From positions 1 to 64,000 of the IMG/VR virus record IMGVR_UViG_3300014205_008670: a stretch of 64,000 bases of DNA; one strand, 5' to 3'. The position numbers were made by a program, and so were the translations under genes. Each line of letters begins with the position of its first letter. Position 1 is the stretch's first letter. Below, in pieces: positions 1 to 64,000 of the stretch. The notes below the pieces were generated by a model that had not been told where the DNA came from, searched no databases, and saw only the letters and a program-made list of their open reading frames with translations. Source of the stretch: a virus. Lineage: Duplodnaviria; Heunggongvirae; Uroviricota; Caudoviricetes.

Positions 1-50
1 AAAAATAATAAATATTGGAATTATAGTTCCAGAAGACTTAAAACATCTAG

Positions 51-296
51 ATGAGGATAGCAAAAATTCAAATGAAACCTTTTAATTTAAAGAAAAAGTC
101 AAGTGAGACACTTAATATATACCGAGATGAAGAAGGAAGATATACGTTTAGCTACTCTGAAAAAGATGACGAAATTATTATAGAATCAATTGAAATACCA
201 AATATTTTTGGAAAAGATCTTATGACAGTTATTGGGATTATTTCAGATTTAAATTTAGAATTAGAATTTTTATACAAGAATGTGTATGAGAGATAA
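51..296 (+). CDS. hypothetical small protein
   Basis: 81-aa ORF with an ATG start immediately upstream of the giant ORF. No recognisable motifs. Confidence 0.3.
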   Translation: MRIAKIQMKPFNLKKKSSETLNIYRDEEGRYTFSYSEKDDEIIIESIEIPNIFGKDLMTVIGIISDLNLELEFLYKNVYER

Positions 297-301
297 TTTT
301 A

Positions 302-760
302 ATGCCGAAAATATTAAATGTACCTAAAAGCAAACAAAAATATTCTTGGGATTGTGGTCCACATACATTTATATCTATAATTAAAGCATTAAAAAATACG
401 GTCCCTTCTGAAAACGAAATTATTAAAAATTTAAATGCAGATAAAAAGACTGGAACTGATCCGTTAAATTATATTGAAGCACTAAATAAAGAAAATATAA
501 AAAGTCATTTAATGGAGAACCCAGATATAGAAAAAATAAAGAAAGCAATTATATCAGGAAATCCTGTTGCTTTAATTGTTCAAGCCTATTCTGATTCAAA
601 GGAAGAAGTAATAAATTTAAAATCAGGACATTGGGTTGTATTGGTTGGAAGTGATAAAGATTATTTGTATTTCATAGATCCTTTAAGTAAGAGTGGAATT
701 ACAAAAATAAAAGAAAGTGATTTTCTTTATAGATGGAAAAACATAGTAAAAAAAAATCAA
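302..760 (+). other. C39-like papain-fold cysteine peptidase domain within the giant protein
   Basis: Cys in SWDCGPH (aa 18) and His in SGHWVVLVG (aa 110) at the spacing typical of C39 bacteriocin-processing peptidases. Confidence 0.6.
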
Positions 761-3700
761 CCTGAAAAAAGAACAGCAATAGTTATTGACTATAAAATAG
801 ATAAAATAATAAAAATAAAAAACGACATAGATTTAATGCCAATGTCTTTGGGAACAAATAAAATGAATTATTGGTATAAAAAAGCTTCACAAGAAGAAAA
901 CATTATTGAAAAGCTTGAAAATGATGATTATAAAAGTCATGAAGAATTAATTTCAGATCTTGAAAATTCTGTTTTAATCTGGAGAGAGGTAAGGTTAAAA
1001 AACGAAAATATTGTAATTTTATCTACTGATGGTAAAAAAGAATATGTTGCTATAGTCCATGATGGTTATAATGATTTTGATGATATTTTTGATTGGTTTT
1101 ATGGTATTTCTGATATTGACATATATAATTATGTAGACTATCTTGAAGAAAATGATTTTTGGGAAGGCGTATCTGAAGGGTATTTTCTTTATCATGCTAC
1201 AGACTGTAAGAATATTGAAAGTATAAAAGAAAAGGGACTTATTGTTGATTGCAAGACTAGAGCAATTACCAATAGAAACATGCCTTGTGCTGTTTTTTCG
1301 CACCCAAACGATACTTCGTTAGATTCATATGGGGATTGTGTTATTGGTATAAATGTTGGGCTAATGAAAAAAGACGGTTATATGCCAAAAACAATGAAAG
1401 AAAATGGTATGGAAGAGGCAGAAGTAAGAGAAATTTTGGCTCATAAACTAGGAATTGAAGATTTCGATATTTATGATGAACTAAATAAAGGTATGTCTCA
1501 AGGTTTAGATCCAGAAACAATAGCCTTTCTTGGTAATATTCCTCCAAAGTATTTAATATTTCCAGAAAATATAAAAGCAAACAAAAGTTCTTCAATTAAA
1601 ATAGCAACAAAAATGACACAAGAAGATTTTATAAAACAATTCAATGATTTTCAGAAAAAAATAAATAAAGTTTTTGAAAAGTATTCATATATAAATCCAG
1701 AATATATTAAAGAATACAAAGAAGACTTTTTTAAAAATCTAAATAGATTTATTGAACATTATGACTATACTTCGTTAGATTTAGATGAGTTAATGAAAAT
1801 TTTAGATGATATTTCTTATGCCTATAAAAATGCTGGATGGATCATGGATTCCGCATTTTCAAAGAAACAAGAAACAAAAAATATTTCTAATCTTAAAGAT
1901 TTTAGATCTGAAGTTTATTATCTTGTTATGCAGTTTAAAAAAGGATTTTTAGAAAATAAAAATCCAGAAGGAAGGCTGGATGTTTTACAAGAAGTTTTTG
2001 ATTTAGTAGATTATTCGCTAGATGAATTATCTTTAAAGTATAAGAATTATAGTGAAATTATAAAAAAAGCTGTTTCTATATGGTCTGAAGCTAAAACAAA
2101 AATAGCAGAACAAATCTTTCAGTCTCCGAATAGACTTTTCAACTACGTAAGGCATTTTATATCTAAAATTGAAGATTTAGATACTGAAACATCTGATATA
2201 GATTTTAACTCTGAAATAAACATAAAAGAGCATTATTATGATGGAATTTGTCCAGATTGTGGTATGGAAATTCCAGAAAACTCAAAAGTAAATGATTCTT
2301 GTAAAGATTGTGGTCATGTTTTTAATTTAGAATATGAATTAACAGAAGAAGATTTAGATAGGCTTGAAGATTCTATAGATAAAGAGTTTAGAGAAGATCT
2401 ATATAGGTTGGGATATAATTCTCTTAGAAAATTAGAAAAATTTCTTAATATTGAAAAAACAAAAGAGTTTGAACACTATGAGGGATTTGAAGATTTTGGA
2501 AATAATATATTTTTAAATAATAAAAGTTGGTATAAGTTATCTCAAAATGAAGATCACATTAATATAAATTTTGATCCAAGCGGAACTGGAAGCACTCCAA
2601 ATAATCTAAATATAGAATATCTTGGATTTACAAAATATCTTACCCCAAATGAATTTTTATCTAATGCTGCACCATTACAGGAAGTTAATGAAAAAACAAT
2701 ACAATACTTTATTGATAAATATAAAAATGGAGAACCAATTAGCAATCCAACATTTTATGCGATATACGACGAAGATAAAAATGTTTTAGAAATAACAGGA
2801 CATGAAGGAAGGCATAGAATGGAAGCCTTAAGGAGAGTTTCTCCTAATGAAAAAGTTCCTGTTCATATTTTTCCACAAGGTTTAAGGGCAAGACATTTTG
2901 TTGATAAAAATGTTAATGAAATTAGTTTTGTTCCAGAAAAATATTCAGAAAAAAAATATAGCGGTAAAAACTTTATTAAAAATTCAGCTAATATTGGTGA
3001 GCAAATAGATTTATTTGAAAATGATGTCGAACTATCACCATTTACTTTGTTAAATGGTTATTTTAAAATTCTTGAAGAAATAAAGCCATATTTAGATGAA
3101 TCCGTTTTCGTTCATTTTGATCAAACAAATATAGATGAAATGGTTCAAGAGGAAATGGAAAGTCAAGGCAATGATTATGCAAACAATTATTTGGAAAATT
3201 ATGACGATATATATGGACAACTAATACATTCATTAAGAGATCAAGGTTATTTTGATGAAAAAGAAAATACTTATAAATCACTATTACAAGAAATCTCCAA
3301 TAAAATAAAAGTAAAGTCCATGGAGATTTTGTCTTTAGAGCCATTTTCCAAACTGGTAATAGATAAAATAAATAATAATGACTTTTTTTTAACAAAGATT
3401 TTAAACAAAGAAATATTTGATGACAATGAAAATTATTTTAAAAATAATGAAGATGTTGATATTTTAAAAAATATATATTTAAATGGTGATTTTAATTCTA
3501 TTTGTTCTCAGTATGTTGATATTAATTATTTAATTGATAATTTCCCTTCAATTTTTGATTATTATTCTTATCGTGGACTAGAAAAGGGTCCTGGATATGA
3601 AACCCTTATACCAATACTAAACGAATATGATGATTCAAACTTTTCAATTGAAGAAGAAGATTTAGTGGATCTTATTCCATATCAAAGTAAAATAGAGTGG

Positions 3701-6700
3701 ATATTGGAAGAATATAATGATCAAATTTTAGAGTCTATTCAAGAGGGAACATATTATAGTCTTAAAGAAAGTTATAGTGAAATGGCAAGGAAGCTTGGTG
3801 TTGGTAAAAATGAAAAAGACCTTGAAAATTTTACAATATTAGATTTGTTTGTAAATGCTGGAATAAACATAATAGAAGATCCTGAAAATCCAGAAGGATC
3901 TTATAGTGATTCTTTTATTGAAGAACTTAAGGGAGGGGTATCATATTTGTATGAATTTTTTAAAGACAATAAAGACGAAAGTGTTGATTTTTCAGAAAAT
4001 TGCCTTTATCTTTTAAAACAAATGCAAGAAGTTTCTGTTTCTATTGTTATTTCAGGTTTAAATTTAGATTATGATTTTTATAAAGACAACGTGTTGTCAA
4101 TGTTTAAAAACCAACTAAAACTTACTTATCCTGGATCTTTTGAACTAAATTTTGCAAAATTTATTATGGAAATGTGTCATGAGTACGCTGAGATAAGAGA
4201 CGAAAAAAAAGAAGAAAAAGATGAGATTTTAGAAACATATCATTTAAATATTTCTAAAAAAGACGAGTTACTTTCCAGAATTTCAATAACAAAATCTGAA
4301 ATATCTTCATTAGAGGACTTAAAAAAAACAGGGAATATTTCAATAGTAGATTATGAAAAAAGAAATAGTGAACTAGAAAATAAAATGGAGAAAGAAAATA
4401 GAAGGCTAGAGACTCTTGAATATGATATAAAAAAAATACAAGAAAAGCTTCAGGTTGCACAAGAAAATATTCCAGAGTTTCTAAATTTAAGAAATTGTAA
4501 TGTTGCAAAAATTCTTATGAACAAAATTGCAGTATTATTAGAGAATAAAGATAAAGATAGTTTTTTCCCTAAATTTTGCTATATAACTAATCAAAATGTT
4601 AATAGAAATGTAAAAAAGAATTGGATTGCAAAAAACGCAATACCATTTCTAGAAACATATCTTAATACTACACCAAACCCAAATGGAAGCATACAAATTC
4701 TTTATCAAAAAATGGGACCACTAGCTGGAACTGATAGAGAAACAATTCCTCAAAATGTTGCTGCTGGTAAAAATTATGTTTTAAAATGGCTTTCTTCTAG
4801 AGTTTTTGATTCTGGTGAAGAAATACACAATTGCATTCAACCGTTTTTTGACCACACAATTATGGGACAACAATTTTTAGGAAAGTTTTTAGAAGATGAG
4901 TTTTTAGGAGAAAGAAATTCAAATACAATAAATTTAGTTTTACGAGCAAGAAAAGATCTCATTGAAAAAAAACATTTAATTCCTGGGGAAAAAAATCCAC
5001 CTTCAGAAGTTTTATGGAGTCCAAGTAAAAAAATTGAGAACTATATTGTTCCCGATAAAAAAAGGGATATTCTTGCATATCATGAATATTCATTGGCATT
5101 ATTGTATGGAGGTGTTGGAACTGGAGATACATTGGGAATGTTTTCAGTAGAACTTTTAAAGGAAGGCTACTCAAATAAAGCTATAGAACATTTTTTGTCT
5201 AAAATTAATTTTGAAAAAGGACAAAATATAACTCCATATAGTTCAAATCATGGAAATTTTGATTTCGTTATTACTTCAAAACTAGATCCCATAAATGTTG
5301 TTGCTGGAGATAAAACAAATTGCTGCTTTTCAATTGGAGATGCAGCAGAAAGTTCACTAGTAGATGCTTTTACAAATCCTGATTCCGGATTTTTAATAGT
5401 TTATATTGCAGGAACAAAAACGCTAGTGGCACAATCATGGATAAGATTAAATTATGATTCAGAAAAAACGCCTTCCTTATACTTAGACAATATTGAGACT
5501 GTATCTAAATACAAATTTTCTACAGACTTAACAAAATGTTTTAAGTTGTTTGCAGAAAAAATTAAAAAAGATAGAAATTATAAAAATGTTTATGTTGGTA
5601 AAAATCTTTCTAAAATAATCTTTCATTCTCCGGCAATACGACCAAATGATATTCCTCGCTTTCCCGGGGCAAAGTCCGGAATATACTCAGATTTATCTAC
5701 AGGTGCTTGGATTATTGCAAATAAAAAAACTGATAAAAATTGGTATAAGATTTCTGGAGTAGAAGATTTTGTTTCTGGCATTCAAAATTATGACATAAAT
5801 GAAGTAATTGAAAAATATCCAAATGAAAGCGAATTAAATGAAGAGCAAAAAAGAAATATTAGAAGTATCTCTTTTTCTACAAATTATGGGTCTTCTAAGT
5901 CTAAAACAAAATTATTTTTAAAATATCCACAATATACATATTATTCTCTTTATGTTTTAGAACAGTATTTTTTAGGATATAACCCTGAAGAAAAAGAAAT
6001 TTTATTAATTTGGAATAAAATGGATAAAGAGAAAGATCAGAATATACCAGATAGTTTGCCTGCTTATATTTATAACGATATAGCAAAAAATTATACTAAT
6101 ATGATTTCAACAGAGTTCGCAACCAATGTATTTAGAAACAAGACTAAATATCCCGGGGCTTTAATCTATGCATGTGCAAAAAAATTTCCAGACTTGTACA
6201 AATGTTTAAACTCTAATAATCCAGACACTGTTTTAGACTCTTTATTAAAAAAGATTGAGTTTCCAAATGAAAAAAACATTGAAGAATCAATAGAAATAAC
6301 AAGAAATATGGTTAGACCTTTAAATAATATAGACGGAACCGTTCTTTCAGAGGAAGAATATAAAAAAGAAAAAGAAATAAAAAATCAAAATCAAAAATAT
6401 TTTATTGATTTTTTTGTAGAATTAAACAAAGAAGAAAAAAAATTATTTAATATTTTAAAAAGAGATAGTGAAAGTAATTTTACATCAATTTATTCAAGTA
6501 GTTCTTATTGGAATATTTCTTTAGATTCAGCAAATCTTTATCTTCTTTTAGATAAGGTTTTAGATAGTTATAAAAACAAAAATAATTATATTGACAAAGA
6601 TTCTGGATTTAGAGTTTATAATTTTACAATTAAAGAAAAGCAATTATCATATATTTCTTTTTGTGGAAATTTAATTTCAAAAGAAATTTTAGAAAATATA

Positions 6701-9700
6701 ATTAAATCTTTAGGGTCTGTAACAAAAAAAGAATCCGAATTTAGCATCAGTAAATATGACTTTAATATTTATTTAAATGGAGAAAAAAAAGAAGTTTCAA
6801 TTAATAGTGAACATATTTCATCCCCAGATAATTGTTTTAGAAGGGATCGTTCAAATACAAATTTAAGTGGGTTTATATTACAAAGTTTTCCATTATACGA
6901 AGAATTATATATGGATATTTTTAATAAAAAATATAAAAATATTATAGATGAAACTGCTAATGAAAATGATTTTGTTTTACTGAAAACAGATCCATTATTT
7001 TATTTACTAGGAGAATTAGCAGGAAATGAAGCATCATATATTTTCGTTAATAGACATAAAGTTATTGATAGAGAAACATATAATAAAATATCTAATCCAT
7101 TTTCCTATAGTGTTACTACTAATGATTTTCTTGAGTTATATAAAAAAATAATTTCTAAAATTCCACAAAATATTAGGAAGTCTTTTGAAAAGCAAAATAT
7201 TGAACATCTGTTTAATTTTAAAATAAACGATCCATTAAAAAGTAATACTTGGACCTATTTGTGCTCTGGTGTTTTTTCACCTGAATTTATTCAATCTTTA
7301 ATCGAAAAATGGCCAGAAGATGCAAGAAAGGTAAGAAATTTAATTAAGTCTAATTCTAGTGAAGAAGTAAATAATGAACTAAAAGAAAAGATTGATATTT
7401 TTTCAGATAAAAAATTAAAAAATTTAAACAAAGATATTTCAGAATTTTTACTTGGTCAAAATAATTCAAAATTATTCCATGTTTCAGATTTTCCTGAACT
7501 AAAAGAATTTTCTACAGATTTTTTAAACTTTTTTTTAAAAAACAACGATAAAGAAACATACAACTATCAAGAAAGTGTAAATGAAACTAAACTTCAATCA
7601 GCTTTAAAAAACTTGGAAAAAATAGAAATATATATAGTGGATAGCCATAACTTAATAGAACAGTTTGGTGAAGAACAATTGAGAGGCTATAGAATTCATC
7701 CTGAAAATATTTCTGGATTTTATTCTGGTCCATATAATATTTTCCAAAAACCAAATCCTATTATAGTTATTTTTTCTGATAATACAAGTTCTGCTGAGGA
7801 TATATGTGAATCTGTTTCAGAGATATTGGGAATGAGACCTATTGGCTCAACTGGTTTAAATCTAAGAAAAGAACAAACACTATGGCATGAAACAACTCAT
7901 GGTTTAATAGATTTAGCAATTGGAGATATTGAAAAGGAAAGAAATTATTATGAAAACACAACAACATGGCTTTCTGATATTGAAGAAGTTTTAACAATTT
8001 CTTATGGCAATTTAGACTATATAAAAAATAGAGTTTCTGAAATGGTTGAAAGAACATTTCCTAAAGACAAAAAAATGATAGAAGGGTTTATCGAAAATCT
8101 AAAAAAAGATTTAATAAAAGAATTCCCATTGGAATTTTACGGTGTTTATTCAGAAAAAGCAAAAATAGAAATAGACGAATACGTAAAAGAAGAATTACCA
8201 GAAATTCTTTCAAAAGAAAATATGGACTCCTTAAAACAATCAATTGTTTCTATGTTTTCAAAATTCTTTTTATCAAAGATGTTAGTCCAAAAATTTGACT
8301 CTATTAATAGTATAGGTGATGATAGAAATAAACTAAAGTTCCCTTCTGATAAAATAGTTCCAGAAGTAAATGAAGAACCTTATGTGCAAAATAAAAAAGA
8401 TGAATTTATTTTAGAATTAGAAAAAAGAAGCGATTACCAAGACTTTATAAATAAAGTAAAAGAAAGAATAAAAGGCATTACCTTTAGCAAAAACAAAGAT
8501 ACTATGTATGAATATAAATCATATATAAATAATACTAAAAACAATATGAGTCCTATTTTTACTATTTATGATCTGATTAGATTTATATATGATCAAAACT
8601 TTTACAGTTTAAGTGATGTTGATGTAAATAAAATAAATCCATATTTTGAAGATATTATACCAGAATCACTACTTAATGATATAACTGAATATGTAATAAT
8701 AGAAAAAGAAAAACTTAATATACCCTTAAATATTCAGGAACCTGAAATTACATCAGAAGAGGCTGAAGATTTGGGAAATATGATTTATGACACAAGAGAA
8801 AATATTGGAAAAGGATGGGAATGGTTAGCTTTTAATGAAAATAAATTGTATAAAAAAGCTAAAACAAATTGGTATAAAATTTCTCAACATACAAATACAT
8901 TGGTTTGTATAGATATACAAGAAGAATGGAAAGAATATTTTTCAAACATTGATATGTGTGATTTTTTTAAATTTATTAATAGTTATGATAAAACTATTTA
9001 CGTAGTAGATTCTTTGGCTTCAGGAATTGACTTTTATAGCGATTATAAAGCAAAACTTCCAAAAGATTTGGCATTTCAATTCTATAACAATAGCAATGAA
9101 GACAAAAATAATGACGAATTTGATTTTGATAGTTTGTATGAATATGGAGAATGTCCAGTTTCTCCTAAAATAGATTTTCAGATAAAAAACTATGGAGGAA
9201 TACTAAGAGAGGCTATTGATGCTGGCATGGACAATGAAGTAAAGTTTATGCTTAAATCTATTATAAACAAAGATATAAATGAAGAAAAGTTAGATTATAT
9301 AGAAGAAACAATTAAAGAACTTGATAAACATACTGGAATTGATTATTGGGAAAAAGAATTTGACTTTCTAGAAGCAGATCAATTGGCACAAAAAATTTAT
9401 GAAAAATTTTCTTATCATTCCTCAGAACTTATCCAAGGTATTCCTAATGATTTTTGGAAAAGCTTAGGCTCTATAGATATTTGTGGTGGTGGAATTAATG
9501 AATGTTTAGCGGAAGTTACTGCTGCATTAGATATCCTTGATGTTCAATATAATATTATTAATAAATATACTTATGGAAGCAATGAAAAGTTTTATAAAAA
9601 CTCATTGGCCAAAACTTTGACAAACAATGATTTGTCCATTACAGTACCTAATTATAGAAAGGAAAGTAAAATGCTTACTTTTGCTCAAATGGCAGATGGT

Positions 9701-11413
9701 GGTAAGGCGTATAATACAGACCTACAAATAGATCTTCCGCCTACGTTAAACAATATTCTAAATACTTTAAAACAAAACAATTCATACGGATTGCTTGTTG
9801 GTGGTGCTGTCCGAGATAAATTTCTTGGTCTAGAACCAAAAGATTTAGATATAGAAGTTTATGGCATAAGCTATGAACAGCTTTTTAAAATCTTAAGTAA
9901 ATTTGATAGAAAAAATTCTCCAGATGTTGTTGGTAAATCATTTGGGATAATAAAAATAACAGATAACGAAGGTAATGACTATGATTTTTCAATTCCAAGA
10001 AGAGAATCAAAAACAGGAGTTGGACATCAGGGATTTTCTGTAGAGTTTGATCCTAATATTACTCCAAAGGAAGCTGCTGCAAGAAGAGACTTTACTATAA
10101 ACTCTTTGTCGTACGATCCTTTGACACATCAGGTTTTTGATTATTTTGGTGGTGTAGATGATATACAAAATAAAATTCTTAAAGCTACTTCTCCTGCATT
10201 TGCCGAAGATTCACTAAGGGCATTAAGAGGGATGCAGTTTGCCGGAAGATTTGGCTTTTCTTTAGAAGATCAAACAGCAGAAATGATAAGGGGTTTAATA
10301 AGCGATTATCCGTCTCTAGCTAAAGAACGTGTTTCTGGTGAATGGATGAAGTTTTTTACAAAGAGTAATCATCCCGGAAAAGCTTTAGAATTTTTAATTA
10401 AAAGTGGTTGGATAAAATTATATCCAGAAATAAATGCCTTTATTCCAGACAAATATGAAGAACAATTGTTAGAAGAAATAAAGTCAGATAATTATCCGGG
10501 TATTTCTGGACATAAAAGTATAAGGCAAGAGTTTGAATGGCATCCCGAAGGGTCTGTTTTACTTCACACAATTTATGTTTTAGAAGCTTCTGCAAAAATT
10601 GCTGACGAACAAAACATAAAGGGTGAAGACAGGGCTGTTATTTTAATGTCAGCATTATGTCACGATTTAGGTAAAGCTACACATACAAAAATAGAAAATA
10701 AAAAAGGAATACAAAGAGTAACTTCTCCGGGACATGAAGAGGCTAGTGTTCCTTTAGCTAAAACATTTTTAGAAAGTGTTGGAATCAAAAAAAATCTTAT
10801 TGACAGAGTTTTGCCATTAGTAGGAAATCATATGCAGCATATAACATATGATTCAAAATCTAAAAACGGAAATGTCAGACAAATTGCTGAAAGAATTTTT
10901 CCGGCTACAATAAGAGAATTAGAGTTAGTAATAAGATCAGATATGGGAGGAAGACCTCCATTACCCGGTGGGTTACCTCCAGAAGCAGAGCAAATGGTTT
11001 CTGACGCTAGAGAACATGGTGTTTATGAAGGTAAATATCAAAACCTAATTCAAGGAAGAGATTTGATTGAAGAGTTTAATCTTAAGCCCGGAATAATTAT
11101 GGGGGAAACATTAAAATTTGTTAGACAAAAAATGTTAGAGGGTTTGGTTTCCAGTCGTGAAGAAGCACTTATTGTTGCTGATGATTTTTTGAAGAGAAAA
11201 CAAAATTTTATTAACGGTAAAGATGTTTTAGAGGTAATGGAAACAGATAAAGGGGGACCGTTTGTAAAAGAAATATTAGATTTGGCATGGGAACAACAAA
11301 AAAATGGGACACTAAAGACAAGAGAAGAATCAATTAACTGGTTAATTGGATATGTTAAAGGTAATCTAGAAATAAAACCAGAAACAAACAACAACATTAT
11401 TTCAGAGGAATAA
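302..11413 (+). CDS. giant multidomain (polyvalent-type) protein, 3703 aa. N-terminal C39-like cysteine peptidase, internal ParB/Srx-like motif, Cys4 zinc ribbon, C-terminal class II CCA-adding/poly(A) polymerase head + HD phosphohydrolase domain
   Basis: Uninterrupted 11.1-kb ORF. N-terminus has KYSWDCGPHTF with a downstream SGHWVVLVGSDKDYLYFIDP His box, a papain-like C39 pattern. ITGHEGRHRMEALRR resembles the ParB/sulfiredoxin DGHHR box. CPDCG...CKDCG is a zinc ribbon. The C-terminus has LLVGGAVRDKFLGLEPKDLDIE (GGxVRD + DxD), RRDFTINSL (class II motif C), EDSLRALRGMQFAGRFGF (motif D), then HPEG...CHDLGK (HD domain). Confidence 0.85.
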   Translation: MPKILNVPKSKQKYSWDCGPHTFISIIKALKNTVPSENEIIKNLNADKKTGTDPLNYIEALNKENIKSHLMENPDIEKIKKAIISGNPVALIVQAYSDSKEEVINLKSGHWVVLVGSDKDYLYFIDPLSKSGITKIKESDFLYRWKNIVKKNQPEKRTAIVIDYKIDKIIKIKNDIDLMPMSLGTNKMNYWYKKASQEENIIEKLENDDYKSHEELISDLENSVLIWREVRLKNENIVILSTDGKKEYVAIVHDGYNDFDDIFDWFYGISDIDIYNYVDYLEENDFWEGVSEGYFLYHATDCKNIESIKEKGLIVDCKTRAITNRNMPCAVFSHPNDTSLDSYGDCVIGINVGLMKKDGYMPKTMKENGMEEAEVREILAHKLGIEDFDIYDELNKGMSQGLDPETIAFLGNIPPKYLIFPENIKANKSSSIKIATKMTQEDFIKQFNDFQKKINKVFEKYSYINPEYIKEYKEDFFKNLNRFIEHYDYTSLDLDELMKILDDISYAYKNAGWIMDSAFSKKQETKNISNLKDFRSEVYYLVMQFKKGFLENKNPEGRLDVLQEVFDLVDYSLDELSLKYKNYSEIIKKAVSIWSEAKTKIAEQIFQSPNRLFNYVRHFISKIEDLDTETSDIDFNSEINIKEHYYDGICPDCGMEIPENSKVNDSCKDCGHVFNLEYELTEEDLDRLEDSIDKEFREDLYRLGYNSLRKLEKFLNIEKTKEFEHYEGFEDFGNNIFLNNKSWYKLSQNEDHININFDPSGTGSTPNNLNIEYLGFTKYLTPNEFLSNAAPLQEVNEKTIQYFIDKYKNGEPISNPTFYAIYDEDKNVLEITGHEGRHRMEALRRVSPNEKVPVHIFPQGLRARHFVDKNVNEISFVPEKYSEKKYSGKNFIKNSANIGEQIDLFENDVELSPFTLLNGYFKILEEIKPYLDESVFVHFDQTNIDEMVQEEMESQGNDYANNYLENYDDIYGQLIHSLRDQGYFDEKENTYKSLLQEISNKIKVKSMEILSLEPFSKLVIDKINNNDFFLTKILNKEIFDDNENYFKNNEDVDILKNIYLNGDFNSICSQYVDINYLIDNFPSIFDYYSYRGLEKGPGYETLIPILNEYDDSNFSIEEEDLVDLIPYQSKIEWILEEYNDQILESIQEGTYYSLKESYSEMARKLGVGKNEKDLENFTILDLFVNAGINIIEDPENPEGSYSDSFIEELKGGVSYLYEFFKDNKDESVDFSENCLYLLKQMQEVSVSIVISGLNLDYDFYKDNVLSMFKNQLKLTYPGSFELNFAKFIMEMCHEYAEIRDEKKEEKDEILETYHLNISKKDELLSRISITKSEISSLEDLKKTGNISIVDYEKRNSELENKMEKENRRLETLEYDIKKIQEKLQVAQENIPEFLNLRNCNVAKILMNKIAVLLENKDKDSFFPKFCYITNQNVNRNVKKNWIAKNAIPFLETYLNTTPNPNGSIQILYQKMGPLAGTDRETIPQNVAAGKNYVLKWLSSRVFDSGEEIHNCIQPFFDHTIMGQQFLGKFLEDEFLGERNSNTINLVLRARKDLIEKKHLIPGEKNPPSEVLWSPSKKIENYIVPDKKRDILAYHEYSLALLYGGVGTGDTLGMFSVELLKEGYSNKAIEHFLSKINFEKGQNITPYSSNHGNFDFVITSKLDPINVVAGDKTNCCFSIGDAAESSLVDAFTNPDSGFLIVYIAGTKTLVAQSWIRLNYDSEKTPSLYLDNIETVSKYKFSTDLTKCFKLFAEKIKKDRNYKNVYVGKNLSKIIFHSPAIRPNDIPRFPGAKSGIYSDLSTGAWIIANKKTDKNWYKISGVEDFVSGIQNYDINEVIEKYPNESELNEEQKRNIRSISFSTNYGSSKSKTKLFLKYPQYTYYSLYVLEQYFLGYNPEEKEILLIWNKMDKEKDQNIPDSLPAYIYNDIAKNYTNMISTEFATNVFRNKTKYPGALIYACAKKFPDLYKCLNSNNPDTVLDSLLKKIEFPNEKNIEESIEITRNMVRPLNNIDGTVLSEEEYKKEKEIKNQNQKYFIDFFVELNKEEKKLFNILKRDSESNFTSIYSSSSYWNISLDSANLYLLLDKVLDSYKNKNNYIDKDSGFRVYNFTIKEKQLSYISFCGNLISKEILENIIKSLGSVTKKESEFSISKYDFNIYLNGEKKEVSINSEHISSPDNCFRRDRSNTNLSGFILQSFPLYEELYMDIFNKKYKNIIDETANENDFVLLKTDPLFYLLGELAGNEASYIFVNRHKVIDRETYNKISNPFSYSVTTNDFLELYKKIISKIPQNIRKSFEKQNIEHLFNFKINDPLKSNTWTYLCSGVFSPEFIQSLIEKWPEDARKVRNLIKSNSSEEVNNELKEKIDIFSDKKLKNLNKDISEFLLGQNNSKLFHVSDFPELKEFSTDFLNFFLKNNDKETYNYQESVNETKLQSALKNLEKIEIYIVDSHNLIEQFGEEQLRGYRIHPENISGFYSGPYNIFQKPNPIIVIFSDNTSSAEDICESVSEILGMRPIGSTGLNLRKEQTLWHETTHGLIDLAIGDIEKERNYYENTTTWLSDIEEVLTISYGNLDYIKNRVSEMVERTFPKDKKMIEGFIENLKKDLIKEFPLEFYGVYSEKAKIEIDEYVKEELPEILSKENMDSLKQSIVSMFSKFFLSKMLVQKFDSINSIGDDRNKLKFPSDKIVPEVNEEPYVQNKKDEFILELEKRSDYQDFINKVKERIKGITFSKNKDTMYEYKSYINNTKNNMSPIFTIYDLIRFIYDQNFYSLSDVDVNKINPYFEDIIPESLLNDITEYVIIEKEKLNIPLNIQEPEITSEEAEDLGNMIYDTRENIGKGWEWLAFNENKLYKKAKTNWYKISQHTNTLVCIDIQEEWKEYFSNIDMCDFFKFINSYDKTIYVVDSLASGIDFYSDYKAKLPKDLAFQFYNNSNEDKNNDEFDFDSLYEYGECPVSPKIDFQIKNYGGILREAIDAGMDNEVKFMLKSIINKDINEEKLDYIEETIKELDKHTGIDYWEKEFDFLEADQLAQKIYEKFSYHSSELIQGIPNDFWKSLGSIDICGGGINECLAEVTAALDILDVQYNIINKYTYGSNEKFYKNSLAKTLTNNDLSITVPNYRKESKMLTFAQMADGGKAYNTDLQIDLPPTLNNILNTLKQNNSYGLLVGGAVRDKFLGLEPKDLDIEVYGISYEQLFKILSKFDRKNSPDVVGKSFGIIKITDNEGNDYDFSIPRRESKTGVGHQGFSVEFDPNITPKEAAARRDFTINSLSYDPLTHQVFDYFGGVDDIQNKILKATSPAFAEDSLRALRGMQFAGRFGFSLEDQTAEMIRGLISDYPSLAKERVSGEWMKFFTKSNHPGKALEFLIKSGWIKLYPEINAFIPDKYEEQLLEEIKSDNYPGISGHKSIRQEFEWHPEGSVLLHTIYVLEASAKIADEQNIKGEDRAVILMSALCHDLGKATHTKIENKKGIQRVTSPGHEEASVPLAKTFLESVGIKKNLIDRVLPLVGNHMQHITYDSKSKNGNVRQIAERIFPATIRELELVIRSDMGGRPPLPGGLPPEAEQMVSDAREHGVYEGKYQNLIQGRDLIEEFNLKPGIIMGETLKFVRQKMLEGLVSSREEALIVADDFLKRKQNFINGKDVLEVMETDKGGPFVKEILDLAWEQQKNGTLKTREESINWLIGYVKGNLEIKPETNNNIISEE
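2650..2900 (+). other. ParB/Srx-like (ParB N-terminal nuclease-like) motif region within the giant protein
   Basis: LEITGHEGRHRMEALRRV resembles the ParB/sulfiredoxin GxxRxxA / DGHHR box. Weaker than the other domain calls. Confidence 0.4.
9740..10860 (+). other. class II tRNA nucleotidyltransferase (CCA-adding / poly(A) polymerase-like) head-neck plus HD domain, C-terminal part of the giant protein
   Basis: GGAVRD, DLDIE, RRDFTIN and EDxLRxLRxxRF motifs are present in canonical order. The downstream HD domain (H...HD...D) matches bacterial Cca. Confidence 0.8.
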
Positions 11414-11415
11414 TT

Positions 11416-11826
11416 ATGAATAACCCATTTTATAAGAAATCTTCAAAAAAAATTGCGGGTCCTTTTAACTTAAAAAATATTGATCAAAGAACTGAAAGAA
11501 GATATTATCAAACAACCTTAAAAGATCCTGTTAGTAGTATTTATATTCCTGAATATGATACAACTTATAATAGTGGAGAATATCTTGATACAAGAAGAAA
11601 CTATTTCAAAATAATAGGTATAAAAGAAGACTCTTCAGATGTTAATAATTCTATTTTTGAGCTTCAAGAATATGATCCTTTTGAAGGCAAAACTGTTGGA
11701 TCTATTGTAAGCAGAAAATTCTATCAGATAAATGGTTATGAGATAAGAAGTGAAGAGGAAATGAAATTAATTTCAGAATCTTTGAAAAAAGGTAAGTCTA
11801 ATAAAAGTGTAAATAGTAGATTTTAA
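11416..11826 (+). CDS. hypothetical protein starting with an NPFYKK motif
   Basis: ATG preceded by GAGGAA. N-terminus MNNPFYKKSSKK shares the peptide motif repeated in the 34029..36161 protein. Confidence 0.5.
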   Translation: MNNPFYKKSSKKIAGPFNLKNIDQRTERRYYQTTLKDPVSSIYIPEYDTTYNSGEYLDTRRNYFKIIGIKEDSSDVNNSIFELQEYDPFEGKTVGSIVSRKFYQINGYEIRSEEEMKLISESLKKGKSNKSVNSRF

Positions 11827-12139
11827 AATTTTCTATTATTTTCTATTCTTTGTTTTGATTCTTCAATTTCTTCAAACTTTATATTAAAAATAGCTTCAAT
11901 ACATTTAGTTGCATCTTCCATGTCTTCTATTATAAATTGATGGTTTTTCAAAGGCGTAAATGAAGTTTTAAATAGTTCTAGCAAAAATTTAATACTTACT
12001 ATTTGATCGGCTATCCTTTCTAGTTCTACTTGAATTTCTCTATTGTTGACATTTAGCATTTTGTCTTGTTCGTCTAGTTGTTTCGCTATTTCACGAACTA
12101 TTACAGGATTTGTTATTGATATTTTTTCAATAAGCATTT
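11823..12139 (-). CDS. hypothetical protein
   Basis: The track ORF starts at TTG (12179). An internal ATG at 12139 has GGAG 8 nt upstream and is the more likely start. The upstream track residues lie in a terminator palindrome. Confidence 0.45.
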
Positions 12140-12147
12140 TAGTCTCC

Positions 12148-12176
12148 AATAAAAAGGAGGAGGCACTGCCTCCTCC
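12148..12176 (-). terminator. intrinsic terminator downstream of the Hsp20 gene
   Basis: Perfect 10-bp inverted repeat GGAGGAGGCA-c-TGCCTCCTCC, followed on the - strand by TTTTTATT. Confidence 0.6.
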
Positions 12177-12203
12177 CAATTATTTCTATTTTAAATTAAA
12201 CTG

Positions 12204-12770
12204 TTATTCTATTTGAATCTTTTTCCTACTCTTTTCTTTCTTCTTTTCTTCAAAACTAAATGGAATCTTAATTTCAAGAATTCCATCCTTAGCGGTACTT
12301 TCAATTTTATCTATATCTTTAATGTTTTCAAATGAAACTGGAATTCTTCTTTCAAAGTTTGATTTCTTAACTTCTGAATAAAAAATTTCTTCGTTATTTT
12401 GACCTTCACTTGATTCTTTTTCCCCACTAACAATTAATGCTTGTTGCTCGTGATCATATTCTAAAGAAATTTTATTCTTGTCATATCCACTAATATGAAG
12501 TTTTAGTATGAGAATATCTTTTTCAAGATCTCTTAAAATTTCAAGACATGGAAATTTTGAGTTAGTTTGATATATTTCTTTTAATCTTGGTTTAAATCTA
12601 GGGCTTAATAGTTCATCTGCCAATTGATCTAAAGCATTAAGAACGTCATTTTCTCCAAACAAGGGGCTTGTAATACTTCTAAATGGAGATGTGGCTTTTA
12701 TTGAAAAAAACTCACTAGGAACTACACTACCTACACTACCTACACTACGACTACTGTTACGGTTTGTCAT
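12204..12770 (-). CDS. small heat-shock protein, Hsp20/alpha-crystallin family
   Basis: Alpha-crystallin domain pattern (LKLHISGYDKNKISLEYDHEQQALIVSGEKE ... DGILEIKIPF). Start moved to the ATG at 12770, which has a GGAGGT RBS; the track starts at a GTG at 12809. Confidence 0.7.
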   Translation of the reverse strand: MTNRNSSRSVGSVGSVVPSEFFSIKATSPFRSITSPLFGENDVLNALDQLADELLSPRFKPRLKEIYQTNSKFPCLEILRDLEKDILILKLHISGYDKNKISLEYDHEQQALIVSGEKESSEGQNNEEIFYSEVKKSNFERRIPVSFENIKDIDKIESTAKDGILEIKIPFSFEEKKKEKSRKKIQIE

Positions 12771-12862
12771 GGTCCGTACCTCCGAATTTATTTTAGGCTC
12801 TTTCGACACCTATAACATACCAAATTGGTCATGTCTCTTTTTTATACGACAAGAAATATTTT

Positions 12863-12900
12863 GGCCAAAAAATTGATTTTTTATTTTTACCATAATCACA
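12863..12900 (+). promoter_or_regulatory. candidate promoter with an upstream TTTGGCCA element (family member A)
   Basis: TTTTGGCCAAAAAATTGATT lies in the divergent intergenic region upstream of the 12930 CDS. The same GGCC(A)+TTGA arrangement recurs at 13521, 18514, 21099 and 49810. Confidence 0.3.
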
Positions 12901-12929
12901 ATAATCGTATCTTTTGTTGGAGAACAAAT

Positions 12930-13322
12930 ATGAGCGATAATATTAGAATGGTAATAGAAGACATTGTATCTTCTTATTTTGAAAAAATAAATTGGGAAAA
13001 TATTGTAGGACCTGCTGTTTTAGAAAAAATAGAAGTTAAAACTAAAGCAGACTATAATTTTGTTAATGAAATTGTTGATAGCATTTCTATGGCTTTATCT
13101 GATAATGTTTCTGGAGAACAAATAACAGAAGAAATAATGGAACAAATTAAACTTAGAACAGTTTCTTTTGACCAAACACCTAATGTTGAAGAATCTGGAA
13201 ATATGATTTGCTCTAAGTGTTACCGTCCGTTTGGAGTTTGGACATCAACCTCTGGAAATAGTTTCTCAGATCAAACAATAATTTCTAATGGAAAATCTAT
13301 ATTAATGATGGATGATTTCTAA
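12930..13322 (+). CDS. hypothetical protein
   Basis: ATG at 12930 with a GGAGAA RBS. The ATG at 12825 sits in a promoter-like region and is unlikely. Confidence 0.5.
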   Translation: MSDNIRMVIEDIVSSYFEKINWENIVGPAVLEKIEVKTKADYNFVNEIVDSISMALSDNVSGEQITEEIMEQIKLRTVSFDQTPNVEESGNMICSKCYRPFGVWTSTSGNSFSDQTIISNGKSILMMDDF

Positions 13323-13513
13323 TGAATAAAAAAGAATATGTTTTTGATAGTGAAAACCCAGATAAATATCCATTTGGATATAGTGTAGTAAAACGTAAAG
13401 AAAGAGCCGGAATGGAATATGATTTATATATTCCAAACTTACCTCCTATAGGCAATTGGACAAGATCTGTTGCTATTTTTAATAGCAGATTTATTTTTGT
13501 ATTAGAAAAATAA
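13322..13513 (+). CDS. hypothetical small protein
   Basis: ATGA overlap with the upstream gene suggests translational coupling. Confidence 0.35.
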   Translation: MNKKEYVFDSENPDKYPFGYSVVKRKERAGMEYDLYIPNLPPIGNWTRSVAIFNSRFIFVLEK

Positions 13514-13520
13514 TATTTTT

Positions 13521-13560
13521 GGCCGTTACCCTTGTCATTTGACTTCCATTGCAGTGAAAT
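13521..13560 (+). promoter_or_regulatory. candidate sigma70-like promoter (GGCC element, -35 TTGTCA, 17 nt, -10 TGAAAT)
   Basis: GGCCgttaccCTTGTCA-17nt-TGAAAT upstream of the SPFH-M28-RtcB gene string. Confidence 0.35.
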
Positions 13561-13615
13561 TTCCCTGCATGTGATTTGCTAATTTTAGTTTGTAAATTTA
13601 AAGGAGATCCAAAAA

Positions 13616-14971
13616 ATGGATTTTAAAAAACTAACACGCTTTGTAGTTCCTGTTATTATTTTTGCAATTGTTCTTTTCAGTTTGCTTGCTGGCTCTTATC
13701 TTGTTGAAGAAGTAAGGGCTGGTGAATATCATATTGTTCAATATCCATCCGGCAAATTAGTGGCAAAGATGGAGCCGGGTTGGTATGGTCAATGGTTCGG
13801 AACGGTTACAAAATGGCCAAAAGCATTTACCCTTAACTTTGATCGGAATCCTGATACTACCGTTGATTCTCAGGCACAAAACGATATAGATATTACTGCA
13901 ATTGAAGTTAGGTTTGCAGACGGAACTATTGCTCCAATTGAAGGTTCGTTAAGAGGAGAACTTCCACGAAGTCCGGAAATGGCAGTTGATCTTGTTTCTA
14001 AATTTGGATATAGATCAGTTCATGAACTTGTAGAAAATCTTGTAGCAAGACGAGTCCGTGTGTCTGTTAATAGTTCTGCAACAATGATGACCGCAATTGA
14101 ATCTTCTTCAAGTCGAAGAAATGATTTCATTCAACATTCTTGGGATCAAATTCAAAACGGACTATATCATACTAATACAGTATCTCAAGTTGTAGAAGGA
14201 CAAGTAAAACAAGAAGTTAAAGTGGCTAAAATTACAATAGGACCAGACGGGAATCCTATTCGTCAAAACGAAACAGGTGGATTGGATGACTTAGGTGTTG
14301 TTTTATCAAACTTTGAAATTAAGTCCTTTATTTATCCGTCAGAGTTAGAAAAACAAATTGCAAGTCAAAGAGATGCAATTATGGCTATTTCAGTGGCTAG
14401 AGCTAATGCAGAAAAGGCAAACGAAGAAGCCAAAACATCAGAAGCTCAAGGTAAAGCCAAAGTTATGACGGCTCAATATGAAGAAGAACAAATGAAAATT
14501 CGTGCTACAGTTAAAGCTGATCAAGAAAAAGCAGTTGCTTTAATTATGGCAGAAAAAGAAAAACAACAAGCCACAATTGCGGCACAAAAAAGAGTTGAAG
14601 TTGCAGAGCTTGAAAAGGAAGAGGCTGAAATTCAAGCACGTAGAGGTTTGGAAGTTGCAAAACTTAATAGGCAAGCCTCTGAAGAAGAATCCGCAAGAAT
14701 TATTTCTCTTGGTGCAGCAGAAGCTAAAGCGAAACAAGCTGTTTTTAATGCAAATGGTGCATTAACAGAAAAACTTAAAGCTTGGACTGATGCACAAGTT
14801 GCTTGGGCGCAAGCATATGGTATTCGTAGAGTCCCCGGAATTGTTCTTGGAACAAAAACTGATGACGGAACCGAAACCCTAGACCTTCAAACAGCACTAA
14901 GTGTAAAGTTATTAAATGATCTTAATCTTGATCTTGGATTAAATTCAAATACTTCTCCAACAAACAACTAA
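13616..14971 (+). CDS. membrane-anchored SPFH/band-7 (HflK/C, flotillin-like) protein
   Basis: N-terminal TM helix (VVPVIIFAIVLFSLLAGSYL), a globular domain, then a long Ala/Glu/Lys-rich coiled coil typical of SPFH proteins. Strong RBS AAAGGAGAT. Confidence 0.5.
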   Translation: MDFKKLTRFVVPVIIFAIVLFSLLAGSYLVEEVRAGEYHIVQYPSGKLVAKMEPGWYGQWFGTVTKWPKAFTLNFDRNPDTTVDSQAQNDIDITAIEVRFADGTIAPIEGSLRGELPRSPEMAVDLVSKFGYRSVHELVENLVARRVRVSVNSSATMMTAIESSSSRRNDFIQHSWDQIQNGLYHTNTVSQVVEGQVKQEVKVAKITIGPDGNPIRQNETGGLDDLGVVLSNFEIKSFIYPSELEKQIASQRDAIMAISVARANAEKANEEAKTSEAQGKAKVMTAQYEEEQMKIRATVKADQEKAVALIMAEKEKQQATIAAQKRVEVAELEKEEAEIQARRGLEVAKLNRQASEEESARIISLGAAEAKAKQAVFNANGALTEKLKAWTDAQVAWAQAYGIRRVPGIVLGTKTDDGTETLDLQTALSVKLLNDLNLDLGLNSNTSPTNN

Positions 14972-14982
14972 GAGGCTGAGAA

Positions 14983-15885
14983 ATGAAAATTTTGACTTCA
15001 AAAGACTTTGTGTTTAGCAATTTAAAAAAAGAAAATATTTCTGAAAATATTCTATCAGAAATTTCAACAAATTTCTTGGAAAAAATTGTTAGAGATATTT
15101 CGTATCCAAGACATTACACCGAAGAGTTTGAATCAAATAAAAAAGCCCGTAACTATATTGTAGAAGAATTAAAAAAGAATTCTTGGAATGTAAAACTTCA
15201 TGACTATTGTGATAATATTATTGCCACATTACCACCTTCTGAAAATCTTTCTAATTCTTCTAGAATTATTGGAGCTACACATTATGATAGTGTTCCTAAT
15301 TGCCCCGGGGCTGATGATAATGGTAGCGGAATAGCGGTTCTTTTGGCTGCTTCAAAAGTATTACCAAAAATGAATTTGAAAGTAAACCCAACTCTTATTT
15401 TCTTTAATCAAGAAGAAGATGGACTTTTGGGATCTTTTGAATTTGTAAAAAATAACAAAAAACAACTACGTGAAACAGTAAAGTCTGTGCATGTAATGGA
15501 AATGGTTGGTTATACATCTAACAAACAATTAACCCCAAAAGGATTTCCAGTAAGTATTGGAAATGTTGGTGATTTCTTGGGAATAGTTTCAAACAATAAA
15601 TCAAATATTGAATTGCTAAATCTTCTTAAGAAAAACGCAATTTATTGCCCAAACCTTCTTTCAAAGGGAATCTATCTATCAGAGGGATTTGAAAGAGTAT
15701 TTCAAGATGTAATTAGAAGTGATCATTATCCATTTTGGTTAGAAAAAATACCCGCCCTTATGTGGACAGATACTTCAAATTTTAGAAATTTTAATTATCA
15801 TAAATCAACAGACACATCAGAAACTTTAGATTATGGTTTTATGCACGAGGTTACAAAATTATTTGTTTCTTTATTTATAGAATAG
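14983..15885 (+). CDS. M28-family zinc aminopeptidase
   Basis: HYDSVPNCPGADDNGSG (His/Asp zinc ligands), NQEEDGLLGS (Glu-Glu) and a downstream DHYPF, the canonical M28 motifs in order. Confidence 0.8.
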   Translation: MKILTSKDFVFSNLKKENISENILSEISTNFLEKIVRDISYPRHYTEEFESNKKARNYIVEELKKNSWNVKLHDYCDNIIATLPPSENLSNSSRIIGATHYDSVPNCPGADDNGSGIAVLLAASKVLPKMNLKVNPTLIFFNQEEDGLLGSFEFVKNNKKQLRETVKSVHVMEMVGYTSNKQLTPKGFPVSIGNVGDFLGIVSNNKSNIELLNLLKKNAIYCPNLLSKGIYLSEGFERVFQDVIRSDHYPFWLEKIPALMWTDTSNFRNFNYHKSTDTSETLDYGFMHEVTKLFVSLFIE

Positions 15886-15895
15886 GAAAAATAAA

Positions 15896-18508
15896 ATGTC
15901 TCTTAACAAAACAGATAGTGGCGTTTTTTACTTTGGGGTTCTTCCAGAAGAAGAAGTTTTAATTCAAGCTAGTCGTCATCTAGTTGATAACCGTTGTGTT
16001 TTTATGGGGTTAATGTCAGATTGTCACTTAGGGTATTCAACCCCAATAGGTGGAGTAGCTGTTTATAAAGATGTTATTTCTCCATCTGGAGTGGGATTTG
16101 ATATTTCATGTATTGTCGAAGGATCAGAGGTTACTACAGGTTCTGGAGAACTTGTAAGGATTGAGGATATCTCCAAAGAGAATGTGGGACTTACTATGAA
16201 GTTGTCCGGATCTCTTGTTGAAACAAATATTACTGGTGTATCTTGCAAAGAAGTCGAAGAAATATTAGAGATAGAATTAGAAAATGGAGATTTTATAAGA
16301 TTAACAGAAGATCATCTTCTTTTGACGGAATATGATGGCGTGAAATCTTGGCGGGAAGCAAATAGTTTTTCTATGGGAGACAGGATTATGGTCTCTCCTT
16401 ATATTGGTTGTAAAGGGAAATTAACGAAACATCATATTTTCATGAGAATTTTGGGATATTTGATGGGAGATGGACATCTTCCAAGAGATAGCAATAGAAG
16501 CGTTTTTTATTCTTCTATTGATAAAGATGCTGATTCCATTGCAAAAGATATAGAAAAATATTATGAGTATCTTGTTCATCAACAAGATATACAAAAATCT
16601 ATATCTGTAAATCCTAATGACATTCCATCTATAGATACAGTAAATGTTGGAATTTTTCGTAGGGACAAAAAAACTATTACAGGAAAAAACACAAGAGAAA
16701 ATTGTGTTTATTTTTTTTCCAGTTATATTAGGAAAGAATTTGAACTTTACGGGTGTCCTGTTGGTAAAAAAGAGTTTGATATTTCAAGACTACATGAAAT
16801 CTTTTCAAACCTTTCGTTGGTTGATAAGTCCAATTTCATCGGAGGGATTTTGGGCGCTGAAGCGGGATGTCCAAAAATTGGTAAGAATAATGTTTTTAAC
16901 CCTTGGATAAAGATGGGAGGTATAAACGGAAGAGATTTCTTGGAATTTATCTCTTCTCTTCTTGAGGAATTCGATTTCGAATCTCATATTACTCTCTCAA
17001 CTGAAGAAGATGGAGAAAAAAAAGCAACATATGTCCTCCAAATCATTGGAGGGATGGACGAGTTTGAAAGATTTTATAGAACTTTCAAATTTTTTTATTC
17101 TGATTATAAAGAGATAGAAAAGGCAAAAGTTCTTTCTTATATTTGGAGTAAAAAGAAAATAGTTAACAAAAAAATTGCAGCCAGAGAACTGTGTCGCTTT
17201 CTCAGGTCTCAAGGTTGCAAAGTGAATTCTTTGCATAAAGAAGCTTCTAAAATGCTTGGATATGAAGTAAATAAAAGATTTGCTCTAAGGTCCATTTATG
17301 AGGATTGCGGAGATCCAAGAATTAGTGAAGAAAAACCAATTATCAATACAAATGATCAAGGAATTTGGGTCAAGATTGTATCTATTAATAAACTTAAAGA
17401 AAAGACAAAAGTTTACGATATAGGAATTGACCATGTAGGTCATAACTTTATTGCAAATGGAGTAGTTGTGCATAACTGTGGGAATAAAGCTGTAAAGTTA
17501 AACATAAAGGGTGTTACTATAAGAAAAGATATAAAAAAAATAATTGAAGAAATATCGAAAAATATTTCATTTGGAGTAGGTAGATGCAATAACAAAAAAG
17601 TAGATCATGAATTGTTTGATGATCCTACTTGGAATTTAGATTGTATTAAAGAAATATCAAGAGGTGTTAACAAAAAAAATGATTTAAGAGATATGGCAAT
17701 ATCCCAATTGGGCACTATTGGTTCCGGAAATCACTATCTAGACCTGTTTGTAGACGAAAATGATGATGTATGGATTGGAGTTCATTTCGGATCTCGTGGA
17801 CTTGGACATAAAATAGCAACATATTTTCTACATGAAGCTGGTGGAAAAGATGATATTAATGCCTATCCTACATTAATTAGTGTAAATAGCGACTTAGGAC
17901 AAGAGTATATTTCTTGTATGAAGCTGGCTGGTAGATATGCCTATGCCGGAAGAGATTGGGTTTGTAATACTGTTGCAAATATACTTCGTGGTAAAATAAT
18001 AGAAGAAGTACATAACAATCATAATTTTGCATTTGAAGAAACTCATTTTGGAGAAAGTTATTGGGTTATTAGAAAAGGTGCCACGCCTGCTTTTCCGGGT
18101 CAAAAAGGTTTTGTTGGCGGAAGCATGGGAGATAACAGCGTAATTATTGAGGGTGTAGACTCAGAAGAATCAAGACAATCATTTTATTCAACGGTACATG
18201 GCGCTGGTCGTGTTATGGGAAGAATGGAAGCTAAAGGAAAGTTTAAACAAAAAAAAGATTCTTCAGGGAAAAAAACCGGAGAATTTGAATGTGTAAGAGA
18301 ACCTAAAGTAAAAAAAGAAGATATGCTAAAATGGATTAAAGAAAAGGGAGTTGAACTTTATGGTGCAGATGTTGATGAATCTCCATTTGTTTATAAAAGA
18401 TTAAATGAAGTTCTTGGGTTTCATTCAAACACAATAAAAATCCTTCATGACTTACAACCAATTGCAGTAATGATGGCTGGTAACGAAAGAGATCCGTACA
18501 AAGATTGA
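15896..18508 (+). CDS. rtcB: RtcB RNA ligase (3'-phosphate/5'-OH) interrupted by an intein
   Basis: N-extein has SDCHLGYSTPIGGV and SPSGVGFDIS, followed by the C-extein CGNKAV. Extein total is ~414 aa, like E. coli RtcB. The 456-aa insert has LAGLIDADG blocks. Confidence 0.85.
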   Translation: MSLNKTDSGVFYFGVLPEEEVLIQASRHLVDNRCVFMGLMSDCHLGYSTPIGGVAVYKDVISPSGVGFDISCIVEGSEVTTGSGELVRIEDISKENVGLTMKLSGSLVETNITGVSCKEVEEILEIELENGDFIRLTEDHLLLTEYDGVKSWREANSFSMGDRIMVSPYIGCKGKLTKHHIFMRILGYLMGDGHLPRDSNRSVFYSSIDKDADSIAKDIEKYYEYLVHQQDIQKSISVNPNDIPSIDTVNVGIFRRDKKTITGKNTRENCVYFFSSYIRKEFELYGCPVGKKEFDISRLHEIFSNLSLVDKSNFIGGILGAEAGCPKIGKNNVFNPWIKMGGINGRDFLEFISSLLEEFDFESHITLSTEEDGEKKATYVLQIIGGMDEFERFYRTFKFFYSDYKEIEKAKVLSYIWSKKKIVNKKIAARELCRFLRSQGCKVNSLHKEASKMLGYEVNKRFALRSIYEDCGDPRISEEKPIINTNDQGIWVKIVSINKLKEKTKVYDIGIDHVGHNFIANGVVVHNCGNKAVKLNIKGVTIRKDIKKIIEEISKNISFGVGRCNNKKVDHELFDDPTWNLDCIKEISRGVNKKNDLRDMAISQLGTIGSGNHYLDLFVDENDDVWIGVHFGSRGLGHKIATYFLHEAGGKDDINAYPTLISVNSDLGQEYISCMKLAGRYAYAGRDWVCNTVANILRGKIIEEVHNNHNFAFEETHFGESYWVIRKGATPAFPGQKGFVGGSMGDNSVIIEGVDSEESRQSFYSTVHGAGRVMGRMEAKGKFKQKKDSSGKKTGEFECVREPKVKKEDMLKWIKEKGVELYGADVDESPFVYKRLNEVLGFHSNTIKILHDLQPIAVMMAGNERDPYKD
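16109..17476 (+). mobile_element. intein with LAGLIDADG homing-endonuclease domain inserted at the RtcB catalytic Cys
   Basis: Starts at Cys (CIVEGSEV), ends ...NGVVVHN with +1 Cys. DOD motifs ILGYLMGDGHL and IGGILGAEAG. The flanking exteins rejoin to the RtcB DISCG active-site motif. Confidence 0.75.
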
Positions 18509-18513
18509 AAAGT

Positions 18514-18555
18514 GGCCAAAATAGTATTGCGGTTCAAAATGGTTTGTCGTACATA
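18514..18555 (+). promoter_or_regulatory. candidate promoter (GGCCA element, -35 TTGCGG, 17 nt, -10 TACATA) driving the Y-RNA region
   Basis: GTGGCCAAAATAGTATTGCGG-17nt-TACATAT. The -10-like TCGTACAT is shared with the 49810 promoter. Confidence 0.3.
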
Positions 18556-18609
18556 TATACCATAGTTGTTGAGCAAGAAAGTCTGTTCTTTGAAATTGTA
18601 GTAAGATTT

Positions 18610-18748
18610 TTACATTAGGTCGGACTGAGTTGATTATCCGCTCAGAGGTCCAAACGCAGGTTCGAATCCTGCCCAACTAGTAGTACTGGTTGGTCGTCTA
18701 GCGGTTCAGGACGGGAAAAAACTCAACTCTAATTTTTATCTAATGTAA
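18610..18748 (+). ncRNA. YrlA-like Y RNA with a circularly permuted tRNA-like module (T-arm, acceptor stem, D-arm) closed by a long-range helix
   Basis: T-arm GCAGG-TTCGAAT-CCTGC (18656-72). Acceptor 3' strand CCAACTA (18673-79), 5-nt loop, acceptor 5' strand CTGGTTGG. D-arm GTCT-AGCGGTTCA-GGAC (18696-712). Flanking strands TTACATTAG...GAGTTGA (18610-33) and TCAACTC...CTAATGTAA (18723-48) are complementary. GGTCGGA resembles the conserved Ro-binding GGUCCGA. Confidence 0.5.
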
Positions 18749-18749
18749 T

Positions 18750-19000
18750 TTAAAAATTAATGGGTCGAATGAAAACGATTATCAAATGCCTATTCGTTCT
18801 CAACTTTTTTATCCATTATTAAATTTCAACAATCTTGCAGGGCTTCGTTCCTGTTAGGTTGTTGAGACCCTGGTCAAAGGAAGGCAATCCCGAAGATTGC
18901 CTTCCCTAAAAATCTTCTGGGTCGTAGTAATTGATTATCCCTTCGATAGAGAACCGAGGAATCTTCCTCGTTACTTTCAATTACAGTTTTATCCAGAATT
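18750..19000 (+). ncRNA. possible additional Y-RNA-like modules or structured RNA
   Basis: Two more copies of the GGTCG-N-GATTATC motif (18762-90, 18919-41). Perfect 11-bp hairpin GGAAGGCAATC-ccgaag-GATTGCCTTCC at 18878-906. CGAGGA-atct-TCCTCG hairpin. No credible ORF. Confidence 0.25.
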
Positions 19001-19324
19001 TTTTATACGGTCTTACTATAGCTTTAGTTTAAATAACTTAAAACGTCAAGACATCTTTATTAACCATTCAATACAGCGACAGATTGTAGAATTAAAAATT
19101 CTATTTGTATTGAAATTAACTTATCAGAATTTAAAATAAAAATTCAGGTCGTATTTTGTAGATTACCCTTCCAATCAGAAAGAACAAATGATGTCTTGTT
19201 CGTAAATCTGTCAAAAACAAAACAAATTAATCCATGAGATTTATTTGTTTTTCTACAAAAAACTTTTATCTGGTTTTATTTTAAATTCTGAACACTTTAT
19301 TCCTACTATATAAGGAGTCGAATT

Positions 19325-21010
19325 ATGAGTGTTAAGGCTTATAAAAATATTGGAAAAAGAAATGCTGAAAAAAAGGCAACTCAAGGAACAAAGCTTGAGG
19401 GTCAAGTAAAAAATCATGATGGAGCATATGTATATAAGGTAGATGATTGGAATAAACTTGATCGTTTCCTTTTTCTTGGTACAGAAAATGGAAGTTACTA
19501 TGCTTCAGAAAAAAAACTTACCAAAGAAAGTGTAAAGAATATTTTGAAGCTTTTGGAGCTAGATGGGAAGAAGGTTGTTGATCGTGTTGTTGAAATTTCT
19601 CTTCTTGGATCAGCCCCAAAGAATGATCAGGCTTTATTTGTTCTTGCTTTAGCCTCTGCTGATAAAAATGTAGAAACTCGTAGAGCCGCATTTAATGCTC
19701 TTTCAAAAGTTGCTAGAATTGGTACTCATCTTTTCCATTTCGTAGAATTTCGTGAACAATTTGCTGGTTGGGGAAAAGGAATGAGAAAGGCTATTTCTAG
19801 TTGGTATGGAGATAAAGACCTTAAGGACCTTTCATTTCAGCTTGGAAAATATCAATCTCGTGATGGTTGGTCAAATAGAGACTTACTAAGACTTTCTCAT
19901 GCAAATCCTAAAGAGGATGAAAATAGATCTACTATTTATAAGTGGGTAGTTAGCCCAAAAGAAGTTAATGGAGATTACCTCAAGGTGGCTTCTCCTATTC
20001 TTAGTGCTTTTGATGAAATTAAATCTACTGATGATGAAAAAAGAATTTTAGAGCTTGTTACTGAGTTTAAACTTCCTCTAGAAATGATTCCTACCGATAA
20101 ACGTAGCCGTAAGGTTTATGAAGTAATGTTGAATAATTTTGGCATTACTGCACTTATTAGAAATCTAGGAAAACTTAGTGAATGTGGAATTCTTGATTCA
20201 GGTAACTTTTCTGAAGTGAATAAGGTTGTTAATAGACTAACAAACGTTGATGAAATTAAAAAAGGTCGTGTTCATCCTATTTCTACCCTAATGGCATTGC
20301 TTGTATATAAGAATGGTAAAGGGGTTAAAGGTGATTTGACTTGGAAACCAAATCCAAAAATCATTGACGCACTTAATGAGGCTTTTTATCTTGGATTTGA
20401 CTCAATTGAATCAACTGGAAAAAACATAATGCTTGCATTGGATGTTTCTGGTTCTATGAATAGCCCTATTGGTGGAACATTTCTTACTTGTCGAGAGGCG
20501 AGTGCAGCAATGGCAATGGCTGTTGCAAAAACAGAAAAGAACTACTTGATAACAAGTTTTAGTTCTAAGGGAAATGGATATTTATCTGGCGGACATAGAT
20601 TCTATGACAAATCTATCAGCAATGATTTCTTTAACGTGTCTGGATTAACTGAATTAAATATTACAAATAAAACAAAACTACCTGAAGTAATGGATAGTGT
20701 TAATAATCTTGATTTTACTGCCACAGATTGTTCTCTTCCAATGAGATGGGCTTTAAAAAACAAAATTAAATTTGATGCCTTTGTTGTTTATACAGACAAT
20801 GAAACTAACTGTTACAACCAAATCCAACCATCAGCGGCATTAAAGAGATATCGTGAAGAAATGGGAATAGATGCAAAGTTAATTGTAAATGCAATGACAG
20901 TTACTGATTTTACAATTGCAGATCCAAATGACAAAGGAATGCTTGATTGTATCGGATTTTCAAGTGATACCCCTCAAGTTATATCTCGCTTTATTAAAAA
21001 CGAATTCTAA
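19325..21010 (+). CDS. rsr: Ro60/Rsr ortholog (TROVE domain + vWA domain with MIDAS)
   Basis: N-terminal TROVE-like region. C-terminal vWA with MLALDVSGSM (DxSGS MIDAS). RBS AAGGAG. Confidence 0.8.
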   Translation: MSVKAYKNIGKRNAEKKATQGTKLEGQVKNHDGAYVYKVDDWNKLDRFLFLGTENGSYYASEKKLTKESVKNILKLLELDGKKVVDRVVEISLLGSAPKNDQALFVLALASADKNVETRRAAFNALSKVARIGTHLFHFVEFREQFAGWGKGMRKAISSWYGDKDLKDLSFQLGKYQSRDGWSNRDLLRLSHANPKEDENRSTIYKWVVSPKEVNGDYLKVASPILSAFDEIKSTDDEKRILELVTEFKLPLEMIPTDKRSRKVYEVMLNNFGITALIRNLGKLSECGILDSGNFSEVNKVVNRLTNVDEIKKGRVHPISTLMALLVYKNGKGVKGDLTWKPNPKIIDALNEAFYLGFDSIESTGKNIMLALDVSGSMNSPIGGTFLTCREASAAMAMAVAKTEKNYLITSFSSKGNGYLSGGHRFYDKSISNDFFNVSGLTELNITNKTKLPEVMDSVNNLDFTATDCSLPMRWALKNKIKFDAFVVYTDNETNCYNQIQPSAALKRYREEMGIDAKLIVNAMTVTDFTIADPNDKGMLDCIGFSSDTPQVISRFIKNEF

Positions 21011-21028
21011 CAATTACTGTTTATATCA

Positions 21029-21064
21029 AAAGCCTCAATTTCTAGAAATAGGTTTTGAGGCTTT
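21029..21064 (+). terminator. possible terminator hairpin after rsr
   Basis: AAAGCCTCAA ... TTGAGGCTTT, a 10-bp stem with a large 16-nt loop and a weak U tract. Confidence 0.3.
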
Positions 21065-21098
21065 ATCGTATTTAATTGTGTAAAATAATTTTACATAA

Positions 21099-21136
21099 GG
21101 CCAGTTGTTGACAAACAACAAAAAGTATTGAAAATA
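21099..21136 (+). promoter_or_regulatory. candidate promoter (GGCCA element, -35 TTGACA, 17 nt, -10 AAAATA)
   Basis: AAGGCCAGTTGTTGACA-17nt-AAAATA upstream of the IF3 gene. Confidence 0.3.
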
Positions 21137-21184
21137 AAGAAGTTACACATATTCTTAGGAAAGAAATTAGGAGAAAATTTTTAA

Positions 21185-21685
21185 ATGACAACAGAGTACG
21201 TTGCTAATGATGAGATTAGTTTTCAGGAAGTTACAGTAATCAATACAAATGGAGAAAATTTAGGGATTAAAAGGTTAGAGGAAGCACTAGAAATTGCTTC
21301 AAATGAAGACTTAGATCTTGTTGTTGTAAATCCAGATCCAGAGAATCCGGTTTGTAAAATCATAGACCTTTCAAAGTTTAGATATGAAAAGCGTCAAAAA
21401 GATAAGAAAAATCCAAAAAGACATAAAACAAAAGAAATTAGAATTTCTGTAAACATAGAAGAACATGATCTTAATATTAAAACTAAAAATATTGATAGAT
21501 TTTTGTCTCAAGGTTCAAATGTTCTTGTTAATATTAAATTTCCTACCCGCCAAAGAGATACAATTTCACTAACTATTAGCGAAATATTAAATAAAATTCA
21601 AACCCTTTTAAACACAAAACACCAAATTGAACTTGGTTCTTATGGTAGTTCTAATTATTCTACGGAGATTATTCCAATTAAATGA
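21185..21685 (+). CDS. infC: translation initiation factor IF-3 homolog
   Basis: ISFQEVTVINTNGENLGIKRLEEALEIASNEDLDLVVVNPDPENPVCKIIDLSKFRYEK aligns nearly residue for residue with the E. coli IF3 N-domain/linker (...[27 protein letters not shown]). The C-domain is also alignable. Confidence 0.85.
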   Translation: MTTEYVANDEISFQEVTVINTNGENLGIKRLEEALEIASNEDLDLVVVNPDPENPVCKIIDLSKFRYEKRQKDKKNPKRHKTKEIRISVNIEEHDLNIKTKNIDRFLSQGSNVLVNIKFPTRQRDTISLTISEILNKIQTLLNTKHQIELGSYGSSNYSTEIIPIK

Positions 21686-22377
21686 TTAATGTTCAAGAGC
21701 CTCCTAGGGTCTTGAATGAATATCAACGTGATGATAAAATATTAAAAAACCTTTACTTAGTAAACATTGTTGCAAAAGAGTATCGTTTTTTAGAAAACTC
21801 AAAATATGAGGATCTTATTCAAGAAGGACGAATCGGACTCATTAAAGCAGTAGATAAATTCGATCCAATCATAGGAACCAATTTTAAAACATATGCATTA
21901 TATCACATAAAATATAACATTCAAGATTTTCTTAGAAAAGAGTCATCTTTAGTATATATTCCTTATAATCGTCTTTGCAAGGCTTTTCGTCTACAAAGAT
22001 TTATACATTCTTTTATTCAAAATAAAAATGGAACCCCTCCTTCTGAAAAAGAAATGAGGGGTTTTCTTCATTGTAACTCAACATATCTAACAGATATACT
22101 GTTGATTGTGTTGATCTTAAATAATAAAATCAACAATATTGAAGAAAAATATTCGTATAGTAGTAATATGCATGTCAATATATTTAATTTAAATATTACT
22201 TCTATGATGAAAAGTCTTTACTATGAGGAAGAGTTGGTTTTAAAAGAAAAATATTTTGAAAACAAATCATTTAGAGAAATAGGTAGTATTTTAAATTTTT
22301 CACATGAAAAAATTAGAAAAATTCACAATAATGGTCTTTTGAGACTTAAATCTCTTTTGAAAGATTTAGAGGAATAA
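21682..22377 (+). CDS. sigma-70 family RNA polymerase sigma factor (regions 2 and 4)
   Basis: Region 2 RIGLIKAVDKFDPIIGTNFKTYALYHIKYNIQDFL. C-terminal HTH FREIGSILNFSHEKIRKIHNNGLLRLK (region 4). ATGA overlap with IF3. Confidence 0.7.
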   Translation: MINVQEPPRVLNEYQRDDKILKNLYLVNIVAKEYRFLENSKYEDLIQEGRIGLIKAVDKFDPIIGTNFKTYALYHIKYNIQDFLRKESSLVYIPYNRLCKAFRLQRFIHSFIQNKNGTPPSEKEMRGFLHCNSTYLTDILLIVLILNNKINNIEEKYSYSSNMHVNIFNLNITSMMKSLYYEEELVLKEKYFENKSFREIGSILNFSHEKIRKIHNNGLLRLKSLLKDLEE

Positions 22378-22436
22378 GGATTTTTTTTTGAGAATTTACA
22401 TTAGATGCTATAACTATTTTTTATGGAGTCTGTAAG

Positions 22437-25400
22437 ATGACTTTTAAGATAAGAAAAATATTTGATAAATTTAATCCACTTTCAAGTACTATTGATAACT
22501 TTATTAAATTGTCTGTTAGACCAGAAGAAGAAGAAATAACCATGCAAGATGAACAGGGACAGCCACAACCTGTAACAGACTTAGAATATTTAGAAAAAAA
22601 CTATCCGGAAAATGTTAATCAACCACTAGTTGATAATTCCGATGTTTCTGTATCAGAAATACTTTCTCAATTTGCATCTATTTTTGGAGAAACAATTGTA
22701 AGTGTAAATAAGGTTAAACCTCTTATAAGTAAGCTTATAAATAAATTAAAAGTAAAAAATGGTATTACATGGAATAATTTAGATTCAAATACCAGAAAGA
22801 TTTTTGAAATAAGCTTTAATTTAGATACAAAAAGTCGTTCATTTAAAGAAATAGAACTATTTCCGTTCGATAGAGAAGAAAGAGATTTAATGGATGAAAT
22901 AGGATCTGTTGTATTTTCAAGTATAAATAGTAATTTAGAAAATGAAGAGTTAAAGAAATATGAATTATCAGTATATGAGTTTGGGGATGTTCAAGGATAC
23001 TCTGTTGCTCAAAAATTATTATTAAGTATTTTTATTAAAAAATTAGTTGAAAACTTTTATGAAATTTTAGGTGAAAATTATTCTATCTATTTTCAAAATG
23101 TAAAGTCAATAAGAGAAATAGAAAATAAAGTAGATAAAATACAGGATTTAGATTTAAAAAACAAATTAAAAGAAATTTTAAATAAAATAAATTCAAAAAA
23201 AACAGAGATGTTAAATTATATTGAAGACTATGGATCTGACATCTTGGGTTTTGATATAGAGATTCTTGATGGTCTTTCTATTGACTTTAACAAGCCAGGG
23301 TTACTCTCTCGTGGTGAGCTAGATAGAATGGTTTTTAGTTTAGAGTCAGTATTAAATACCTCTGCACAAATGGCTGGAGTGGCTCCATCAGAAGATCCAT
23401 ATAGGTCAGAAAGATTTTATGATAAAGGAAACGAAAGCCCAGCAGCAGGACAAGAAGAGCGTTATGAAAACGAAAAAATGACCCAGCTAAAATGGACGAA
23501 CTTAATTGAAAACTTTCCATTAAATAAGGATTTTAGTAAAGAAGTAGATTTTTTTCTTAGTAATTATGGATTATCTGTTGAAAATATCCTTGAAATTCAA
23601 TTACCAGATTTTGATTCAAAAAATCCTAAACCATTATCTAGTGAAGGTCTTTTTTATGAGAATTGGACTCGTAGAAAATTTATAGCGTTTGTAAAGGCAA
23701 GTAAAGAATATGCTAGTTCTGCTGGTGCAAAAATTTATGGTGGAGAATTTGATATATTCCCTGAAAATGTTTGGGATGCAATGATTGCAATTGGCTCTGG
23801 TGTAAATCAAACCAACTCTCAAGGAATTGGAAATATAAGTTTTAAATTTGAAAATCCTTATAAACAATTTCCTGGTCTATCAAAATTCGTTCAGTCATTT
23901 ATGGGTAAATTGGAAGATGTTTATTTTAGATTTAAAATAAATCCAACTAAAGACTATTCTAGTAATGCAGAAAGAATAAGAATTAAAGAAGCTTCATACC
24001 TTTTAGAAGAATTGAATTCTACGGCTAATAGAATTAATAGTTCTATTTCAAATCCAACAGAAGAGTCTAATTACACTCTACCAAGAGATATTATATTTAT
24101 AAGAGATGGTTCACAAAAGTTTTTTGAATATTATGATAAATTAATTGGAATAAAGTCTAATATGTCTTTTGGTGAAAAAGAAAAAAAATATACTGAAGTA
24201 TCCTCTCCTATATCAGCAAACGATTTGTTAAAATTTAACAGTTCAATCTCGTCTTATGATGGTGGTGTTGTTTTAAGTCTTCTTAATAAAGTAAACGATT
24301 CTTGTGAAAAAATTGTAAAAATATTAGGATCTTTAAAACATAGAACAACTAGAAAACAAGAAAAAGAATTAATAATAAGATTGAAAGAGGCTTCTGTAAA
24401 TATTAAAAAACATATTAAAGGCATGGGAAACAACAAAGAAGATTTTGATCAACTAAAAAACTATGTTTCTATATTTAAATCCTATTTACAACAAGCATCA
24501 GGTCCAATTAGAATGATGTATGGGGAAAGTGACAACACATCAAAGCTAATAAATTCTATTAAATTAGTAGCAATTTTACTAGATAGGGAAATTGGTTTTG
24601 GAAAAATAACAGAAAATTCTAAAGAAATTTCTGAAAGACTAACAACAATAATAAACATACTAAAAGAGGCTTCTGATGAACGTTTAGGAATTTCTGAATC
24701 AGCTATAAATTCTGAAGATGAAATTGAATTCAAAAGAATTCAATCTGAAATCAGCAGGTCTTATTTAGATTTACTTAATATTTCTCTTTCAGATGAAGAA
24801 AATAAATTTTCTGAAATTAAGGAAGTTGGTGATAAAATTTCTAAATTATCAAAGGAATCTTTACCTGTATTAGAAAATATGCTAAATGATTTTTGGAATT
24901 TAGATTCAAATGACAATTTGGCAAATACATGTTATAAAGAAATTCAGTCAGCATCTGAAGACCTTCCTGAAATTTTCTTTGCTTATGGTGATTATAAAAT
25001 TTTAATGGCAGAAGAAGAGGCTGAAATTGAAAAAGAATCTCAAGAATCAGAATCTGAAGTAGAAAAAAAAGAAAAGAAGATTAAAATTAAAACAGAATAT
25101 TCTTTTGATGAAGATAATCAAACTATAACGTTTAATGATATTAAAAAGTCTAAAAATGGAATAGAAAGAAAATCAAGATCTTACGATATTGGAGATCCAA
25201 GACTTGAGAGGGCATTGAAGACAAGAAAACTAATAAAACTTTCACCAGAAGAAAATAGTGGTTTTATGAGAGCTTTTTATGAAGATACTTACTTTGACCC
25301 ATCTGACATAAAAAAGGAAAGTGATTTTGAGGCAAAAGTAATCTATAACACACCTCAAAACCCAAGTGTTTTAAATAGAATTATAAAAGATCTACAACAA

Positions 25401-26552
25401 CAGTTTCATTCTGGAGAAATAAACGATCCTAAAGAACTAAAATTAAATCTTAAAAAAACTTTAGAAAAATACAACAAGGATGAAGTTTTTGGAAAACAAA
25501 TAAAGGGATTCATATCTGGTTTACTAAATTCAAATCAAGAAACAGAGACAATATCTAAAGATCTATTTAGATCTTTAATTATTATTGATATTGAAAATAA
25601 TTTTAAACAAAATTCAAAAATGTTTGGGAATCCATTTCTTGGTGGAGAAAGTTTAGATAAGGCTATAGATAAAGCTATTGATATTGGTGAAAAAAATCCA
25701 AAATATAAAAATCATGTTGAAGTTTTAAAAGAAATGAAAACAACCCCTTTAATAAAAACAAAACTGATAGATTATCACCTAAAAGGAACTCTTTTTTCTA
25801 CAGATATTAGAAAAGAAAGGAAAAGAGAAAACTTATATACAAAGTTAATTTCTATTTTTCCAGAAGTTGAAAATCTAATTGGCATTGCAATTCAAGAATC
25901 ATCAGAAGATTTTATATACAATCCTGAATTCATTAAGCTTACAACTGATGTTATAAACGCCAAAAAAGAAGAAAAAAATCTTTTAAATACTCCTGCTCTT
26001 TTAGAAAACGCAAAAACAACAACAAAACAAGCTTTAGACATTTTAATAGATTATATGAATAAGATTCCAGACGAGGGAGAAACTCCCATTGGTGATGTTT
26101 CATACGAACAGCTTGCTGAAGAAGAATATTATGGTAATGAAGACAGAGATTCTTCTGAAGAAGAGATAGAAGACGAGGAATCTTTATCTGAAGAAAATTA
26201 TGGGAAACAACTTTTTTATGATAAAGATACTTTTGAAAAAGATTATTATAGTTTTATTAGTAAAATATCTAAAAAATTATTAAAAGAACGTACATTTAAT
26301 CAGTATTTTAAAAATAAAAACTCTGAAGCTATAAACTTCTTTATTGAAAGTTTTGCCAGCCAAATAGATGAAGATTTTCTTTCGAAACTAAAAGAACAGG
26401 ATGGCTATTCTATAGAAAGATTAATTGACGACGTTTTAGATTCTTATGGAAATAAGAATAAAAAATCTTCTTTTAATACTTTGACAATGAAAAAGATATC
26501 CTCATCTAATAAAATCGTATTTAATTTAAAAGAAAATAGGATAAAAAAATGA
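22437..26552 (+). CDS. large hypothetical protein (1371 aa), acidic C-terminal region
   Basis: Long uninterrupted ORF, no recognisable catalytic motifs. Probably a virion/internal protein. Confidence 0.65.
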   Translation: MTFKIRKIFDKFNPLSSTIDNFIKLSVRPEEEEITMQDEQGQPQPVTDLEYLEKNYPENVNQPLVDNSDVSVSEILSQFASIFGETIVSVNKVKPLISKLINKLKVKNGITWNNLDSNTRKIFEISFNLDTKSRSFKEIELFPFDREERDLMDEIGSVVFSSINSNLENEELKKYELSVYEFGDVQGYSVAQKLLLSIFIKKLVENFYEILGENYSIYFQNVKSIREIENKVDKIQDLDLKNKLKEILNKINSKKTEMLNYIEDYGSDILGFDIEILDGLSIDFNKPGLLSRGELDRMVFSLESVLNTSAQMAGVAPSEDPYRSERFYDKGNESPAAGQEERYENEKMTQLKWTNLIENFPLNKDFSKEVDFFLSNYGLSVENILEIQLPDFDSKNPKPLSSEGLFYENWTRRKFIAFVKASKEYASSAGAKIYGGEFDIFPENVWDAMIAIGSGVNQTNSQGIGNISFKFENPYKQFPGLSKFVQSFMGKLEDVYFRFKINPTKDYSSNAERIRIKEASYLLEELNSTANRINSSISNPTEESNYTLPRDIIFIRDGSQKFFEYYDKLIGIKSNMSFGEKEKKYTEVSSPISANDLLKFNSSISSYDGGVVLSLLNKVNDSCEKIVKILGSLKHRTTRKQEKELIIRLKEASVNIKKHIKGMGNNKEDFDQLKNYVSIFKSYLQQASGPIRMMYGESDNTSKLINSIKLVAILLDREIGFGKITENSKEISERLTTIINILKEASDERLGISESAINSEDEIEFKRIQSEISRSYLDLLNISLSDEENKFSEIKEVGDKISKLSKESLPVLENMLNDFWNLDSNDNLANTCYKEIQSASEDLPEIFFAYGDYKILMAEEEAEIEKESQESESEVEKKEKKIKIKTEYSFDEDNQTITFNDIKKSKNGIERKSRSYDIGDPRLERALKTRKLIKLSPEENSGFMRAFYEDTYFDPSDIKKESDFEAKVIYNTPQNPSVLNRIIKDLQQQFHSGEINDPKELKLNLKKTLEKYNKDEVFGKQIKGFISGLLNSNQETETISKDLFRSLIIIDIENNFKQNSKMFGNPFLGGESLDKAIDKAIDIGEKNPKYKNHVEVLKEMKTTPLIKTKLIDYHLKGTLFSTDIRKERKRENLYTKLISIFPEVENLIGIAIQESSEDFIYNPEFIKLTTDVINAKKEEKNLLNTPALLENAKTTTKQALDILIDYMNKIPDEGETPIGDVSYEQLAEEEYYGNEDRDSSEEEIEDEESLSEENYGKQLFYDKDTFEKDYYSFISKISKKLLKERTFNQYFKNKNSEAINFFIESFASQIDEDFLSKLKEQDGYSIERLIDDVLDSYGNKNKKSSFNTLTMKKISSSNKIVFNLKENRIKK

Positions 26553-27043
26553 CAATAGTAAACAGAGGACCGAACACCGTAACTCCCGGGGCAATTTGTT
26601 ATAGCTGTATAAAACTTGAAACAGGAGAATGTCCTTACGAAAATAAATATGGAAATAGTACCTTAACATTTAAAGGAGATCCCGGAACAAATACATGTAA
26701 CTATTATGAACAGTATCCTGAAGATACTTGGGGTGCAATGGCTTCTGGGGAAAACGAAATGAAAAAGACAGCAAATATAATGAAAGAAGCTCAACTAAAT
26801 ATGGCTTTATATAAAAAAATTATAGCATTAAGTGACAATGATGCAAATAAACTTTTTAATTATTGGGGAAGAGTTTATCCTGAAAATTATGCAGAAGATA
26901 TGGTTGATGAAAAAAATTCAACTGAGCAAAGAGATGTTAATGATAAAAAAACTCCACAAAAGAGTAGCTTTAAAAAGGAAGAAAAAAAGTCTTATAAAGA
27001 AAGAAGACTTGAAGAAAAAACAAAAAAGAAGTTTTTCGATTAA
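26549..27043 (+). CDS. hypothetical protein, Cys-rich N-terminus, basic C-terminus
   Basis: ATGA-coupled to the upstream ORF. Confidence 0.5.
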   Translation: MTIVNRGPNTVTPGAICYSCIKLETGECPYENKYGNSTLTFKGDPGTNTCNYYEQYPEDTWGAMASGENEMKKTANIMKEAQLNMALYKKIIALSDNDANKLFNYWGRVYPENYAEDMVDEKNSTEQRDVNDKKTPQKSSFKKEEKKSYKERRLEEKTKKKFFD

Positions 27044-27048
27044 GGAGT

Positions 27049-27993
27049 TTGAAAATGTCTAAACAAGTATATATTACTTCTGGAAACATATTAGGTGATA
27101 CTAAAAAGGTTTTTGATAAGTCAGATGAATTGAAGAAAGCATTTTCAAGAGAAGATTCATTTGATAAAAATGATGATAAAACAGAAAAACAAAAAAGAGT
27201 TGATAGAAAAGCATATGAGAAATCTAAAATACAAGATCGTTCTTGGGAAGAAGTTAGAAGCTCTTCACTTAAAGTAGATAGAGTAAATGAAAAACAAATA
27301 GGAAAATCTGGAAATATTGTTGAAAATCAATTTAAAAATGAGCTTCCAGACACAAAACCTAGTTTGTTTAACTCAAACCCGTTTTTAAATATAAAAAATG
27401 AAGAATTTACTGAGCATATTATATCTTCTGGAAAAACAAAAAGAAAAGAAGAAAGAAATAGAAAAAATAGTGGTAGGGATTTTGAAATTTCAAAGGCAAC
27501 AAATACTTCAGATATTCCAGCAAACATGATGGGCTTTACTCCGCATAGAACCTCTTTAACTCAAGGTGAGCTTCCAAGACTTCCAGAGCTTCCAGAAATA
27601 AAATTACAAAAAGAAAATATTACAAGATCTATTGAGGCCGGAATGAAAGTAGCCGAAATTTATAAAGAAATAGAAACAAAAAAGCATGAAGAGTTCTTAA
27701 AAGATGCAAATGATGTAAGAAAATGGCAGGATTATGCTGCATCAAAAATAGAAAAAAATTATACTAAAAAAATGGATTCTACAGAAAAACCTTTTAATTT
27801 TGGGAACCCAAATGAATATAGAGAGTCTTCATATAAAGAAGATTTATCTCAAATATTTAAAAAAGAAGAAATGTCTAATAACGAAGTTAATATTAAGAAA
27901 GATAGAAAAGATATTGAAAATTCAACAAGAAAACATCGTAGTGATGATAGGTCTTGGGAGTCAACAGAAAACTCCAAATCTAAAAAGTTTTAA
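27049..27993 (+). CDS. hypothetical highly charged protein
   Basis: RBS GGAG. Lys/Glu-rich. Confidence 0.5.
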   Translation: MKMSKQVYITSGNILGDTKKVFDKSDELKKAFSREDSFDKNDDKTEKQKRVDRKAYEKSKIQDRSWEEVRSSSLKVDRVNEKQIGKSGNIVENQFKNELPDTKPSLFNSNPFLNIKNEEFTEHIISSGKTKRKEERNRKNSGRDFEISKATNTSDIPANMMGFTPHRTSLTQGELPRLPELPEIKLQKENITRSIEAGMKVAEIYKEIETKKHEEFLKDANDVRKWQDYAASKIEKNYTKKMDSTEKPFNFGNPNEYRESSYKEDLSQIFKKEEMSNNEVNIKKDRKDIENSTRKHRSDDRSWESTENSKSKKF

Positions 27994-28006
27994 TTGGAGT
28001 AAAAAA

Positions 28007-31000
28007 ATGCAGGATAAAATTCTTGATAAAATATTTAAACTTGCTAGAAACCAAAAAGAAGTTTTATATGATAATTTTGAACAAGTTTGCAAAATAGTTG
28101 GAATAAAACTAGCCCAAACAGTTGAACCTATTGATGAAAATATTCAAGATGATTCTTTTGAAGAAGAGAAATTAGAAGAAAATTTCTTACTAAAATCTAA
28201 AGAATATGTAGAAAAACTATCTAAAAATAAAGATTTTTTAAAAAAAATAAAATCAATTATAAATTCAGAAAATGCTATGGATGAGGCTGATAAGGCTGAT
28301 AATGAATCAAGCTTTATTAAGGCACAAAATGAATTAGATGACAACATTGACGATATTTCTGGATTTATATTTAATTTTATAAAACTAGATGATTCTTTAT
28401 TCTATGATGAGCTATTTAATTATCAAAACAAAGATTTGTTTGTTTTATCTATTATTTCTGATGCAAAATCTTTAGATCAATCTGAACTTGATACAACACA
28501 TACATTAAGACAAGTTTCATATGATGACTATATTGGAGTAATTGCCTCACAAATAGACCAAAGCGTATTGTTGTCTTTTATTGAAACTAAAAAAAAATAT
28601 GATACAAATCCAAAAATTCAAAAAGAATATATATCATCAGTAATAAATACATTTGATTATGTTAAAAAAATAAATGAAAAAATTAAAAAGCAAAATCCAC
28701 AATATGAAGAAGCATCTAAAACTATATTAGATGCAGTTGATTTTGAAAGAAAAAAAATAATTTTAGAAAATATTTCTTCAAAACTTGGCATTTTAAAACC
28801 ATTAGAAAATACCATGGAAGAAGAATATTCTCAAGAAAGAGAATTTACTCCAACGGGAGAGCCTTATAAAAACTCTTCTGGTGAATTAATTCAAATTTAT
28901 GGTAAAGTATGGCCAGTACCAATTGAGTCTGAGGTAAATGAAAACGGAGAGCTTGTTCCTGTTTTTACAAATGAAATTGATGAAAAAACTGGAATTGCAA
29001 AACAAATACCTATTCCAAAAATAGAAATAAGAGTAGTTAGTGATTTACATAATCTTTTTTTATCTAAATATAATTTCGAAGATAAAGCTAGAAAGGAAGA
29101 AGAAATTATTTTAGATGTTAGATCTATTTATCAAAAATATTTTGGACAAGAAAAATATGATTTTTACAAAAACAAAATACTTTCATTGATATATAAAGAA
29201 TACTCTGTTAAAAACCCACAAAAATTAATTGAAAATGGACTAGATCCAAGTAGAGATTTTAATTCTTACTCAAAAGATCAGTCAATGCTATTTTCATTAT
29301 CTATTTCAAAGGAAGACATAAATACAGCTATATCTAAAGATCCTGAAATAAATAGTTTTTTTGAAAACATAAATTACACAAAAAAAATTATAAAAGATCT
29401 TTCTGGATATGCAGTAAGGGTTAAAGTAGCAAGCCAAGAAAGTATTGATGAAAGTGCTTACAATTATATATTGGAATTTTGTGAAAAGTATTACGGAAAA
29501 CATTTAGAAAATTTAAACAACACAGAGTTTTATGATATTACAGAACTTATTACAATGCATGATCTTGGAACTTCTTTTGGTCCAGAAATTGATGAGGGAA
29601 TTGATCAAATAAATGAAAGAGTTGTAAAAAAACTAATGGACTCAGGGGATAGTGAGGGAAATCCACTTAGCTTTAAAGAAGCTTTAGGCATTCTATCTGG
29701 CATATTAAAAAAAGACATAATAGTTTATTTAAAAAACATAAAAGATCGTGCAGAATCATTTATCACACAACAAGAACTTTCTCATGGAATTAACTTCACT
29801 CACAGTGGGGCTTCTCAATTTTGTAAATTTTGTGGAAGATTTAGAGGGATAACAAGAGATACGAAAAAAACTGATACTGGAATGGCAAAAATAAAGGGAA
29901 TACCATATTTTATTACTCCAGAAATAGATAAGGAAATAAAACTTTCAACTACCGATTCACAAAGTATTAGTCCTGAAAATTTAGAAAAATATTTTGATAA
30001 AGTTGGAGATGAGTTTGTTCAAAAAAAATGTGATTATGACAAACAAACACAATCGGGAAGCTGTGATATTGTAGATAGCTTTATGTTCAAGGGAATTTCT
30101 AAATCTTCATCAATAAACATGCTTTATGATAGAAATATTCCAGCACAAATTGAAGGTACTGAGCTTGGAATAGAAATCGACGGAAACATAAATAAAATAC
30201 TATTAAATAATTCTGAAAATGAATTAATTCAAAGTTTTTCAAAAAGACTTTTATCTGACAATATAGAAGGAATTGAGAGATATTGGAGTGGTAAAAAAAT
30301 ATCAATACTAAAACCATTTGAAGAGCAATCAGAAAATCAAAACGAAACTGAAGAAGTTACTTTAGATAAAGAAACTATAAAAAATGCCTTTATAGAATAT
30401 TTAAATTCAACTTCTACTTCAATACAAGATGCGCTACTTTCTAGAAGATCTAAATTAATTGGAAAATCAGCAGTAAAAAATTCTATTTCAATGAAACGAT
30501 CTTCAAGGATTTTATTTCATGCATTGCAATCTTATAATTCATTACAATATAATTTTGATGAAGAAAAGTCTAAGTTTATGGCTGGAACAGATTTGATGCA
30601 GCTTTTTGCGTGCGGATCTTATTTCATTGGGAATCAAGTACTAGATGCATTAGGTATTAAAAAAGGTAAAAAATACAATATAGATTTAATAACAGATCAA
30701 GAAAAAAAACTTACAATGAGAGATCCTTCTGGAAATTTAATGAAGTCAGAAGAAAATTTAGAAAAAGATCTTTCACATGAAGAGTTTTTAGAAAATATAA
30801 AAATACCATTTGGATCTATTGATTTTCCATCTGAAGACCATGCTGCTATTAGTTTTATCTATATGAACCGAACAGGAACAGGTGGGTATTCTAGCAAGGT
30901 CTCTAATGCCTTATCATTTGCAGACAAAATTATTAAAAAAACAAAAGCATTAGATATATACAAAGAAGTTCAAGACATTCTTCTAGATGATAGAATTAGT

Positions 31001-33295
31001 TTTCAAAATAAACAAATTGCAATTGAAGAAGCTTGGGAAAAAGTAAAGGAAAATATAGGGTATAAAAATGTACAAATTCCAGAATATAAAAATAAACCTA
31101 CAAAATATATAGAAGATCCTAAAACAAAAACACTAATACTAAACCCGTATTATGAACAAATGCTTTCTAATTGGATTCGAAAACATTTTGTTGATGGTGA
31201 AGCGAAATTTACAGAAGAAGAATTAGCATTTTATTCGGCTGATTCTGAAGATATTGCAAATTCATTTATTTCAATAATGAATGAAGTGTATTCAACTTTT
31301 GATTTTGACATGCCATACAAGGGCACTTCTACTCCAACTGATACTGATATTGAGGTTTTCACAAGACAGTTAAAAAATATTCCTGCTTTGTCCAAAATAT
31401 TTACCCCTCAAGAAATTAAAAAGCTAGAAAAGAAAAGAAAAGAATTAGATAAAAAGTTTTTTGATGATCCTGATTTTATCCCAAATCCGTTAAGAGGGGA
31501 TCTTATTTTTGATAAAAAAACTAAAAAATATTTTATTGTTTTAGACTATGTTGAAAAATCAGAAAATTTCAAATTACTTCCAGTTGAAGTTTTTGTAAAT
31601 GATGATTTTGAAGAAGAATATAAAGTAAATTCTTTAGAAGATATTATTTATTATAATTTCCCAAAGATTTCAAAATTTAAAAAAGATTCCTTTTCTATTT
31701 ACCCCGGCAAGGGAATTGAAATTTTGGAAAAAAACTCATCTCCAGTATCAGTACTTTCTGCAAGATTTCAAGAAAAATATGCATATACTGGAAGTGAAAA
31801 AGATTCAGTAAAATTTGCAAGTGCAGGACTTGTAAAATGGATGGATCAAAAACAAAAAAAGGGAATTAACTTAAATAAACTTTTAGAACAAACATTTGGA
31901 GAAAACTCTAATTTCTATAAAGAATTATATAAACAAAAAAATGACTTAAACTTTTTTTCAAATTACTATTCTTTATATAAGTTTGTAGAAACATTAAAAG
32001 TATTAAAAGATTCAAATATAACTGATGAAAACCTAGGAAAAACCGCTTTAGAAAAACTACACAAAGAACTTAAAAAGGAATATTCAAAAAAAATAGGAAC
32101 AAGCAATTTAAGAACAGATAATGAAAATATTGCTCTTTTAAAACAAAGAATATATAAAGACCTAATACAAAGAAGTGTTATAGACAGTGTTCCTTTAGAA
32201 GAGTTTTTTAATAGTCTTAATATCCCTAAAGATTTCTTTGGAAATTTAGAGGACTATATAGAAACTGAAAAGGTTCTTGGTGGAGCACTACCAGATTATT
32301 TACCATTCTTTGCTCCAAAGATTACAACTGAAGACGAATATTTAAAGTCATTTAATAAAGGCTCTATAGCTTCTACCTTTTGCCCAACAGGAGAAGGTAA
32401 GGATATTGACGAAAAATATAATCTTTCAGCAATCACTGGCTATGATGTAAGCGGAGAAAAAATATCAGAACAAGAAAAACTAATAATAAGACGTAAAGCT
32501 TTTACCTCAATGACAGAAAAGATAATGAAACTATCTTTACTAGACAAGACTGTATGTTCAAAACTCTATGATTATTTAAACGAAATGTCATCTAAAGGTT
32601 GTTTTATTGTAGCTTTCACTCCTAAAATAAATCAAATACTAGGCATTCTTTCATTAAATATGTTTCAAAACCCAAAAAGATCACTAAATGCTGAAAGACC
32701 CGTAACAATAAGCCAAGCATTAGTTATGTACGTAAATGCCTATAAAGGAATATTACCAGATAGAGAAATGGGATTCCCTTTAGGGGGGTCACAGTTAGCT
32801 TTTAATGAACAAAGTGATCCCGGAACAGCAGGAGAGTTTACCAGTAATATGTCTCCAATGCAAATAGCAATAAACTCAATACCAGAATGGGGTCTAGATG
32901 GTGTTAGTTTTTCAAAAGGATTAAATTCAATAATTCAAGGTTCCAGAATCGAAGGCACTTCAAATATTCCAATTCTTGAAAAATTAAAAGAAAGAAGAAA
33001 ATCAAAAGCTAACTCAAATCAATGGTATAAAGTTGCAGAAAACAAGGAATTTGTTAGTGGAAACTTTTCTCATGTTTTAATTACAAGTAATGCAGATTTA
33101 ACAAATTGTGTAAAAAATTCACAAATGACAAAAAATGAAGATCCAATAATTCTACCTTTCGTCAAAGTAGTTCCTTATGAAAATTTCAAAACAATTGAAA
33201 GGATTATTGATTTTAAAAACAGAACAGGATATAATGCAGTCATATTAAGCGATTCAGAATATGACTTTTTAAATAAAATTGGATTAATTCCATAG
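28007..33295 (+). CDS. large hypothetical protein (1762 aa)
   Basis: The track ORF starts at 27800 and overlaps the upstream gene. The in-frame ATG at 28007 follows a GGAG RBS and the upstream stop at 27993. Confidence 0.7.
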   Translation: MQDKILDKIFKLARNQKEVLYDNFEQVCKIVGIKLAQTVEPIDENIQDDSFEEEKLEENFLLKSKEYVEKLSKNKDFLKKIKSIINSENAMDEADKADNESSFIKAQNELDDNIDDISGFIFNFIKLDDSLFYDELFNYQNKDLFVLSIISDAKSLDQSELDTTHTLRQVSYDDYIGVIASQIDQSVLLSFIETKKKYDTNPKIQKEYISSVINTFDYVKKINEKIKKQNPQYEEASKTILDAVDFERKKIILENISSKLGILKPLENTMEEEYSQEREFTPTGEPYKNSSGELIQIYGKVWPVPIESEVNENGELVPVFTNEIDEKTGIAKQIPIPKIEIRVVSDLHNLFLSKYNFEDKARKEEEIILDVRSIYQKYFGQEKYDFYKNKILSLIYKEYSVKNPQKLIENGLDPSRDFNSYSKDQSMLFSLSISKEDINTAISKDPEINSFFENINYTKKIIKDLSGYAVRVKVASQESIDESAYNYILEFCEKYYGKHLENLNNTEFYDITELITMHDLGTSFGPEIDEGIDQINERVVKKLMDSGDSEGNPLSFKEALGILSGILKKDIIVYLKNIKDRAESFITQQELSHGINFTHSGASQFCKFCGRFRGITRDTKKTDTGMAKIKGIPYFITPEIDKEIKLSTTDSQSISPENLEKYFDKVGDEFVQKKCDYDKQTQSGSCDIVDSFMFKGISKSSSINMLYDRNIPAQIEGTELGIEIDGNINKILLNNSENELIQSFSKRLLSDNIEGIERYWSGKKISILKPFEEQSENQNETEEVTLDKETIKNAFIEYLNSTSTSIQDALLSRRSKLIGKSAVKNSISMKRSSRILFHALQSYNSLQYNFDEEKSKFMAGTDLMQLFACGSYFIGNQVLDALGIKKGKKYNIDLITDQEKKLTMRDPSGNLMKSEENLEKDLSHEEFLENIKIPFGSIDFPSEDHAAISFIYMNRTGTGGYSSKVSNALSFADKIIKKTKALDIYKEVQDILLDDRISFQNKQIAIEEAWEKVKENIGYKNVQIPEYKNKPTKYIEDPKTKTLILNPYYEQMLSNWIRKHFVDGEAKFTEEELAFYSADSEDIANSFISIMNEVYSTFDFDMPYKGTSTPTDTDIEVFTRQLKNIPALSKIFTPQEIKKLEKKRKELDKKFFDDPDFIPNPLRGDLIFDKKTKKYFIVLDYVEKSENFKLLPVEVFVNDDFEEEYKVNSLEDIIYYNFPKISKFKKDSFSIYPGKGIEILEKNSSPVSVLSARFQEKYAYTGSEKDSVKFASAGLVKWMDQKQKKGINLNKLLEQTFGENSNFYKELYKQKNDLNFFSNYYSLYKFVETLKVLKDSNITDENLGKTALEKLHKELKKEYSKKIGTSNLRTDNENIALLKQRIYKDLIQRSVIDSVPLEEFFNSLNIPKDFFGNLEDYIETEKVLGGALPDYLPFFAPKITTEDEYLKSFNKGSIASTFCPTGEGKDIDEKYNLSAITGYDVSGEKISEQEKLIIRRKAFTSMTEKIMKLSLLDKTVCSKLYDYLNEMSSKGCFIVAFTPKINQILGILSLNMFQNPKRSLNAERPVTISQALVMYVNAYKGILPDREMGFPLGGSQLAFNEQSDPGTAGEFTSNMSPMQIAINSIPEWGLDGVSFSKGLNSIIQGSRIEGTSNIPILEKLKERRKSKANSNQWYKVAENKEFVSGNFSHVLITSNADLTNCVKNSQMTKNEDPIILPFVKVVPYENFKTIERIIDFKNRTGYNAVILSDSEYDFLNKIGLIP

Positions 33296-33304
33296 GATTT
33301 TAAG

Positions 33305-34057
33305 TTGATAAACTTTATTGAACATACAGAACTAAATCCAAAAAAAGAAACTGACTATTGCTCTGTTCTTCCATTGAGTGTATTGAACTTATCTCATTCT
33401 AAAAAAGATAAAATAAGAACAGGTGGAGAAAATTACAACAAACAAAGTAGCAGAGATTCCTTTTCCTGTTTCCCAGAAAATGTAAACGAACTTTGTTATG
33501 ATTTTTATCTAAAAAATTCTAAAAATATTTTTGACCCTTTTGCTGGCTGGGGAGAAAGAAGTAAAAAAGCAAAAGAAAAAAATAAAAACTATTTTGGATA
33601 TGACATATCCCCACTGGCAATTGAATATGCAGAGAAAAACTTTAATGTAAAAAACAATTTAGGAAATTCTCTAACAGATGAAATTCCACTACATGACGGA
33701 TTAATTACATGTCCACCCTATTGGAATTTAGAAAAATATGAAGGTGAAGGATTGCAAAAAAATAAAACTTGGAACGATTTCCTTACCTCATATAAAAAAA
33801 TATATTCCAGATGTTTGGAAAAATCAACCGATCAGGCCACTTACTGTATTATGGTTGGAGATTGGAGATCAAAAGGAATTTATTATAACCTAAGCTTTGA
33901 AACAGAAAAAATAATGCTAGAATTAGGAATGAAAACTTTTGATAAACTAATTGTTTCAAGAGCGAATAATACAAAAATAAAAATACTTCTACCTCAAGCA
34001 AAAAAACTAGGATATTCGGTGAAAGTTCATGAATACTTATTCATTTTCAAAAAATAA
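33305..34057 (+). CDS. DNA methyltransferase (N6-adenine/N4-cytosine type)
   Basis: Motif I FDPFAGWG and motif IV TCPPY. Apparent TTG start. Paralogous to the C-terminus of the 49900..52020 protein (PPYWNLEKY vs PPYYDLEHY). Confidence 0.7.
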   Translation: MINFIEHTELNPKKETDYCSVLPLSVLNLSHSKKDKIRTGGENYNKQSSRDSFSCFPENVNELCYDFYLKNSKNIFDPFAGWGERSKKAKEKNKNYFGYDISPLAIEYAEKNFNVKNNLGNSLTDEIPLHDGLITCPPYWNLEKYEGEGLQKNKTWNDFLTSYKKIYSRCLEKSTDQATYCIMVGDWRSKGIYYNLSFETEKIMLELGMKTFDKLIVSRANNTKIKILLPQAKKLGYSVKVHEYLFIFKK

Positions 34058-36161
34058 ATTTAAATGCCCTAGATGCAGTAAGGCAGATTATAGTATACAA
34101 AATCAAGGTGGCTCTAAACCAACTTTCCTACATTGCAAATCATGCGGATATAATGCTACCGAAGTGTCTTGGAAAAAACAACAAGAAGATCTATCAAAAG
34201 AAGTAGTTGCAAATGGTCCATCTGGAATTGGATCTGATACAAAACCAGCCTCAGATCAACCTAGCACTGAAAATAACCCGTTCATTATAAATCAAAAAAG
34301 CTTATCAAAAAAACCAAAAAAAAGACCAGAAAAAGCTTTTGGAAAAGAAGACCCAGAAGAAATTAGGAGAGTTTCAATGCAAAATCCATTTTATAAAGAA
34401 TCAAAAATAGATAATATAAAAATTATTAGACTAGGTACAGATAAACATCCGGCTACACCTAAAAGTCTAATAGCACAAAAACAATTGTCTATAATTTCCG
34501 AAAAAACTTCTAATCCATTCTATAAAAAATCTTTTTATGGAGACAAAAGCTTTGATTTAAACACAGATCCATATAGCATTGTAAGTGGATATATTAATGG
34601 CGCTTTTGATGACTTCGATGAGTTAGTAGATGCACTGAAATCTCAAGGTGTTGAGGGAAAAGAATTAGAAAAATTTGTTAATGATGCTCTTGACGGGAAA
34701 AAAGAAAACGAAGCCAATAAAGAAAGCGAAGAAGATAACTTTCATGATGAAGGCTGGACCGAAGATAGACATCTTGATGAAAGATGGGAAAATAGAGCAG
34801 ATCAAGACTTTGGACATTCTTTATTTGGATCAAAAAACCCATTCTATAAAAAAAGCAACATAGAAGATAAAGTCCTTAAAGATGCTATCGCAAAAGACGC
34901 AATATCAGTTTGGAAAGATCCAAAAAATAAATTAAGATTTTTTAAAGAAGATAGAGGTCCTGACGGAATGCAGTTTACAGAAAACGGCGGAGAAACATGG
35001 TCCTTTTCACAAAGAACAGAAGATGAAATAGAAAAAATGGGCATGGTTAAACTAATAGATGGCTCTGAAGAAGATAATAAATATTGGGATGAAGGAGAAA
35101 AAATGGGATTTGATAATGAAGAAGAATGGGATTCTATGAGCGATTCTTTTGCCTCTAAAAATCCATTTTATAAAAAAAGCGAAAATGAAAATGAAAAAAC
35201 ATATCTAGCAGTGGAGAAATCCTCTGGCAAAGTCCTCCTAGATGTAAAATCAAGTAGCAAAGAAAAAGCAAAAGAATCTTTTGAATCAAATCCAAATTTG
35301 AAGAAAACAGAATGGTTTATTAAAGAACAAAATTCTTCAAATCCATTCTACAAAGAAGCCCGTGAATTTGGAGATAGATCTAACTATGGAAAAATCATGA
35401 AAGAAATTTCAGACAAAAACATGGTATATCCAGAACAAAATGATTTTATTAATAAAAAAACAAAAAATAAAGACTCTAAAGAAAAATCTAAAAAATCTGA
35501 TGCCCCAAAAGCTACTCCAAATGTAGACGAAGGAGAAACATCAAACTTAGATAGTACATGGAGCTATAATACTGTTGATAGAAAAGAATATAGATCTTCT
35601 CCAAAACCGCAAGATTATATCCCCGGATATAAAGAGTGGTACGACCAAGAAGTAGATCCGTACTATGATGGCTGGCTTGATGATCACATAGAAAATTCTG
35701 GTGGGTCTATTCCCGGATCTAATACAGAAAAAACTATGAATCTTAATGCCGGAGAAAGAGAACACTCTCCAACATTTCCAGCAGAAGCAGTTTATGAAAA
35801 ATTATTAGAAAGTAGACATAATTTCGATGGAGATTATACAAGAATAGTAGCAGAAGGAAAATCCTATCTTTTTAAAAAATCAGATGTGGAAAATATTTTA
35901 AAAACCTCCTTTACACACTATCAGTATCTTAGAGATGATCCTGAATTTGAAGCTTATTTTTCTGAAAAATTAAAAGAAGCTAGAAAAAATAGATCATTTA
36001 TGGGAGATGCAGATGCAGCCGTCATGCATAGATTTGAAGAACATTGTTTAGATGAATTTGGACAAAACAAAGAAAATGATAAAGAACTAAAAAGTTCAAG
36101 CTGTAAAAAAAAAACTTTGACAAAGAAATCAATGTCAGGTCTCCATACAATCCTGATGTGA
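34029..36161 (+). CDS. zinc-ribbon protein with repeated NPFYKK peptide motifs
   Basis: N-terminal CPRC...CKSC ribbon. Motifs QNPFYKES, SNPFYKKS, KNPFYKKS (x2), SNPFYKEA and NPFIIN, all in frame. Confidence 0.65.
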   Translation: MNTYSFSKNKFKCPRCSKADYSIQNQGGSKPTFLHCKSCGYNATEVSWKKQQEDLSKEVVANGPSGIGSDTKPASDQPSTENNPFIINQKSLSKKPKKRPEKAFGKEDPEEIRRVSMQNPFYKESKIDNIKIIRLGTDKHPATPKSLIAQKQLSIISEKTSNPFYKKSFYGDKSFDLNTDPYSIVSGYINGAFDDFDELVDALKSQGVEGKELEKFVNDALDGKKENEANKESEEDNFHDEGWTEDRHLDERWENRADQDFGHSLFGSKNPFYKKSNIEDKVLKDAIAKDAISVWKDPKNKLRFFKEDRGPDGMQFTENGGETWSFSQRTEDEIEKMGMVKLIDGSEEDNKYWDEGEKMGFDNEEEWDSMSDSFASKNPFYKKSENENEKTYLAVEKSSGKVLLDVKSSSKEKAKESFESNPNLKKTEWFIKEQNSSNPFYKEAREFGDRSNYGKIMKEISDKNMVYPEQNDFINKKTKNKDSKEKSKKSDAPKATPNVDEGETSNLDSTWSYNTVDRKEYRSSPKPQDYIPGYKEWYDQEVDPYYDGWLDDHIENSGGSIPGSNTEKTMNLNAGEREHSPTFPAEAVYEKLLESRHNFDGDYTRIVAEGKSYLFKKSDVENILKTSFTHYQYLRDDPEFEAYFSEKLKEARKNRSFMGDADAAVMHRFEEHCLDEFGQNKENDKELKSSSCKKKTLTKKSMSGLHTILM

Positions 36162-36312
36162 AAGACGGAGAAGAAAAACGCCTTTACAACGGATCAGATA
36201 ACAATGCTCTGTTTTTTGACCCAGAAACAGGAAAAGTATACCATAGAAATGGAAACGCATTTAATAAAAAACAACCTATTTGGAAAACCAAAAAGGAGAC
36301 TATAAAACAATG
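36102..36312 (+). other. possible -1 frameshift extension of the preceding CDS at an A10 run
   Basis: Zero-frame TGT AAA AAA AAA ACT contains the slippery heptamer A_AAA_AAC. The -1 frame is open for 68 codons (..NFDKEINVRSPYNPDVKDGEEKRLYNGSDNNALFFDPETGKVYHRNGNAF..) with no in-frame ATG. Confidence 0.3.
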
Positions 36313-36355
36313 AAAAAATTAGCACAGATAATTAAAAATCATTTGGAGCTTTTAA

Positions 36356-36628
36356 ATGCCAAGTTTTGAAAAACACTGTGAAGATTGTGAAAGAGAACTA
36401 GGTGATAGGTGCGAAGAAGTTAATAGGTGGATGGACGAACTCTTCGCTAGTATGGGTCCTAAACATAGAATTGTTAGACACCATGAAGGTGGTGTAAAAG
36501 AAGCAGAAAAACTATTTGGTGCTATCGGTAAAAAGGCAGCGGAAATTCACATAAAGGCTGATTGTAGTGGAAGAATACCAACAGAATTAGAAGCCAAGAT
36601 GTGGTCCTTGTTCACTTGGGGCAGATAA
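36356..36628 (+). CDS. hypothetical Cys/His-rich small protein
   Basis: RBS present. Higher local GC than surroundings. Confidence 0.5.
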   Translation: MPSFEKHCEDCERELGDRCEEVNRWMDELFASMGPKHRIVRHHEGGVKEAEKLFGAIGKKAAEIHIKADCSGRIPTELEAKMWSLFTWGR

Positions 36629-36674
36629 CTATATCGTATACGTTATAAAATGAAAGGAATAGACAAACAAAACT

Positions 36675-39600
36675 ATGAGTAGATTCGGTAAAAACAATAC
36701 TGGAATTAGACTGTTCGATAAAGATTCTTATATTTTCTCTAAAGGCAGAACCGCATCAGAAATTATTAATGATGCAGGAGATGCCATAAAAGGAACACTA
36801 CCAAAAATAAAAACAGCAATATCAGAAAACATATCAACAGGAAAATTTCAACCAAGAAATCCTAAATTCGCAAACTTCGCATCACCATCAACATTCGGCG
36901 CCTTTGGCTCCGGTGTTTCTGGTAGCACTATGTACACATCACCAACATTCTATTCACCAATTCATACCGCTACTAACTGGCAAATTCCAACCAAGCGAAA
37001 AGAGGTCTATCAGTGGCGCTGTTCAAAAAATACCTTTTTACTAGAAGAAGATTTGTCCTTCTGTCGTATTGATTCTATTGAGTTTGCGTGCAACGAGATA
37101 ACTCAAGATATTGTCACTGGAGGCATCATACACGAGAATATTGATTGTTCTCCAATTTATGGTGGAATTTCACAATTAAGAAATCCAATAAATTTTTTTG
37201 AATATCCAGATGTGGAAAGTGAGTATATTAAAATAAAAACTCATGGATCATGGAGATTATTAGATATTCACAAAGAGCATAATGTCTATGTGGTAAAAGG
37301 AAAGCCTCTTCGTAAAGAACAAAAGAAATATGGTGATAAACTTTATAAAGAAGGACATAGAGGGAATTTATGTAAAAAATATTATATAGAGAATAAGTCT
37401 TGGCCAATAGAAATGACTCCCGCAAATAATGTGGAAAGGGGAGATTTTCTTTTATTTCCAATACCAGAATTTAAAAGGGAAGATATTCAAGATTTAGACT
37501 TTTATTGGCTTATAGGTTTAATTGCTGCCGATGGTACTGTTCGTGAAGATTATATTCATTTAAATATAAACAATTTAGAATATGACAAATATATTGACAC
37601 AATATCAACATTGCTTCCTATTCATAATAAATATAGTCACGGTGATAATTGCACAAGAATTTCAAAAGGGAATAAAGGTGGATTCTTAAAATATACTCAA
37701 TATATTTTAGGAAAACTTGAAAATAAAAAATTTACCAAACTTATAACCCATTTAAGCAAAGAACAAATCCTTTCTATTCTTGGTGGTTATTTTGATGGAG
37801 ATGGTTCTTTTACTCATCAGAACAAATTGGTAGCAAACAATGTATCTTGTGATATGTCAGACCAAATATATCATATGTGTTTAATGTGTGGAATTCATGC
37901 TTCTATTGGAAAATATACTAGAACTGGGGATCACTATCCAACACATAATGAAGAGTATTATAGAATATTTATTCCTGCGAGTGATGTTCATATATTAAAA
38001 CCTTATATGAAGTCTGATAAGATTCCTGCTGATTTTGATTTTGATGGAAATGACAGAACTTTAAGATTCTTTTTTACTGGTGAAGATGGTGTAAAGTATT
38101 ATGCCCAGCAAGTTGCCAAAGTAGAGGAATATTTATATACAGGTATAGGATATGACATTCAGATAGATCCAGAACGTTCTTATGTGGCTTCAGGATTTAA
38201 GATTTCCAACTGCCGTTTCTTTTCCCAGAACGATCCAACAATAGCATCTTCTTTAAGATTTTATTCTCAATTTCCTTTTGCTGGATATGAAAACGTTATT
38301 GGTGATCCAATAAGAAAAGAATATTATGATAATTTGAAAAAAAGATTACAAATTGAAAAATGGCTACCAATGATAGCTTACGAATACTTTACAATGGGTG
38401 ATGCTTTTCCATTTGTTAGTATAGACTGTGCCGAATGTTCTGGATTTGGCAAAAAGAAAAATGGTGAGGTTTGTAACCATACAGATGGTAGAATTTCCGT
38501 AATTTCTTTAATGAATCCAGATTGGATTGATGTTAAAATTAATCCATTAGATCCGAGCAATCCAATTATGAATTTAATAATGGATGACACAATAAAAAAT
38601 ATTGTTTGGAATAAAGAGCCATATGAGATATACAAACAAATTCCAGATTATATAAAGAAATATGTTCTAGCGAATAAGCCTATTCCATTAAATAAAAATT
38701 GTGTTACTCATCTAAAGCATGATGAGGTTCCATATATGTCTTATGGAAGAAGTCTTTTGTGTCCATTATTTCCTATTCTAGCTTATCAAGATAAGTTAAG
38801 ACAAGCTCAGTGGATTGTTGCTGAGAGGCATATATTGCCTATAAAGATATGTAAGATAGGTAATGATAATCGTCCTGCTGGACCTCAAGATATAGCTGAT
38901 ACACAGAGACAGTTGGCGATAACTGCTAGTGATCCAAATTTAACATTAGTAACACACCATGCATTTGATTTCTCGTGGGTGGGTTCTTCTGGAAAGGTTC
39001 TTCAGTTATCTAAGGAATATGAATTGATAGAAAAGGCTATTATTAAGGGACTTGGAGTTAATGAGGCTTTGTTGAGTGGCACTGGTCCAAGTTACAGCCA
39101 AGCGGCGATTGGAATAGAGGCTACTATTAAAAGACTTAAAACGGTTCAAAATATGTTGGCAGATTGGATTGTGGAGAAGATATATAAAATAGAAGCAAGA
39201 ATGAAGGGTTTTTACAAGGAAGATTTGCAAGGGAATAAGGTTTTAGATTATCCTGATATTAGATGGAATGATTTAAACTTAAGGGATGAATCTCAGAAAA
39301 ACAGTTTATTCATGCAATTATGGGATAAGAAAATTGTATCTACTCAATTTATTTGTGAAAAATTACAAATAGATTATGATGTTGAGACGGAAAGGGTTCG
39401 TCTTGAATCTGAGTTTCAGCAACAATTAGGCATTACTGATGATGGTAGTGGTGGGAAGCCTAAGGGTGGTCTTGGTGGTTTGGGTGGTGGATTTGGAGGA
39501 GGTGGTGGGAAGGGTCTTGGAGGAGGTTTGGGTGGTCTTGGTGGTGGGGATTCTAATAAGGGTAATTTACCGGGTGGTCAGAGTGGTCCCGGGCTTCCGG

Positions 39601-40157
39601 GTGATAGTATTGCGCCATCTATGAGTGGTGGTGATGAAGCTGATTACGAATTAAAGCTTAAGTCATATGAGCAGGCAAAAGATTATTTGCCTGCGGTACA
39701 TAGACCGAGGAAGTATAAGGTAAAAAAGCCTAAAGAGCCAATGGTTCCTCAGGTAGAAGAGCAGCAAACTGGAATTGCTTTAGATGGAAGGACTGGTCAA
39801 TTTAGATTAACGTCAATTGAAATGGATTTATATAGGGCAGTAAAGCGTGGTCAAGAAACGGGTAATTTGCCAATGAATTTTATTATGCAACAAAAACCTG
39901 AGCCGATTGAGATGGCTAAGGTTACTGTTGATGGGTTTTTTCCTGATATTAAGTTAATAATAGAAGCGGACGGTAAATTATACCATTCAAGTGAGGAGCA
40001 AATAGCAAAGGATAATGATAGGGACAGTAGATTAAATAATTTAGGTTGGATTGTTTTAAGATTTAAGGAAGAAGAAATAAAATATAATATAGATCAAGTT
40101 CTTGCTAAGATTATTCAGTCAGTAAAATCTCTTCAAGAAAAAAATACGCAGTACTAA
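36675..40157 (+). CDS. portal-like morphogenesis protein containing an intein, a Gly-rich linker and a C-terminal DUF559/Vsr-like endonuclease-fold domain
   Basis: The portal assignment rests on gene order (upstream of the scaffold and capsid genes), not on motifs. The insert has intein blocks and LAGLIDADG motifs. The C-terminus DFFPDIKLIIEADGKLYHSSEEQIAKDNDRDSRLNNLGWIVLRF matches the DUF559 pattern. Confidence 0.6.
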   Translation: MSRFGKNNTGIRLFDKDSYIFSKGRTASEIINDAGDAIKGTLPKIKTAISENISTGKFQPRNPKFANFASPSTFGAFGSGVSGSTMYTSPTFYSPIHTATNWQIPTKRKEVYQWRCSKNTFLLEEDLSFCRIDSIEFACNEITQDIVTGGIIHENIDCSPIYGGISQLRNPINFFEYPDVESEYIKIKTHGSWRLLDIHKEHNVYVVKGKPLRKEQKKYGDKLYKEGHRGNLCKKYYIENKSWPIEMTPANNVERGDFLLFPIPEFKREDIQDLDFYWLIGLIAADGTVREDYIHLNINNLEYDKYIDTISTLLPIHNKYSHGDNCTRISKGNKGGFLKYTQYILGKLENKKFTKLITHLSKEQILSILGGYFDGDGSFTHQNKLVANNVSCDMSDQIYHMCLMCGIHASIGKYTRTGDHYPTHNEEYYRIFIPASDVHILKPYMKSDKIPADFDFDGNDRTLRFFFTGEDGVKYYAQQVAKVEEYLYTGIGYDIQIDPERSYVASGFKISNCRFFSQNDPTIASSLRFYSQFPFAGYENVIGDPIRKEYYDNLKKRLQIEKWLPMIAYEYFTMGDAFPFVSIDCAECSGFGKKKNGEVCNHTDGRISVISLMNPDWIDVKINPLDPSNPIMNLIMDDTIKNIVWNKEPYEIYKQIPDYIKKYVLANKPIPLNKNCVTHLKHDEVPYMSYGRSLLCPLFPILAYQDKLRQAQWIVAERHILPIKICKIGNDNRPAGPQDIADTQRQLAITASDPNLTLVTHHAFDFSWVGSSGKVLQLSKEYELIEKAIIKGLGVNEALLSGTGPSYSQAAIGIEATIKRLKTVQNMLADWIVEKIYKIEARMKGFYKEDLQGNKVLDYPDIRWNDLNLRDESQKNSLFMQLWDKKIVSTQFICEKLQIDYDVETERVRLESEFQQQLGITDDGSGGKPKGGLGGLGGGFGGGGGKGLGGGLGGLGGGDSNKGNLPGGQSGPGLPGDSIAPSMSGGDEADYELKLKSYEQAKDYLPAVHRPRKYKVKKPKEPMVPQVEEQQTGIALDGRTGQFRLTSIEMDLYRAVKRGQETGNLPMNFIMQQKPEPIEMAKVTVDGFFPDIKLIIEADGKLYHSSEEQIAKDNDRDSRLNNLGWIVLRFKEEEIKYNIDQVLAKIIQSVKSLQEKNTQY
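37062..38210 (+). mobile_element. intein with LAGLIDADG homing endonuclease in the portal-like gene
   Basis: Starts CRIDSIEF. Block B-like GSWRLLDIHKEH. DOD motifs LIGLIAADGTV and ILGGYFDGDGSF. Block F/G GYDIQIDPERSYVASGFKISN, then +1 Cys. Confidence 0.6.
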
Positions 40158-40246
40158 AGGTATTGTATAGAGGAATAATCGTATTAGTAGTAGAATATCT
40201 TATATATGAATATTATTTTTAATATTAAAAGTGGTGGGGACAAATA

Positions 40247-40639
40247 ATGCCTTCAAATTTACCTAGGAATACTGGTGGTCGTGGTGGTCGTGAGCCCGGG
40301 ATTATGCCATTAGAGTTTCCTGCTGACTTCGACACTCTTAGGAAAAGAACTCAGCCAGAAACTATTGTTTTTACTAATTCTGGTGGTGCTACAAGTGATC
40401 CTTATAGTGTAGCGCCTTGTGAGTATTTTTCTATTTATGTTTGGGGTACTACTCCTGATGTGGATGTAGAGGCTTGTATGAATCCTACATATGGGAATTG
40501 GGTTTTATTAAATGCAAGTGCGTTAGGTGATGGTGGTTTTTATGCGGGTCAGGGTGGTCAGCATCCGTGGATAAGGGTTGTGATAAATTCTGGGACAAAT
40601 GTTACCGTGCATTTATTTAGAAAGTATGCAACATATTAA
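40247..40639 (+). CDS. hypothetical protein, Gly/Arg-rich N-terminus
   Basis: RBS GGTGGGG. Confidence 0.45.
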   Translation: MPSNLPRNTGGRGGREPGIMPLEFPADFDTLRKRTQPETIVFTNSGGATSDPYSVAPCEYFSIYVWGTTPDVDVEACMNPTYGNWVLLNASALGDGGFYAGQGGQHPWIRVVINSGTNVTVHLFRKYATY

Positions 40640-40729
40640 AATATTTTCTAAACAAAAAGGAATATTTTAAGAAGTTTAGTAACAGATATAAATGAGCATT
40701 AAAAGTTACCACATTGTGGAGGAAAAAAA

Positions 40730-40924
40730 ATGAAATTTAATAAAATTTCTGCTTTATCATCTGAAGATAGAACAAAGCTTAAGGAATACTGGAGTGATTT
40801 ATGGGGAAGTGAATTTGCGACTGCCCTTACTACAGATTTCAAGAGTGATGCAAAGAAGGTAGATGTTAAGGCTAATAGTAACAGTACTAAGAAACAGTCA
40901 ACTGTCAAGAAAATAACTCTCTAA
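40730..40924 (+). CDS. hypothetical small protein
   Basis: Strong RBS GGAGGAAAAAAAATG. The overlapping minus-strand ORF is less likely. Confidence 0.4.
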   Translation: MKFNKISALSSEDRTKLKEYWSDLWGSEFATALTTDFKSDAKKVDVKANSNSTKKQSTVKKITL

Positions 40925-40948
40925 AAAGATTAAAGGGAGTTTATCCTA

Positions 40949-43900
40949 ATGTCTTTTATTAAAAAAGCAAAAATACAATTTACAAATTCGTCTTCTTTAG
41001 CTGATATAGTTAAGGGTTCTTGCATGGAAGACGTTATTTTATATAACCCTAGAACTGCATTTATAAAACATGATATTTCTAAAAATTTAATTCAAGCAGA
41101 AAATTCTTTAGATATTGTTGCTGAATTAGAGCAAAGAGATCCTGATGAATGGGTTTTATTTAGGGCTAGGGCAATTGATGCTGGTGGTTCTGAAAAAACT
41201 GGAGAACATTATCATGGTGCCAATGATAATGGCGATTATTTTTCAGAGGAAGAGTTATTAAAAGTTTTTGCAAAAGATAGTAATGGAAGGCAGGTTCGTT
41301 CTTTTGAGACTTTTATTAATTGTCCTGTTTTTACAAATCATCAAAATACAGATATTGAAAAAGCTCGTGGAAAAATTATAAATGCCTTTTATGATAAGGA
41401 TAACCATTGTGTGTATATAGATGGTTTAGTTGATGCAAAAGCATATCCTGAATTAGCTAGAGGTATAAGAGAAGGGTATATAAGTGATGTAAGTATGGGT
41501 GCAAGTGTCAAGTCTTCAAGCTGTTCTATTTGTGGTCATGAGGCTGAAAACGAAAAAACTTATTGTACTCATATAAAAAACAATAAAGGTAAAAAAATTG
41601 GTGGAAAACCAGTTTATGAAATAAATCATGGTATTAAGTTTATTGAATTGTCGGCAGTAACCGATGGTGCTTGTGATAACTGTACAATTCAAAGTGCTTA
41701 TTCTGGTAGTGAGTTTCTAAAGAAATTAGATGAAACGGTAAGAAAGGGAAATAGTTTTTTATCTTCTATTAAAAATGCATCTTCAGATTCTACCATAAAG
41801 GTTGCTCGTGGTGAAGATGTTGATAAATTAAATAAGGCTTTAGATTTATTAAAAGAAGTAGCGGAACAAATTTTAGGATCAAAGGATGTTGACTTTGAAT
41901 TCCTTGAGGATATTGGATCTCTTTTAGCTGAACTTCAAAACTTAATTGTTGACCTTGTTGAAGCTGGGTTTGCCAATCAAAGTCAGGGTGGTGGGGTTCC
42001 TACTAATCCAATGGGTGAGGGTGTTCAAAAGGGTTTAAACACAGAAACACAAACAGAGACTCCTCCTGCGCCAGCGGAAATACCTCCAACCACATCTCCG
42101 CCACAGCCTTCACCAGTTGGTTTGGAAGCACAATTGCCATTAGCAGTTTCATCTCCGGTTGAAAAAAATATAAAGAATAGTAATAAAATAAAAGGGTTAA
42201 AGACAATAAATCAAGAATTGGTAAAATTACAAGAATCTATAAACAGATTTAAAATGGAACTAAAAAGTGGAGAAAACGTCATGGCTTCTAGTAAAGAGCT
42301 AAAAAGAATTCAAACAACAAATAAAATTTCTGAGAAATTTGATAAGTTACTTGAAACTCAAGCTTCCATGAACCTTCCGATTATAATTTCCGAAGGTCCT
42401 TATTCGGTAAAAATAGACTTTGAAAAAGGAATTACAGGATATGTTGGTAAGGAAGTTGTTGCTTCCATTTCAAATGAAGAATTAGAAGAAAAAGCATTAG
42501 AAAATATAAAAGAAAATCCGTCAGTTTTAGCTGGTCGTCTTATTGAAAAGATGGCTAAAAAATACAACCAAAATGGAGAGATAAAAATGGCTGGTGAAAA
42601 ATTAGATATTAAAGAAGCCCTTCAAACAAATGCACCTCCTCAAGAGCAAGTGCAAGAAGGCCAGTTAGAAGACCTCTCTGGTAATTGGTCTCGTAAAAAT
42701 GATGTTTCTGAAGCTACTGGTCAGCTTGGTGTAACTACACAGAAACAATTAGATAATGTTCCTAAATCTTCAGAAACAGGTAAAGGTGATTGGAATAGAG
42801 TTCGTCCAGAGGGTGTTAAAGAAAACTTACAAGTAACAGAAGGACAGCTTGACAATCCTACAAATCCTTCAAAATTAAATTCTGAAAGAAAAGAATCTGG
42901 TGTTGCAAAGGCTGAAGGACAGCATAGCCAAGTACAAGAAGGGCAATTAGGTGATAAGAGCCTTAATTTTGGATCTGAAAGATGGCAAGATGATACTGCT
43001 GCTGGAGATTTTATTCCAGTTACAGAAAATCAGTTTGAAGGAAAAGACAGACAGGGTACTGCCATTAATGAAGTTCCAGAAGGTCAATTAAAAAACTATC
43101 GTCAGGGTCCTGATGTTGCAAATTCAAAATCAGCATCAATACCAGCACGAGTAGTTAATGCAATGATTAATGGTATGGCTGACGCAGTTCTTAAGGAACA
43201 TGTTTCTCCAAAAGTTGTTGCTGCTACAAAGGTTGGAATAAACGATCTTTTAGTTGATACGAATAATAGGCTTGCTCCTTATATTAAGGCTTCTATTGGA
43301 AGTAATATGAAGTTAGCTTCTCCTTATTTGGAGGATGCAATTTCAGTTCTTTATGAAGATAAAGATTATTTACAGAAAAAAATAGCTTCTTATGTTGATG
43401 CAAAAATTGAAAATCTTAAAAAATTAGCTTCTGGTGTTGGTCAAAAAACACGATTTGAAGTTCTTCGTGAGGCATTTAGAAAGGAATCAGAAAGAAGTGC
43501 GTTTTCTATAGACGCATCAGTTCTTTCAAACCTATTCCCCGGTGTTTCTGACTTTACCAATTTAGATGAAAAAATGATTAAACAAAAGTTCTTAGAAAGC
43601 AATCCTGGCTCTAAACTCTTAGGGTTTAGAAAGGTAGATGGTGGATTTATTGCTGAACTTGAAACAGACAAAAACAAACCTTCTGAGGTACAAAACAATG
43701 TATCTGAACAGGTGCCTAATTTGGATTCAAATTCACAAGATGTATCTATTGGAGTAGGTCAAGAAACAATGAATACAAATGAAGAAATTCCAGTATCCGC
43801 TGAAGCTATTAAAAAGCTTAAGGCTCTTGCAATGCAAAAGAAAGCTCAAAATCCAGCAGGTACAACTCTTCCTCCTGCTGGTGGTGCTCCTGCCGGTGGT

Positions 43901-46579
43901 GCTGGTGCTCTTCCTCCAGATATTGGTGGTGGTGCTGGTAGTTTTGCGGGTCCCGGTGCTGGTGCTGATACAGAAATGGCTCCAGATGATGAACTTTCTG
44001 GAGAAGAAACAGAGGTTAGTGGAGAATCAAAACCATTTGGTGCAATAAATCCATTTACTGGAAATGAAAATGTTGATGTTATTGACGGACACTATAGAGA
44101 TGCAGATACAGGTCTTGAGTGGGAAGCTGAAGTAAACATCAAAGTTTTAAATCCAGAAAAAGTAAAGGGACTTGATTTTGTTGAAGATGAGGGTGGTGTT
44201 GATGAGGGAGAAGGTGAGCCAGATACAGAAGGAATTAATAGTGAAATAGCTTCTCCTGAAGCTGAACCTGCTGCAATGCCGGGTGCTGGTGGTGGAGGAA
44301 TGTCTCCAACAAGTCCAATGGCAAGTGCTCCAAACTGGGTTAAAGATGCTCCTTTAAGACTTTCTATGTCTCTTAGTCCAAATATGTTTATGGGTAGCTA
44401 TCTAAAGACAGCTTCTTCAAAAACAAATATGAATCACCACAAACTTGGTCAAGTATGCCCACAATGTGGTTCTAAAGACAAGGTTGCTTTTAAGAATAGT
44501 GAAGGAAATTGTGGTAGTTGTGGTTGTAAAACATATGTTTCTACTAAAAAAGCAAAAAACGGAAAAGTTGATTCACATGTTTATATGCTACCAAATATTG
44601 AAAGATCAAATAAGAAAAATCCATGGGGTGGTCATGCTGTAACCGCAGAAGTTGAAAACAGAGAAGAAATTCAGAAAAATATTCATACAATTCTTTCTCA
44701 AAGAAAAGCTTTATTAAAGGCTGCTGCAACAATAGATCAAGATCCTTGGATTGCTTGTGTTTCAGATCAGGTTACTTCAGGTTATTCTGGAGATAATGCA
44801 ATTCAAATTTGTTCTTCAATAAGAGACATTCAACTTAAAAAGATTGCAATGGAAAGTGAAAATTCAAAAAATCCTTTTGAAAAGAAAGATAAAAAGAAAA
44901 ATGAGAAATCAGAAGACTCAAATGATGAAGAAACTGATAAATTAGAAGATTCTAATAAGTCAGATGATGTTGATTTTGAGGAGACAGAAGATAAGAGTAA
45001 GGATGATGATGTTGATTTCGAAAACGAATCTTCAGAAAGTGAAGTTGATGGTGAAGAATTAGGACTTGAAGATGAGTCTTCAGAAATAGAAGGTGAAGAA
45101 GACAATGTAGAATTCGAAAACGAAACTGAAGGTGAGGAAGTTGCGGATTCCTTTGGTGATGAATTCGAAGAAATAGAAGAGGATGATATGAATGCTGAAG
45201 TTGCAGAATTAGGTTCTCCAACTTCTATAAAAGTTACTCTTCAAGATGCTGAAGGGAAAACCGTTGAATTAGTTGCCGATGATGGTGGAATTACTGTTTC
45301 AGAACAAGAAGAAGTAGAAGGTGAAGTTGGAACAGAACCTGAATTTGGTGATGATTTTGGTGATGGTTTTGGAGAAGAAGGTGATTTAGAGGATGACATT
45401 GAAATTAATGATGTTGTGACTGATTCTGATGTTGAGGAAGATCCTCTTTCTTCAGTTTTTAGTGATGGGCTTGATAAGTTTGACGAAGAAGATTCAGAAG
45501 ATGAAGAAGAACCAAAAATGACATCTGCTGATATAATGGCTAAATCTCTTCAAACATCAGAACTTTTAAGAGGAGATAGAGTTGCATCTTCAAATAGAAG
45601 TGGTGGTGGATCTTTAGATATGGATATATTAGCTGCTGCTTTAGGATTCAAAAAAGAATCAACTCAGACTGTACCAACAGGAACTCCGGTAAAGGGTGTT
45701 TTGAGGGATGAATCAGTAGGAGTTTCAGATGAAGGCGGAAATGTTCATACCACAGAGCATGAAAATACAGCAAAGAAAAGAAATTCAATTGCAGACAGTT
45801 CTTTTAATGAAAAGGGAGTAGTTGATGGTTCTGGTCGTGGAGTTGAAGTTATAAAGGGTAGGGAAGGGCGTTTTTCTGGTTCAAACAAGGACGTTGTAGT
45901 TGCAAATGAAAAAACTAGTGACTGCAAGAAAAGAAAAGACGTTCATCCTGTAGATGAAACAGGTGGTGGAGAAAGAACTTCAAAAGAAAAACAAATGGCA
46001 AAACAGTTTAAAGGATCTACTGAACCTAAAGAGAAAAAAGAAGCTTCTAAGAATGTTAAGGCTCAATCACAAGCAAAACAAACTGAACCAACCGATGTCG
46101 GTGATGGAGAAAAGGGTGGTGAAAAAATTAAAACACCACGAAATACTTCAAAATCAAAGCCAGAAGAAATTGAAGGAAGAAAGGATGTAAAGTCACCATT
46201 AAAGGTTCGTAAAGACAATTATGGAAAGGGTTCTGAGGGTAAGAATCTTCATACCGATATTGTTCCTAGAGACAAAGGTGGTGATGGTCTTGGTGGAAAG
46301 GCAGTAACTTTCGAGAAAGAAAATTCAGAAAGTGCAACTTCTGGAAATCCTGATACATATGTTCAGAAATTCCAATCTGACAGTTACATTAAACCAACTT
46401 CATATGGAAAAGAAGAAAACCATGCAACAAGTGGTCCAAATACAGCATCGTCTTTGGCAATTAAAAAGGTAGCAAGTGAGAACGGAATAAAGAATCTTAA
46501 AAATCTTGAAGCAGTAGATTTCGGAGGCTTTATTGTTGTTAGAGACTTAAAAAACGGAAATACATTTAGAGTAGAATAA
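40949..46579 (+). CDS. giant virion morphogenesis protein (1876 aa): N-terminal region with a zinc ribbon that sits in the protease/scaffold slot, long acidic and Gly/Pro-rich low-complexity tracts, C-terminal module paralogous to the next gene
   Basis: RBS AAGGGAG. Position between portal and capsid. Asp/Glu-rich segment 44900-45500. Gly/Ala/Pro tracts. The C-terminal ~110 aa repeat in the 46758 gene. Confidence 0.7.
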   Translation: MSFIKKAKIQFTNSSSLADIVKGSCMEDVILYNPRTAFIKHDISKNLIQAENSLDIVAELEQRDPDEWVLFRARAIDAGGSEKTGEHYHGANDNGDYFSEEELLKVFAKDSNGRQVRSFETFINCPVFTNHQNTDIEKARGKIINAFYDKDNHCVYIDGLVDAKAYPELARGIREGYISDVSMGASVKSSSCSICGHEAENEKTYCTHIKNNKGKKIGGKPVYEINHGIKFIELSAVTDGACDNCTIQSAYSGSEFLKKLDETVRKGNSFLSSIKNASSDSTIKVARGEDVDKLNKALDLLKEVAEQILGSKDVDFEFLEDIGSLLAELQNLIVDLVEAGFANQSQGGGVPTNPMGEGVQKGLNTETQTETPPAPAEIPPTTSPPQPSPVGLEAQLPLAVSSPVEKNIKNSNKIKGLKTINQELVKLQESINRFKMELKSGENVMASSKELKRIQTTNKISEKFDKLLETQASMNLPIIISEGPYSVKIDFEKGITGYVGKEVVASISNEELEEKALENIKENPSVLAGRLIEKMAKKYNQNGEIKMAGEKLDIKEALQTNAPPQEQVQEGQLEDLSGNWSRKNDVSEATGQLGVTTQKQLDNVPKSSETGKGDWNRVRPEGVKENLQVTEGQLDNPTNPSKLNSERKESGVAKAEGQHSQVQEGQLGDKSLNFGSERWQDDTAAGDFIPVTENQFEGKDRQGTAINEVPEGQLKNYRQGPDVANSKSASIPARVVNAMINGMADAVLKEHVSPKVVAATKVGINDLLVDTNNRLAPYIKASIGSNMKLASPYLEDAISVLYEDKDYLQKKIASYVDAKIENLKKLASGVGQKTRFEVLREAFRKESERSAFSIDASVLSNLFPGVSDFTNLDEKMIKQKFLESNPGSKLLGFRKVDGGFIAELETDKNKPSEVQNNVSEQVPNLDSNSQDVSIGVGQETMNTNEEIPVSAEAIKKLKALAMQKKAQNPAGTTLPPAGGAPAGGAGALPPDIGGGAGSFAGPGAGADTEMAPDDELSGEETEVSGESKPFGAINPFTGNENVDVIDGHYRDADTGLEWEAEVNIKVLNPEKVKGLDFVEDEGGVDEGEGEPDTEGINSEIASPEAEPAAMPGAGGGGMSPTSPMASAPNWVKDAPLRLSMSLSPNMFMGSYLKTASSKTNMNHHKLGQVCPQCGSKDKVAFKNSEGNCGSCGCKTYVSTKKAKNGKVDSHVYMLPNIERSNKKNPWGGHAVTAEVENREEIQKNIHTILSQRKALLKAAATIDQDPWIACVSDQVTSGYSGDNAIQICSSIRDIQLKKIAMESENSKNPFEKKDKKKNEKSEDSNDEETDKLEDSNKSDDVDFEETEDKSKDDDVDFENESSESEVDGEELGLEDESSEIEGEEDNVEFENETEGEEVADSFGDEFEEIEEDDMNAEVAELGSPTSIKVTLQDAEGKTVELVADDGGITVSEQEEVEGEVGTEPEFGDDFGDGFGEEGDLEDDIEINDVVTDSDVEEDPLSSVFSDGLDKFDEEDSEDEEEPKMTSADIMAKSLQTSELLRGDRVASSNRSGGGSLDMDILAAALGFKKESTQTVPTGTPVKGVLRDESVGVSDEGGNVHTTEHENTAKKRNSIADSSFNEKGVVDGSGRGVEVIKGREGRFSGSNKDVVVANEKTSDCKKRKDVHPVDETGGGERTSKEKQMAKQFKGSTEPKEKKEASKNVKAQSQAKQTEPTDVGDGEKGGEKIKTPRNTSKSKPEEIEGRKDVKSPLKVRKDNYGKGSEGKNLHTDIVPRDKGGDGLGGKAVTFEKENSESATSGNPDTYVQKFQSDSYIKPTSYGKEENHATSGPNTASSLAIKKVASENGIKNLKNLEAVDFGGFIVVRDLKNGNTFRVE
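46060..46400 (+). repeat. diverged direct repeat, copy 1 (paralogous coding module); copy 2 at ~47010..47340
   Basis: Nucleotide similarity is visible (e.g. gctcaatcacaagcaaaacaaactgaacca vs gctcaatcacaagcgaaacaaactgagcct), along with the aligned peptide modules. Confidence 0.6.
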
Positions 46580-46588
46580 TGTTTTACA

Positions 46589-46622
46589 AGAGGGAGATCT
46601 TAGGGTCTCCCTCTTTATTTAA
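46589..46622 (+). terminator. intrinsic terminator
   Basis: AGAGGGAGA-loop-TCTCCCTCT stem, followed by TTTATTTAAAAAAAAG. Confidence 0.55.
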
Positions 46623-46757
46623 AAAAAAGAAAAAAAAGTTTAAAAAAATAAAGGTGTAAATTCAATTGTTAGAGTATTTAGATATTACAAAATGTTAAAA
46701 ATATTCAAATCGCAACAACATGGTGTAGCTCAAAAAAAATGAGGAGAACAAGATAGA

Positions 46758-48092
46758 ATGAAAAAAATTAGTATGTTTTCAGATGGCGCAATTGTTGTTG
46801 CTGAGGATAATAATGTTCGCAAGGCAAATAAGAAAGAGATTTCTGACTTTTTAAAAACCGCCTCTGAAGAACAAACATCAAAGTATCTTACTGGTTTATT
46901 TCCAAAAGAACATGAAGGGAACAAGCTAACACACGTTATGCTAGAGAAAGAAAATGGTTATGCATACGGTAAGTATGCAGATACTTCTAAGCTTTTGAAA
47001 ATTAAGGTTTTAGCTCAATCACAAGCGAAACAAACTGAGCCTGTAAACTCAGTTGAGAAATCAGATCCCGATCTTGAAATTCCAAGAGATGAAAGCAAGG
47101 GGAAACCACAAGAGTTTAAAGCAAGAGAAGATGTAAATTCTCCTGCTGAAGTTAGAAAAGATAATTATAAAGTAGGTCCTGATAGTAAGAATCTTCATAC
47201 AAATAAAGTTCCTAGAGATAAGAGTGGTGATGGACTTGATGGAGAATCTGTTTCTTTTGAGAAAGAAAACGCATTAGAAGCAACTTCAGGAAAACCAGAT
47301 ACATATGTTCAAGAGTATTCAGAAAATGAAAAACCAGAAAGTGCTGGTTCTAAAGAAAATCATGTAGCTGCATCAACAAAACCTTTAAATGTAAAGGTTA
47401 AACATGCAGGAGAAAATCTTCATCTAAATTTAGTTGCAAAAAAAGAAGAAGATAAGAAAGAAGATGAAAAAGAAAACAAAAACGACCACAAAACAGATGA
47501 TAAAAAAGATGAAAAAAAGGACAAGTCTAAGAAAAATCTTCCGCCTTGGTTAAAGAAAGATAAAGACGAAGACGAAGATGATTCAGAAAAGACAGGCGAA
47601 GAAAAAGACGCATCAACAAACGAAGTGGTTGAATTGAATAAAAAGCTTGCAGAAGTTACTAAAGAACTTCAAAAGCTTGAAAGAGAGATCAATAATAGAA
47701 AAGTCGCAGAAGCTAGGCGTGAAGCAGCTATAGGATTAGTTTTAGCCTATAGAGACAGACAGCCTGAAAAGTATGTTACCGCAGAATCATTTAATTCAAA
47801 AGTCACAGAGATCTCGAAAAAAATGAGTGTCGAAGCAATAGATTCGGCTCTTGAGGAGTTTGGAACGTTAATTTTAGCAGAAACAGAAAGACAAAAAAAG
47901 GTTGCTCAAACCCAAACGGGTAATGAACCAGTTTCACTTTCACATTCACTAACATTCCCTCATTCGAATTATAAATTTGCCTCAGACTCAGCAGACAGTA
48001 ACGATTTAGCATCAATTTTGATGTCAAACACAACCCTTGGAAGAAAGGTAGCCAATATGGACCTTTATCACCAAGACCAATCTAACGAATAA
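46758..48092 (+). CDS. scaffold-like protein with coiled-coil region; N-terminal module paralogous to the C-terminus of the preceding giant protein
   Basis: AQSQAKQTEP...VRKDNY...KNLHT...VPRDK.GDGL...FEKEN...ATSG.PDTYVQ is shared with the 1876-aa protein. Followed by a charged coiled coil (KLAEVTKELQKLEREINNRKVAEARREAA). Confidence 0.55.
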   Translation: MKKISMFSDGAIVVAEDNNVRKANKKEISDFLKTASEEQTSKYLTGLFPKEHEGNKLTHVMLEKENGYAYGKYADTSKLLKIKVLAQSQAKQTEPVNSVEKSDPDLEIPRDESKGKPQEFKAREDVNSPAEVRKDNYKVGPDSKNLHTNKVPRDKSGDGLDGESVSFEKENALEATSGKPDTYVQEYSENEKPESAGSKENHVAASTKPLNVKVKHAGENLHLNLVAKKEEDKKEDEKENKNDHKTDDKKDEKKDKSKKNLPPWLKKDKDEDEDDSEKTGEEKDASTNEVVELNKKLAEVTKELQKLEREINNRKVAEARREAAIGLVLAYRDRQPEKYVTAESFNSKVTEISKKMSVEAIDSALEEFGTLILAETERQKKVAQTQTGNEPVSLSHSLTFPHSNYKFASDSADSNDLASILMSNTTLGRKVANMDLYHQDQSNE

Positions 48093-48130
48093 GAACTACT
48101 ACAAAATAAAGCTAGTGGAGGAAATATAAA

Positions 48131-48721
48131 ATGCTTATTCCGATTTATCGAGTTATATCAAGTCAGTTCCCAGTAGACACCCTTACAGGTGATGTTGAAA
48201 TGGGGTTTGTTGTAGGACTTGCTACCAATAGCGCCGGATTAACTGTTGTTAGAAAAACAGATTTAGGTGCTGCTGGTAACAATGTTGCCAATATAATTGG
48301 TATTGCAGGAGATAGAAAAAGAGCATCAGAAGCCTATGAGTGGGTTAATAGACTTTCTGATTCTGGTGACGAAACTGCTGGTAGTGGTAAAATAACTGTC
48401 TATCATGGTGGTGGTGAATTCTGGGTAGACGTTGATGATGCAGCTATCACAACCCCTCTTGGTACTGCTATTGAAGGTGTTATTTCAAGTGCAGCTTCCT
48501 TAACTATTGGTTCAAAGCTTTATGGTTGTACTGATAATGGAACTACTAAACTTGCTGGTCAGATGGACAGTGTAAGTAGTGGTGATGCTGTTGCACAGGT
48601 ATTAAGTGCTGCTGTTACATTAGAATCAGGTATTCCTGGCGAATACGAACCCGGATCAAGTGTTGCCTATGCTGATCCTTCAGACCCAAGAACTTGGGTT
48701 CAGATCAAATTGCTTGTGTAA
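48131..48721 (+). CDS. putative capsid decoration/structural protein
   Basis: Gly/Ala/Thr-rich beta-type composition. Higher GC. Directly upstream of the capsid-like gene. Confidence 0.45.
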   Translation: MLIPIYRVISSQFPVDTLTGDVEMGFVVGLATNSAGLTVVRKTDLGAAGNNVANIIGIAGDRKRASEAYEWVNRLSDSGDETAGSGKITVYHGGGEFWVDVDDAAITTPLGTAIEGVISSAASLTIGSKLYGCTDNGTTKLAGQMDSVSSGDAVAQVLSAAVTLESGIPGEYEPGSSVAYADPSDPRTWVQIKLLV

Positions 48722-48756
48722 AAACAGCTAAATTCATTTAAAGGAGAAAACTAAAA

Positions 48757-49623
48757 ATGAGTATTATAAAGAATACTGCTAACGAGTACAACAGAGAGTT
48801 ACTCATTGCACAGGCACTTGAAACCCCAGAAGGTCGAGTTGCTTTAGCGCAAGCTATGGTTGAGCCAATCAAGAGAGCTTTAGAATATCAAGCAATTGGT
48901 AGAAAGTTACTCATGGTTGATGAGCTTCCACAGGGTGCTCTTGCACGTTACGAGAAGGATGTTGCATCAACTGCTTACGTCGTTTCAAGACGAGGCGGAG
49001 TTCGTGATCGTATCGTTGAAGGTGAAGAAGTTTTGGTTCCAACATGGGAAATCGCTGCTAATCCACAGATTAGACTAAGCGAAATCAAAGCACGTAGATT
49101 CTACATTGTTGATCGTGCCCAAATGAAAGCCAAAGAAGCTATTCAGAAACAAGAAGATACTGAAATCTTGGGTGATATTGAAGCTGCTGTTCGTGCAGAT
49201 CAAACCGTTACTCAGTCTGGAGACCTTAGTATCGCCTCCCTTAACTATGCATTCTCAACTGTTGAGTCTCACGACCTAACCGTTGCAAAAATAGTTATGC
49301 ACCCACAGCAATACGCAGACGTTAGACTTTTTGGTCGTGACGTTTTCGATGAAGCAACCCGTAGAGATGTTTTGATGTCTGGTTTGTTTGGACATCTTTG
49401 GACAGCAGACATTCACGTTTCGCATAGAGTTCCAAGAGGTTCTGTTTATCTCTTAGCTCCTGCTGAATTCGTTGGTGCAATCCCAGTTAGACAAGATATT
49501 ACCGTTCTACCTGCTGATGATCCAAAGAATTTGAGACTTGGATGGGTAATCTATGAAGAGTTGGGTGTCGTAGTCATTAACGATTATTCAATCGCAAAGG
49601 TAAATCTTACCTCAACCAGCTAA
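48757..49623 (+). CDS. major capsid protein-like (small HK97-fold candidate)
   Basis: Strong RBS AAAGGAGAA. Elevated GC/codon bias typical of a highly expressed gene. Last gene of the portal-scaffold string. Followed by the strongest terminator in the window. No motif-level proof. Confidence 0.5.
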   Translation: MSIIKNTANEYNRELLIAQALETPEGRVALAQAMVEPIKRALEYQAIGRKLLMVDELPQGALARYEKDVASTAYVVSRRGGVRDRIVEGEEVLVPTWEIAANPQIRLSEIKARRFYIVDRAQMKAKEAIQKQEDTEILGDIEAAVRADQTVTQSGDLSIASLNYAFSTVESHDLTVAKIVMHPQQYADVRLFGRDVFDEATRRDVLMSGLFGHLWTADIHVSHRVPRGSVYLLAPAEFVGAIPVRQDITVLPADDPKNLRLGWVIYEELGVVVINDYSIAKVNLTSTS

Positions 49624-49657
49624 TAAATAGCTGAAAACATTAGACTTAAAGAATTGT

Positions 49658-49691
49658 GGGCAGGAATTAATTTTCCTGCCCATTCTTTTTT
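49658..49691 (+). terminator. strong rho-independent terminator
   Basis: GGGCAGGAA-ttaatt-TTCCTGCCC, followed by ATTCTTTTTTG. Confidence 0.75.
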
Positions 49692-49809
49692 GTATAAAAA
49701 CAAACAAGTTATAGACCCGCAAATTTTTCATATTTCGAATGAGCTACAGCGAGTGGTAGCTAACGACTATGTTTGATCTTTATGTTTTTTAAAAAAACAA
49801 TTTGTTTTT

Positions 49810-49850
49810 GGCCAACTTAAGTTGAACACTAGCCATAGTTCGTCGTACAT
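49810..49850 (+). promoter_or_regulatory. candidate promoter (TTTTGGCCA element, palindrome CAACTTAAGTTG, -35 TTGAAC, -10 TACAT)
   Basis: TTTTTGGCCAACTTAAGTTGAAC-17nt-GTACATTAT. Shares CCATAGTT and CGTCGTACAT strings with the 18514 promoter region. Confidence 0.3.
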
Positions 49851-49899
49851 TATTATTAGTTTTGTTTTACGGACATCATGTAGTTTAAAGGATTCAAAA

Positions 49900-52020
49900 A
49901 TGTTTAAGTGTCTTATTTGCGAGAAAAATGGAATAGAAATATATAAAAAAAATTTAGTTCCACATATATTAAGCTTTCACAAAGAGCTTAAGGATGGAAC
50001 AAAAACCTACATAGATATGTTTCCCGGATCAAAGCTAAGAGAAGCCCCTAAAACAAGTTATGGAAATAAAAGTTTTAGAGATATGTGTGTAGATAAATCT
50101 GTAAAATCAAGAATTGGAAAAAATTTATCAGAAGAACATAAATTAAAAATTGGGTCTTCAAATAAAGAAAGTTTAAAGTATTTAGAAAGTCGAAAAATAT
50201 TATCTGAAAAATTTAAAACTGGTGAATTAATTAATTGTAGAAAAAAATATATTGACAAAAACGTTCTTGAAAATCTATACCTCAACGAATTAAAGTCTAT
50301 AAATGAAATTTCAACAATTTTAAATATAGGAAGAGATATTATATCAAATGAGCTTTCACGTCATGAGATAGTAAAAAGAAATAGATCGTCTTCTATGAAA
50401 ATAAAACATTCAAAAGAAGATAGCATTTCATTAAGCAAGCAAGAAATTGATGTGATAACAGGACAGTTGCTGGGAGATGGGTGTCTTAGAAAAGGTAAAG
50501 GAATAACCCCACAATACATTCAAAGTTGTAAATATATTGATTTTTTACTTTGGATAAAAAGCTTACTTCCAAGTGTTGTTTGGTCGGAGAATGCAATAAC
50601 TCTTGGAAAAATTACAAATTGTGGAAGTAGATATTTTAGTTTAAACTCAAAAACACATCAAGATTTTTTAAATATTCACAGTAAGTTTTATTATTATAAT
50701 ACAAATAAAAAAAAAATGAAAAAAAAGATACCAATTGATTTAAAAATAAATGAAACAATATTATTGCATTGGTTTTTGGGTGATGGACATTCTTATATTG
50801 GAAAGGACAATTCAAAAGAGATAGCTATTTCTGCTTGTGATTTTAATGAAGATGATTTAGAAAGAATTGTAATACCTCAAATAATAAATATGGGTATTAA
50901 TTGCAGGGTTAAAAAAAGAAAACAGGGACCTGTTATAAAATTTTATGCCGAATCTTATGAGAATTTTTATAAAAAGATTGGAATAAAATCTCCAGTTGCC
51001 TGTTATTCTTATAAATTTGAAATGGTTGAAAAACTATTTCCTCATCTTTTAGAAAACATAAAAGAAGAAATTATTGTAGCCTCTTCAGAAGAATCTTTTA
51101 ATAATTACAGAGCTAATGGATTTCCTTTCATCAAAATGTCATCTGAAAATAAACTTAACAGTTTCAAAAATTTGATAGATTTAGATGTTTCTAATTTACT
51201 TGAGTTAGATGTAATAAAAATAAATAGAGTTGGTCTTAAACTTGCCAACTATTACCATCCGCAAATATTTAATATAAAAACAAAAAATTCAGAATATAGT
51301 CCATTAGATATTTTTCAAAATGACTTGTTGTTAAAAAAAATTACCGAAGATTTAAAAGAAAAATATAACATAATAAAAGATTCCGATGTTAGATCTAGGT
51401 GTAGGTATATTTCAAATAGTATGATAATGAATTTTAGACCAACTATAGCAAAGTTTATAACAAAAATGTTTACTGATAAAAAATCTGTTGTTTTAGATCC
51501 TTGTGCTGGATTTGGAGGAAGATTACTAGGATGTACTTCGTGCGAAGAACGAGAATATATTGGTATTGATCCTGAATATACCGTTATAAAAAATCTTGAA
51601 AGGATGAGTGTTGATCTTGGAATAGAAAATAGAATAAAACTATTCAATTTGTCATATGAAAATTTTGAATATAATAAAGAGTCTATAGATTTAATTTTAA
51701 CTTCACCACCATATTATGATCTAGAGCACTACAATCAAAACGATCCAGAACAAAGTAATATTAAATATAAAACTTATGAAGAATGGAAAAACGGATTTCT
51801 ATCTAACCTAATAGAAAAATCTTATAGTTTACTAAAAAACAAATGTTATTTTTGTATTAATTTAAAAAATACAGAATATCCAATTGCAGATGATTTTTTT
51901 CAACTATCTTGTAAACTATTTGATCATATAACTACATATAGAATTGAATTTGAATCCGGCGCCATAAAAAATAACGAATATAGATATGAACAGTTATTTA
52001 TTTTTAAAAAAGGAAGTTAA
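49900..52020 (+). CDS. LAGLIDADG homing-endonuclease-like / DNA methyltransferase fusion protein
   Basis: N-terminal C2H2-like finger. NUMOD3-like KSRIGKNLSEEHKLKI. LAGLIDADG-type motifs QLLGDGCL and FLGDGHSY. C-terminal MTase motif I LDPCAGFGG and motif IV TSPPYYD. Start moved to the ATG at 49900, which has an AAAGGA RBS. Confidence 0.6.
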   Translation: MFKCLICEKNGIEIYKKNLVPHILSFHKELKDGTKTYIDMFPGSKLREAPKTSYGNKSFRDMCVDKSVKSRIGKNLSEEHKLKIGSSNKESLKYLESRKILSEKFKTGELINCRKKYIDKNVLENLYLNELKSINEISTILNIGRDIISNELSRHEIVKRNRSSSMKIKHSKEDSISLSKQEIDVITGQLLGDGCLRKGKGITPQYIQSCKYIDFLLWIKSLLPSVVWSENAITLGKITNCGSRYFSLNSKTHQDFLNIHSKFYYYNTNKKKMKKKIPIDLKINETILLHWFLGDGHSYIGKDNSKEIAISACDFNEDDLERIVIPQIINMGINCRVKKRKQGPVIKFYAESYENFYKKIGIKSPVACYSYKFEMVEKLFPHLLENIKEEIIVASSEESFNNYRANGFPFIKMSSENKLNSFKNLIDLDVSNLLELDVIKINRVGLKLANYYHPQIFNIKTKNSEYSPLDIFQNDLLLKKITEDLKEKYNIIKDSDVRSRCRYISNSMIMNFRPTIAKFITKMFTDKKSVVLDPCAGFGGRLLGCTSCEEREYIGIDPEYTVIKNLERMSVDLGIENRIKLFNLSYENFEYNKESIDLILTSPPYYDLEHYNQNDPEQSNIKYKTYEEWKNGFLSNLIEKSYSLLKNKCYFCINLKNTEYPIADDFFQLSCKLFDHITTYRIEFESGAIKNNEYRYEQLFIFKKGS

Positions 52021-52021
52021 A

Positions 52022-53716
52022 ATGGAAAGAAAAGTATTTAATTTTAATTCTATAATTTTAAAAGAAAAAACAATTGAGAAGTATGGATATGATCCTGATA
52101 AGTTTGGTAAATCTTCTTCTAAATTTGTTGTAGCTACTTGTAGATTCTGCGGTAAAGATTCTAATATTAGAAAAGGATTTTTTAATAAGTCAGGGTCTGC
52201 TTGTCATAAGTTATGTAAGATTGAAGAGCAGAAACTAAACTCCCCATTTAAAAGTAAAGAAACTCGTGAGAAGGCATTAAATACAATTAAAGAAAGATAT
52301 GGGGATAGCAGAGAGTCTATAAAGGAAAAGATTTCTATTTCTAAAAAAAATAGTAATGAAAAAACAAAGCAAACTTGTTTGGAAAAATATGGTGTGGAAA
52401 ATGTTTTTCAAGCAAAAGAAGTTAGAAAGAAAATTAAAGAAACAAACTTAGAAAGATATGGATTTGAAAATCCAATGAAAAATATTGATATTGCAAAAAA
52501 GGTAAAAAATACAAATCTAGAAAGATACGGGGTTGATAATCCTTTAAAAAGAGAAGACATTAAAGAAAAAATAAAAGAAATGAATATAGAAATGCATAAT
52601 GATTCTAATATAAATAAATTTGATTTTTTTATACAAAAAACAAAGGTTTCTTGTAGTAAGAATATATCTGGTGGAGAAAATGAAAATCATTTATTATGCA
52701 ATGAATTAAATGGTAATAATTTTTGGGATCTTTTAAAACAGGGATTACCACTAAAAGAAGTTTGTAAGCGATTGAATTTAAACTATCAGTCATGTACTTC
52801 TGTTTTACTGAAAGATGAGTATCGTGAAAAATACTATTCTAACTATACATTTCCTAAAGCACAAATTCAAAAAAAGATATATGATTTATTGGTTTCTTAT
52901 GGGTTTAGTGTTTTAATGAATGATAAAAGTGTTATCAGTCCTTTGGAATTAGATATTTATATTCCTGAAAAAAAATTTGCAATTGAATTTAATGGATCTT
53001 ATTCTCATTCTGAAGCTGCTTTAGACACAACTGAATCTAGAATGAAACATAAGGGGAAGCTTGATTTATGTAGAAAAAATGGTGTTTATTTATTTAATAT
53101 ATTTGAGCATCAGTGGATTGCTCGTGAAAAACAATTTTTGAATTTTATTAAAACTATTTTAGGTTTAAATTCAATAAAGATTGCAGCAAGGAAATGTGTT
53201 GTTGCAAATTATAGCAGTAAAGAATTTATAGACGAAAATCATATTCAGGGATGGGGTGCGAGAACTATTCAATGTTTTAATTTAATATATAACAATGAAA
53301 TAGTTGGATCTATGACAGCTAGTCCTCATCATAGACAAAATGTTGAGGATGGGGTTATTGTTTTAAATCGACTTTGTTTTAAGGATGGATATAGTATTCA
53401 GGGTGGTGCAAGTAGATTATTTAGTGCGTTTTGTATTTGGGCTAAGAATAAAGGTTATACAAAAATATTAAGCTGGAGTGATAATTGTTGGACTGAGGGA
53501 AAGATTTATGAAATTTTAGGATTTAAATTTAAAGAAGAATATAAACCAGACTATTTTTATTGGGACCCTAAAGGTGATTGTTATAGATCAAAACAATCTC
53601 AAAGGAAGGTTTCAAATGGATGTCCTCCAGAAATTACAGAGAGAGATTGGTGTTATAGTCATGAACTATATAGGATATATGATTGTGGTAAAAAGCTTTT
53701 TGAATATACATTATAA
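52022..53716 (+). CDS. homing-endonuclease-like protein with tandem EKYG/ERYG DNA-binding repeats and a PD-(D/E)xK (DUF559-like) domain
   Basis: Repeats TCLEKYGVENVFQ / TNLERYGFENPMK / TNLERYGVDNPLK. Then ELDIYIPEKKFAIEFNGSYSHSE...GVYLFNIFEHQW resembles the Vsr/DUF559 core. Confidence 0.5.
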   Translation: MERKVFNFNSIILKEKTIEKYGYDPDKFGKSSSKFVVATCRFCGKDSNIRKGFFNKSGSACHKLCKIEEQKLNSPFKSKETREKALNTIKERYGDSRESIKEKISISKKNSNEKTKQTCLEKYGVENVFQAKEVRKKIKETNLERYGFENPMKNIDIAKKVKNTNLERYGVDNPLKREDIKEKIKEMNIEMHNDSNINKFDFFIQKTKVSCSKNISGGENENHLLCNELNGNNFWDLLKQGLPLKEVCKRLNLNYQSCTSVLLKDEYREKYYSNYTFPKAQIQKKIYDLLVSYGFSVLMNDKSVISPLELDIYIPEKKFAIEFNGSYSHSEAALDTTESRMKHKGKLDLCRKNGVYLFNIFEHQWIAREKQFLNFIKTILGLNSIKIAARKCVVANYSSKEFIDENHIQGWGARTIQCFNLIYNNEIVGSMTASPHHRQNVEDGVIVLNRLCFKDGYSIQGGASRLFSAFCIWAKNKGYTKILSWSDNCWTEGKIYEILGFKFKEEYKPDYFYWDPKGDCYRSKQSQRKVSNGCPPEITERDWCYSHELYRIYDCGKKLFEYTL

Positions 53717-53951
53717 ATCGTATATTATATCATATATCTTTGAGAGAAACTATATGTCTAAAAGTTTTTTTAATTTAAAAGTCTTTAAAAAAAAAGATAA
53801 AGAAGACAAAGATAAAAATTCTAAAAAAGAAGATCTTAGTCATAAAAAATCATGTTGTTTTGTTAAGAGAGAAGAGACTTTTTCAAAAAACAAATAAATT
53901 ACATTAAATTGTGTTGGTTTATTTTTATTTTAAATAATAATTTAATATACA

Positions 53952-53986
53952 AATAGGACTATTTTAGTCCTATTTTTTATTTTTAC
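53952..53986 (+). terminator. intrinsic terminator
   Basis: AATAGGACT-atttt-AGTCCTATT, followed by TTTTATTTTT. Confidence 0.5.
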
Positions 53987-54077
53987 ATCAATATTATTTT
54001 TAAAAGGATTCTCTTTAGAATAAACGGAACTAAAAAATGTATTTAAAAAAACAAAAGTTTGGCCTTGGGGTTTTTGT

Positions 54078-54509
54078 ATGGCAAAAATAAATTCTATAAA
54101 AATTGTTGTGGCAGAAGATGATGAGGATGATAAGTCTTTTATAATTGATGCTTTTAAAAACCTAAATCTAATAGATAGTGTTAAATTTGTTGAAAATGGA
54201 GAGGAACTTATTAAGTATTTAAAGAAGACAGAAAGGTATCCTGATATTATTTTTCTAGATTTAAATATGCCAATACTAAATGGTATTCAATCTTTAAAAA
54301 TAATAAAGAATGATATAGATTTTAAAAAAATACCAATAATAATTCTTACAACATCAAAAGATCAAGAAGATATTGACAAAACATACGGATCTGGAATTAG
54401 TGCTTATATTGTAAAACCATTTTCATTTGAAGATCTTTTAATGGTTGTAAGAGAAACTACAAACTATTATTTTAACACTGTAACACTTCCATATAGATAT
54501 GAAGAGTAA
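54078..54509 (+). CDS. stand-alone CheY-like response-regulator receiver (REC) domain protein
   Basis: KIVVAEDDEDD (acidic pocket), FLDLNMP (phospho-acceptor Asp), ILTTS (Thr), YIVKP (Lys), all at canonical spacing. Confidence 0.8.
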   Translation: MAKINSIKIVVAEDDEDDKSFIIDAFKNLNLIDSVKFVENGEELIKYLKKTERYPDIIFLDLNMPILNGIQSLKIIKNDIDFKKIPIIILTTSKDQEDIDKTYGSGISAYIVKPFSFEDLLMVVRETTNYYFNTVTLPYRYEE

Positions 54510-54511
54510 AA

Positions 54512-55357
54512 ATGATACGAAAGTCCCAAAGAACAACTCCAAATCTAGAAAATTTAACTGACGAAGAATTAAAACCAAATAAATATGAGGTCTATGATTA
54601 TAACCCGGGAAGAAGCCGTGAATGGATGGGTGTTGTTAATAGCTATAGGTATATTGAAGATATAAGAGTTGGAATGAGTGAGCTTTTTAGTAATGCAAAA
54701 AGCTGTTTATTAGATCTTCCTAAAACAAGGAAAAAAATATATGAATTAGAGTCAATTTTTTTTAATTTCTTAAATTCTGAGGTTAAGAAACCAATAGAAC
54801 AAATTCCATACCCCAAAGGACAATCAGACGAGAATACTCCAACAAGATTAATTAGATCATTTATTGAATTACCAATTCCAGTTTTAGAATTAATTCAACA
54901 TATGAATTATGTACTTTCAAACTTTATGAACAAATCAACTGCCGAAAAATATAGTAATTTTTTTAGAGATGAAATCAGAGATACTTTTGAAAAAGAACTA
55001 TTTTCTCTTGGGAAAAAAGATTTGGATTTGGATGAAGAATTGGATTTTGGTGAAGATTCTGATGTTGGGGGAGAGCAAATAATGGGGGAAGCAGACAAAA
55101 AATTTAATTTGAAAAAAACTGCAAATAAAATTGAAACATTGATAAGTATAAATTCTATTTCAAATGAATCGGATTTTTTAATTGATTTTGAAATAGATCC
55201 AAAAATAGATTCTTTTTTTCAAGACTATGGCGAGAAGGGATATAATGAAATTTTAGATACAATAGAATTTTTAAAAAATGAAATAAAAAGAAACTTTCAA
55301 GAAATAAATAAAAATGCCCTTACTTACAAAAACGTTTTTTCCAATCCTAAAAAATAA
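54512..55357 (+). CDS. hypothetical protein translationally coupled to the REC gene
   Basis: TAAaaATG junction with the REC stop. Acidic middle region. No known motifs. Confidence 0.5.
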   Translation: MIRKSQRTTPNLENLTDEELKPNKYEVYDYNPGRSREWMGVVNSYRYIEDIRVGMSELFSNAKSCLLDLPKTRKKIYELESIFFNFLNSEVKKPIEQIPYPKGQSDENTPTRLIRSFIELPIPVLELIQHMNYVLSNFMNKSTAEKYSNFFRDEIRDTFEKELFSLGKKDLDLDEELDFGEDSDVGGEQIMGEADKKFNLKKTANKIETLISINSISNESDFLIDFEIDPKIDSFFQDYGEKGYNEILDTIEFLKNEIKRNFQEINKNALTYKNVFSNPKK

Positions 55358-55429
55358 AAAGCAAAGGTTTTTACTGTTTTTTTATTGAAGATATAATAAT
55401 TGTAATTCTATTTTTGGAAATACTATTTT

Positions 55430-57877
55430 ATGTCTGAATTATTAAAGAGAATTATTGTTGCCCAAATAGATAATGTTCTTATTGAAGATTTAGGTGAGAA
55501 AGGTGTTTTTCTAAGAAAAAAGGGAGATTCTAGAGATTTATTATCTCAATATGTTGTTGGAAAAAATAAATTTAAATTTACACTGCAAGATATTTGCTCT
55601 TCACGTTCTTTAGATAATTTAATAAAGCGTGGACATTTAAAATTATATGATGAAAATGGTAATGAATTAGGTAATGATGCTGGTGGGGATGCCGAAAAAT
55701 CTACCAATTTAGCAACACTAAAAGATGTTTATGACAACATTGGTGGAAACAATAGCTCTTCAATAAATGACTTAAATGATGTTACTGTAAATTCGCCAGA
55801 AGATGGTGATATTTTAATTTATGGACAATCTTATGATTATGGAATTGAAAGCCAATGGTCTAATATTAATGGATTAGATTATTTTACTGCATTAAATTTT
55901 GGTAAAAGTCCAATTAGAATAGAGGTTTCTGATTCTGATTATGTAATTTCTTCAGATCAAAATTTACATATTGTTTACACATCCTTAACAAGAGAAAGAG
56001 AAGTTACTCTTCCACCAGCAAATAAAGTAAATCAAACGGTAAGAGTTTATGACGAAAGTGGAAGTTGCAGTCCTGAAAATCATATTGATATTACATCTTC
56101 TGGATCTGATGTAATAGAATGTTGTAATAATTATATTATTCAAAATAAATATGGTGTTGTTCTATTTGTTAATAATGGAAATGGTACTTGGAATATTTTA
56201 TCTTCTGAAAAATATTATTCTGCCGGTATAACAGATATGCCATTATTAACAGATAATGGTGATGGAACTGTTTCTTTAGAAAGAGGAATGTGTAATTTAT
56301 ATACTGATGAATATGGTTTTGGGTCTATTTATCCATTTCATATATTACCTAAAACTTTATCATTAACAAATATGTCAAATAATTATATTGTTGTTAACTA
56401 TAACAATGATAGTCCAGAATATCAAGTGATAACTGATGTTTCTTTAATTAATGAAACTACAATGATTCCAGTATATACCATTTACAGATATAATCTTAAT
56501 TTAAATATTTTAAATTGGGATACTTTAGGTATAGCACTCATAAATAAAATACATCAATCTATAGTAAAAACTCAAAGATACAGACTTGAATCAGGATTGT
56601 CTTTATCTGAATCAGGAACAAGAAATGTTGTTGTTACATCGGGAATTGTTTGGACCGGTGCAGTAAAGCATACATTGACATCTTTTAACTCTTCTACTGA
56701 CAATTTATATTTTGTTTATCATTCTGGCGGTGTTTGGCAAGATCCAACTCTTATTAACGAATACAATAATACACAATATGATAATGGCACAAATCTTCAG
56801 ACTCTTTCTGGGGGAAGATATGCTGTTAATTACATTTATAGATCAGTTGTTGATGAAGAATCTGAATGCTTTCTTGTTTTAGGTAATGGAAACTATAGAC
56901 TGCTTGATGCACAAGGAAGTTTACCGCCAACAGATTTGCCTTCATCAATAACATCACACTGTGTTTTAGTTGGAAGAATAATAGTAGAGAAAAGTCAAAA
57001 TGTTGCTTATCAGATAGACAGTATCTTTTCTGCTGCTTTTGCTTTATCAACCAGTGTTGATCACAATGACCTTGTTGGATTACAAGGAGGGGCTGTAGAC
57101 GAATATTATCATTTAACAAATTCTGAACATTTAGGTCTTACAACTAACTTACAAGATACAATAGAAGGGTTAGGTCTTGATCATACAACACTTGCAAATA
57201 TTGGAGCGCATACACACGATGAAATTGATCAGCATATAGATTCTGTTTCAAATCCACATTCTACTAGTGATGCGAATTTAATTGTAACAGATGTTACAAC
57301 AAATAATGTTGGAACTTTAAAACATGGATTTACCCCCAAACTATCTGGTGTAGCAGGGCAATATTTAGATGGGAATGGAAATTGGACAACTCCTAGTGGA
57401 ATTGCAAATGCTTATATTTCTCAATCATTTGATTTAGAAACCAGTATAAATGTTATTCATAACTTTGGAGCTTATCCGCTAGTTCAAGTTTTAGTTAGTA
57501 GTTCTCTTTTTATTCCATTTTCAATTACCCATAATACTGTAAATAATTTTACAGTAACTTTTACATCTCCTATTAGTGGGATTATAATTGCAACTTTAGG
57601 AAGTCCACAATTAAATAATTTTATTGTAACTGCCAATGACTATAATGCAACCAATAGTGATTATATAATAGAGGTTACTGGAATTGGGAAAACAATAACA
57701 TTACCGACAGCACTTGGAATAGAAGCAAAAATATTTATAATTAAAAATAAATCTACAGGTTCTATATTTGTAAACACAACAAGCTCACAATTAATTGATA
57801 CTCAATTAGCTTTAGAACTTATACCATTGGAATCAGTAAGTTTATACTCTAATGGCACACAATATAATATTATATAA
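55430..57877 (+). CDS. tail fibre/receptor-binding-like protein
   Basis: Asn/Ser/Thr/Gly-rich beta composition. Position in the tail block. Confidence 0.45.
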   Translation: MSELLKRIIVAQIDNVLIEDLGEKGVFLRKKGDSRDLLSQYVVGKNKFKFTLQDICSSRSLDNLIKRGHLKLYDENGNELGNDAGGDAEKSTNLATLKDVYDNIGGNNSSSINDLNDVTVNSPEDGDILIYGQSYDYGIESQWSNINGLDYFTALNFGKSPIRIEVSDSDYVISSDQNLHIVYTSLTREREVTLPPANKVNQTVRVYDESGSCSPENHIDITSSGSDVIECCNNYIIQNKYGVVLFVNNGNGTWNILSSEKYYSAGITDMPLLTDNGDGTVSLERGMCNLYTDEYGFGSIYPFHILPKTLSLTNMSNNYIVVNYNNDSPEYQVITDVSLINETTMIPVYTIYRYNLNLNILNWDTLGIALINKIHQSIVKTQRYRLESGLSLSESGTRNVVVTSGIVWTGAVKHTLTSFNSSTDNLYFVYHSGGVWQDPTLINEYNNTQYDNGTNLQTLSGGRYAVNYIYRSVVDEESECFLVLGNGNYRLLDAQGSLPPTDLPSSITSHCVLVGRIIVEKSQNVAYQIDSIFSAAFALSTSVDHNDLVGLQGGAVDEYYHLTNSEHLGLTTNLQDTIEGLGLDHTTLANIGAHTHDEIDQHIDSVSNPHSTSDANLIVTDVTTNNVGTLKHGFTPKLSGVAGQYLDGNGNWTTPSGIANAYISQSFDLETSINVIHNFGAYPLVQVLVSSSLFIPFSITHNTVNNFTVTFTSPISGIIIATLGSPQLNNFIVTANDYNATNSDYIIEVTGIGKTITLPTALGIEAKIFIIKNKSTGSIFVNTTSSQLIDTQLALELIPLESVSLYSNGTQYNII

Positions 57878-57948
57878 AGGAATAAATTAAACAAAAAAGT
57901 ATATTAAATATAAACATTTAATAATTTAAAACTATAGGGTGATTTAAA

Positions 57949-59172
57949 ATGTCTTTTTTTAAAGAAGTAAAAATAAATACTGATAATTCAACTGGTGATG
58001 CTTTTGGTCGTGTAAGAGTTTCAACACCTAAAACTCTTTTTGATGCAAAACAACTTAGTGATAATGCCCCCTTATTTTGGGAGGATGTACAAATAAGTGG
58101 ATCAGGAACGACTAGTACTTATTCTTCCGATAGAGCGTCAAGTGTTATAGCTGTTACAAATGTTACAGCAGGAAGAAGGGTTAGACAAACATATCAAAGA
58201 TTTAATTATCAGCCGGGTAAAAGTACCTTAATATTAATGACTGGCATTTTAAATAAAAGCGGCGGAGGTTCTGGAATAATTAGAAGAATGGGGTATTATG
58301 ATGATAATAATGGTGTTTTCCTACAAGATAGTTCTGGCACATATTCTGTTGTAAGAAGGACCCATGTTTCTGGAAGCCCAGTAGATACGGTTGTCTCTCA
58401 AGCAAGTTGGAATATTGATACTTTAGATGGAAATGGAGATTCTGGGATAACAATAGATTTGACTAAAACAAATATTTTAGTTATTGATTTAGAGTGGCTT
58501 GGTGTTGGTAGAGTACGTTTTGGGTTTAATATAGATGGTATTACATATTATTTTCATCAGTTTTTAAATGCAAATAGCTTAGATTCTGTTTATATGAGCA
58601 CCCCAAACCTTCCTCTTAGATACGAAATAATAAACAGTGGTACTGGAATTGCCTCTGAATTTGAATGTATTTGTACTTCAGTTATATCTGAAGGAGATTT
58701 AGATCCACTTGGAATAAACAGATATGCATCTACAGCGGGTACACATGTTGACGCAAATGTTGAAAATATAATTTATGCTATATTGGGAATTAGATTAAAA
58801 AGTAATTATTTAAGTACAACAATAAATATAAAAAATATTTCTTTATTTGTCGCAACAGCAGACTCTCTAGAATGGATGTTAATTTTCAATCCTACTGTAG
58901 CTGGTGTTTTTACGTATGTTGATGAAACAAATAGTGCTGTTCAGATTGCAAGAGGTGCTTTGGCAAATACAGTAACCGGAGGAATTCAATTTGATGGTGG
59001 ACATATAAATACAGTTGGATCTAGGTCAGAAAAAACAGATATAGATAGCATTTTAAAATTAGGATCTTCTGTTGCCGGTGTTCAAGATACAATTGTTTTA
59101 GCTGTTAGACCTATAGATGGTTCAATAAACATAGATGTTGAAGGCTCCATTTGTTGGAGAGAGTTATTATGA
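57949..59172 (+). CDS. putative tail/baseplate structural protein
   Basis: RBS GGGTGA. Beta-rich composition. Confidence 0.45.
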   Translation: MSFFKEVKINTDNSTGDAFGRVRVSTPKTLFDAKQLSDNAPLFWEDVQISGSGTTSTYSSDRASSVIAVTNVTAGRRVRQTYQRFNYQPGKSTLILMTGILNKSGGGSGIIRRMGYYDDNNGVFLQDSSGTYSVVRRTHVSGSPVDTVVSQASWNIDTLDGNGDSGITIDLTKTNILVIDLEWLGVGRVRFGFNIDGITYYFHQFLNANSLDSVYMSTPNLPLRYEIINSGTGIASEFECICTSVISEGDLDPLGINRYASTAGTHVDANVENIIYAILGIRLKSNYLSTTINIKNISLFVATADSLEWMLIFNPTVAGVFTYVDETNSAVQIARGALANTVTGGIQFDGGHINTVGSRSEKTDIDSILKLGSSVAGVQDTIVLAVRPIDGSINIDVEGSICWRELL

Positions 59173-59705
59173 TTATAGATAAACCAACAATATTAGATTT
59201 CTCAAATTCTCAGCATAATCATTCAGGTGAAGATCAGGGAGGAAAATTAAATTCTTTTGAAAGTATTTCTGGTGTTACATTTGGTGGAAGCGGTTCGTTA
59301 CAAGATGATCAAATTTTAGTTTATGGTTATGGCTATGGATATGATGGGTGGACAAATGTAAACGCTTTAGATTATTTATCAAATATTTTAGATTTTAGTT
59401 TGCAAAATGAGCCAGCATCTTCTGCCCAAGGATTAACTTTACCTATAACATATGTTTCTTCTGGTCCATATACAATTCTTTCTACAGACAAATATATCGT
59501 ATTTACAACTGGGACATATAATTCTATATTTCCTTCTGCTACTGGTTCTGGAAGATATTTATGGCTAAAAAACATAGGGACTGGGGTTATAAGTTTAATA
59601 CCAAATGGAAATGACACAATTGATGAAGAAACTGTTCAAGAAATTACAGAAGGTGATGGTGTTCAAATTACAGATATCCTTTCTGGAAAATGGGCTATAA
59701 TTTAG
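59151..59705 (+). CDS. putative tail structural protein
   Basis: Overlaps the upstream gene. Gly/Thr-rich. Confidence 0.45.
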   Translation: MLERVIMIIDKPTILDFSNSQHNHSGEDQGGKLNSFESISGVTFGGSGSLQDDQILVYGYGYGYDGWTNVNALDYLSNILDFSLQNEPASSAQGLTLPITYVSSGPYTILSTDKYIVFTTGTYNSIFPSATGSGRYLWLKNIGTGVISLIPNGNDTIDEETVQEITEGDGVQITDILSGKWAII

Positions 59706-59714
59706 GAGAAAAAA

Positions 59715-60056
59715 ATGTCTCAATTACAAGGTCCTACAAATATTTTGCTTTATCTTAAAAGATTATTAAAAATGTTAGAAAGTTTAACAGTTGTTGATTC
59801 AAGTCAGAGACAAAGAGTTGTTGTAGATTCTGTTGCAACAGTTTCTTCTGCGACTTTAGCGGCAAGTCAATCTATTTATTTATATAGCGGATCACCGTCT
59901 TCGTCTGCCTATGCTACACCTGCTGCCGTTCCACCAGTAGGTATTCAATATGGTGGTGTAGTTCATGAGGTTAATTTCCCGGTAGATCAAAGATGGGAAA
60001 TGATTGATAGAAGTAGAATAAATTTTACATTAACATGTAGGGGAAAAATTTCCTAG
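59715..60056 (+). CDS. hypothetical protein
   Basis: RBS AGGAGAAAAAAATG. Confidence 0.45.
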   Translation: MSQLQGPTNILLYLKRLLKMLESLTVVDSSQRQRVVVDSVATVSSATLAASQSIYLYSGSPSSSAYATPAAVPPVGIQYGGVVHEVNFPVDQRWEMIDRSRINFTLTCRGKIS

Positions 60057-60065
60057 GGAAAAAAT

Positions 60066-62444
60066 ATGCCATCACTAACAACATCATTGGTAGAAAAGCT
60101 AGACATTCCTGTTTGGGAATGGATGAGATTTACTCCAGTAGCCTCATCTGCATTATCAAGTTTTACAACAAGTAAAACAAAAACAGATAGATATATTTAT
60201 GCAAACTTTGGAGCATCATCATTCTGGAGATATGATACAATTTCAGATTCATGGCAAGAATTAGCATCTCCAATACAATCAATAGGTGTTGTTACTGGAA
60301 ACATTTGTCATTTAAAACAAAAAAGTTATGGCGGATTTATTGCTCAAGTAATAGGAACTCATGCAATTGGTGCATCTACCCTGAAGTGTGCGGGGTTGGG
60401 TGGAAATTTTTTAGTTGGAAAAACCGTAAGGGTAATTTCTGGAGCAGGTAAAGGTCAGGAACGAACAATATCATCAGTAACAACAGAAACCATTCATGAT
60501 TCTGGAGGAGCCTCTTCAGGAACAACCGGAACATTAGTTGATTCGGCAAAATCATGGACAATAAACCAATACCGTGGTTATCAAATAAATATAGACAATA
60601 TGTCAGCTAGCGGTTCGACAGTAAAAAGAGTTATATTATATAATAATGCAACTACAATTACATTCGCAGATACAGCTTGGTTTCCGGTAAAAATAAGATC
60701 TTCAGGATTATCACCTTCAAGCATAGCTGCCGGAGCAAATTATACTATTGAAAGTACAACTTTTGCTGTTAGTTCTCCATGGACAGTTGCATTAGATGAA
60801 ACATCTAATGTTATGTTTGTCGGAGAAGAAGTATATTGTATATCATCTAGTACATCAAACTATTTTTACATATATCAAGTATATTCTACTTTAGAAGATT
60901 GTTGGTATTATTTGTCTCAAAGCGGATTACAGCTTATCGTATCTCTTGGCACTGATACTAATCTAGAGTGTATTGATGAATCTACTGGGGTTTTAGACAC
61001 AGGAACGGCTACTATTGCCTCTACGGTATCAACAGTTGTTGATAGTGGAAAGTCATGGACAACAAATAGATGGGCTAACTATAGGGTTAGAATTACTGCT
61101 GGAACGGCTTTAGGTGAAAATGCGGTTATATTATCAAATGATGGAACTACATTAACAACACTAACTCCATTTTTAGTTGCTCCAGATGCTACGAGTACTT
61201 ATGAAATAATTCCTGATTCTGATAAAAATTATTGGATGAATGCTGGTGCTGGTAATATTTCTCAATACTCAAAAGAGATAGATAATTGGAGTTGGGGGAG
61301 AATATATGATAGTGGTGTTGCCAATATAGGAAGTGCCTCTTTTGGAGGTCAAGGAGTAATTGCTTTATCTTCGATTACTAGATCTGGAGTAACTGCAACT
61401 GCTACAACCGTTTTAAATCACAACTTTAAAGTTGGAGATTCGGTAACAATTGCTGGTGCAACTCATGCAAATTACAATGGAGCATTTGCAGTTGTTTCTG
61501 TTCCTTCACTAACAACGTTTACATATACTATGATTGGAGATCCGGGGGCTAATGCCACGCTTCTTTCTGCTGTATCAAGTACTGTAATTCCAGATTCTTC
61601 AAAAAACTGGGTAGTAAATTCATTGGCTGGAAAAATAATAATATATTATACAGGAGCAACTTCACTACAGACTAATAGTGCTAGGACTATTATCTCTAAT
61701 ACTGCAAATACAATTACTGTAACACAGGCAGTAGGTGCTGGTGGTGCAAATGGCGCTTCAAGATATGTAATTACAGATGGTCTTGGGTTTGGATATGCCT
61801 CATATGGAACCTGTAGTGGTGCTGGAACGTCAACAACCCTCAATGATGCTGCACAGTCATGGTCTACGAACCAATATGTTGGACATAGAGTAAGGGTTAT
61901 TTCTGGAACTGGTTCTAATGAAATGACAATTACTGCAAATACAGCCACATCACTTACCTTTGCTGGAGGTTCTGCAACTGACACCACTTCAAGATATGTA
62001 ATTTATGGAGTATCTCCTCGTTCGGTAGGGTTTAGTTTTATTTGGGCGGATAATGCCACTTACCCAACAAGTGCTGCTGAATCGAAAGGTAGGTATATAT
62101 ATTCTTTCCGTGGAGGAACTATTCCCGGAATTGATAGATATGACATATCTTCTATGCAGTGGTTTCCATTACAGCCAATACCCTCTGTTGGTCAATTTAC
62201 CACCGGAAGTCAATATACGTATGATGGAGTAAATACTATCTATATGGAAAAAGATAGTACACAAAGAATGTTTAGATACAATATTGGTGATAACAGTATT
62301 GAACCAACTGGAACTGCCCCATTCCCGGGAGCAACTGCTGTTGCTATGAATAGATTTGAAATAATAAATGTTAATGGTTTAATATATCTATATTTCAATA
62401 GACATTCGTCTCAGGAATTTTTTAGATGTTTACAGTGGTGGTAA
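60066..62444 (+). CDS. tail fibre/spike-like protein (Ser/Thr/Gly-rich repeats)
   Basis: Repetitive T/S/G/A-rich beta-strand pattern with recurring ...SWTTN.W.NYRVR... style units. Local GC is higher. Confidence 0.5.
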   Translation: MPSLTTSLVEKLDIPVWEWMRFTPVASSALSSFTTSKTKTDRYIYANFGASSFWRYDTISDSWQELASPIQSIGVVTGNICHLKQKSYGGFIAQVIGTHAIGASTLKCAGLGGNFLVGKTVRVISGAGKGQERTISSVTTETIHDSGGASSGTTGTLVDSAKSWTINQYRGYQINIDNMSASGSTVKRVILYNNATTITFADTAWFPVKIRSSGLSPSSIAAGANYTIESTTFAVSSPWTVALDETSNVMFVGEEVYCISSSTSNYFYIYQVYSTLEDCWYYLSQSGLQLIVSLGTDTNLECIDESTGVLDTGTATIASTVSTVVDSGKSWTTNRWANYRVRITAGTALGENAVILSNDGTTLTTLTPFLVAPDATSTYEIIPDSDKNYWMNAGAGNISQYSKEIDNWSWGRIYDSGVANIGSASFGGQGVIALSSITRSGVTATATTVLNHNFKVGDSVTIAGATHANYNGAFAVVSVPSLTTFTYTMIGDPGANATLLSAVSSTVIPDSSKNWVVNSLAGKIIIYYTGATSLQTNSARTIISNTANTITVTQAVGAGGANGASRYVITDGLGFGYASYGTCSGAGTSTTLNDAAQSWSTNQYVGHRVRVISGTGSNEMTITANTATSLTFAGGSATDTTSRYVIYGVSPRSVGFSFIWADNATYPTSAAESKGRYIYSFRGGTIPGIDRYDISSMQWFPLQPIPSVGQFTTGSQYTYDGVNTIYMEKDSTQRMFRYNIGDNSIEPTGTAPFPGATAVAMNRFEIINVNGLIYLYFNRHSSQEFFRCLQWW

Positions 62445-62459
62445 TTTTATGGAGACTTT

Positions 62460-63065
62460 ATGACATATTATATAAAGATTAATAAAATTAAATTTGGTCA
62501 AGATACTTTCATTTCTCCTGATTTAAGTAAGTATGATAGAATATATATACAACAAGTTATCGGTCCAGAAGAGTTATCTTTTTTGTGTATATTTGAAATG
62601 ATCGCTCCATTTCCAAATTTAATAAATGATTTTCCAGAAAACACTATAACTTTCTTAACGCAACAGGAGGCTGTTGATTTTGCTAATCAGTTATTTCCTC
62701 CTCGCTTTGAATTTAATGAAATGATAAAAACATCTTATTTTTCTTGGGAAATAAAACAAGACGGAACATTAGAACAGCCATCTTTTAATAGTCCAAAATT
62801 AACTTCTGTGGAAGAACAGATTTTAAACAATAGAGATGAAATTTTTATTACGGCAGTAAATTACATAAAATCCAATCCAACTGTAACCGATGCGGAAATT
62901 TTACAAATTATTCCAGACACAGGAATAGTTAGAGTTCAACTACTTCTAGGTTCATATATTTTTAATGCTTATAGTAAGGGAATTATACTACATCCGTCTT
63001 GGGATTGTCTGAAAGAGCTAATATTAAACAATACAATTGAGGAGTTAAAAAGATTAGAAGTTTAA
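62460..63065 (+). CDS. hypothetical protein
   Basis: ORF with a plausible start. No motifs. Confidence 0.45.
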   Translation: MTYYIKINKIKFGQDTFISPDLSKYDRIYIQQVIGPEELSFLCIFEMIAPFPNLINDFPENTITFLTQQEAVDFANQLFPPRFEFNEMIKTSYFSWEIKQDGTLEQPSFNSPKLTSVEEQILNNRDEIFITAVNYIKSNPTVTDAEILQIIPDTGIVRVQLLLGSYIFNAYSKGIILHPSWDCLKELILNNTIEELKRLEV

Positions 63066-63325
63066 AATTTAATATTTTTTATATATATGTAAATTCTTTT
63101 AGAATCTATTTCCCGATTATTCTCTAGTATAATAAATCCAGTTTCTATAAGGGATTTTTTTTCACAATTGTATTTTTCAAAATTTGTTATATATTCTTTT
63201 TTTAAAAGAATTTTAGGCAATGTTACAGTATATTTTTCCTCATTATTAAATAGGGCAATGCACTTTTTTTCAGTATCAAAATATTGAAAACCAATAAATT
63301 CAAATTTTTGGAATTCAATTTCCAT
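63062..63325 (-). CDS. hypothetical small protein
   Basis: Convergent with the upstream + gene. Confidence 0.35.
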   Translation of the reverse strand: MEIEFQKFEFIGFQYFDTEKKCIALFNNEEKYTVTLPKILLKKEYITNFEKYNCEKKSLIETGFIILENNREIDSKRIYIYIKNIKF

Positions 63326-63339
63326 GAAATATCTCTTAT

Positions 63340-63603
63340 TTAACTTTTATTTCTTGCTCCAAAATAAAATCCTAAAATCATTGTAAGAGAACTATACAGC
63401 CATTCTGGAATAGTTATACTTTTCAGCATAAGCAAACCAGAAATTCCTATCAATCCTATGGCCAATAATGCCCTTACAGAGCCTACTGGAAGGAATAAGG
63501 GTGGTGCATCTTTTATAAAGATAAAAAGTTTGTCTAAAATAGTTTTTTCTTTAGAAGAGTTATTTTTATTTTCAACTTTTTCTTCATCAATAATTTCATT
63601 CAT
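63340..63603 (-). CDS. small membrane protein (holin-like candidate)
   Basis: Two predicted TM helices (LLAIGLIGISGLLMLKSI, LYSSLTMILGFYFGA). Confidence 0.4.
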   Translation of the reverse strand: MNEIIDEEKVENKNNSSKEKTILDKLFIFIKDAPPLFLPVGSVRALLAIGLIGISGLLMLKSITIPEWLYSSLTMILGFYFGARNKS

Positions 63604-63650
63604 GTTAAAAACCTATCAGAAGAAATTTTACTATTAAAACTATTCTGTTT

Positions 63651-63989
63651 TTATTTACTTAATTCCTTTCCAAAATCTTTTTTTAATTTAGAAAATACTT
63701 CTTCCGTTATTGAAGTTAAATCTTTATTTTCCGGCAAGTATCCATATATTATGTACCAAACATATTCATAAACTGTTTGATATGTTTCCGGATCTCCTAA
63801 ATGAAATAATTTATGGTGTTTTTTACAAAGCAAAACTACATTTTTAGAATTTATGTATTCTCCAAAAATTCTAGATGTAGCAATTACGTGATGATATTCT
63901 CTTCCAAAATCTAAACAACAGGCACATTTGCAATTTTGTCTAATTTTTACTACTTCTTTTATTTCTTTTGGTATTTTTTTTCTTTTCAT
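63651..63989 (-). CDS. HNH endonuclease
   Basis: CKCACC ... EYHHVIATS ... CKKHHKLFH, an HNH zinc-knuckle pattern. Confidence 0.7.
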   Translation of the reverse strand: MKRKKIPKEIKEVVKIRQNCKCACCLDFGREYHHVIATSRIFGEYINSKNVVLLCKKHHKLFHLGDPETYQTVYEYVWYIIYGYLPENKDLTSITEEVFSKLKKDFGKELSK

Positions 63990-64000
63990 TTTTAAATTAT

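What the first reader, a model, noticed from the sequence alone, without database searches (positions are those of the whole stretch)
18509..19324. Y RNA (YrlA-like) with a circularly permuted tRNA-like module between rtcB and rsr
The 815-nt gap has no credible ORF. It contains a perfect T-arm (GCAGG-TTCGAAT-CCTGC), immediately followed by an acceptor-stem 3' strand (CCAACTA), a 5-nt loop, the complementary acceptor 5' strand (CTGGTTGG), then a D-arm (GTCT-AGCGGTTCA-GGAC). This is the T-arm/acceptor/D-arm order of bacterial YrlA Y RNAs rather than of a tRNA. The flanking strands TTACATTAG..GAGTTGA and TCAACTC..CTAATGTAA form the long-range helix that would be the Ro60-binding stem. The 5' strand has GGTCGGA, like the conserved GGUCCGA. 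Two further GGTCG..GATTATC copies follow, so there may be several modules. The rsr-Y RNA-rtcB arrangement matches the Salmonella rsr-yrlBA-rtcBA locus, here carried on a phage.
Basis: partly seen in the sequence, partly recalled or inferred. Interest (0 to 1): 0.75.

Follow-up and report, generated by a model that had tools for sequence, protein, structure and literature searches.

The report
Four phage Y RNAs beside Ro60
The gene-free stretch between a phage's RNA ligase gene (rtcB) and its Ro60 gene carries four small structured RNAs of the Y RNA type, the first with a rearranged tRNA-like body; this kind of RNA is already known from bacteria and phages, so this is a well-supported new example, not a new kind of thing.

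Summary

The gap 18509-19324 lies between an intein-containing RtcB gene and a Ro60 (TROVE+vWA) gene on a phage contig. It holds four Y-RNA-like modules on the + strand:
- M1, 18610-18748, with the tRNA-like order T-arm, acceptor hairpin, D-arm
- M2, 18758-18818
- M3, 18915-18998
- M4, 19114-19301

Covariance models built only from modules in other viral contigs find M1 (75 bits, E=6e-17), M2 (45 bits, E=5e-9) and M3 (35 bits, E=1.5e-6). They find nothing else in the 64 kb on either strand. M4 is conserved, with compensatory changes, just upstream of Ro60 in two related phages.

Across 25 foreign modules the two core helices are 92% paired, and 12 of 16 pairs show double changes. The tRNA-like model also hits the region upstream of the Ro-like gene of a mycobacteriophage, where Rfam YrlA scores 37 bits (E=4e-5).

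Rfam's curated YrlA threshold is not met for M1 (18 bits against 69). There is no expression or binding evidence.

Verdict: a new, divergent member of the known bacterial/phage Y RNA (YrlA-like) kind, arranged as a four-module array. Relatives carry arrays of up to ten modules.

The parts
15896..18508 (+). RtcB RNA ligase gene interrupted by an intein with a LAGLIDADG homing-endonuclease domain; upstream neighbour of the RNA array
   Evidence: Pfam RtcB 2.4e-60, Intein_splicing 2.6e-18, LAGLIDADG_3 2.9e-06
18512..18608 (+). Conserved non-coding leader (TGGCCAA..TTGC..TTGTCGTACAT..CTG.TCTTTGAAATT..TAAGA) just before module 1. It may be a promoter or a processing element; its function is not established.
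   Evidence: Conserved in the same position in L001 and L004 although the upstream genes differ (alignment A4). The motif TTGTCGTACATA is not repeated elsewhere in the window beyond chance.
18610..18748 (+). Module M1: YrlA-like Y RNA. P1 is 18610-18620/18738-18748; GGUCGGA 18618-18624; P2 18627-18633/18723-18729; UUAUC 18634-18638; T-arm 18656-18672; acceptor-like hairpin 18673-18693; D-arm 18696-18712.
   Evidence: R2 (no window sequences) gives 75.2 bits, E=6e-17, full length. Rfam YrlA gives 18.1 bits, E=0.82. MFE -44.6 kcal/mol, z=-3.6. Constrained cloverleaf-like fold -42.9 against MFE -43.9 kcal/mol. GC 0.44 against 0.305 for the window.
18758..18818 (+). Module M2: minimal hairpin-type Y RNA. 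It has P1, GGUCGAAUG (an exact match to GNCGAAN0-1G), P2, UUAUC and a short loop.
   Evidence: R1 gives 44.9 bits, E=5e-9 over the whole window. The sequence-only model R3 gives only 24.4 bits. R2 gives 30.3 bits. Fold z=-2.3.
18822..18914 (+). Spacer with two strong hairpins (about 18824-18867 and 18879-18905). It is not a Y module and its role is unknown (processing site or a separate small RNA?).
   Evidence: MFE -40.2 kcal/mol, z=-6.5, 0 of 200 shuffles fold as well. Inverted repeats I4 and I14.
18915..18998 (+). Module M3: Y RNA with the same P1 / GGUCG / P2 / UUAUC core and a small branched central domain. Its P1 is followed by UUUUUUAU.
   Evidence: R1 gives 35.0 bits, E=1.5e-6. The sequence-only model does not find it. 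Fold z=-3.2.
19114..19301 (+). Module M4: long Y-like RNA. Extended basal arms 19114-19141/19274-19301; core 19144-19273 (P1 UCAGGU/AUCUGG, GGUCGUA, P2 UUUUGUAGA/UCUACAAAA, UUACC). The central domain is not tRNA-like and carries the conserved motifs GAUGUCUUG and UCUGUCAAAA. It ends 24 nt before the rsr start codon.
   Evidence: Inverted repeat I1, 28 nt, 86% complementary. Fold z=-2.6. Orthologues directly upstream of Ro60 in L001 and L004: 52 consensus pairs, 21 with changes on both sides. Too long for model R1 to reach.
19325..21010 (+). Ro60/Rsr orthologue (TROVE + vWA), the presumed protein partner of the four RNAs
   Evidence: Pfam vWA_Ro60 1.1e-57, TROVE 3.7e-36. Xenopus Ro60 1yvp E=1e-117; D. 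radiodurans Rsr 2nvo E=6e-105.

Best explanation
The 816-nt gap is a co-directional array of four phage-encoded Y RNAs that serve the Ro60 protein encoded immediately downstream.

Each module has the same core:
- a basal helix P1 that ends in GG(G)U on the 5' side and AUC(C/U) on the 3' side;
- an internal loop carrying GUCG(G/A/U)A on the 5' strand, opposite a U-rich 3' strand;
- a second helix P2 that ends exactly at a UUAYC motif.

This core is the inferred Ro60-binding module. The variable domain above P2 is the inferred effector end.
- In M1 it is a tRNA body without an anticodon arm (variable region, T-arm, closed acceptor stem, D-arm). It has the canonical U8, A14, G15:C48, G18G19 and UUCGAAU T-loop, which is the YrlA design.
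- M2 is a bare hairpin.
- M3 is a small branched hairpin.
- M4 is a longer non-tRNA domain that is conserved next to rsr in related phages.

The likely course of events, all inferred:
1. The array is transcribed with or just ahead of rsr and cut into individual RNAs.
2. Each RNA binds Ro60 through its core.
3. Through its variable end, each RNA tethers or gates Ro60 towards different partners. The M1 tRNA-like end would engage tRNA-recognising proteins: PNPase-type partners as in the known Ro60-Y RNA-PNPase complexes, tRNA-modifying or processing enzymes, or host tRNA-targeting nucleases as a decoy. This would act alongside the adjacent RtcB ligase during infection.

Shown here: the sequence and structure features, covariation, homology to modules next to other phage Ro60 genes, and specificity within the window.
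Inferred: expression, processing, Ro60 binding and biological role.
For: - Motif specificity: four matches, all on the + strand inside the gap, none elsewhere in 64 kb.
- Flanking RtcB and Ro60 genes. The Ro60 is strongly similar to solved Ro60/Rsr structures.
- All four modules fold to the same core, with z-scores from -2.3 to -3.6.
- Held-out models: R2 finds M1 at 75.2 bits, E=6e-17. R1 finds M2 at 44.9 bits and M3 at 35.0 bits, with no other hit in the window.
- Base pairing adds about 20 bits for M2 and is required to detect M3, compared with a sequence-only model from the same alignment.
- Covariation in 25 foreign cores: 91.8% of cells paired against 36-48% when the partners are slid; 12 of 16 pairs have double changes; 115 compensatory cells; 0 of 500 shuffles reach this.
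- The M4 orthologues keep 52 pairs, 21 with double changes.
- Modules of the related phage L001 match Rfam YrlA at E=2e-8, 6e-8 and 9.5e-6.
- R2 also hits the region upstream of the Ro-like gene of a Bixzunavirus mycobacteriophage, where Rfam YrlA scores 37 bits.
- Seven viral loci fetched by the RNA motif alone, and carrying modules, turned out to have a Ro60 gene next to the modules.
- Published features of YrlA RNAs match: the GNCGAAN0-1G motif, YUAY, the T/AS/D arms, location within 4 kb of Ro60 on the same strand, at least two Y RNAs per species, and processing from one precursor in M. smegmatis (PMC4201824). Thermus phage phiLo has two Y-like RNAs upstream of its Ro60 that bind it (PMC12135203).
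Against: - Rfam's curated YrlA model gives M1 only 18.1 bits (gathering score 69; E=0.82 in a 1-kb search). No Rfam family reaches its threshold anywhere in the window.
- M1, M3 and M4 deviate from the published GNCGAA motif (GUCGGA, GUCGUA, GUCGUA).
- The D-arm of M1 is not in the unconstrained MFE structure.
- No convincing promoter or terminator was found: the counts are at chance level, and the one sigma-70-like site overlaps M4's conserved basal helix.
- There is no RNA-seq, no Ro60-binding evidence and no information on the host.
- The foreign loci used for the models were found with a motif derived from this same family, so the models test membership of this family, not function.
Confidence: 0.85

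Rival explanations
1. The modules act mainly in cis, as a structured 5' leader of the rsr mRNA. Ro60 would bind its own leader, above all M4, which ends 24 nt before the start codon, and so autoregulate translation or stability. On this view they are not free-standing trans-acting Y RNAs.
For: - M4 sits directly upstream of the rsr RBS in the window, L001 and L004.
- No terminator-like site lies between M4 and rsr.
- The rsr RBS region AAGGAGUCGAA resembles the Y motif GGGUCGAA (repeat D5) and is conserved as AAGGAGTCGGA in L001 and L004.
Against: - In M. smegmatis, Y RNAs upstream of rsr are processed from a single precursor into stable RNAs (PMC4201824), so a leader position does not exclude a trans role.
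- Modules of the same family occur away from any Ro60 start: among tRNA genes in L076 and about 4 kb downstream of Ro60 in L007.
- M1's complete tRNA-like body is not needed for a cis operator.
Confidence: 0.07
2. M1 is a decayed, dimeric or circularly permuted tRNA gene (or a tRNA-derived integration-site remnant) with no link to Ro60. The other GGTCG..TTATC repeats would be unrelated phage repeat elements.
For: - The T-arm, acceptor and D-arm are tRNA-like, and Rfam tRNA matches the T-arm (15.3 bits).
- A related module (L001_7) shares 26 identical bases with E. coli tRNA-Glu.
- Dimeric tRNAs are a known false-positive source for YrlA searches (PMC4201824).
Against: - ARAGORN finds no tRNA in the window.
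- There is no anticodon arm. The tRNA-like part is enclosed by P2/P1, which covary across 25 modules.
- The same enclosing core is shared by the modules without a tRNA-like domain.
- Modules co-occur with Ro60 genes in independently fetched loci.
- The gap between the acceptor strands is only 3-7 nt, so this is not two adjacent tRNAs.
Confidence: 0.03
3. Chance: AT-rich intergenic sequence that happens to contain tRNA-like hairpins and short repeats.
For: - Rfam YrlA E=0.82 for M1.
- Short two-copy repeats and many weak inverted repeats are expected in 30% GC DNA.
Against: - Held-out model E-values of 6e-17, 5e-9 and 1.5e-6 over 128 kb searched.
- Zero motif matches outside the gap.
- Conservation of the architecture in relatives with 65-69% identical Ro60, although the DNA is hardly alignable.
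Confidence: 0.01

Closest known systems
YrlA-type bacterial/phage Y RNAs (Salmonella YrlA, M. smegmatis YrlA, mycobacteriophage ET08; Chen et al. 2014, PMC4201824; Rfam RF02553)
   Same: - Encoded within 4 kb of Ro60 on the same strand.
- Closing stem with a GNCGAA-like 5' motif, and a YUAY motif (here UUAU) at the start of the variable region.
- tRNA-like domain in the order T-arm, closed acceptor stem, D-arm, with no anticodon arm.
- Canonical T-loop and D-loop residues and a G15:C48 pair.
- The window-free model R2 hits both M1 and a Bixzunavirus mycobacteriophage, upstream of its Ro-like gene, where Rfam YrlA also matches.
   Different: - M1 scores only 18 bits on RF02553.
- Its motif is GUCGGA, not GNCGAA.
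- Both strands of the basal helix are conserved (GGGU…AUCC), whereas the paper says only the 5' strand is recognisable in the Salmonella and M. smegmatis RNAs.
- It is part of a four-module array.
Hairpin-type second Y RNAs (Salmonella/M. smegmatis YrlB, D. radiodurans Yrn2)
   Same: M2 and M3 are short hairpin Y RNAs that accompany a tRNA-like Y RNA at the same locus. [quoted passage not shown]
   Different: Here there are three partners without a tRNA-like domain. They share a strict core with M1, and M4 has a long, conserved central domain of unknown partner. No sequence similarity to YrlB or Yrn2 was tested.
Thermus phage phiLo Ro60 with Yrl1/Yrl2 (PMC12135203)
   Same: Phage-encoded Ro60 with Y-like RNAs directly upstream. 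The RNAs have a stem / internal bulge with a CGAA-type motif / stem architecture. In that system Ro60 binding and ternary complexes with host PNPase were shown.
   Different: phiLo has two RNAs and no tRNA-like domain is reported. The window has four, one of them tRNA-like, plus an adjacent RtcB. Nothing biochemical is known for the window.
Salmonella rsr-yrlBA-rtcBA RNA repair operon (PMC7790460)
   Same: Ro60, Y RNAs and RtcB are encoded side by side.
   Different: The order here is rtcB, Y RNAs, rsr. No RtcA or RtcR was seen among the neighbouring genes checked. The RtcB carries an intein. RtcB is absent next to Ro60 in every related locus examined, so the linkage is not conserved in this phage lineage.
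Metazoan Y RNAs (Rfam RF00019)
   Same: Ro60-binding closing helix with GGUC(C)GA on the 5' strand. From memory only, human Y RNAs also have GUUAUC shortly after the upper-stem 5' strand, as these modules do. This is a lead, not a test.
   Different: No RF00019 match up to E=10 in the gap or E=1 in L001. There is no bulged C, and the loop domains differ.

Membership tests
Rfam RF02553 (YrlA) | Covariance-model score at or above the curated gathering score (69 bits) | tested here: not met
   M1 at 18626-18733 scores 18.1 bits, E=0.82, with a full-length model alignment. There is no hit at gathering threshold in the whole window. Related modules in L001 reach 46, 44 and 37 bits, also below 69.
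YrlA RNAs as defined by Chen et al. 2014 | Encoded within 4 kb of the Ro60 orthologue and on the same strand | tested here: met
   M1-M4 lie 24-715 nt upstream of rsr (19325) on the + strand.
YrlA RNAs as defined by Chen et al. 2014 | GNCGAAN0-1G motif near the 5' end | tested here: inconclusive
   M2 matches exactly (GUCGAAUG). M1 has GUCGGA, and M3 and M4 have GUCGUA: one mismatch each. GUCGGA is the majority form in 25 related modules.
YrlA RNAs as defined by Chen et al. 2014 | Conserved T and D stem-loops with an acceptor-like stem-loop between them, and YUAY at the start of the variable region | tested here: met
   M1 has T-arm 18656-18672, acceptor-like hairpin 18673-18693, D-arm 18696-18712 and UUAU at 18634-18637. 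The R2 alignment covers all of these. The constrained fold is within 1 kcal/mol of the MFE. M2-M4 lack the tRNA-like domain.
YrlA RNAs as defined by Chen et al. 2014 | tRNA tertiary-interaction nucleotides, including a 15:48 Levitt pair | tested here: met
   By inspection of M1: U8 (18694), A14, G15, G18G19 in AGCGGUUCA, C48 (18655), T-loop UUCGAAU, G53:C61.
Y RNA (functional definition) | Bound by Ro60/Rsr in vivo or in vitro | not testable with these tools
   Only co-location with Ro60 here, and in 7 motif-fetched module-bearing viral loci.
Y RNA (functional definition) | Expressed as a discrete small RNA | not testable with these tools
   No transcript data. The promoter and terminator scans were uninformative.
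Phage Y-like module family defined here (models R1, R2) | Significant match to covariance models built without the window's sequences | tested here: met
   M1 75.2 bits, E=6e-17. M2 44.9 bits, E=5e-9, and M3 35.0 bits, E=1.5e-6. M4 could not be reached by R1 because of its insert length; it is supported by orthologue covariation instead.
tRNA (RF00005 / ARAGORN) | Complete cloverleaf with an anticodon arm in the normal order | tested here: not met
   ARAGORN finds 0 genes. RF00005 matches only the T-arm: 15.3 bits, model positions 43-63.
Metazoan Y RNA (RF00019) | Match to the Rfam model | tested here: not met
   Not among the matches up to E=10 in 18400-19400.

The most novel reading that the evidence does not exclude
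The array is a phage-carried set of Ro60 adaptors that has diversified by module duplication and by capture of tRNA bodies. In relatives it grows to about ten modules. Several of these are circular permutations of particular tRNAs; one carries 26 bases identical to tRNA-Glu.

If so, each tRNA-like Y RNA could act as an anticodon-less decoy or sensor for host enzymes that target a specific tRNA, for example anticodon nucleases used in anti-phage defence. It would work with RtcB repair and Ro60-guided decay to protect translation during infection.

In addition, the two-stranded GGGUCGGA…AUCC core, with GGUUAUC after P2, would be the ancestral Ro60-binding helix shared with animal Y RNAs.
Probability: 0.15. 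Interest if true: 0.75.

Novelty: new member of a known kind. Interest (0 to 1): 0.5.

Why it matters
What bacterial and phage Y RNAs do, and why they copy tRNA, is still unsettled. This locus adds a clean, divergent example in an uncultivated large phage, with one tRNA-like and three other Y modules wedged between an RNA ligase gene and Ro60.

It also led to a wider pattern. Tandem arrays of 3-10 such modules sit next to Ro60 genes in many viral contigs and are not picked up at Rfam's curated thresholds. That gives a sequence and structure definition (P1 / GGGUCGGA / P2 / UUAYC … AUCC) for finding more of them. It also provides natural variation, in the form of different tRNA-like bodies on the same Ro60-binding core, for testing what the tRNA mimicry is for.

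Tried and rejected
- Rfam at gathering thresholds found nothing in the window. ARAGORN found nothing.
- blastn of the gap against 50,697 phage records: no match.
- A protein-pattern scan of viral contigs with the Ro60: no confirmed relative. Relatives were reached through the protein database instead.
- A look-up of the window's own contig through its Ro60 protein: not on record.
- Model R1 with filters off could not span M1 or M4, whose inserts are about 78 nt. It returned only fragments, so M1 was tested with R2 and M4 through its orthologues.
- The sigma-70 promoter and terminator scans were at chance level. The one 10/12 promoter-like site (19110-19137) overlaps M4's conserved basal helix, so I do not rely on it.
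- The conserved leader motif TTGTCGTACATA is not a repeated promoter motif in the window: 7 matches with up to 2 mismatches, against 4.3 expected.
- The small ORFs in the gap have no Pfam match.
- MAFFT with RNAalifold on full tRNA-like modules recovered P1, the T-arm and the D-arm, but not P2 or the acceptor stem, because of length variation. The P2 pairs were therefore given by hand for R2.
- Considered and rejected: dimeric or permuted functional tRNA, an att site, and chance (see rival explanations).
Full report
**1. What is there**

The gap 18509-19324 lies between two + strand genes. Upstream is an 870-aa RtcB RNA ligase interrupted by an intein with a LAGLIDADG domain (15896-18508). Downstream is a 561-aa Ro60 orthologue with TROVE and vWA_Ro60 domains (19325-21010). 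Ro60 is followed by IF3 and a sigma-70-family gene.

The window is phage DNA. It has a portal protein, a virion structural protein and homing endonucleases by PHROGs, and all large ORFs are on one strand. The Ro60 is strongly similar to solved Ro60 structures (Xenopus 1yvp E=1e-117; D. radiodurans Rsr 2nvo E=6e-105).

The ORFs inside the gap (80, 74 and 54 aa) have no Pfam match.

**2. The observation**

- T-arm 18656-18672 (GCAGG-TTCGAAT-CCTGC)
- acceptor-like hairpin 18673-18693
- D-arm 18696-18712 (GTCT-AGCGGTTCA-GGAC)
- outer helices 18610-18620/18738-18748 and 18627-18633/18723-18729
- GGTCGGA at 18618-18624

There is a fourth at 19147.

The pattern GGTC[GA]-N7-18-[GAT][GAT]TTAYC occurs four times in the gap, all on the + strand. 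It occurs nowhere else in the 64 kb on either strand.

**3. Four modules with one core**

Each copy folds on its own into the same design (z-scores -3.6, -2.3, -3.2, -2.6):
- a basal helix P1 whose last pairs are GGU with AUC;
- an internal loop with GUCG(G/A/U)A on the 5' strand opposite a U-rich 3' strand;
- a second helix P2 whose 5' strand ends exactly at UUAYC.

The modules are M1 18610-18748, M2 18758-18818, M3 18915-18998 and M4 core 19144-19273. M4 has a further 28-nt pair of basal arms at 19114-19141/19274-19301 (I1).

Only M1 has a tRNA-like central domain. With P1, P2, T-arm, acceptor hairpin and D-arm enforced, M1 folds at -42.9 kcal/mol, against an MFE of -43.9. By inspection it has U8, A14, G15, G18G19, C48, a UUCGAAU T-loop and G53:C61. 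M1 is 44% GC in a 30.5% GC window.

**4. Known libraries**

- Rfam finds nothing at gathering thresholds.
- ARAGORN finds no tRNA.
- In E-value mode, Rfam YrlA aligns full length to 18626-18733 but scores only 18.1 bits (gathering score 69; E=0.82). The tRNA model sees only the T-arm.

By Rfam's own criterion, M1 is therefore not a member of RF02553.

**5. Relatives**

The gap has no DNA match among 50,697 phage records. By protein, 355 phage records encode a Ro60, all under 60% identical to this one. Most are actinophages; the best match is a 469-kb Sinorhizobium phage at 42%.

The metagenomic protein search gave closer relatives at 69%, 65% and 53% identity. Their contigs (L001/L002 and L004, on contigs of up to 349 kb for the first) share the synteny Ro60, IF3, sigma factor, and then a large protein of about 1,360-1,410 aa, which is 1,371 aa in the window. 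In the relatives a CTP_transf_like gene sits between Ro60 and IF3. They have 2.2-2.95 kb without called genes upstream of Ro60.

Those stretches hold 10 (L001) and 7 (L004) copies of the same 5' motif. They carry the same P1/P2 logic, and several have T-arm/acceptor/D-arm bodies. Three L001 modules match Rfam YrlA at E=2e-8, 6e-8 and 9.5e-6.

A DNA-pattern scan of viral contigs (GGGTCGGA-N5-13-GGTTATC) brought in unrelated contigs with further arrays:
- L011: six modules directly upstream of a Ro60 ORF, in GC-rich DNA, with ACACAUCC replacing UUUUAUCC on the 3' side
- L036: six modules
- L063: six modules
- L046: five modules
- L034 and L113: four modules each
- L074: three or four modules
- L076: modules interspersed with tRNA genes

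A tblastn with the window's Ro60 then showed a Ro60 gene next to the modules in seven of these loci: L011, L033, L034, L046, L054, L058 and L063. These loci had been fetched by the RNA motif alone. None of the fetched loci has an RtcB next to Ro60.

**6. Covariation**

I cut the variable centre out of 25 non-window modules and aligned the cores (A1). For the 16 pairs of P1 and P2:
- 91.8% of cells are standard pairs, against 36-48% when the 3' partners are slid by 1-3 columns;
- 12 pairs have changes on both sides;
- there are 115 compensatory cells;
- no shuffle out of 500 reaches the observed values.

One caveat applies. The 3' strand of P2 was chosen as the best complement within the last 24 nt before AUC, which favours pairing. 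An earlier self versus non-self comparison used the same selection (within a 32-nt tail) on both sets, and it also separates them. P2 is fully paired in 55% of modules with their own partner, against 7.6% with another module's partner. P1 has at least 5 of 6 pairs in 65% against 12%.

**7. Held-out tests on the window**

- Model R1 (core; 25 foreign sequences) was searched over the whole window on both strands. It returns only M2 (44.9 bits, E=5e-9) and M3 (35.0 bits, E=1.5e-6).
- A sequence-only model from the same alignment gives M2 24.4 bits and misses M3. Base pairing in the window's own, different helices therefore carries much of the signal.
- R1 cannot span the roughly 78-nt inserts of M1 and M4.
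- Model R2 was built from seven foreign tRNA-like modules, with P1, P2, T-arm and D-arm pairs. It returns M1 full length at 75.2 bits, E=6e-17, then M2 at 30.3 bits, and nothing else.
- R2 also hits the 485-nt gap upstream of the Ro-like gene of Mycobacterium phage BackyardAgain (Bixzunavirus) at 67 bits. Rfam YrlA matches there at 37 bits. YrlA-like RNAs have been described in mycobacteriophages, for example ET08.

E-values from these shortened calibrations are rough, but the margins are large.

**8. M4**

M4 is the module nearest rsr in the window, L001 and L004. An RNAalifold consensus of the three keeps the extended basal helix, P1 and P2. It has 52 pairs, 21 of them with changes on both sides. 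The DNA is otherwise barely alignable between the phages. The central domain shares the motifs GAUGUCUUG and UCUGUCAAAA and is not tRNA-like.

**9. Comparison with what is known**

Chen et al. 2014 (PMC4201824) described YrlA RNAs in 254 bacteria and 22 phages with these features:
- within 4 kb of Ro60 and on the same strand;
- a GNCGAAN0-1G motif;
- YUAY at the start of the variable region;
- T and D arms separated by an acceptor-like stem-loop;
- tRNA tertiary nucleotides;
- at least two Y RNAs in each species characterised, one tRNA-like and one a long hairpin;
- in M. smegmatis, both processed from one precursor upstream of rsr.

Other relevant reports:
- Thermus phage phiLo has two Y-like RNAs upstream of its Ro60. 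They bind the Ro60 and form complexes with host PNPase (PMC12135203).
- A Listeria phage has three abundant RNAs upstream of an Rsr-like gene (PMC12282133).
- A jumbo-phage survey notes TROVE proteins with a tRNA-like partner as RNA-repair gear (PMC7824862).
- Hughes et al. 2020 suggested that the YrlA tRNA-like domain might competitively inhibit an anticodon nuclease (PMC7790460).

The window fits this picture in almost every respect. The differences are:
- divergence beyond Rfam's threshold;
- GUCGGA or GUCGUA instead of GNCGAA in three of the four modules;
- a conserved 3' strand (AUCC) of the basal helix;
- four modules;
- the gene order rtcB, Y RNAs, rsr, with an intein-bearing RtcB and no RtcA or RtcR among the neighbours checked.

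I found no paper describing tandem arrays of more than a few Y modules in phages. The library is incomplete, so this is not proof of absence.

**10. Mechanism**

Shown: four structured modules with a covarying common core. One has a complete anticodon-less tRNA body. They are specific to this gap, homologous to modules beside other phage Ro60 genes, and linked to the published YrlA class.

Inferred: the array is transcribed in the rtcB/rsr direction. Transcription may start from the conserved leader at 18512-18608, which is conserved in L001 and L004 although the upstream genes differ. The RNAs are then processed, bind Ro60 through the core, and direct or gate Ro60 through their variable ends. 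M1 would engage tRNA-recognising proteins.

Whether the purpose is Ro60/PNPase-type decay of structured RNA, cooperation with RtcB repair, or decoying host tRNA nucleases cannot be decided here.

**11. Verdict**

The locus is a new, divergent member of a known kind: the phage/bacterial YrlA-type Y RNA with companion Y RNAs. The wider pattern of multi-module arrays in viral contigs is the more interesting lead.

Noticed in passing
L001 2047-5001; L004 2764-5001 (also L011 7163-7876 minus strand, L036 138-832, L063 4888-6439, L046 707-2037): Relatives and unrelated viral contigs carry tandem arrays of 5-10 Y-like modules upstream of Ro60, many more than the two to four Y RNAs reported per organism. 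In L001 a normal-order tRNA (4107-4186, Rfam tRNA 50 bits; ARAGORN calls a 4-base anticodon) sits inside the array.
   Followed up: partly
L001 4193-4342 (module 7): Its tRNA-like body reads as a circular permutation of tRNA-Glu. The first 26 bases of the queried segment are identical to E. coli tRNA-Glu genes. The window's M1 shares the same D-arm type (UCGUCUAG.GG..AGGAC).
   Followed up: partly
window 15896-18508: The RtcB gene is split by an intein with a LAGLIDADG homing endonuclease. Two more homing-endonuclease-like ORFs lie at 49822-52020 and 51986-53716.
   Followed up: no
window 18822-18914: Between M2 and M3, two very stable hairpins (-40.2 kcal/mol, z=-6.5) lack the Y core and have no recognisable counterpart in L001 or L004.
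   Followed up: partly
window 19047-19055 with 19190-19198; L001 4679 with 4830; L004 4677 with 4858: A segment about 140-180 nt upstream of M4's loop motif (CAAGACAUC) is complementary to the conserved loop motif GAUGUCUUG inside M4. The complementarity is kept in all three phages, with one A-U to G-C double change in L001 (I17, 81). This may be a long-range or alternative pairing.
   Followed up: partly
window 19311-19323; L001 about 4988-5000; L004 about 4988-5001: The rsr ribosome-binding region AAGGAGUCG(A/G)A resembles the Y-RNA motif GGGUCG(A/G)A and is conserved in the three phages (D5). It may be a Ro60 autoregulatory site or simply a coincidence of a conserved RBS.
   Followed up: no
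L001 2131-2157 with 4441-4466; L004 about 2868-2895 with 4405-4432: A roughly 26-nt inverted repeat (CTCTTTGAAATTACGATAAGACCTTAA / TTAAGGTCTTATCGTAATTTCAAAGA) brackets modules 1-8 of the relatives' arrays, like the processing stems of rRNA operons. The window keeps the 5' copy in its leader but has only a weak distal complement (18584-18598 with 19172-19186, 80%; I7).
   Followed up: partly
L001 2300-2760 and 2890-3480; L004 3060-3160 and 3420-3960: Long conserved non-coding blocks between Y modules have no Rfam match at threshold. The only weak hit is RAGATH-33 at 25.7 bits, E=0.021. They may be other structured RNAs.
   Followed up: no
window 21185-22377 and 302-11413: The phage encodes its own IF3 and a sigma-70-family factor directly downstream of Ro60; IF3 and the sigma factor also follow Ro60 in L001 and L004. 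It also has very large ORFs, up to 3703 aa.
   Followed up: no
window 18610-18620/18738-18748 and L001 3852-3867/4003-4020: M1's basal helix sequence resembles that of L001 module 5, while its D-arm and its GUUGAUUAUC resemble L001 module 7. This suggests modules are mosaics formed by recombination within arrays. L004 module 5 likewise has the 3' part of L001 module 7 joined to a different 5' part, with a weakened P1.
   Followed up: no

What the first reader, a model, noticed from the sequence alone, without database searches (positions are those of the whole stretch)
21185..21685. IF-3 homolog in a phage
Positions 21-80 align almost residue for residue with the E. coli IF3 N-domain/linker (LDLVVVNPDPENPVCKIIDLSKFRYEK vs [27 protein letters not shown]). 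The C-domain is alignable but more divergent. A phage IF3 could bias start-codon/initiator tRNA discrimination or ribosome recycling toward phage mRNAs. The phage itself uses GTG/TTG starts on some genes.
Basis: partly seen in the sequence, partly recalled or inferred. Interest (0 to 1): 0.6.

Follow-up and report, generated by a model that had tools for sequence, protein, structure and literature searches.

The report
Phage-encoded translation initiation factor IF3

Summary
The ORF at 21185-21685 (+, 166 aa) is a real two-domain IF3 homolog. IF3_N scores 88 bits, IF3_C 51 bits and TIGR00168 infC 136 bits, all above the curated cut-offs. The window is a phage: portal, protease, capsid and virion genes are present, and the capsid is 54% identical to Bacillus phage G. 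Phage IF3 is already annotated and discussed for Rak2/121Q-like jumbo phages and huge phages (PHROG 9787), but its function remains untested. New points: this IF3 belongs to a small clade (window, P0128, P0129). The clade's C-domain is remodelled yet conserved, with FP[TKS]RQ replacing FRGRE and GSY..N.Y replacing EGR.M. The gene is always followed by, and translationally coupled to, a sigma-70-family factor. It starts at ATG, whereas 12 of 12 cellular relatives start at an autoregulatory ATH codon. It scores closer to cellular IF3s than to other phage IF3s. The claim that the phage uses GTG/TTG starts is not supported. Most likely it is an autoregulation-free supply of IF3 activity co-expressed with the phage sigma factor.

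The parts
21029..21064 (+). Strong hairpin followed by a U-rich tail just after the Ro60 stop. It is a probable intrinsic terminator separating Ro60 from the IF3-sigma unit.
   Evidence: RNA fold of 21011-21100: -23.1 kcal/mol, z = -4.87, 0 of 200 shuffles fold as well. The simple terminator scan missed it because the loop is longer than 8 nt.
21108..21135 (+). Sigma-70-like promoter match (TTGACA, 16 nt spacer, GAAAAT) upstream of IF3. Weak evidence only.
   Evidence: 10 of 12 matches, but the region yields 24 such sites against 19.3 expected by chance, and the site is not visibly conserved in L002.
21169..21173 (+). Shine-Dalgarno AGGAG, 11 nt upstream of the IF3 ATG.
   Evidence: Sequence; anti-SD duplex -7.3 kcal/mol. 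The same TAGGAGAAAA element precedes the ATG in L002.
21185..21685 (+). IF3 homolog coding sequence, 166 aa plus stop, with a canonical ATG start.
21206..21409 (+). IF3 N-terminal domain (aa 8-75, including the start of the Lys/Arg-rich linker helix at aa 62-75).
   Evidence: Pfam IF3_N 88.1 bits. Model shows beta-beta-alpha-beta-beta plus helix 62-75. Foldseek hit to 1tif, TM 0.75, rmsd 2.0 A.
21425..21682 (+). IF3 C-terminal (30S-binding) domain, aa 81-166. It is complete but remodelled: KFPTRQ in place of RFRGRE, and GSYGSSNYSTEII in place of LEGRxMxMxxAP.
   Evidence: Pfam IF3_C 51.1 bits, profile positions 2-69 of 86. Model shows beta-alpha-beta-alpha-beta-beta at 82-164. 1tig TM 0.83, rmsd 1.6 A over 84 columns. 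Motifs are conserved in P0128 and P0129.
21682..21685 (+). ATGA overlap of the IF3 stop codon with the sigma-factor start codon (translational coupling).
   Evidence: Sequence. The same overlap occurs in L002, L003 and L004; L005 has a 3-nt spacer.
21682..22377 (+). Sigma-70-family RNA polymerase sigma factor, 231 aa. It is the conserved downstream partner of IF3.
   Evidence: Pfam Sigma70_r2 50.1 bits and Sigma70_r4 29.2 bits; PHROG 351; PDB SigA/RpoD/RpoS matches; 50-61% identical orthologs directly after IF3 in L002-L005.

Best explanation
The ORF encodes a functional, phage-owned translation initiation factor IF3. Shown: it has both IF3 domains and the basic linker, a complete C-domain fold, normal C-domain positive charge, and the universally conserved K110 and R133 equivalents. 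It has been kept under constraint in a small phage clade. It starts at a plain AUG behind a good Shine-Dalgarno, not at the AUU/AUA/AUC codon that lets cellular IF3 repress its own synthesis. It is translationally coupled to a phage sigma factor. Inferred: the protein binds the host 30S platform as cellular IF3 does. There it would supply IF3 activity (keeping subunits apart, freeing 30S after recycling, speeding and proofreading start-site selection) independently of host infC expression and feedback. It is made together with the sigma factor that redirects host RNA polymerase. The cassette would thus secure both transcription initiation and translation initiation for a phage whose genes use canonical SD+AUG starts. 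The remodelled C-domain may tune binding or release kinetics on the host ribosome, but this is not shown.
For: Family membership. Complete fold. Phage context: portal, protease, capsid and virion proteins, capsid 54% identical to phage G. The same strand and composition as neighbours: gene GC 0.285 and GC3 0.162, against ORF means of 0.316 and 0.178. Constraint: P0128 (52%) and P0129 (40%) are full-length relatives, and identity in the C-domain (47/36/55%) is as high as in the N-domain (59/38/43%). Clade motifs are shared. Synteny over six genes with L002, and a sigma factor directly downstream in all four related contigs. Start codons: ATG in all three clade genes, whereas 12 of 12 cellular relatives have SD plus ATA/ATC/ATT. 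K110 and R133 are retained, and C-domain net charge is +3/+4 against 5.5 +/- 3.5 in 103 diverse IF3s. Phage genes use SD+ATG. That an AUU-class start codon mediates infC autoregulation is established knowledge, not tested here.
Against: There is no functional data for any phage IF3; quotes a 2025 paper saying so. The IF3_C score is less than half that of a cellular IF3 (51 against 121 bits), and the last 17 profile positions do not align. R131 is Pro, G132 is lost and R168 is Ser/Asn; from memory, these residues were implicated in 30S binding by E. coli mutagenesis. The model's confidence over the last 40 residues is only moderate (pLDDT 59-67). Expression timing is unknown, and the promoter match is at chance level. 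The clade has only three distinct sequences.
Confidence: 0.6

Rival explanations
1. Altered-specificity IF3. The phage factor replaces host IF3 on the 30S and changes start-codon or initiator-tRNA proofreading, or mRNA class preference, so that phage messages are favoured.
For: Clade-specific substitutions at positions that contact the initiator-tRNA elbow in E. coli: R25 to T, Q33 to N, R66 to K. In E. coli, R25A/Q33A/R66A raises AUU initiation about 5-fold (PMC9723500). T at position 25 occurs in 0 of 103 diverse IF3s and P at 131 in 3 of 103. The C-domain is remodelled but conserved.
Against: Phage genes in the window use ordinary SD+ATG starts, and the TTG starts were artefacts of ORF listing. 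R25 is not invariant in a broad sample (65% R), and several low-GC cellular IF3s have Q, M or V there. K at position 66 is the majority state, 82%. No phage-specific start-site feature was found.
Confidence: 0.2
2. Accessory of an RNA-damage repair or ribosome-rescue module. IF3 would work with the neighbouring RtcB ligase, Ro60 and candidate Y RNA, and the CCA-adding domain, to return ribosomes to service after host nuclease defences cut tRNA or rRNA.
For: In the window, IF3 lies directly after RtcB (with intein), a candidate Y RNA and Ro60, and 10 kb after a giant protein with CCA-adding and HD domains. Iyer et al. 2021 place phage IF3 under ribosome rescue or support of phage translation.
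Against: The adjacency is not conserved. L002 has 937 nt of ORF-free DNA upstream and no Ro60 match, and L005 has unrelated small ORFs upstream. A strong hairpin separates Ro60 from IF3. The conserved partner is the sigma factor.
Confidence: 0.1
3. Inhibitor or decoy. A diverged IF3 that occupies the 30S platform non-productively to shut off host translation, or that soaks up a host or competitor factor which targets IF3.
For: Loss of R131, G132 and R168 equivalents and a low IF3_C score. The window protein's N-domain is unusually acidic, -11 against -3.0 +/- 2.5.
Against: An inhibitor of initiation would also block the phage's own SD+AUG genes. The acidic N-domain is not shared by P0128 or P0129. 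Both domains and the linker are kept, which a simple blocker would not need.
Confidence: 0.07
4. Not a phage gene: the host's own infC on a chimeric or prophage-flanking contig, or a decaying pseudogene.
For: Some 'phage' GenBank records with IF3 hits are short unannotated contigs that may be bacterial.
Against: The gene is flanked on both sides by phage genes on the same strand. It has no rpmI-rplT-type small genes downstream but a sigma factor, an ATG rather than ATH start, and phage-like composition. Synteny is conserved in an independent 21-kb contig at about 50% identity. The reading frame is intact and conserved in three lineages.
Confidence: 0.03

Closest known systems
Bacterial translation initiation factor IF3 (infC; TIGR00168; Pfam IF3_N + IF3_C)
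   Same: Two-domain architecture with a basic linker. 37-52% identity to cellular IF3s. The N-domain motif PVCKI(I/M)D, the Y75 equivalent, K110 and R133 are conserved. The C-domain has the same beta-alpha-beta-alpha-beta-beta fold.
   Different: Encoded by a phage. ATG start instead of the autoregulatory ATH start. Followed by a sigma factor, not rpmI-rplT. The C-domain motifs RFRGRE and LEGRxM are replaced, and IF3_C scores 51 bits against about 120.
IF3 of Rak2/121Q-like jumbo phages (Asteriusvirus 121Q gp47, CBB_318, PBECO4, Sharanji) and of huge phages from metagenomes (PHROG 9787)
   Same: Phage-borne two-domain IF3 with a canonical start codon. It matches PHROG 9787 at 118 bits. Function is untested in all of them.
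   Different: Only 32-33% identity (76-79 bits), lower than to cellular IF3s (112-113 bits), so this is a separate lineage. Those phages place IF3 next to ClpS/DnaJ or a ClpX-like gene, not a sigma factor. They keep R25 and G132, while this clade has T25, P131 and no G132.
Mitochondrial IF3 (mIF3)
   Same: Weak sequence match (Pfam mIF3 20.5 bits, below cut-off) and fold match.
   Different: No N- or C-terminal extensions. Clearly nearer to bacterial IF3.

Membership tests
IF3 protein family (infC, TIGR00168) | IF3 N-terminal domain | tested here: met
   Pfam IF3_N 88.1 bits against 26.9. Foldseek hit to 1tif, TM 0.75.
IF3 protein family (infC, TIGR00168) | IF3 C-terminal domain, complete beta-alpha-beta-alpha-beta-beta fold | tested here: met
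   Pfam IF3_C 51.1 bits against 34.8, though only profile positions 2-69 of 86 align. The model has all six elements at 82-164. 1tig aligns over 84 columns at rmsd 1.6 A. pLDDT of the tail is only 59-67.
IF3 protein family (infC, TIGR00168) | Whole-protein equivalog score | tested here: met
   TIGR00168 135.7 bits against cut-off 60.
IF3 protein family (infC, TIGR00168) | Lys/Arg-rich flexible linker between the domains | tested here: met
   SKFRYEKRQKDKKNPKRHKTKE, with a helix at 62-75. It is 4-5 residues shorter than in P0128 and P0129.
IF3 protein family (infC, TIGR00168) | Basic C-domain residues used for 30S/16S rRNA binding (E. coli R99, K110, R112, R116, R129, R131, R133, R147, R168; list recalled from the mutagenesis literature) | tested here: inconclusive
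   K110, R133 and R116 are retained, and R112 and R129 are K. R131 is P, R168 is S/N, and G132 is lost. S at R99 is the commonest state in the diverse IF3 sample. Net charge is in the normal range.
IF3 protein family (infC, TIGR00168) | Binding to the 30S subunit, anti-association and start-codon proofreading activity | not testable with these tools
   Needs biochemistry or genetics.
Cellular infC gene organisation | Non-canonical AUU-class start codon (autoregulation) and the infC-rpmI-rplT operon | tested here: not met
   ATG start, with an in-frame TAA just upstream. The downstream gene is a sigma factor. 12 of 12 cellular relatives have an ATH start. This is a property of the cellular gene, not of the protein family.
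Phage IF3 (PHROG 9787) | Profile match and location in a phage genome | tested here: met
   118 bits, E 7.7e-34. Phage structural genes lie on the same strand.

The most novel reading that the evidence does not exclude
The IF3-sigma pair is a conserved two-gene 'initiation takeover' cassette of a phage-G-like lineage. In this reading, the remodelled C-domain (Pro at R131, loss of G132, new GSY..N.Y hairpin) and the T25/N33 N-domain give an IF3 with altered ribosome-binding kinetics or fidelity. Made in fixed ratio with the phage sigma factor, it would reprogram translation initiation at the same moment transcription initiation is reprogrammed. It might act on ribosomes altered or repaired during infection by the neighbouring RtcB/Ro60/Y-RNA functions.
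Probability: 0.15. Interest if true: 0.6.

Novelty: new member of a known kind. Interest (0 to 1): 0.3.

Why it matters
Phage-encoded IF3 has been catalogued for years, yet no one has shown what it does. This clade adds three handles for experiments. The first is loss of the autoregulatory start codon. The second is a conserved translational coupling to a sigma factor. The third is a C-domain that changed at the 30S-binding loop but stayed under constraint. If the protein proves to have altered fidelity or kinetics, it would be a natural tool for dissecting IF3 function and an example of a virus rewiring translation initiation. If it simply supplies IF3, it is one more auxiliary translation gene of giant phages.

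Tried and rejected
- **Close DNA relatives:** megablast of 24 kb of the window against 50,697 phage records found nothing.
- **Single-protein scans of IMG/VR:** scans with the window IF3 and with P0128 found no relatives. The alignment-based scan found one unrelated viral IF3, L033.
- **Metagenome scan:** it returned 22 loci, but only one (L011, the same contig as L003) belongs to the clade. The rest are ordinary cellular IF3s without the motifs or a sigma neighbour.
- **Phage G:** I tested whether it carries the same cassette. Its gp2 peptidase and gp3 sigma factor abut with no IF3 between them. Only portal, protease and capsid are detectably homologous to the window in the 87.5 kb examined, and phage G is not among the 40 best IF3 places. 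A distant IF3 elsewhere in phage G was not excluded.
- **Donor or host assignment from source names:** this failed. Only one neighbour is named, Carboxydothermus.
- **Promoter evidence:** it is at chance level.
- **RNA genes:** no tRNAs or Rfam gathering-level RNAs were found in the window or related loci.
- **'Lost arginines' argument:** rejected for R99 and Y107, because S and L there are the majority states in diverse IF3s.
- **R25 to T as a strong fidelity argument:** rejected, because R25 is only 65% conserved in the broad set.
- **Reduced C-domain charge:** rejected.

Full report
**Observation**

An in-frame TAA lies immediately upstream, and AGGAG sits 11 nt before the start.

It passes every curated IF3 threshold:
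- Pfam IF3_N: 88.1 bits (cut-off 26.9), aa 8-75.
- Pfam IF3_C: 51.1 bits (cut-off 34.8), aa 81-149.
- NCBIfam TIGR00168 infC: 135.7 bits (cut-off 60).
- PHROG 9787 'translation initiation factor': 118 bits.

Against solved structures, the best sequence matches are bacterial IF3 chains: 5me0_Y at 106 bits, 5lmn_X at 91 bits, and E. coli 8jsg_A at 82 bits. The quoted 27-residue stretch aligns without gaps to E. coli IF3. It matches at 15 of the 27 quoted positions, so 'almost residue for residue' is generous. The match is still far beyond chance.

**Is the C-domain complete?**

The Pfam alignment stops at profile position 69 of 86, so I tested this further.
- A MAFFT alignment with nine homologs shows the protein is collinear with IF3 to its last residue.
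- An AlphaFold2 model (50-sequence alignment, mean pLDDT 77) gives an N-domain, a linker helix at 62-75, and a C-domain with strands and helices in the order beta 82-88, alpha 93-108, beta 112-118, alpha 124-141, beta 146-148, beta 157-164.
- Foldseek superposes this C-domain on the solved IF3 C-domain 1tig over 84 columns of 88 residues at rmsd 1.6 A (TM 0.83). It superposes the N-domain on 1tif (TM 0.75).

The C-domain is therefore complete but diverged. Confidence over the last 40 or so residues is moderate (pLDDT 59-67).

**Is it a phage?**

Yes. The evidence:
- Downstream on the same strand are a portal protein (36675-40157), a prohead-protease domain (in 40949-46579), the major head protein (48757-49623) and a virion structural protein (57949-59172).
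- The head protein is 54% identical to gp27 of Bacillus phage G (497 kb).
- Only portal, protease and capsid are recognisably shared with the phage G regions examined, so this is a distant relative.
- The window has about 30% GC, almost all genes lie on one strand, and there are several giant ORFs.
- The IF3 gene's GC (0.285) and GC3 (0.162) match the other ORFs (0.316 +/- 0.050; 0.178 +/- 0.038).
- The source contig is a 99-kb metagenome assembly, ENA ERZ27247358.

**Relatives**

An exhaustive HMMER search of 1.84 billion representatives found 8,828 IF3s. Only two are close full-length relatives: P0128 (52% identity, E 1.9e-41) and P0129 (40%). Everything else scores about 100 bits or less.

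P0128 lies on a 21-kb contig (L002) that is syntenic with the window over six genes: IF3, a 231-aa sigma factor, then genes of about 1,400, 165, 315 and 1,900 aa, at 33-63% identity. P0128 also occurs on two short contigs, and P0129 on a 1.3-kb contig. In all of them a sigma-factor ortholog (50-61% identity) follows IF3 directly. The overlap is ATGA in the window, L002, L003 and L004, and there is a 3-nt spacer in L005.

Metagenome and IMG/VR scans with the clade alignment found no further members. They returned only ordinary cellular IF3s and one unrelated viral IF3.

**What is special in this clade**

I compared the clade with 110 diverse IF3 representatives, using E. coli numbering.
- The three clade proteins share T at R25, N at Q33, P at R131, loss of G132 (T/K/S), S/N at R168 and Y at M170. 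This gives the motifs [IK][KR]FP[TKS]RQ[RK][DE]TI and GSY..N.Y..EI.P.
- T at position 25 occurs in 0 of 103 diverse IF3s, and P at 131 in 3 of 103.
- Several apparent 'losses' are ordinary variation. S at R99 (55%), L at Y107 (46%) and K at R66 (82%) are majority states. R25 itself is only 65% conserved, with Q, M or V in some low-GC cellular IF3s.
- K110 and R133, nearly universal, are retained. C-domain net charge (+3/+4) is within the normal range of 5.5 +/- 3.5.
- Within the clade the C-domain is as conserved as the N-domain (47/36/55% against 59/38/43%). Yet it scores only 45-56 bits on IF3_C, against 121 bits for a cellular IF3. That pattern indicates a shifted but constrained domain, not decay.

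**Expression signals**
- The Ro60 gene upstream ends in a strong hairpin with a U-rich tail (21029-21064; z = -4.87). IF3-sigma is therefore probably a separate transcription unit.
- A TTGACA-16-GAAAAT match lies at 21108-21135, but such matches are at chance frequency in this AT-rich DNA.
- All three clade genes start at ATG. In 12 of 12 cellular relatives from the metagenome scan, the N-terminus is an ATA, ATC or ATT codon placed 5-8 nt after a GGAGG-type Shine-Dalgarno. This is the classical non-canonical start through which IF3 represses its own translation (established knowledge).
- The other known phage IF3 genes checked also use ATG (121Q, LR756511) or GTG (Phosso). Phage IF3 genes thus appear to have lost the feedback device.

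It does not hold. Each ORF that the mechanical list began at TTG (12825, 27049, 27800, 49822, 59151) has a nearby in-frame ATG with a much better anti-SD duplex. These ATGs match the database gene calls at 27055 and 28007. Only 33305 remains ambiguous. The phage uses canonical SD+ATG starts.

**Mechanism**

The best-supported reading is a working IF3 that binds host 30S subunits. It would supply anti-association, recycling and start-site selection activity independently of host infC expression and autoregulation. It is produced in step with the phage sigma factor.
- Shown: family membership, complete fold, constraint, phage residence, ATG start, and coupling to sigma.
- Inferred: ribosome binding, the benefit to the phage, and early or middle timing.

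The rival readings are altered specificity, an RNA-repair accessory, an inhibitor or decoy, and contamination. They are weighed in the rival-explanations section. The repair reading is weakened because the RtcB/Ro60 neighbourhood is not conserved in L002 or L005.

**Comparison with what is known**

Phage IF3 is already known.
- tblastn finds it in 98 phage records, many annotated as IF-3: the 121Q/PBECO4/Rak2 group, Phosso, and a 595-kb uncultured phage.
- It is discussed for phage CBB and relatives in 2017 (PMC5259590), for huge phages in 2020 (PMC7162821) and for jumbo phages in 2021 (PMC7824862).
- A 2025 paper states that its function in phages 'cannot be definitively stated' (PMC11895373).

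This clade is a separate lineage. It scores 112-113 bits to cellular IF3s but only 76-79 bits to 121Q, Phosso and LR756511. The IF3 genes in 121Q and Phosso sit next to ClpS/DnaJ or ClpX-like genes rather than a sigma factor.

**Verdict**

This is a real and correctly identified phage IF3. It is a new member of a known kind, with some distinctive and testable features, and of modest interest.

Noticed in passing
window 18509-19324 (best candidate 18626-18733, + strand): The ORF-free gap between RtcB and Ro60 has locally raised GC (up to 0.46). It contains a tRNA T-arm-like GCAGGTTCGAATCCTGC, a recurring GGTCG...GATTATCC motif and stable hairpins (18835-18985, z = -3.2). Rfam YrlA (Y RNA-like) gives a full-length but weak hit (18.1 bits against gathering 69, E 0.61). 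This is a candidate phage Y RNA, possibly several, arranged as in the bacterial rsr-yrlA-rtcB module.
   Followed up: partly
window 19325-21010 (+): A Ro60/Rsr ortholog (TROVE plus Ro60 vWA domains; NCBIfam Rsr 501 bits, below the equivalog cut-off of 900; PHROG 850) lies directly upstream of IF3. Phage Ro60 homologs are known, for example from a Thermus phage (PMC12135203, listed).
   Followed up: partly
window 15896-18508 (+): An 870-aa RtcB RNA ligase is interrupted by an intein with a LAGLIDADG-type homing endonuclease. Precomputed Pfam hits are RtcB, Intein_splicing, LAGLIDADG_3, then RtcB again.
   Followed up: no
window 302-11413 (+): A 3,703-aa ORF carries PolyA_pol/CCA-adding nucleotidyltransferase and HD domains (precomputed Pfam). 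A tRNA-repair enzyme embedded in a giant protein is unusual. Other giant ORFs (1,371, 1,831 and 1,876 aa) have few or no family hits.
   Followed up: no
L002 1-937: In the related contig, the 937 nt upstream of IF3 has no convincing ORF and 35-56% GC, in a phage with low-GC coding regions. There is a weak RAGATH-18 match (26 bits, E 0.018) at 439-509, no tRNA, and no similarity to the window. It may be structured RNA.
   Followed up: partly
window 33305-34057 and 49822-53716 (+): Two ORFs share DNA-methyltransferase-like PHROG hits (12517, 498). The second also carries LAGLIDADG and HNH homing-endonuclease domains and is followed by another large homing endonuclease (51986-53716). This region, right after the capsid gene, is rich in selfish elements, and its GC drops to about 0.26.
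   Followed up: no
window 36675-40157 and 40949-46579 (+): The portal domain occupies only aa 512-914 of a 1,160-aa protein. The prohead-protease domain occupies only aa 90-250 of a 1,876-aa protein. Both are far larger than their phage G counterparts, which suggests fused extra domains.
   Followed up: no
loci L012-L030 (cellular IF3 genes from the metagenome scan): All 12 cellular infC genes inspected appear to start at ATA, ATC or ATT after a strong Shine-Dalgarno, not only at the textbook ATT. ATC and ATA together are commoner than ATT in this sample.
   Followed up: partly
window 21185-21409 (IF3 N-domain): The window protein's N-domain is unusually acidic (net -11, against -3.0 +/- 2.5 in 103 diverse IF3s). 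Its two clade relatives are not (-4 and -1).
   Followed up: no
window 12204-12809 (-) and 13616-15885 (+): HSP20 small heat-shock protein, Band_7/SPFH and M28 peptidase genes lie upstream of the RNA-repair genes. Phage G also has a zinc peptidase next to its sigma factor, but no sequence similarity was detected.
   Followed up: no

What the first reader, a model, noticed from the sequence alone, without database searches (positions are those of the whole stretch)
34029..36161. Protein with six in-frame (S/K)NPFYKK(S) peptide repeats, same motif at the N-terminus of the 11416 gene
The ~21-nt element AAYCCATTYTAYAAARAA recurs at 34381, 34512, 34837, 35161 and 35341 (plus the NPFII variant) and at 11422. 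It is always in the same reading frame, giving NPFYK[KE][SA]. Its conservation at the peptide level in otherwise low-complexity charged sequence suggests a short linear motif. It could be a protease cleavage site, a capsid/portal docking peptide, or a host-protein binding motif. The gene sits just upstream of the portal-like gene and begins with a Cys4 zinc ribbon.
Basis: seen in the sequence. Interest (0 to 1): 0.55.

Follow-up and report, generated by a model that had tools for sequence, protein, structure and literature searches.

The report
Conserved NPF-x-K peptide tags in megaphage protein
A gene next to the portal gene of a phage G-like giant phage encodes a beads-on-a-string protein whose variable modules are joined by a short conserved peptide (N-P-F-hydrophobic-K); this is most likely a docking or processing tag for head assembly, but no reader protein has been identified.

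Summary
ORF 34029-36161 (710 aa) carries five in-frame NPFYK[KE][SA] copies. The sixth, "NPFII", is a look-alike that sits on a different conserved element. ORF 11416-11826 starts with MNNPFYKKS.

The window comes from a phage G-like megaphage: its capsid protein is 54% identical to phage G gp27. The ORF belongs to an unannotated family of about 58 clusters at 50% identity, always encoded directly upstream of the portal gene.

Across the family the motif generalises to [AS]-x-x-N-P-F-Φ-K-[KEQ]-[AS], with 121 NPF-centred instances.
- It lies in predicted disordered linkers between shuffled mini-domains.
- It shows synonymous codon variation, so selection acts on the peptide.
- It is almost confined to this one protein.
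- All copies change together within a lineage: Tyr-type, Val/Ile-type, or an FNLxK variant.

This points to a short linear motif read by one common partner. My best reading (confidence about 0.45) is a multivalent docking tag for prohead or portal assembly, analogous to the T4 capsid-targeting sequence, possibly coupled to cleavage. A pure protease-site reading is the main rival (about 0.25). The reader protein and any cleavage remain untested. It is a new variant of a known kind, of moderate interest.

The parts
34029..36161 (+). 710-aa ORF of the motif-array protein (P0001). It belongs to an unannotated family that is always encoded upstream of the portal gene.
   Evidence: ORF listed. Family of 58 representative clusters. 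No Pfam or PHROG hit. dN/dS against the L003 orthologue is 0.14 for the N-terminal part and 0.19 for the C-terminal part.
34056..34163 (+). N-terminal Cys4 zinc ribbon (residues ~10-45; C13, C16, C36, C39).
   Evidence: The four Cys are nearly invariant. AF2 pLDDT is 90-94. The PDB profile hits TFIIS/Rpb9/RPA12 zinc ribbons.
34275..34289 (+). 'NPFII' look-alike (residues 83-87). It aligns with the conserved ...ASDKPxxxNDP... linker element and is not a true motif copy.
34383..34403 (+). Motif copy 1, NPFYKES (residues 119-125). It follows the conserved 'EE(I/V)RRVSM' context and is probably the ancestral copy.
   Evidence: AF2 linker pLDDT is about 40.
34512..34532 (+). Motif copy 2, NPFYKKS (residues 162-168).
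   Evidence: AF2 pLDDT is about 33.
34836..34856 (+). Motif copy 3, NPFYKKS (residues 270-276).
   Evidence: AF2 pLDDT is about 40.
34857..35159 (+). Cassette C3 (residues 277-377). This partly folded mini-domain is shared with P0008 and P0009, where it sits at different positions in the array.
   Evidence: BLASTP gives 51% and 48% identity, E = 3e-26 and 2e-24. AF2 shows helices and strands with pLDDT up to about 80.
35160..35180 (+). Motif copy 4, NPFYKKS (residues 378-384).
   Evidence: AF2 segment 376-386 has pLDDT < 50.
35340..35360 (+). Motif copy 5, NPFYKEA (residues 438-444). It directly abuts the conserved C-terminal region (...NPFxKxAREF...).
   Evidence: F440, K442, A444 and R445 are nearly invariant.
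35361..35924 (+). Conserved C-terminal region (residues ~445-632), with the core PGYKEWxDxEVDxYYDGWxxDHIxNSGGxxxGSNTEKxMNLxxGERxHxPxxPxEAxYEKLLExRH.
   Evidence: 19 invariant columns. It is also conserved in a distant subfamily that lacks the array. It gives no confident monomer fold.
36141..36158 (+). C-terminal tail LHTILM. It resembles the LHT(I/V)P(I/T)-type C-termini seen in several homologues.
   Evidence: Read directly from the sequences.
11416..11826 (+). 136-aa orphan ORF beginning MNNPFYKKSS (motif DNA at 11422-11442). It starts 2 nt after the stop codon of the 3703-aa ORF.
   Evidence: The database holds no homologue other than the protein itself.
36675..40157 (+). Portal protein with a LAGLIDADG intein and a C-terminal DUF559 domain. 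It is the conserved downstream neighbour and a candidate reader of the motif.
40949..46579 (+). 1876-aa protein whose N-terminal ~250 aa form a head-maturation protease domain. It is a candidate reader or processing enzyme. It holds only one loose NPFEK and no canonical copy.
   Evidence: 40% identity to phage G gp19. PHROG head maturation protease, E = 8e-19. Motif scan.
48757..49623 (+). Major capsid protein (context; candidate reader).
   Evidence: 54% identity to phage G gp27. PHROG major head protein, E = 6e-72.

Best explanation
The NPFYK[KE][SA] copies are instances of a family-wide short linear motif, about 11 residues long: [hydrophobic]-[A/S]-x-x-N-P-F-Φ-K-[K/E/Q]-[A/S]. The motif sits in flexible linkers of a modular head-module protein. 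That protein consists of a zinc ribbon, a basic linker, a variable string of mini-domains each bounded by the motif, and a conserved C-terminal region.

I propose that every copy is read by one common partner in the prohead. The candidates are the portal, the protease-scaffold giant protein, or the inner face of the capsid lattice. On this view the array acts as a multivalent docking or targeting tag. It recruits the protein, its variable cassettes, and occasional separate small proteins that carry the same tag (such as ORF 11416-11826) into the assembling head next to the portal. This would be the functional analogue of the T4 capsid-targeting sequence on internal proteins, or of encapsulin cargo-loading peptides. 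Cleavage at or near the tag after docking is possible but not required.

Shown: the motif, its peptide-level selection, its disordered context, its restriction to this protein, the concerted change of all copies per lineage, and the conserved position next to the portal gene.

Inferred: that the motif is a docking tag, which protein reads it, that the protein is packaged, and any cleavage.
For: (1) Non-random and in frame: 6 hits against 0.08 expected.

(2) Conserved as a peptide across the family. There are 121 NPF-centred instances, with K at +4 in 96 of 121 and A/S at +6 in 96 of 121. The flanks and the spacing between copies (7 to about 110 aa) vary freely.

(3) Synonymous codons vary at the invariant residues.

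(4) All five copies in the window protein fall in AF2 segments with pLDDT < 50, between better-folded cassettes.

(5) Cassettes are mosaic. C3 recurs in P0008 and P0009 at other positions, while C1, C2 and C4 are unique. This matches the pattern of a constant tag on variable payloads.

(6) Copies also occur at protein ends. One is at the N-terminus of orphan ORF 11416. Others are at C-terminal tails or in separately framed small downstream ORFs in relatives. This is typical of targeting tags.

(7) Concerted evolution. NPF-type and FNLxK-type motifs never mix within one protein (P0033 does mix one NPF copy with NVF copies). The Φ residue is more homogeneous within proteins than chance allows: 59 identical pairs against 26.5 ± 4.5, and 0 of 10,000 permutations reach 59. 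This fits co-evolution with a single reader.

(8) Private to this protein. Across about 25 related loci with flanks of up to 10 kb, and across the 64-kb window, no other ORF of 70 aa or more carries more than one NPF. The stray single NPFxK/R matches are the ORF 11416 N-terminus, a loose NPFEK in the protease fusion, one reverse-strand ORF in L012, and small ORFs just downstream of the family gene.

(9) Strict synteny with the portal gene, even in a distant subfamily.

(10) The most conserved C-terminal stretch has no confident monomer fold, as expected for a segment that becomes ordered only inside an assembly.

For the T4 precedent see PMC3012670, read.
Against: No reader has been identified, and no complex prediction could be run. 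There is no proteomic evidence that the protein is in virions. Phage G, the only cultured relative, has no detectable homologue in its first 45 kb. Only one unrelated protein in 64 kb carries the tag, so a general cargo-tag system is thinly supported. The 136-aa ORF has no homologues, so conservation of its tag cannot be checked. Homogeneity of copies within a protein could partly reflect intragenic duplication rather than co-evolution with a reader. The AF2 models are of low confidence overall (mean pLDDT 57 and 61).
Confidence: 0.45

Rival explanations
1. Polyprotein junction sites. The motif is the recognition and cleavage site of a protease, either the prohead protease in ORF 40949-46579 or another enzyme. 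Cleavage would chop the protein into its cassettes and release the conserved C-terminal product. This resembles the multi-site propeptide processing of head proteins in phiKZ and SPN3US, or the cleavage of viral polyproteins.
For: The motif sits at every module boundary, and the last copy lies exactly at the start of the conserved C-terminal region. K at +4 is nearly invariant in the NPF, FNLxK and NVFxK variants, so it could serve as a P1 residue. A head-maturation protease is encoded 4.8 kb downstream. An N-terminal MNNPFYKKS would be a short removable propeptide, as in the T4 internal proteins. Concerted evolution fits co-evolution with a protease equally well.
Against: The motif is absent from the other head proteins in the window and in relatives: the capsid protein, the portal, and the protease fusion itself apart from one loose NPFEK. 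By contrast, the prohead-protease motifs of T4, phiKZ and SPN3US occur in many head proteins.

The protease-fusion protein carries its own private, conserved repeat, (V/I)-x-E-G-Q-(L/F). This looks more like a T4-type Φ-x-E cleavage motif, which suggests a different specificity.

An 11-residue conserved footprint is longer than the 3-residue sites of known phage prohead proteases. That comparison rests on my own knowledge and on PMC10052503, whose abstract I saw.
Confidence: 0.25
2. Host-factor-binding motif array. The repeats bind a host protein, for example as a loose mimic of the FtsZ C-terminal peptide (D-I-P-x-F-L-R-K) or of another hub-binding tail. The protein would then titrate or recruit that host factor during infection.
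For: Arrays of short motifs in disordered regions are the classic format for binding cellular hub proteins; the eukaryotic NPF-EH and NPxY-PTB systems are examples (my own knowledge). The motif resembles P-x-F-L-R-K superficially. The cassettes are variable, as expected for proteins at a host interface.
Against: The gene is embedded in the head-morphogenesis module with strictly conserved synteny to the portal gene. The P-F spacing differs from the FtsZ tail. The host is unknown. No EH or PTB domain was seen in any protein scanned. The gene set (an HK97-type major capsid protein by PHROG match, portal, prohead protease) is that of a bacterial virus, so the eukaryotic readers do not apply.
Confidence: 0.1
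3. Autocatalytic Asn-Pro cleavage. The invariant Asn cyclises and breaks the N-P bond, as in the NPTH loop of FlhB/YscU or the N42-P43 cleavage of reovirus mu1. The protein would fragment itself during maturation.
For: N-P is invariant in the main lineage. Asn-dependent self-cleavage linked to capsid maturation is known in other viruses (my own knowledge).
Against: Whole sub-lineages replace NPF by FNLxK or NVFxK and lose the N-P bond, yet keep F and K. The motif lies in disordered linkers, not in a strained folded loop. No conserved His or Thr follows it.
Confidence: 0.04
4. There is no function at the peptide level. The repeats would be a DNA-level element (regulatory, recombination or slippage site), or neutral relics of recent internal duplication.
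For: The motif DNA is A-rich. In some relatives the reading frame changes at Lys-rich tracts right after a motif.
Against: Synonymous variation occurs at every invariant residue. The motif is kept in proteins that are less than 50% identical, while the flanks are unalignable. It is always in frame. The DNA pattern has no excess on the other strand.
Confidence: 0.03

Closest known systems
T4 capsid-targeting sequence (CTS) on internal proteins IPI/IPII/IPIII and the hypervariable IP loci of T4-like phages
   Same: A short conserved peptide is attached to otherwise unrelated, rapidly changing payloads encoded in the head module. One instance here (ORF 11416) is N-terminal, like the CTS. A prohead protease is encoded nearby. 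Source: PMC3012670.
   Different: There is no sequence similarity to the T4 CTS (quoted from memory as MKTYQEFIAE). Here the tag is mostly internal and repeated 2-9 times within one polypeptide rather than once at the N-terminus of separate genes. It has no Φ-x-E cleavage signature. Packaging and removal are untested.
Encapsulin cargo-loading peptides (CLPs) that bind the luminal face of an HK97-fold shell
   Same: These are roughly 10-residue docking peptides in disordered tails. They load cargo into an HK97-fold shell, and some cargos carry more than one copy.
   Different: CLP consensus sequences (GSL-type) are unrelated to this motif. CLPs are terminal. Encapsulins have no portal. No binding to the capsid protein has been shown here.
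Multi-site propeptide processing of head proteins by the prohead protease in phiKZ, 201phi2-1 and SPN3US (S/A/G-x-E), and by T4 gp21 (L/I-x-E)
   Same: A large phage with a prohead protease. The N-terminal part of the protein is variable and holds several closely spaced sites. The C-terminal part is conserved.
   Different: Those motifs are 3 residues long, end in Glu, and occur in many head proteins. This motif spans about 11 residues, is centred on N-P-F...K, and is private to one protein family.
Eukaryotic NPF (EH-domain) and NPxY (PTB-domain) motif arrays in endocytic adaptor proteins
   Same: An identical tripeptide core (NPF, and NPFY also matches NPxY). Irregularly spaced arrays sit in disordered regions and give multivalent binding.
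   Different: No EH or PTB reader was seen among the window proteins scanned. The gene set (portal, HK97-type capsid protein by PHROG match, prohead protease) is that of a bacterial virus. The conserved K at +4 and A/S at +6 are not part of the eukaryotic motifs. This is convergence at most.

Membership tests
T4-type capsid-targeting sequence system | One short peptide is shared by otherwise unrelated proteins or modules of the head gene cluster. | tested here: met
   The same motif bounds unrelated cassettes and begins the unrelated ORF 11416. It also occurs in small downstream ORFs in L014 and L021.
T4-type capsid-targeting sequence system | The tag is N-terminal and ends in a Φ-x-E site that is removed by the prohead protease. 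| tested here: not met
   The copies in the family proteins are internal or C-terminal; only ORF 11416 has one at its N-terminus. Position +5 is E in only 22 of 121 instances. Cleavage itself is not testable with these tools.
T4-type capsid-targeting sequence system | Tagged proteins are packaged inside the head. | not testable with these tools
   This needs virion proteomics of a cultured relative.
Prohead-protease cleavage-site arrays (T4, phiKZ, SPN3US type) | The same motif is present in several different head proteins. | tested here: not met
   No canonical motif occurs in the capsid protein, the portal, the protease fusion or the giant ORFs of the window or of related loci.
Prohead-protease cleavage-site arrays (T4, phiKZ, SPN3US type) | A prohead protease is encoded by the phage. 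| tested here: met
   The N-terminus of ORF 40949-46579 is 40% identical to phage G gp19 and matches the PHROG head maturation protease family.
EH-domain NPF / PTB-domain NPxY motifs | An NPF or NPxY core lies in a disordered region. | tested here: met
EH-domain NPF / PTB-domain NPxY motifs | A cognate EH or PTB reader exists in the system (virus or host). | tested here: inconclusive
   No such Pfam domain was found in the window proteins scanned. The host is unknown, but the gene set is that of a bacterial virus.
FlhB/YscU-type NPTH autocleavage | An invariant N-P bond, followed by T-H, lies in a folded loop. | tested here: not met
   The FNLxK and NVFxK lineages lack the N-P bond. The motif is in disordered linkers, and no T-H follows it.
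Regular structural tandem repeats (solenoid or collagen-like) | A constant repeat period and a repeated fold unit. | tested here: not met
   Spacing ranges from 7 to about 110 residues, and the intervening sequences are unrelated.
Any curated protein family (Pfam, PHROGs, PDB) | A significant profile or structure match outside the zinc ribbon. | tested here: not met
   Only one relative (P0002) has a weak precomputed DUF8255 hit, and it was not reproduced by hmmscan.

The most novel reading that the evidence does not exclude
Phage G-like megaphages may use a previously undescribed cargo-tag system. An 11-residue N-P-F-Φ-K peptide, co-evolving with a receptor on the portal or on the prohead interior, would load a mosaic string of small payload domains, plus occasional separately encoded tagged proteins, into the head beside the portal for delivery with the DNA. 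The tag would be portable and could load foreign proteins into giant capsids.
Probability: 0.25. Interest if true: 0.7.

Novelty: new variant of a known kind. Interest (0 to 1): 0.5.

Why it matters
Megaphage head assembly is almost unexplored. Only phage G is cultured, and it lacks a detectable homologue of this protein in its first 45 kb. A conserved, portable peptide that marks modules of a portal-adjacent protein gives a concrete handle on three questions: what is loaded into these huge capsids, which assembly protein reads the tag, and whether the variable cassettes are injected effectors such as anti-defence payloads, like T4 IPI*. If the tag is sufficient for loading, it could also be used to package foreign proteins. 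If it is only a processing site, it would define the specificity of a new phage protease-substrate pair.

Tried and rejected
- Pfam and PHROG scans of the protein and of 31 family members found only zinc-ribbon hits.
- tblastn against 50,697 phage records found no match.
- A family HMM against phage G's first 45 kb gave only a weak zinc-ribbon-like hit to gp29. The positional counterpart gp11 shows no similarity.
- AF2 of the full protein and of the C-terminal region alone gave mean pLDDT 57 and 61, so there is no confident fold for the conserved core.
- Foldseek against the PDB returned nothing with E < 0.7. I ran no further fold searches because the models are too weak.
- A PDB profile search found zinc ribbons only.
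- A homologue search for the 136-aa ORF returned only the protein itself.
- A search for relatives of the C-terminus of the 3703-aa ORF, meant to find an equivalent tagged downstream gene, found none.
- A GTDB genome scan found no relatives, so the family was not found in that set of species-representative cellular genomes.
- Five attempts to extend the contig beyond the window by exact-protein look-up found nothing on record.
- A literature search for NPF motifs in phages returned zero papers.
- A possible -1 frameshift joining the 3703-aa ORF to ORF 11416 was considered and rejected, because I saw no slippery heptamer in the overlap.
- The DNA-repeat and structural-repeat readings were rejected.
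Full report
**Observation**

The degenerate 18-mer AAYCCATTYTAYAAARAA (up to 1 mismatch) occurs six times in the window, all on the + strand. Dinucleotide-preserving shuffles give 0.08 hits on average, and none of 100 reaches six. Five hits (34383, 34512, 34836, 35160, 35340) are in the frame of the 710-aa ORF 34029-36161 and read NPFYK[KE][SA] at residues 119, 162, 270, 378 and 438. The sixth (11422) gives MNNPFYKKSS at the start of the 136-aa ORF 11416-11826. The 'NPFII' at residue 83 exists. It aligns with a different conserved element of the family (ASDKPxxxNDP) and lacks the downstream K and A/S, so I count five true copies. The Cys4 zinc ribbon is real: the four cysteines are nearly invariant, AF2 pLDDT exceeds 90, and a family profile hits TFIIS/Rpb9 ribbons.

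**Context**

The window (30% GC) is from a phage G-like megaphage.
- The major capsid protein (48757-49623) is 54% identical to Bacillus phage G gp27.
- The portal (36675-40157) matches PHROG portal families. It carries a LAGLIDADG intein and a C-terminal DUF559 domain.
- The first ~250 residues of the 1876-aa ORF 40949-46579 are 40% identical to phage G gp19 and match a PHROG head-maturation protease family. The phage G multi-omics paper also annotates gp19 as a maturation protease (PMC12484599).

The motif gene lies between a DNA methylase gene and the portal gene. Part of the gene order (peptidase, sigma factor..., portal, protease..., capsid) parallels phage G gp2 to gp27.

**The family**

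An exhaustive HMMER search found 58 representative clusters at 50% identity. None carries a functional name, and neither Pfam nor PHROGs recognises anything beyond the zinc ribbon. Relatives occur on long phage-like metagenomic contigs (81-349 kb) and not in GTDB representative genomes.

Synteny is strict in the closest relatives (L002-L006):
- upstream: a ~1360-1400-aa ORF, a ~163-aa ORF, a ~320-aa ORF, and a 1669-1726-aa ORF;
- then this gene;
- downstream: the portal with DUF559, a ~130-aa ORF, a ~62-aa ORF, and a ~1900-2200-aa protease fusion.

More distant members (L029, L031) keep the downstream arrangement, but their upstream ORFs differ. A distant subfamily (P0039, P0069 and others) keeps the zinc ribbon, the C-terminal core and the position upstream of the portal. 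It has no motif array, only a single 'GPFTKERE'-like element at the place of the first copy. The array therefore looks like a lineage-specific multiplication of an ancestral element. That last step is an inference from a weak alignment.

Against the L003 orthologue, the N- and C-terminal parts are under purifying selection (dN/dS 0.14 and 0.19), while the middle part is barely alignable.

**Anatomy of the motif**

Across family members there are 121 NPF-centred instances. They give the following consensus.

| Position relative to N | Residue |
|---|---|
| -4/-5 (hydrophobic, by eye from the listed instances) | V/I/F/L |
| -3 | A or S |
| 0, +1, +2 | N, P, F (fixed by the NPF search) |
| +3 (Φ) | V, I, Y, L or T |
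| +4 | K (96 of 121; R in 7) |
| +5 | K, E or Q |
| +6 | A or S (96 of 121) |

Copy number ranges from 2 to 9, and spacing from 7 to about 110 residues. In many members the last upstream copy abuts the conserved region as ...NPFxKxAREF... (F440, K442, A444 and R445 are at least 90% conserved). In several members further copies follow the C-terminal region or sit at the extreme C-terminus.

In the AF2 model, all five window copies lie in segments with pLDDT < 50, between better-predicted elements.

| Element | Residues | pLDDT |
|---|---|---|
| Zinc ribbon | 10-50 | 90-94 |
| Helical cassette | ~195-229 | ~77 |
| Cassette C3 | ~290-376 | 47-82 by 10-residue block |
| β-β-α-β cassette | 390-434 | ~80 |

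Cassette C3 (277-377) recurs in P0008 and P0009 (48-51% identity) at different ordinal positions. C1, C2 and C4 have no counterpart in the family set. The overall picture is a constant short peptide on variable, shuffled modules.

**Peptide or DNA?**

In 73 instances from related loci, every conserved residue uses synonymous codons: AAT/AAC, all four CCN, TTT/TTC, and AAA/AAG/AGA. Within the family gene every copy is in the coding frame, and outside it no ORF of 70 aa or more in any related locus carries more than one NPF.

**Private to one protein**

I scanned all ORFs of at least 70 aa in the window and in about 25 non-redundant related loci (with up to 10 kb of flank). Outside the family gene no ORF carries more than one NPF. 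The single NPFxK/R matches outside it are the ORF 11416 N-terminus, one loose NPFEK in the protease fusion, one reverse-strand ORF in L012, and small ORFs immediately downstream of the family gene in L014, L021 and L022. Those small ORFs correspond to modules that are in frame in P0015/L012 and L023. The FNLxK variant lineage behaves the same way.

**Concerted evolution**

Lineages differ in the motif, but the copies within one protein agree.
- The window, P0002, P0003, P0037 and L010 use Y at Φ.
- Others use V, I, L or T.
- P0018, P0019, P0023, P0025, P0028, P0029 and P0061-P0064 replace NPFΦK by (A/P)FNLxK in the copies I inspected (P0018-P0029; regex counts only for P0061-P0064), including the one before AREF/W.
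- P0033 uses NVFxK alongside one NPF copy.

NPF and FNL types never co-occur in one protein. Identity of Φ within a protein is far above permutation expectation: 59 identical pairs against 26.5 ± 4.5, with 0 of 10,000 permutations reaching 59. This fits a single trans-acting reader that co-evolves with all copies. Intragenic duplication may contribute as well.

**Mechanism**

A motif of about 11 residues, in disordered linkers, irregularly spaced, sometimes terminal, private to one protein, and changing in concert is the signature of a docking short linear motif. The gene's fixed position beside the portal gene suggests a protein that works inside an assembly. So does a highly conserved C-terminal core that AF2 cannot fold as a monomer.

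My best explanation (confidence 0.45) is a multivalent docking or targeting tag for the prohead. Candidate readers, in order, are the portal, the protease-scaffold fusion and the capsid protein. The closest functional analogues are the T4 capsid-targeting sequence on hypervariable internal proteins (PMC3012670) and encapsulin cargo-loading peptides. The i/i+4 pattern of F(+2) and A/S(+6), after an Asn-Pro that could cap a helix, suggests a short amphipathic helix formed on binding. That is my inference only.

**Rivals**

- *Protease junction sites (0.25).* The motif's position at module boundaries and the near-invariant K fit this reading. Three points count against it. The motif is absent from the other head proteins. 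Its footprint is long. The protease fusion carries its own conserved repeat, (V/I)-x-E-G-Q-(L/F), with 2-6 copies in each relative whose gene is covered. That repeat looks like a T4-type Φ-x-E site and so hints at a different specificity.
- *Host-factor binding (0.10).* It cannot be excluded, but it fits the morphogenetic synteny poorly.
- *Asn-Pro autocleavage (0.04).* The lineages that lose the N-P bond contradict it.
- *DNA-level or neutral repeat (0.03).* The codon data contradict it.

**Comparison with known systems**

This protein is not a member of any curated family. It works most like a CTS or CLP tag, but it fails the sequence and position criteria of both. It shares the NPF/NPxY core with eukaryotic endocytic motifs, but no EH or PTB reader is evident and the gene set is that of a bacterial virus, so at most this is convergence. 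I rate it a new variant of a known kind (short targeting or processing peptides in phage heads), in an uncharacterised megaphage protein family.

**Limits**

There is no expression or virion data, no complex modelling, and the alignments for AF2 were shallow (20-31 sequences). Only one unrelated protein with the tag lies within reach. Genome-wide scans of complete relatives could not be done with the available look-ups.

Noticed in passing
window 18620-19324 (+): The intergenic gap between the intein-containing RtcB gene (15896-18508) and the Ro60/TROVE gene (19325-21010) has no ORF longer than 80 aa. It folds far better than shuffled sequence: MFE -189.7 against -134.4 ± 6.0 kcal/mol, z = -9.2. 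It contains a tRNA T-arm-like GGTTCGAATCC at 18659 and three 'GGTCG(T/A)A ... GATTA(T/C)C' pairs that recall, from memory, the Ro-binding stems of Y RNA/YrlA. Rfam finds no Y RNA family at the gathering threshold or at E ≤ 1, and ARAGORN finds no tRNA. This is probably a cluster of divergent phage Y-RNA-like RNAs in an rsr-yrlA-rtcB-type module.
   Followed up: partly
window ~42650-43100 (+), within ORF 40949-46579; also L003, L006, L008, L029, L031: The protease-fusion giant protein has its own private repeat, (V/I/P)-x-E-G-Q-(L/F/M), for example VQEGQL, VTEGQL and VPEGQL. There are 5 copies in the window and 2-6 in each relative whose gene is covered by the locus; no other long ORF carries more than one match. 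It is a candidate array of T4-like Φ-x-E cleavage sites or a scaffold motif.
   Followed up: partly
window 36675-40157 (+); L002-L006, L029, L031: The portal protein carries a LAGLIDADG intein and a Gly-rich low-complexity linker. It also has a C-terminal DUF559 / MTES_1575 nuclease-like domain, which is conserved in every relative examined, including the distant subfamily. This is an unusual portal-nuclease fusion.
   Followed up: partly
L014 ~3148-3480, L021 ~686-1015, L022 643-1270, compared with L012 and L023: In some relatives the C-terminal modules of the family protein (a WWMTGPNS...NPF...zinc-ribbon module) lie in a different reading frame. The frame switches at Lys-rich, A-rich tracts immediately after an NPF motif. 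In L012/P0015 and L023 the same modules are in frame. The cause could be assembly error, genuine gene fission, or programmed or transcriptional slippage.
   Followed up: no
window 302-11413, 22437-26552, 27800-33295 (+): Three further giant ORFs (3703, 1371 and 1831 aa) lie in the same co-oriented block. None has a family match above threshold. The only hits are below-threshold matches to amino acid:DNA transferase (ADDT) and YpsA/SLOG for the 1831-aa ORF. The 3703-aa ORF itself was not scanned against Pfam or PHROGs.
   Followed up: no
window 15896-18508, 36675-40157, 49822-53716: Selfish elements are dense here. There are inteins in RtcB and in the portal, a LAGLIDADG endonuclease inside a DNA methyltransferase-like ORF (49822-52020), and an adjacent 576-aa HNH/homing endonuclease (51986-53716).
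   Followed up: no
window 12204-15885: An Hsp20-like gene on the minus strand (12204-12809) is followed on the plus strand by an SPFH/Band-7 protein (13616-14971) and an M28 peptidase (14983-15885). The peptidase is at the position where phage G has its gp2 zinc peptidase.
   Followed up: no
window 36356-36628 (+): A 90-aa DUF6915 ORF lies between the motif gene and the portal gene in the window. It is absent from the closest relatives L002-L006. L029 has an unrelated 90-aa zinc-ribbon-like ORF at the same spot.
   Followed up: no
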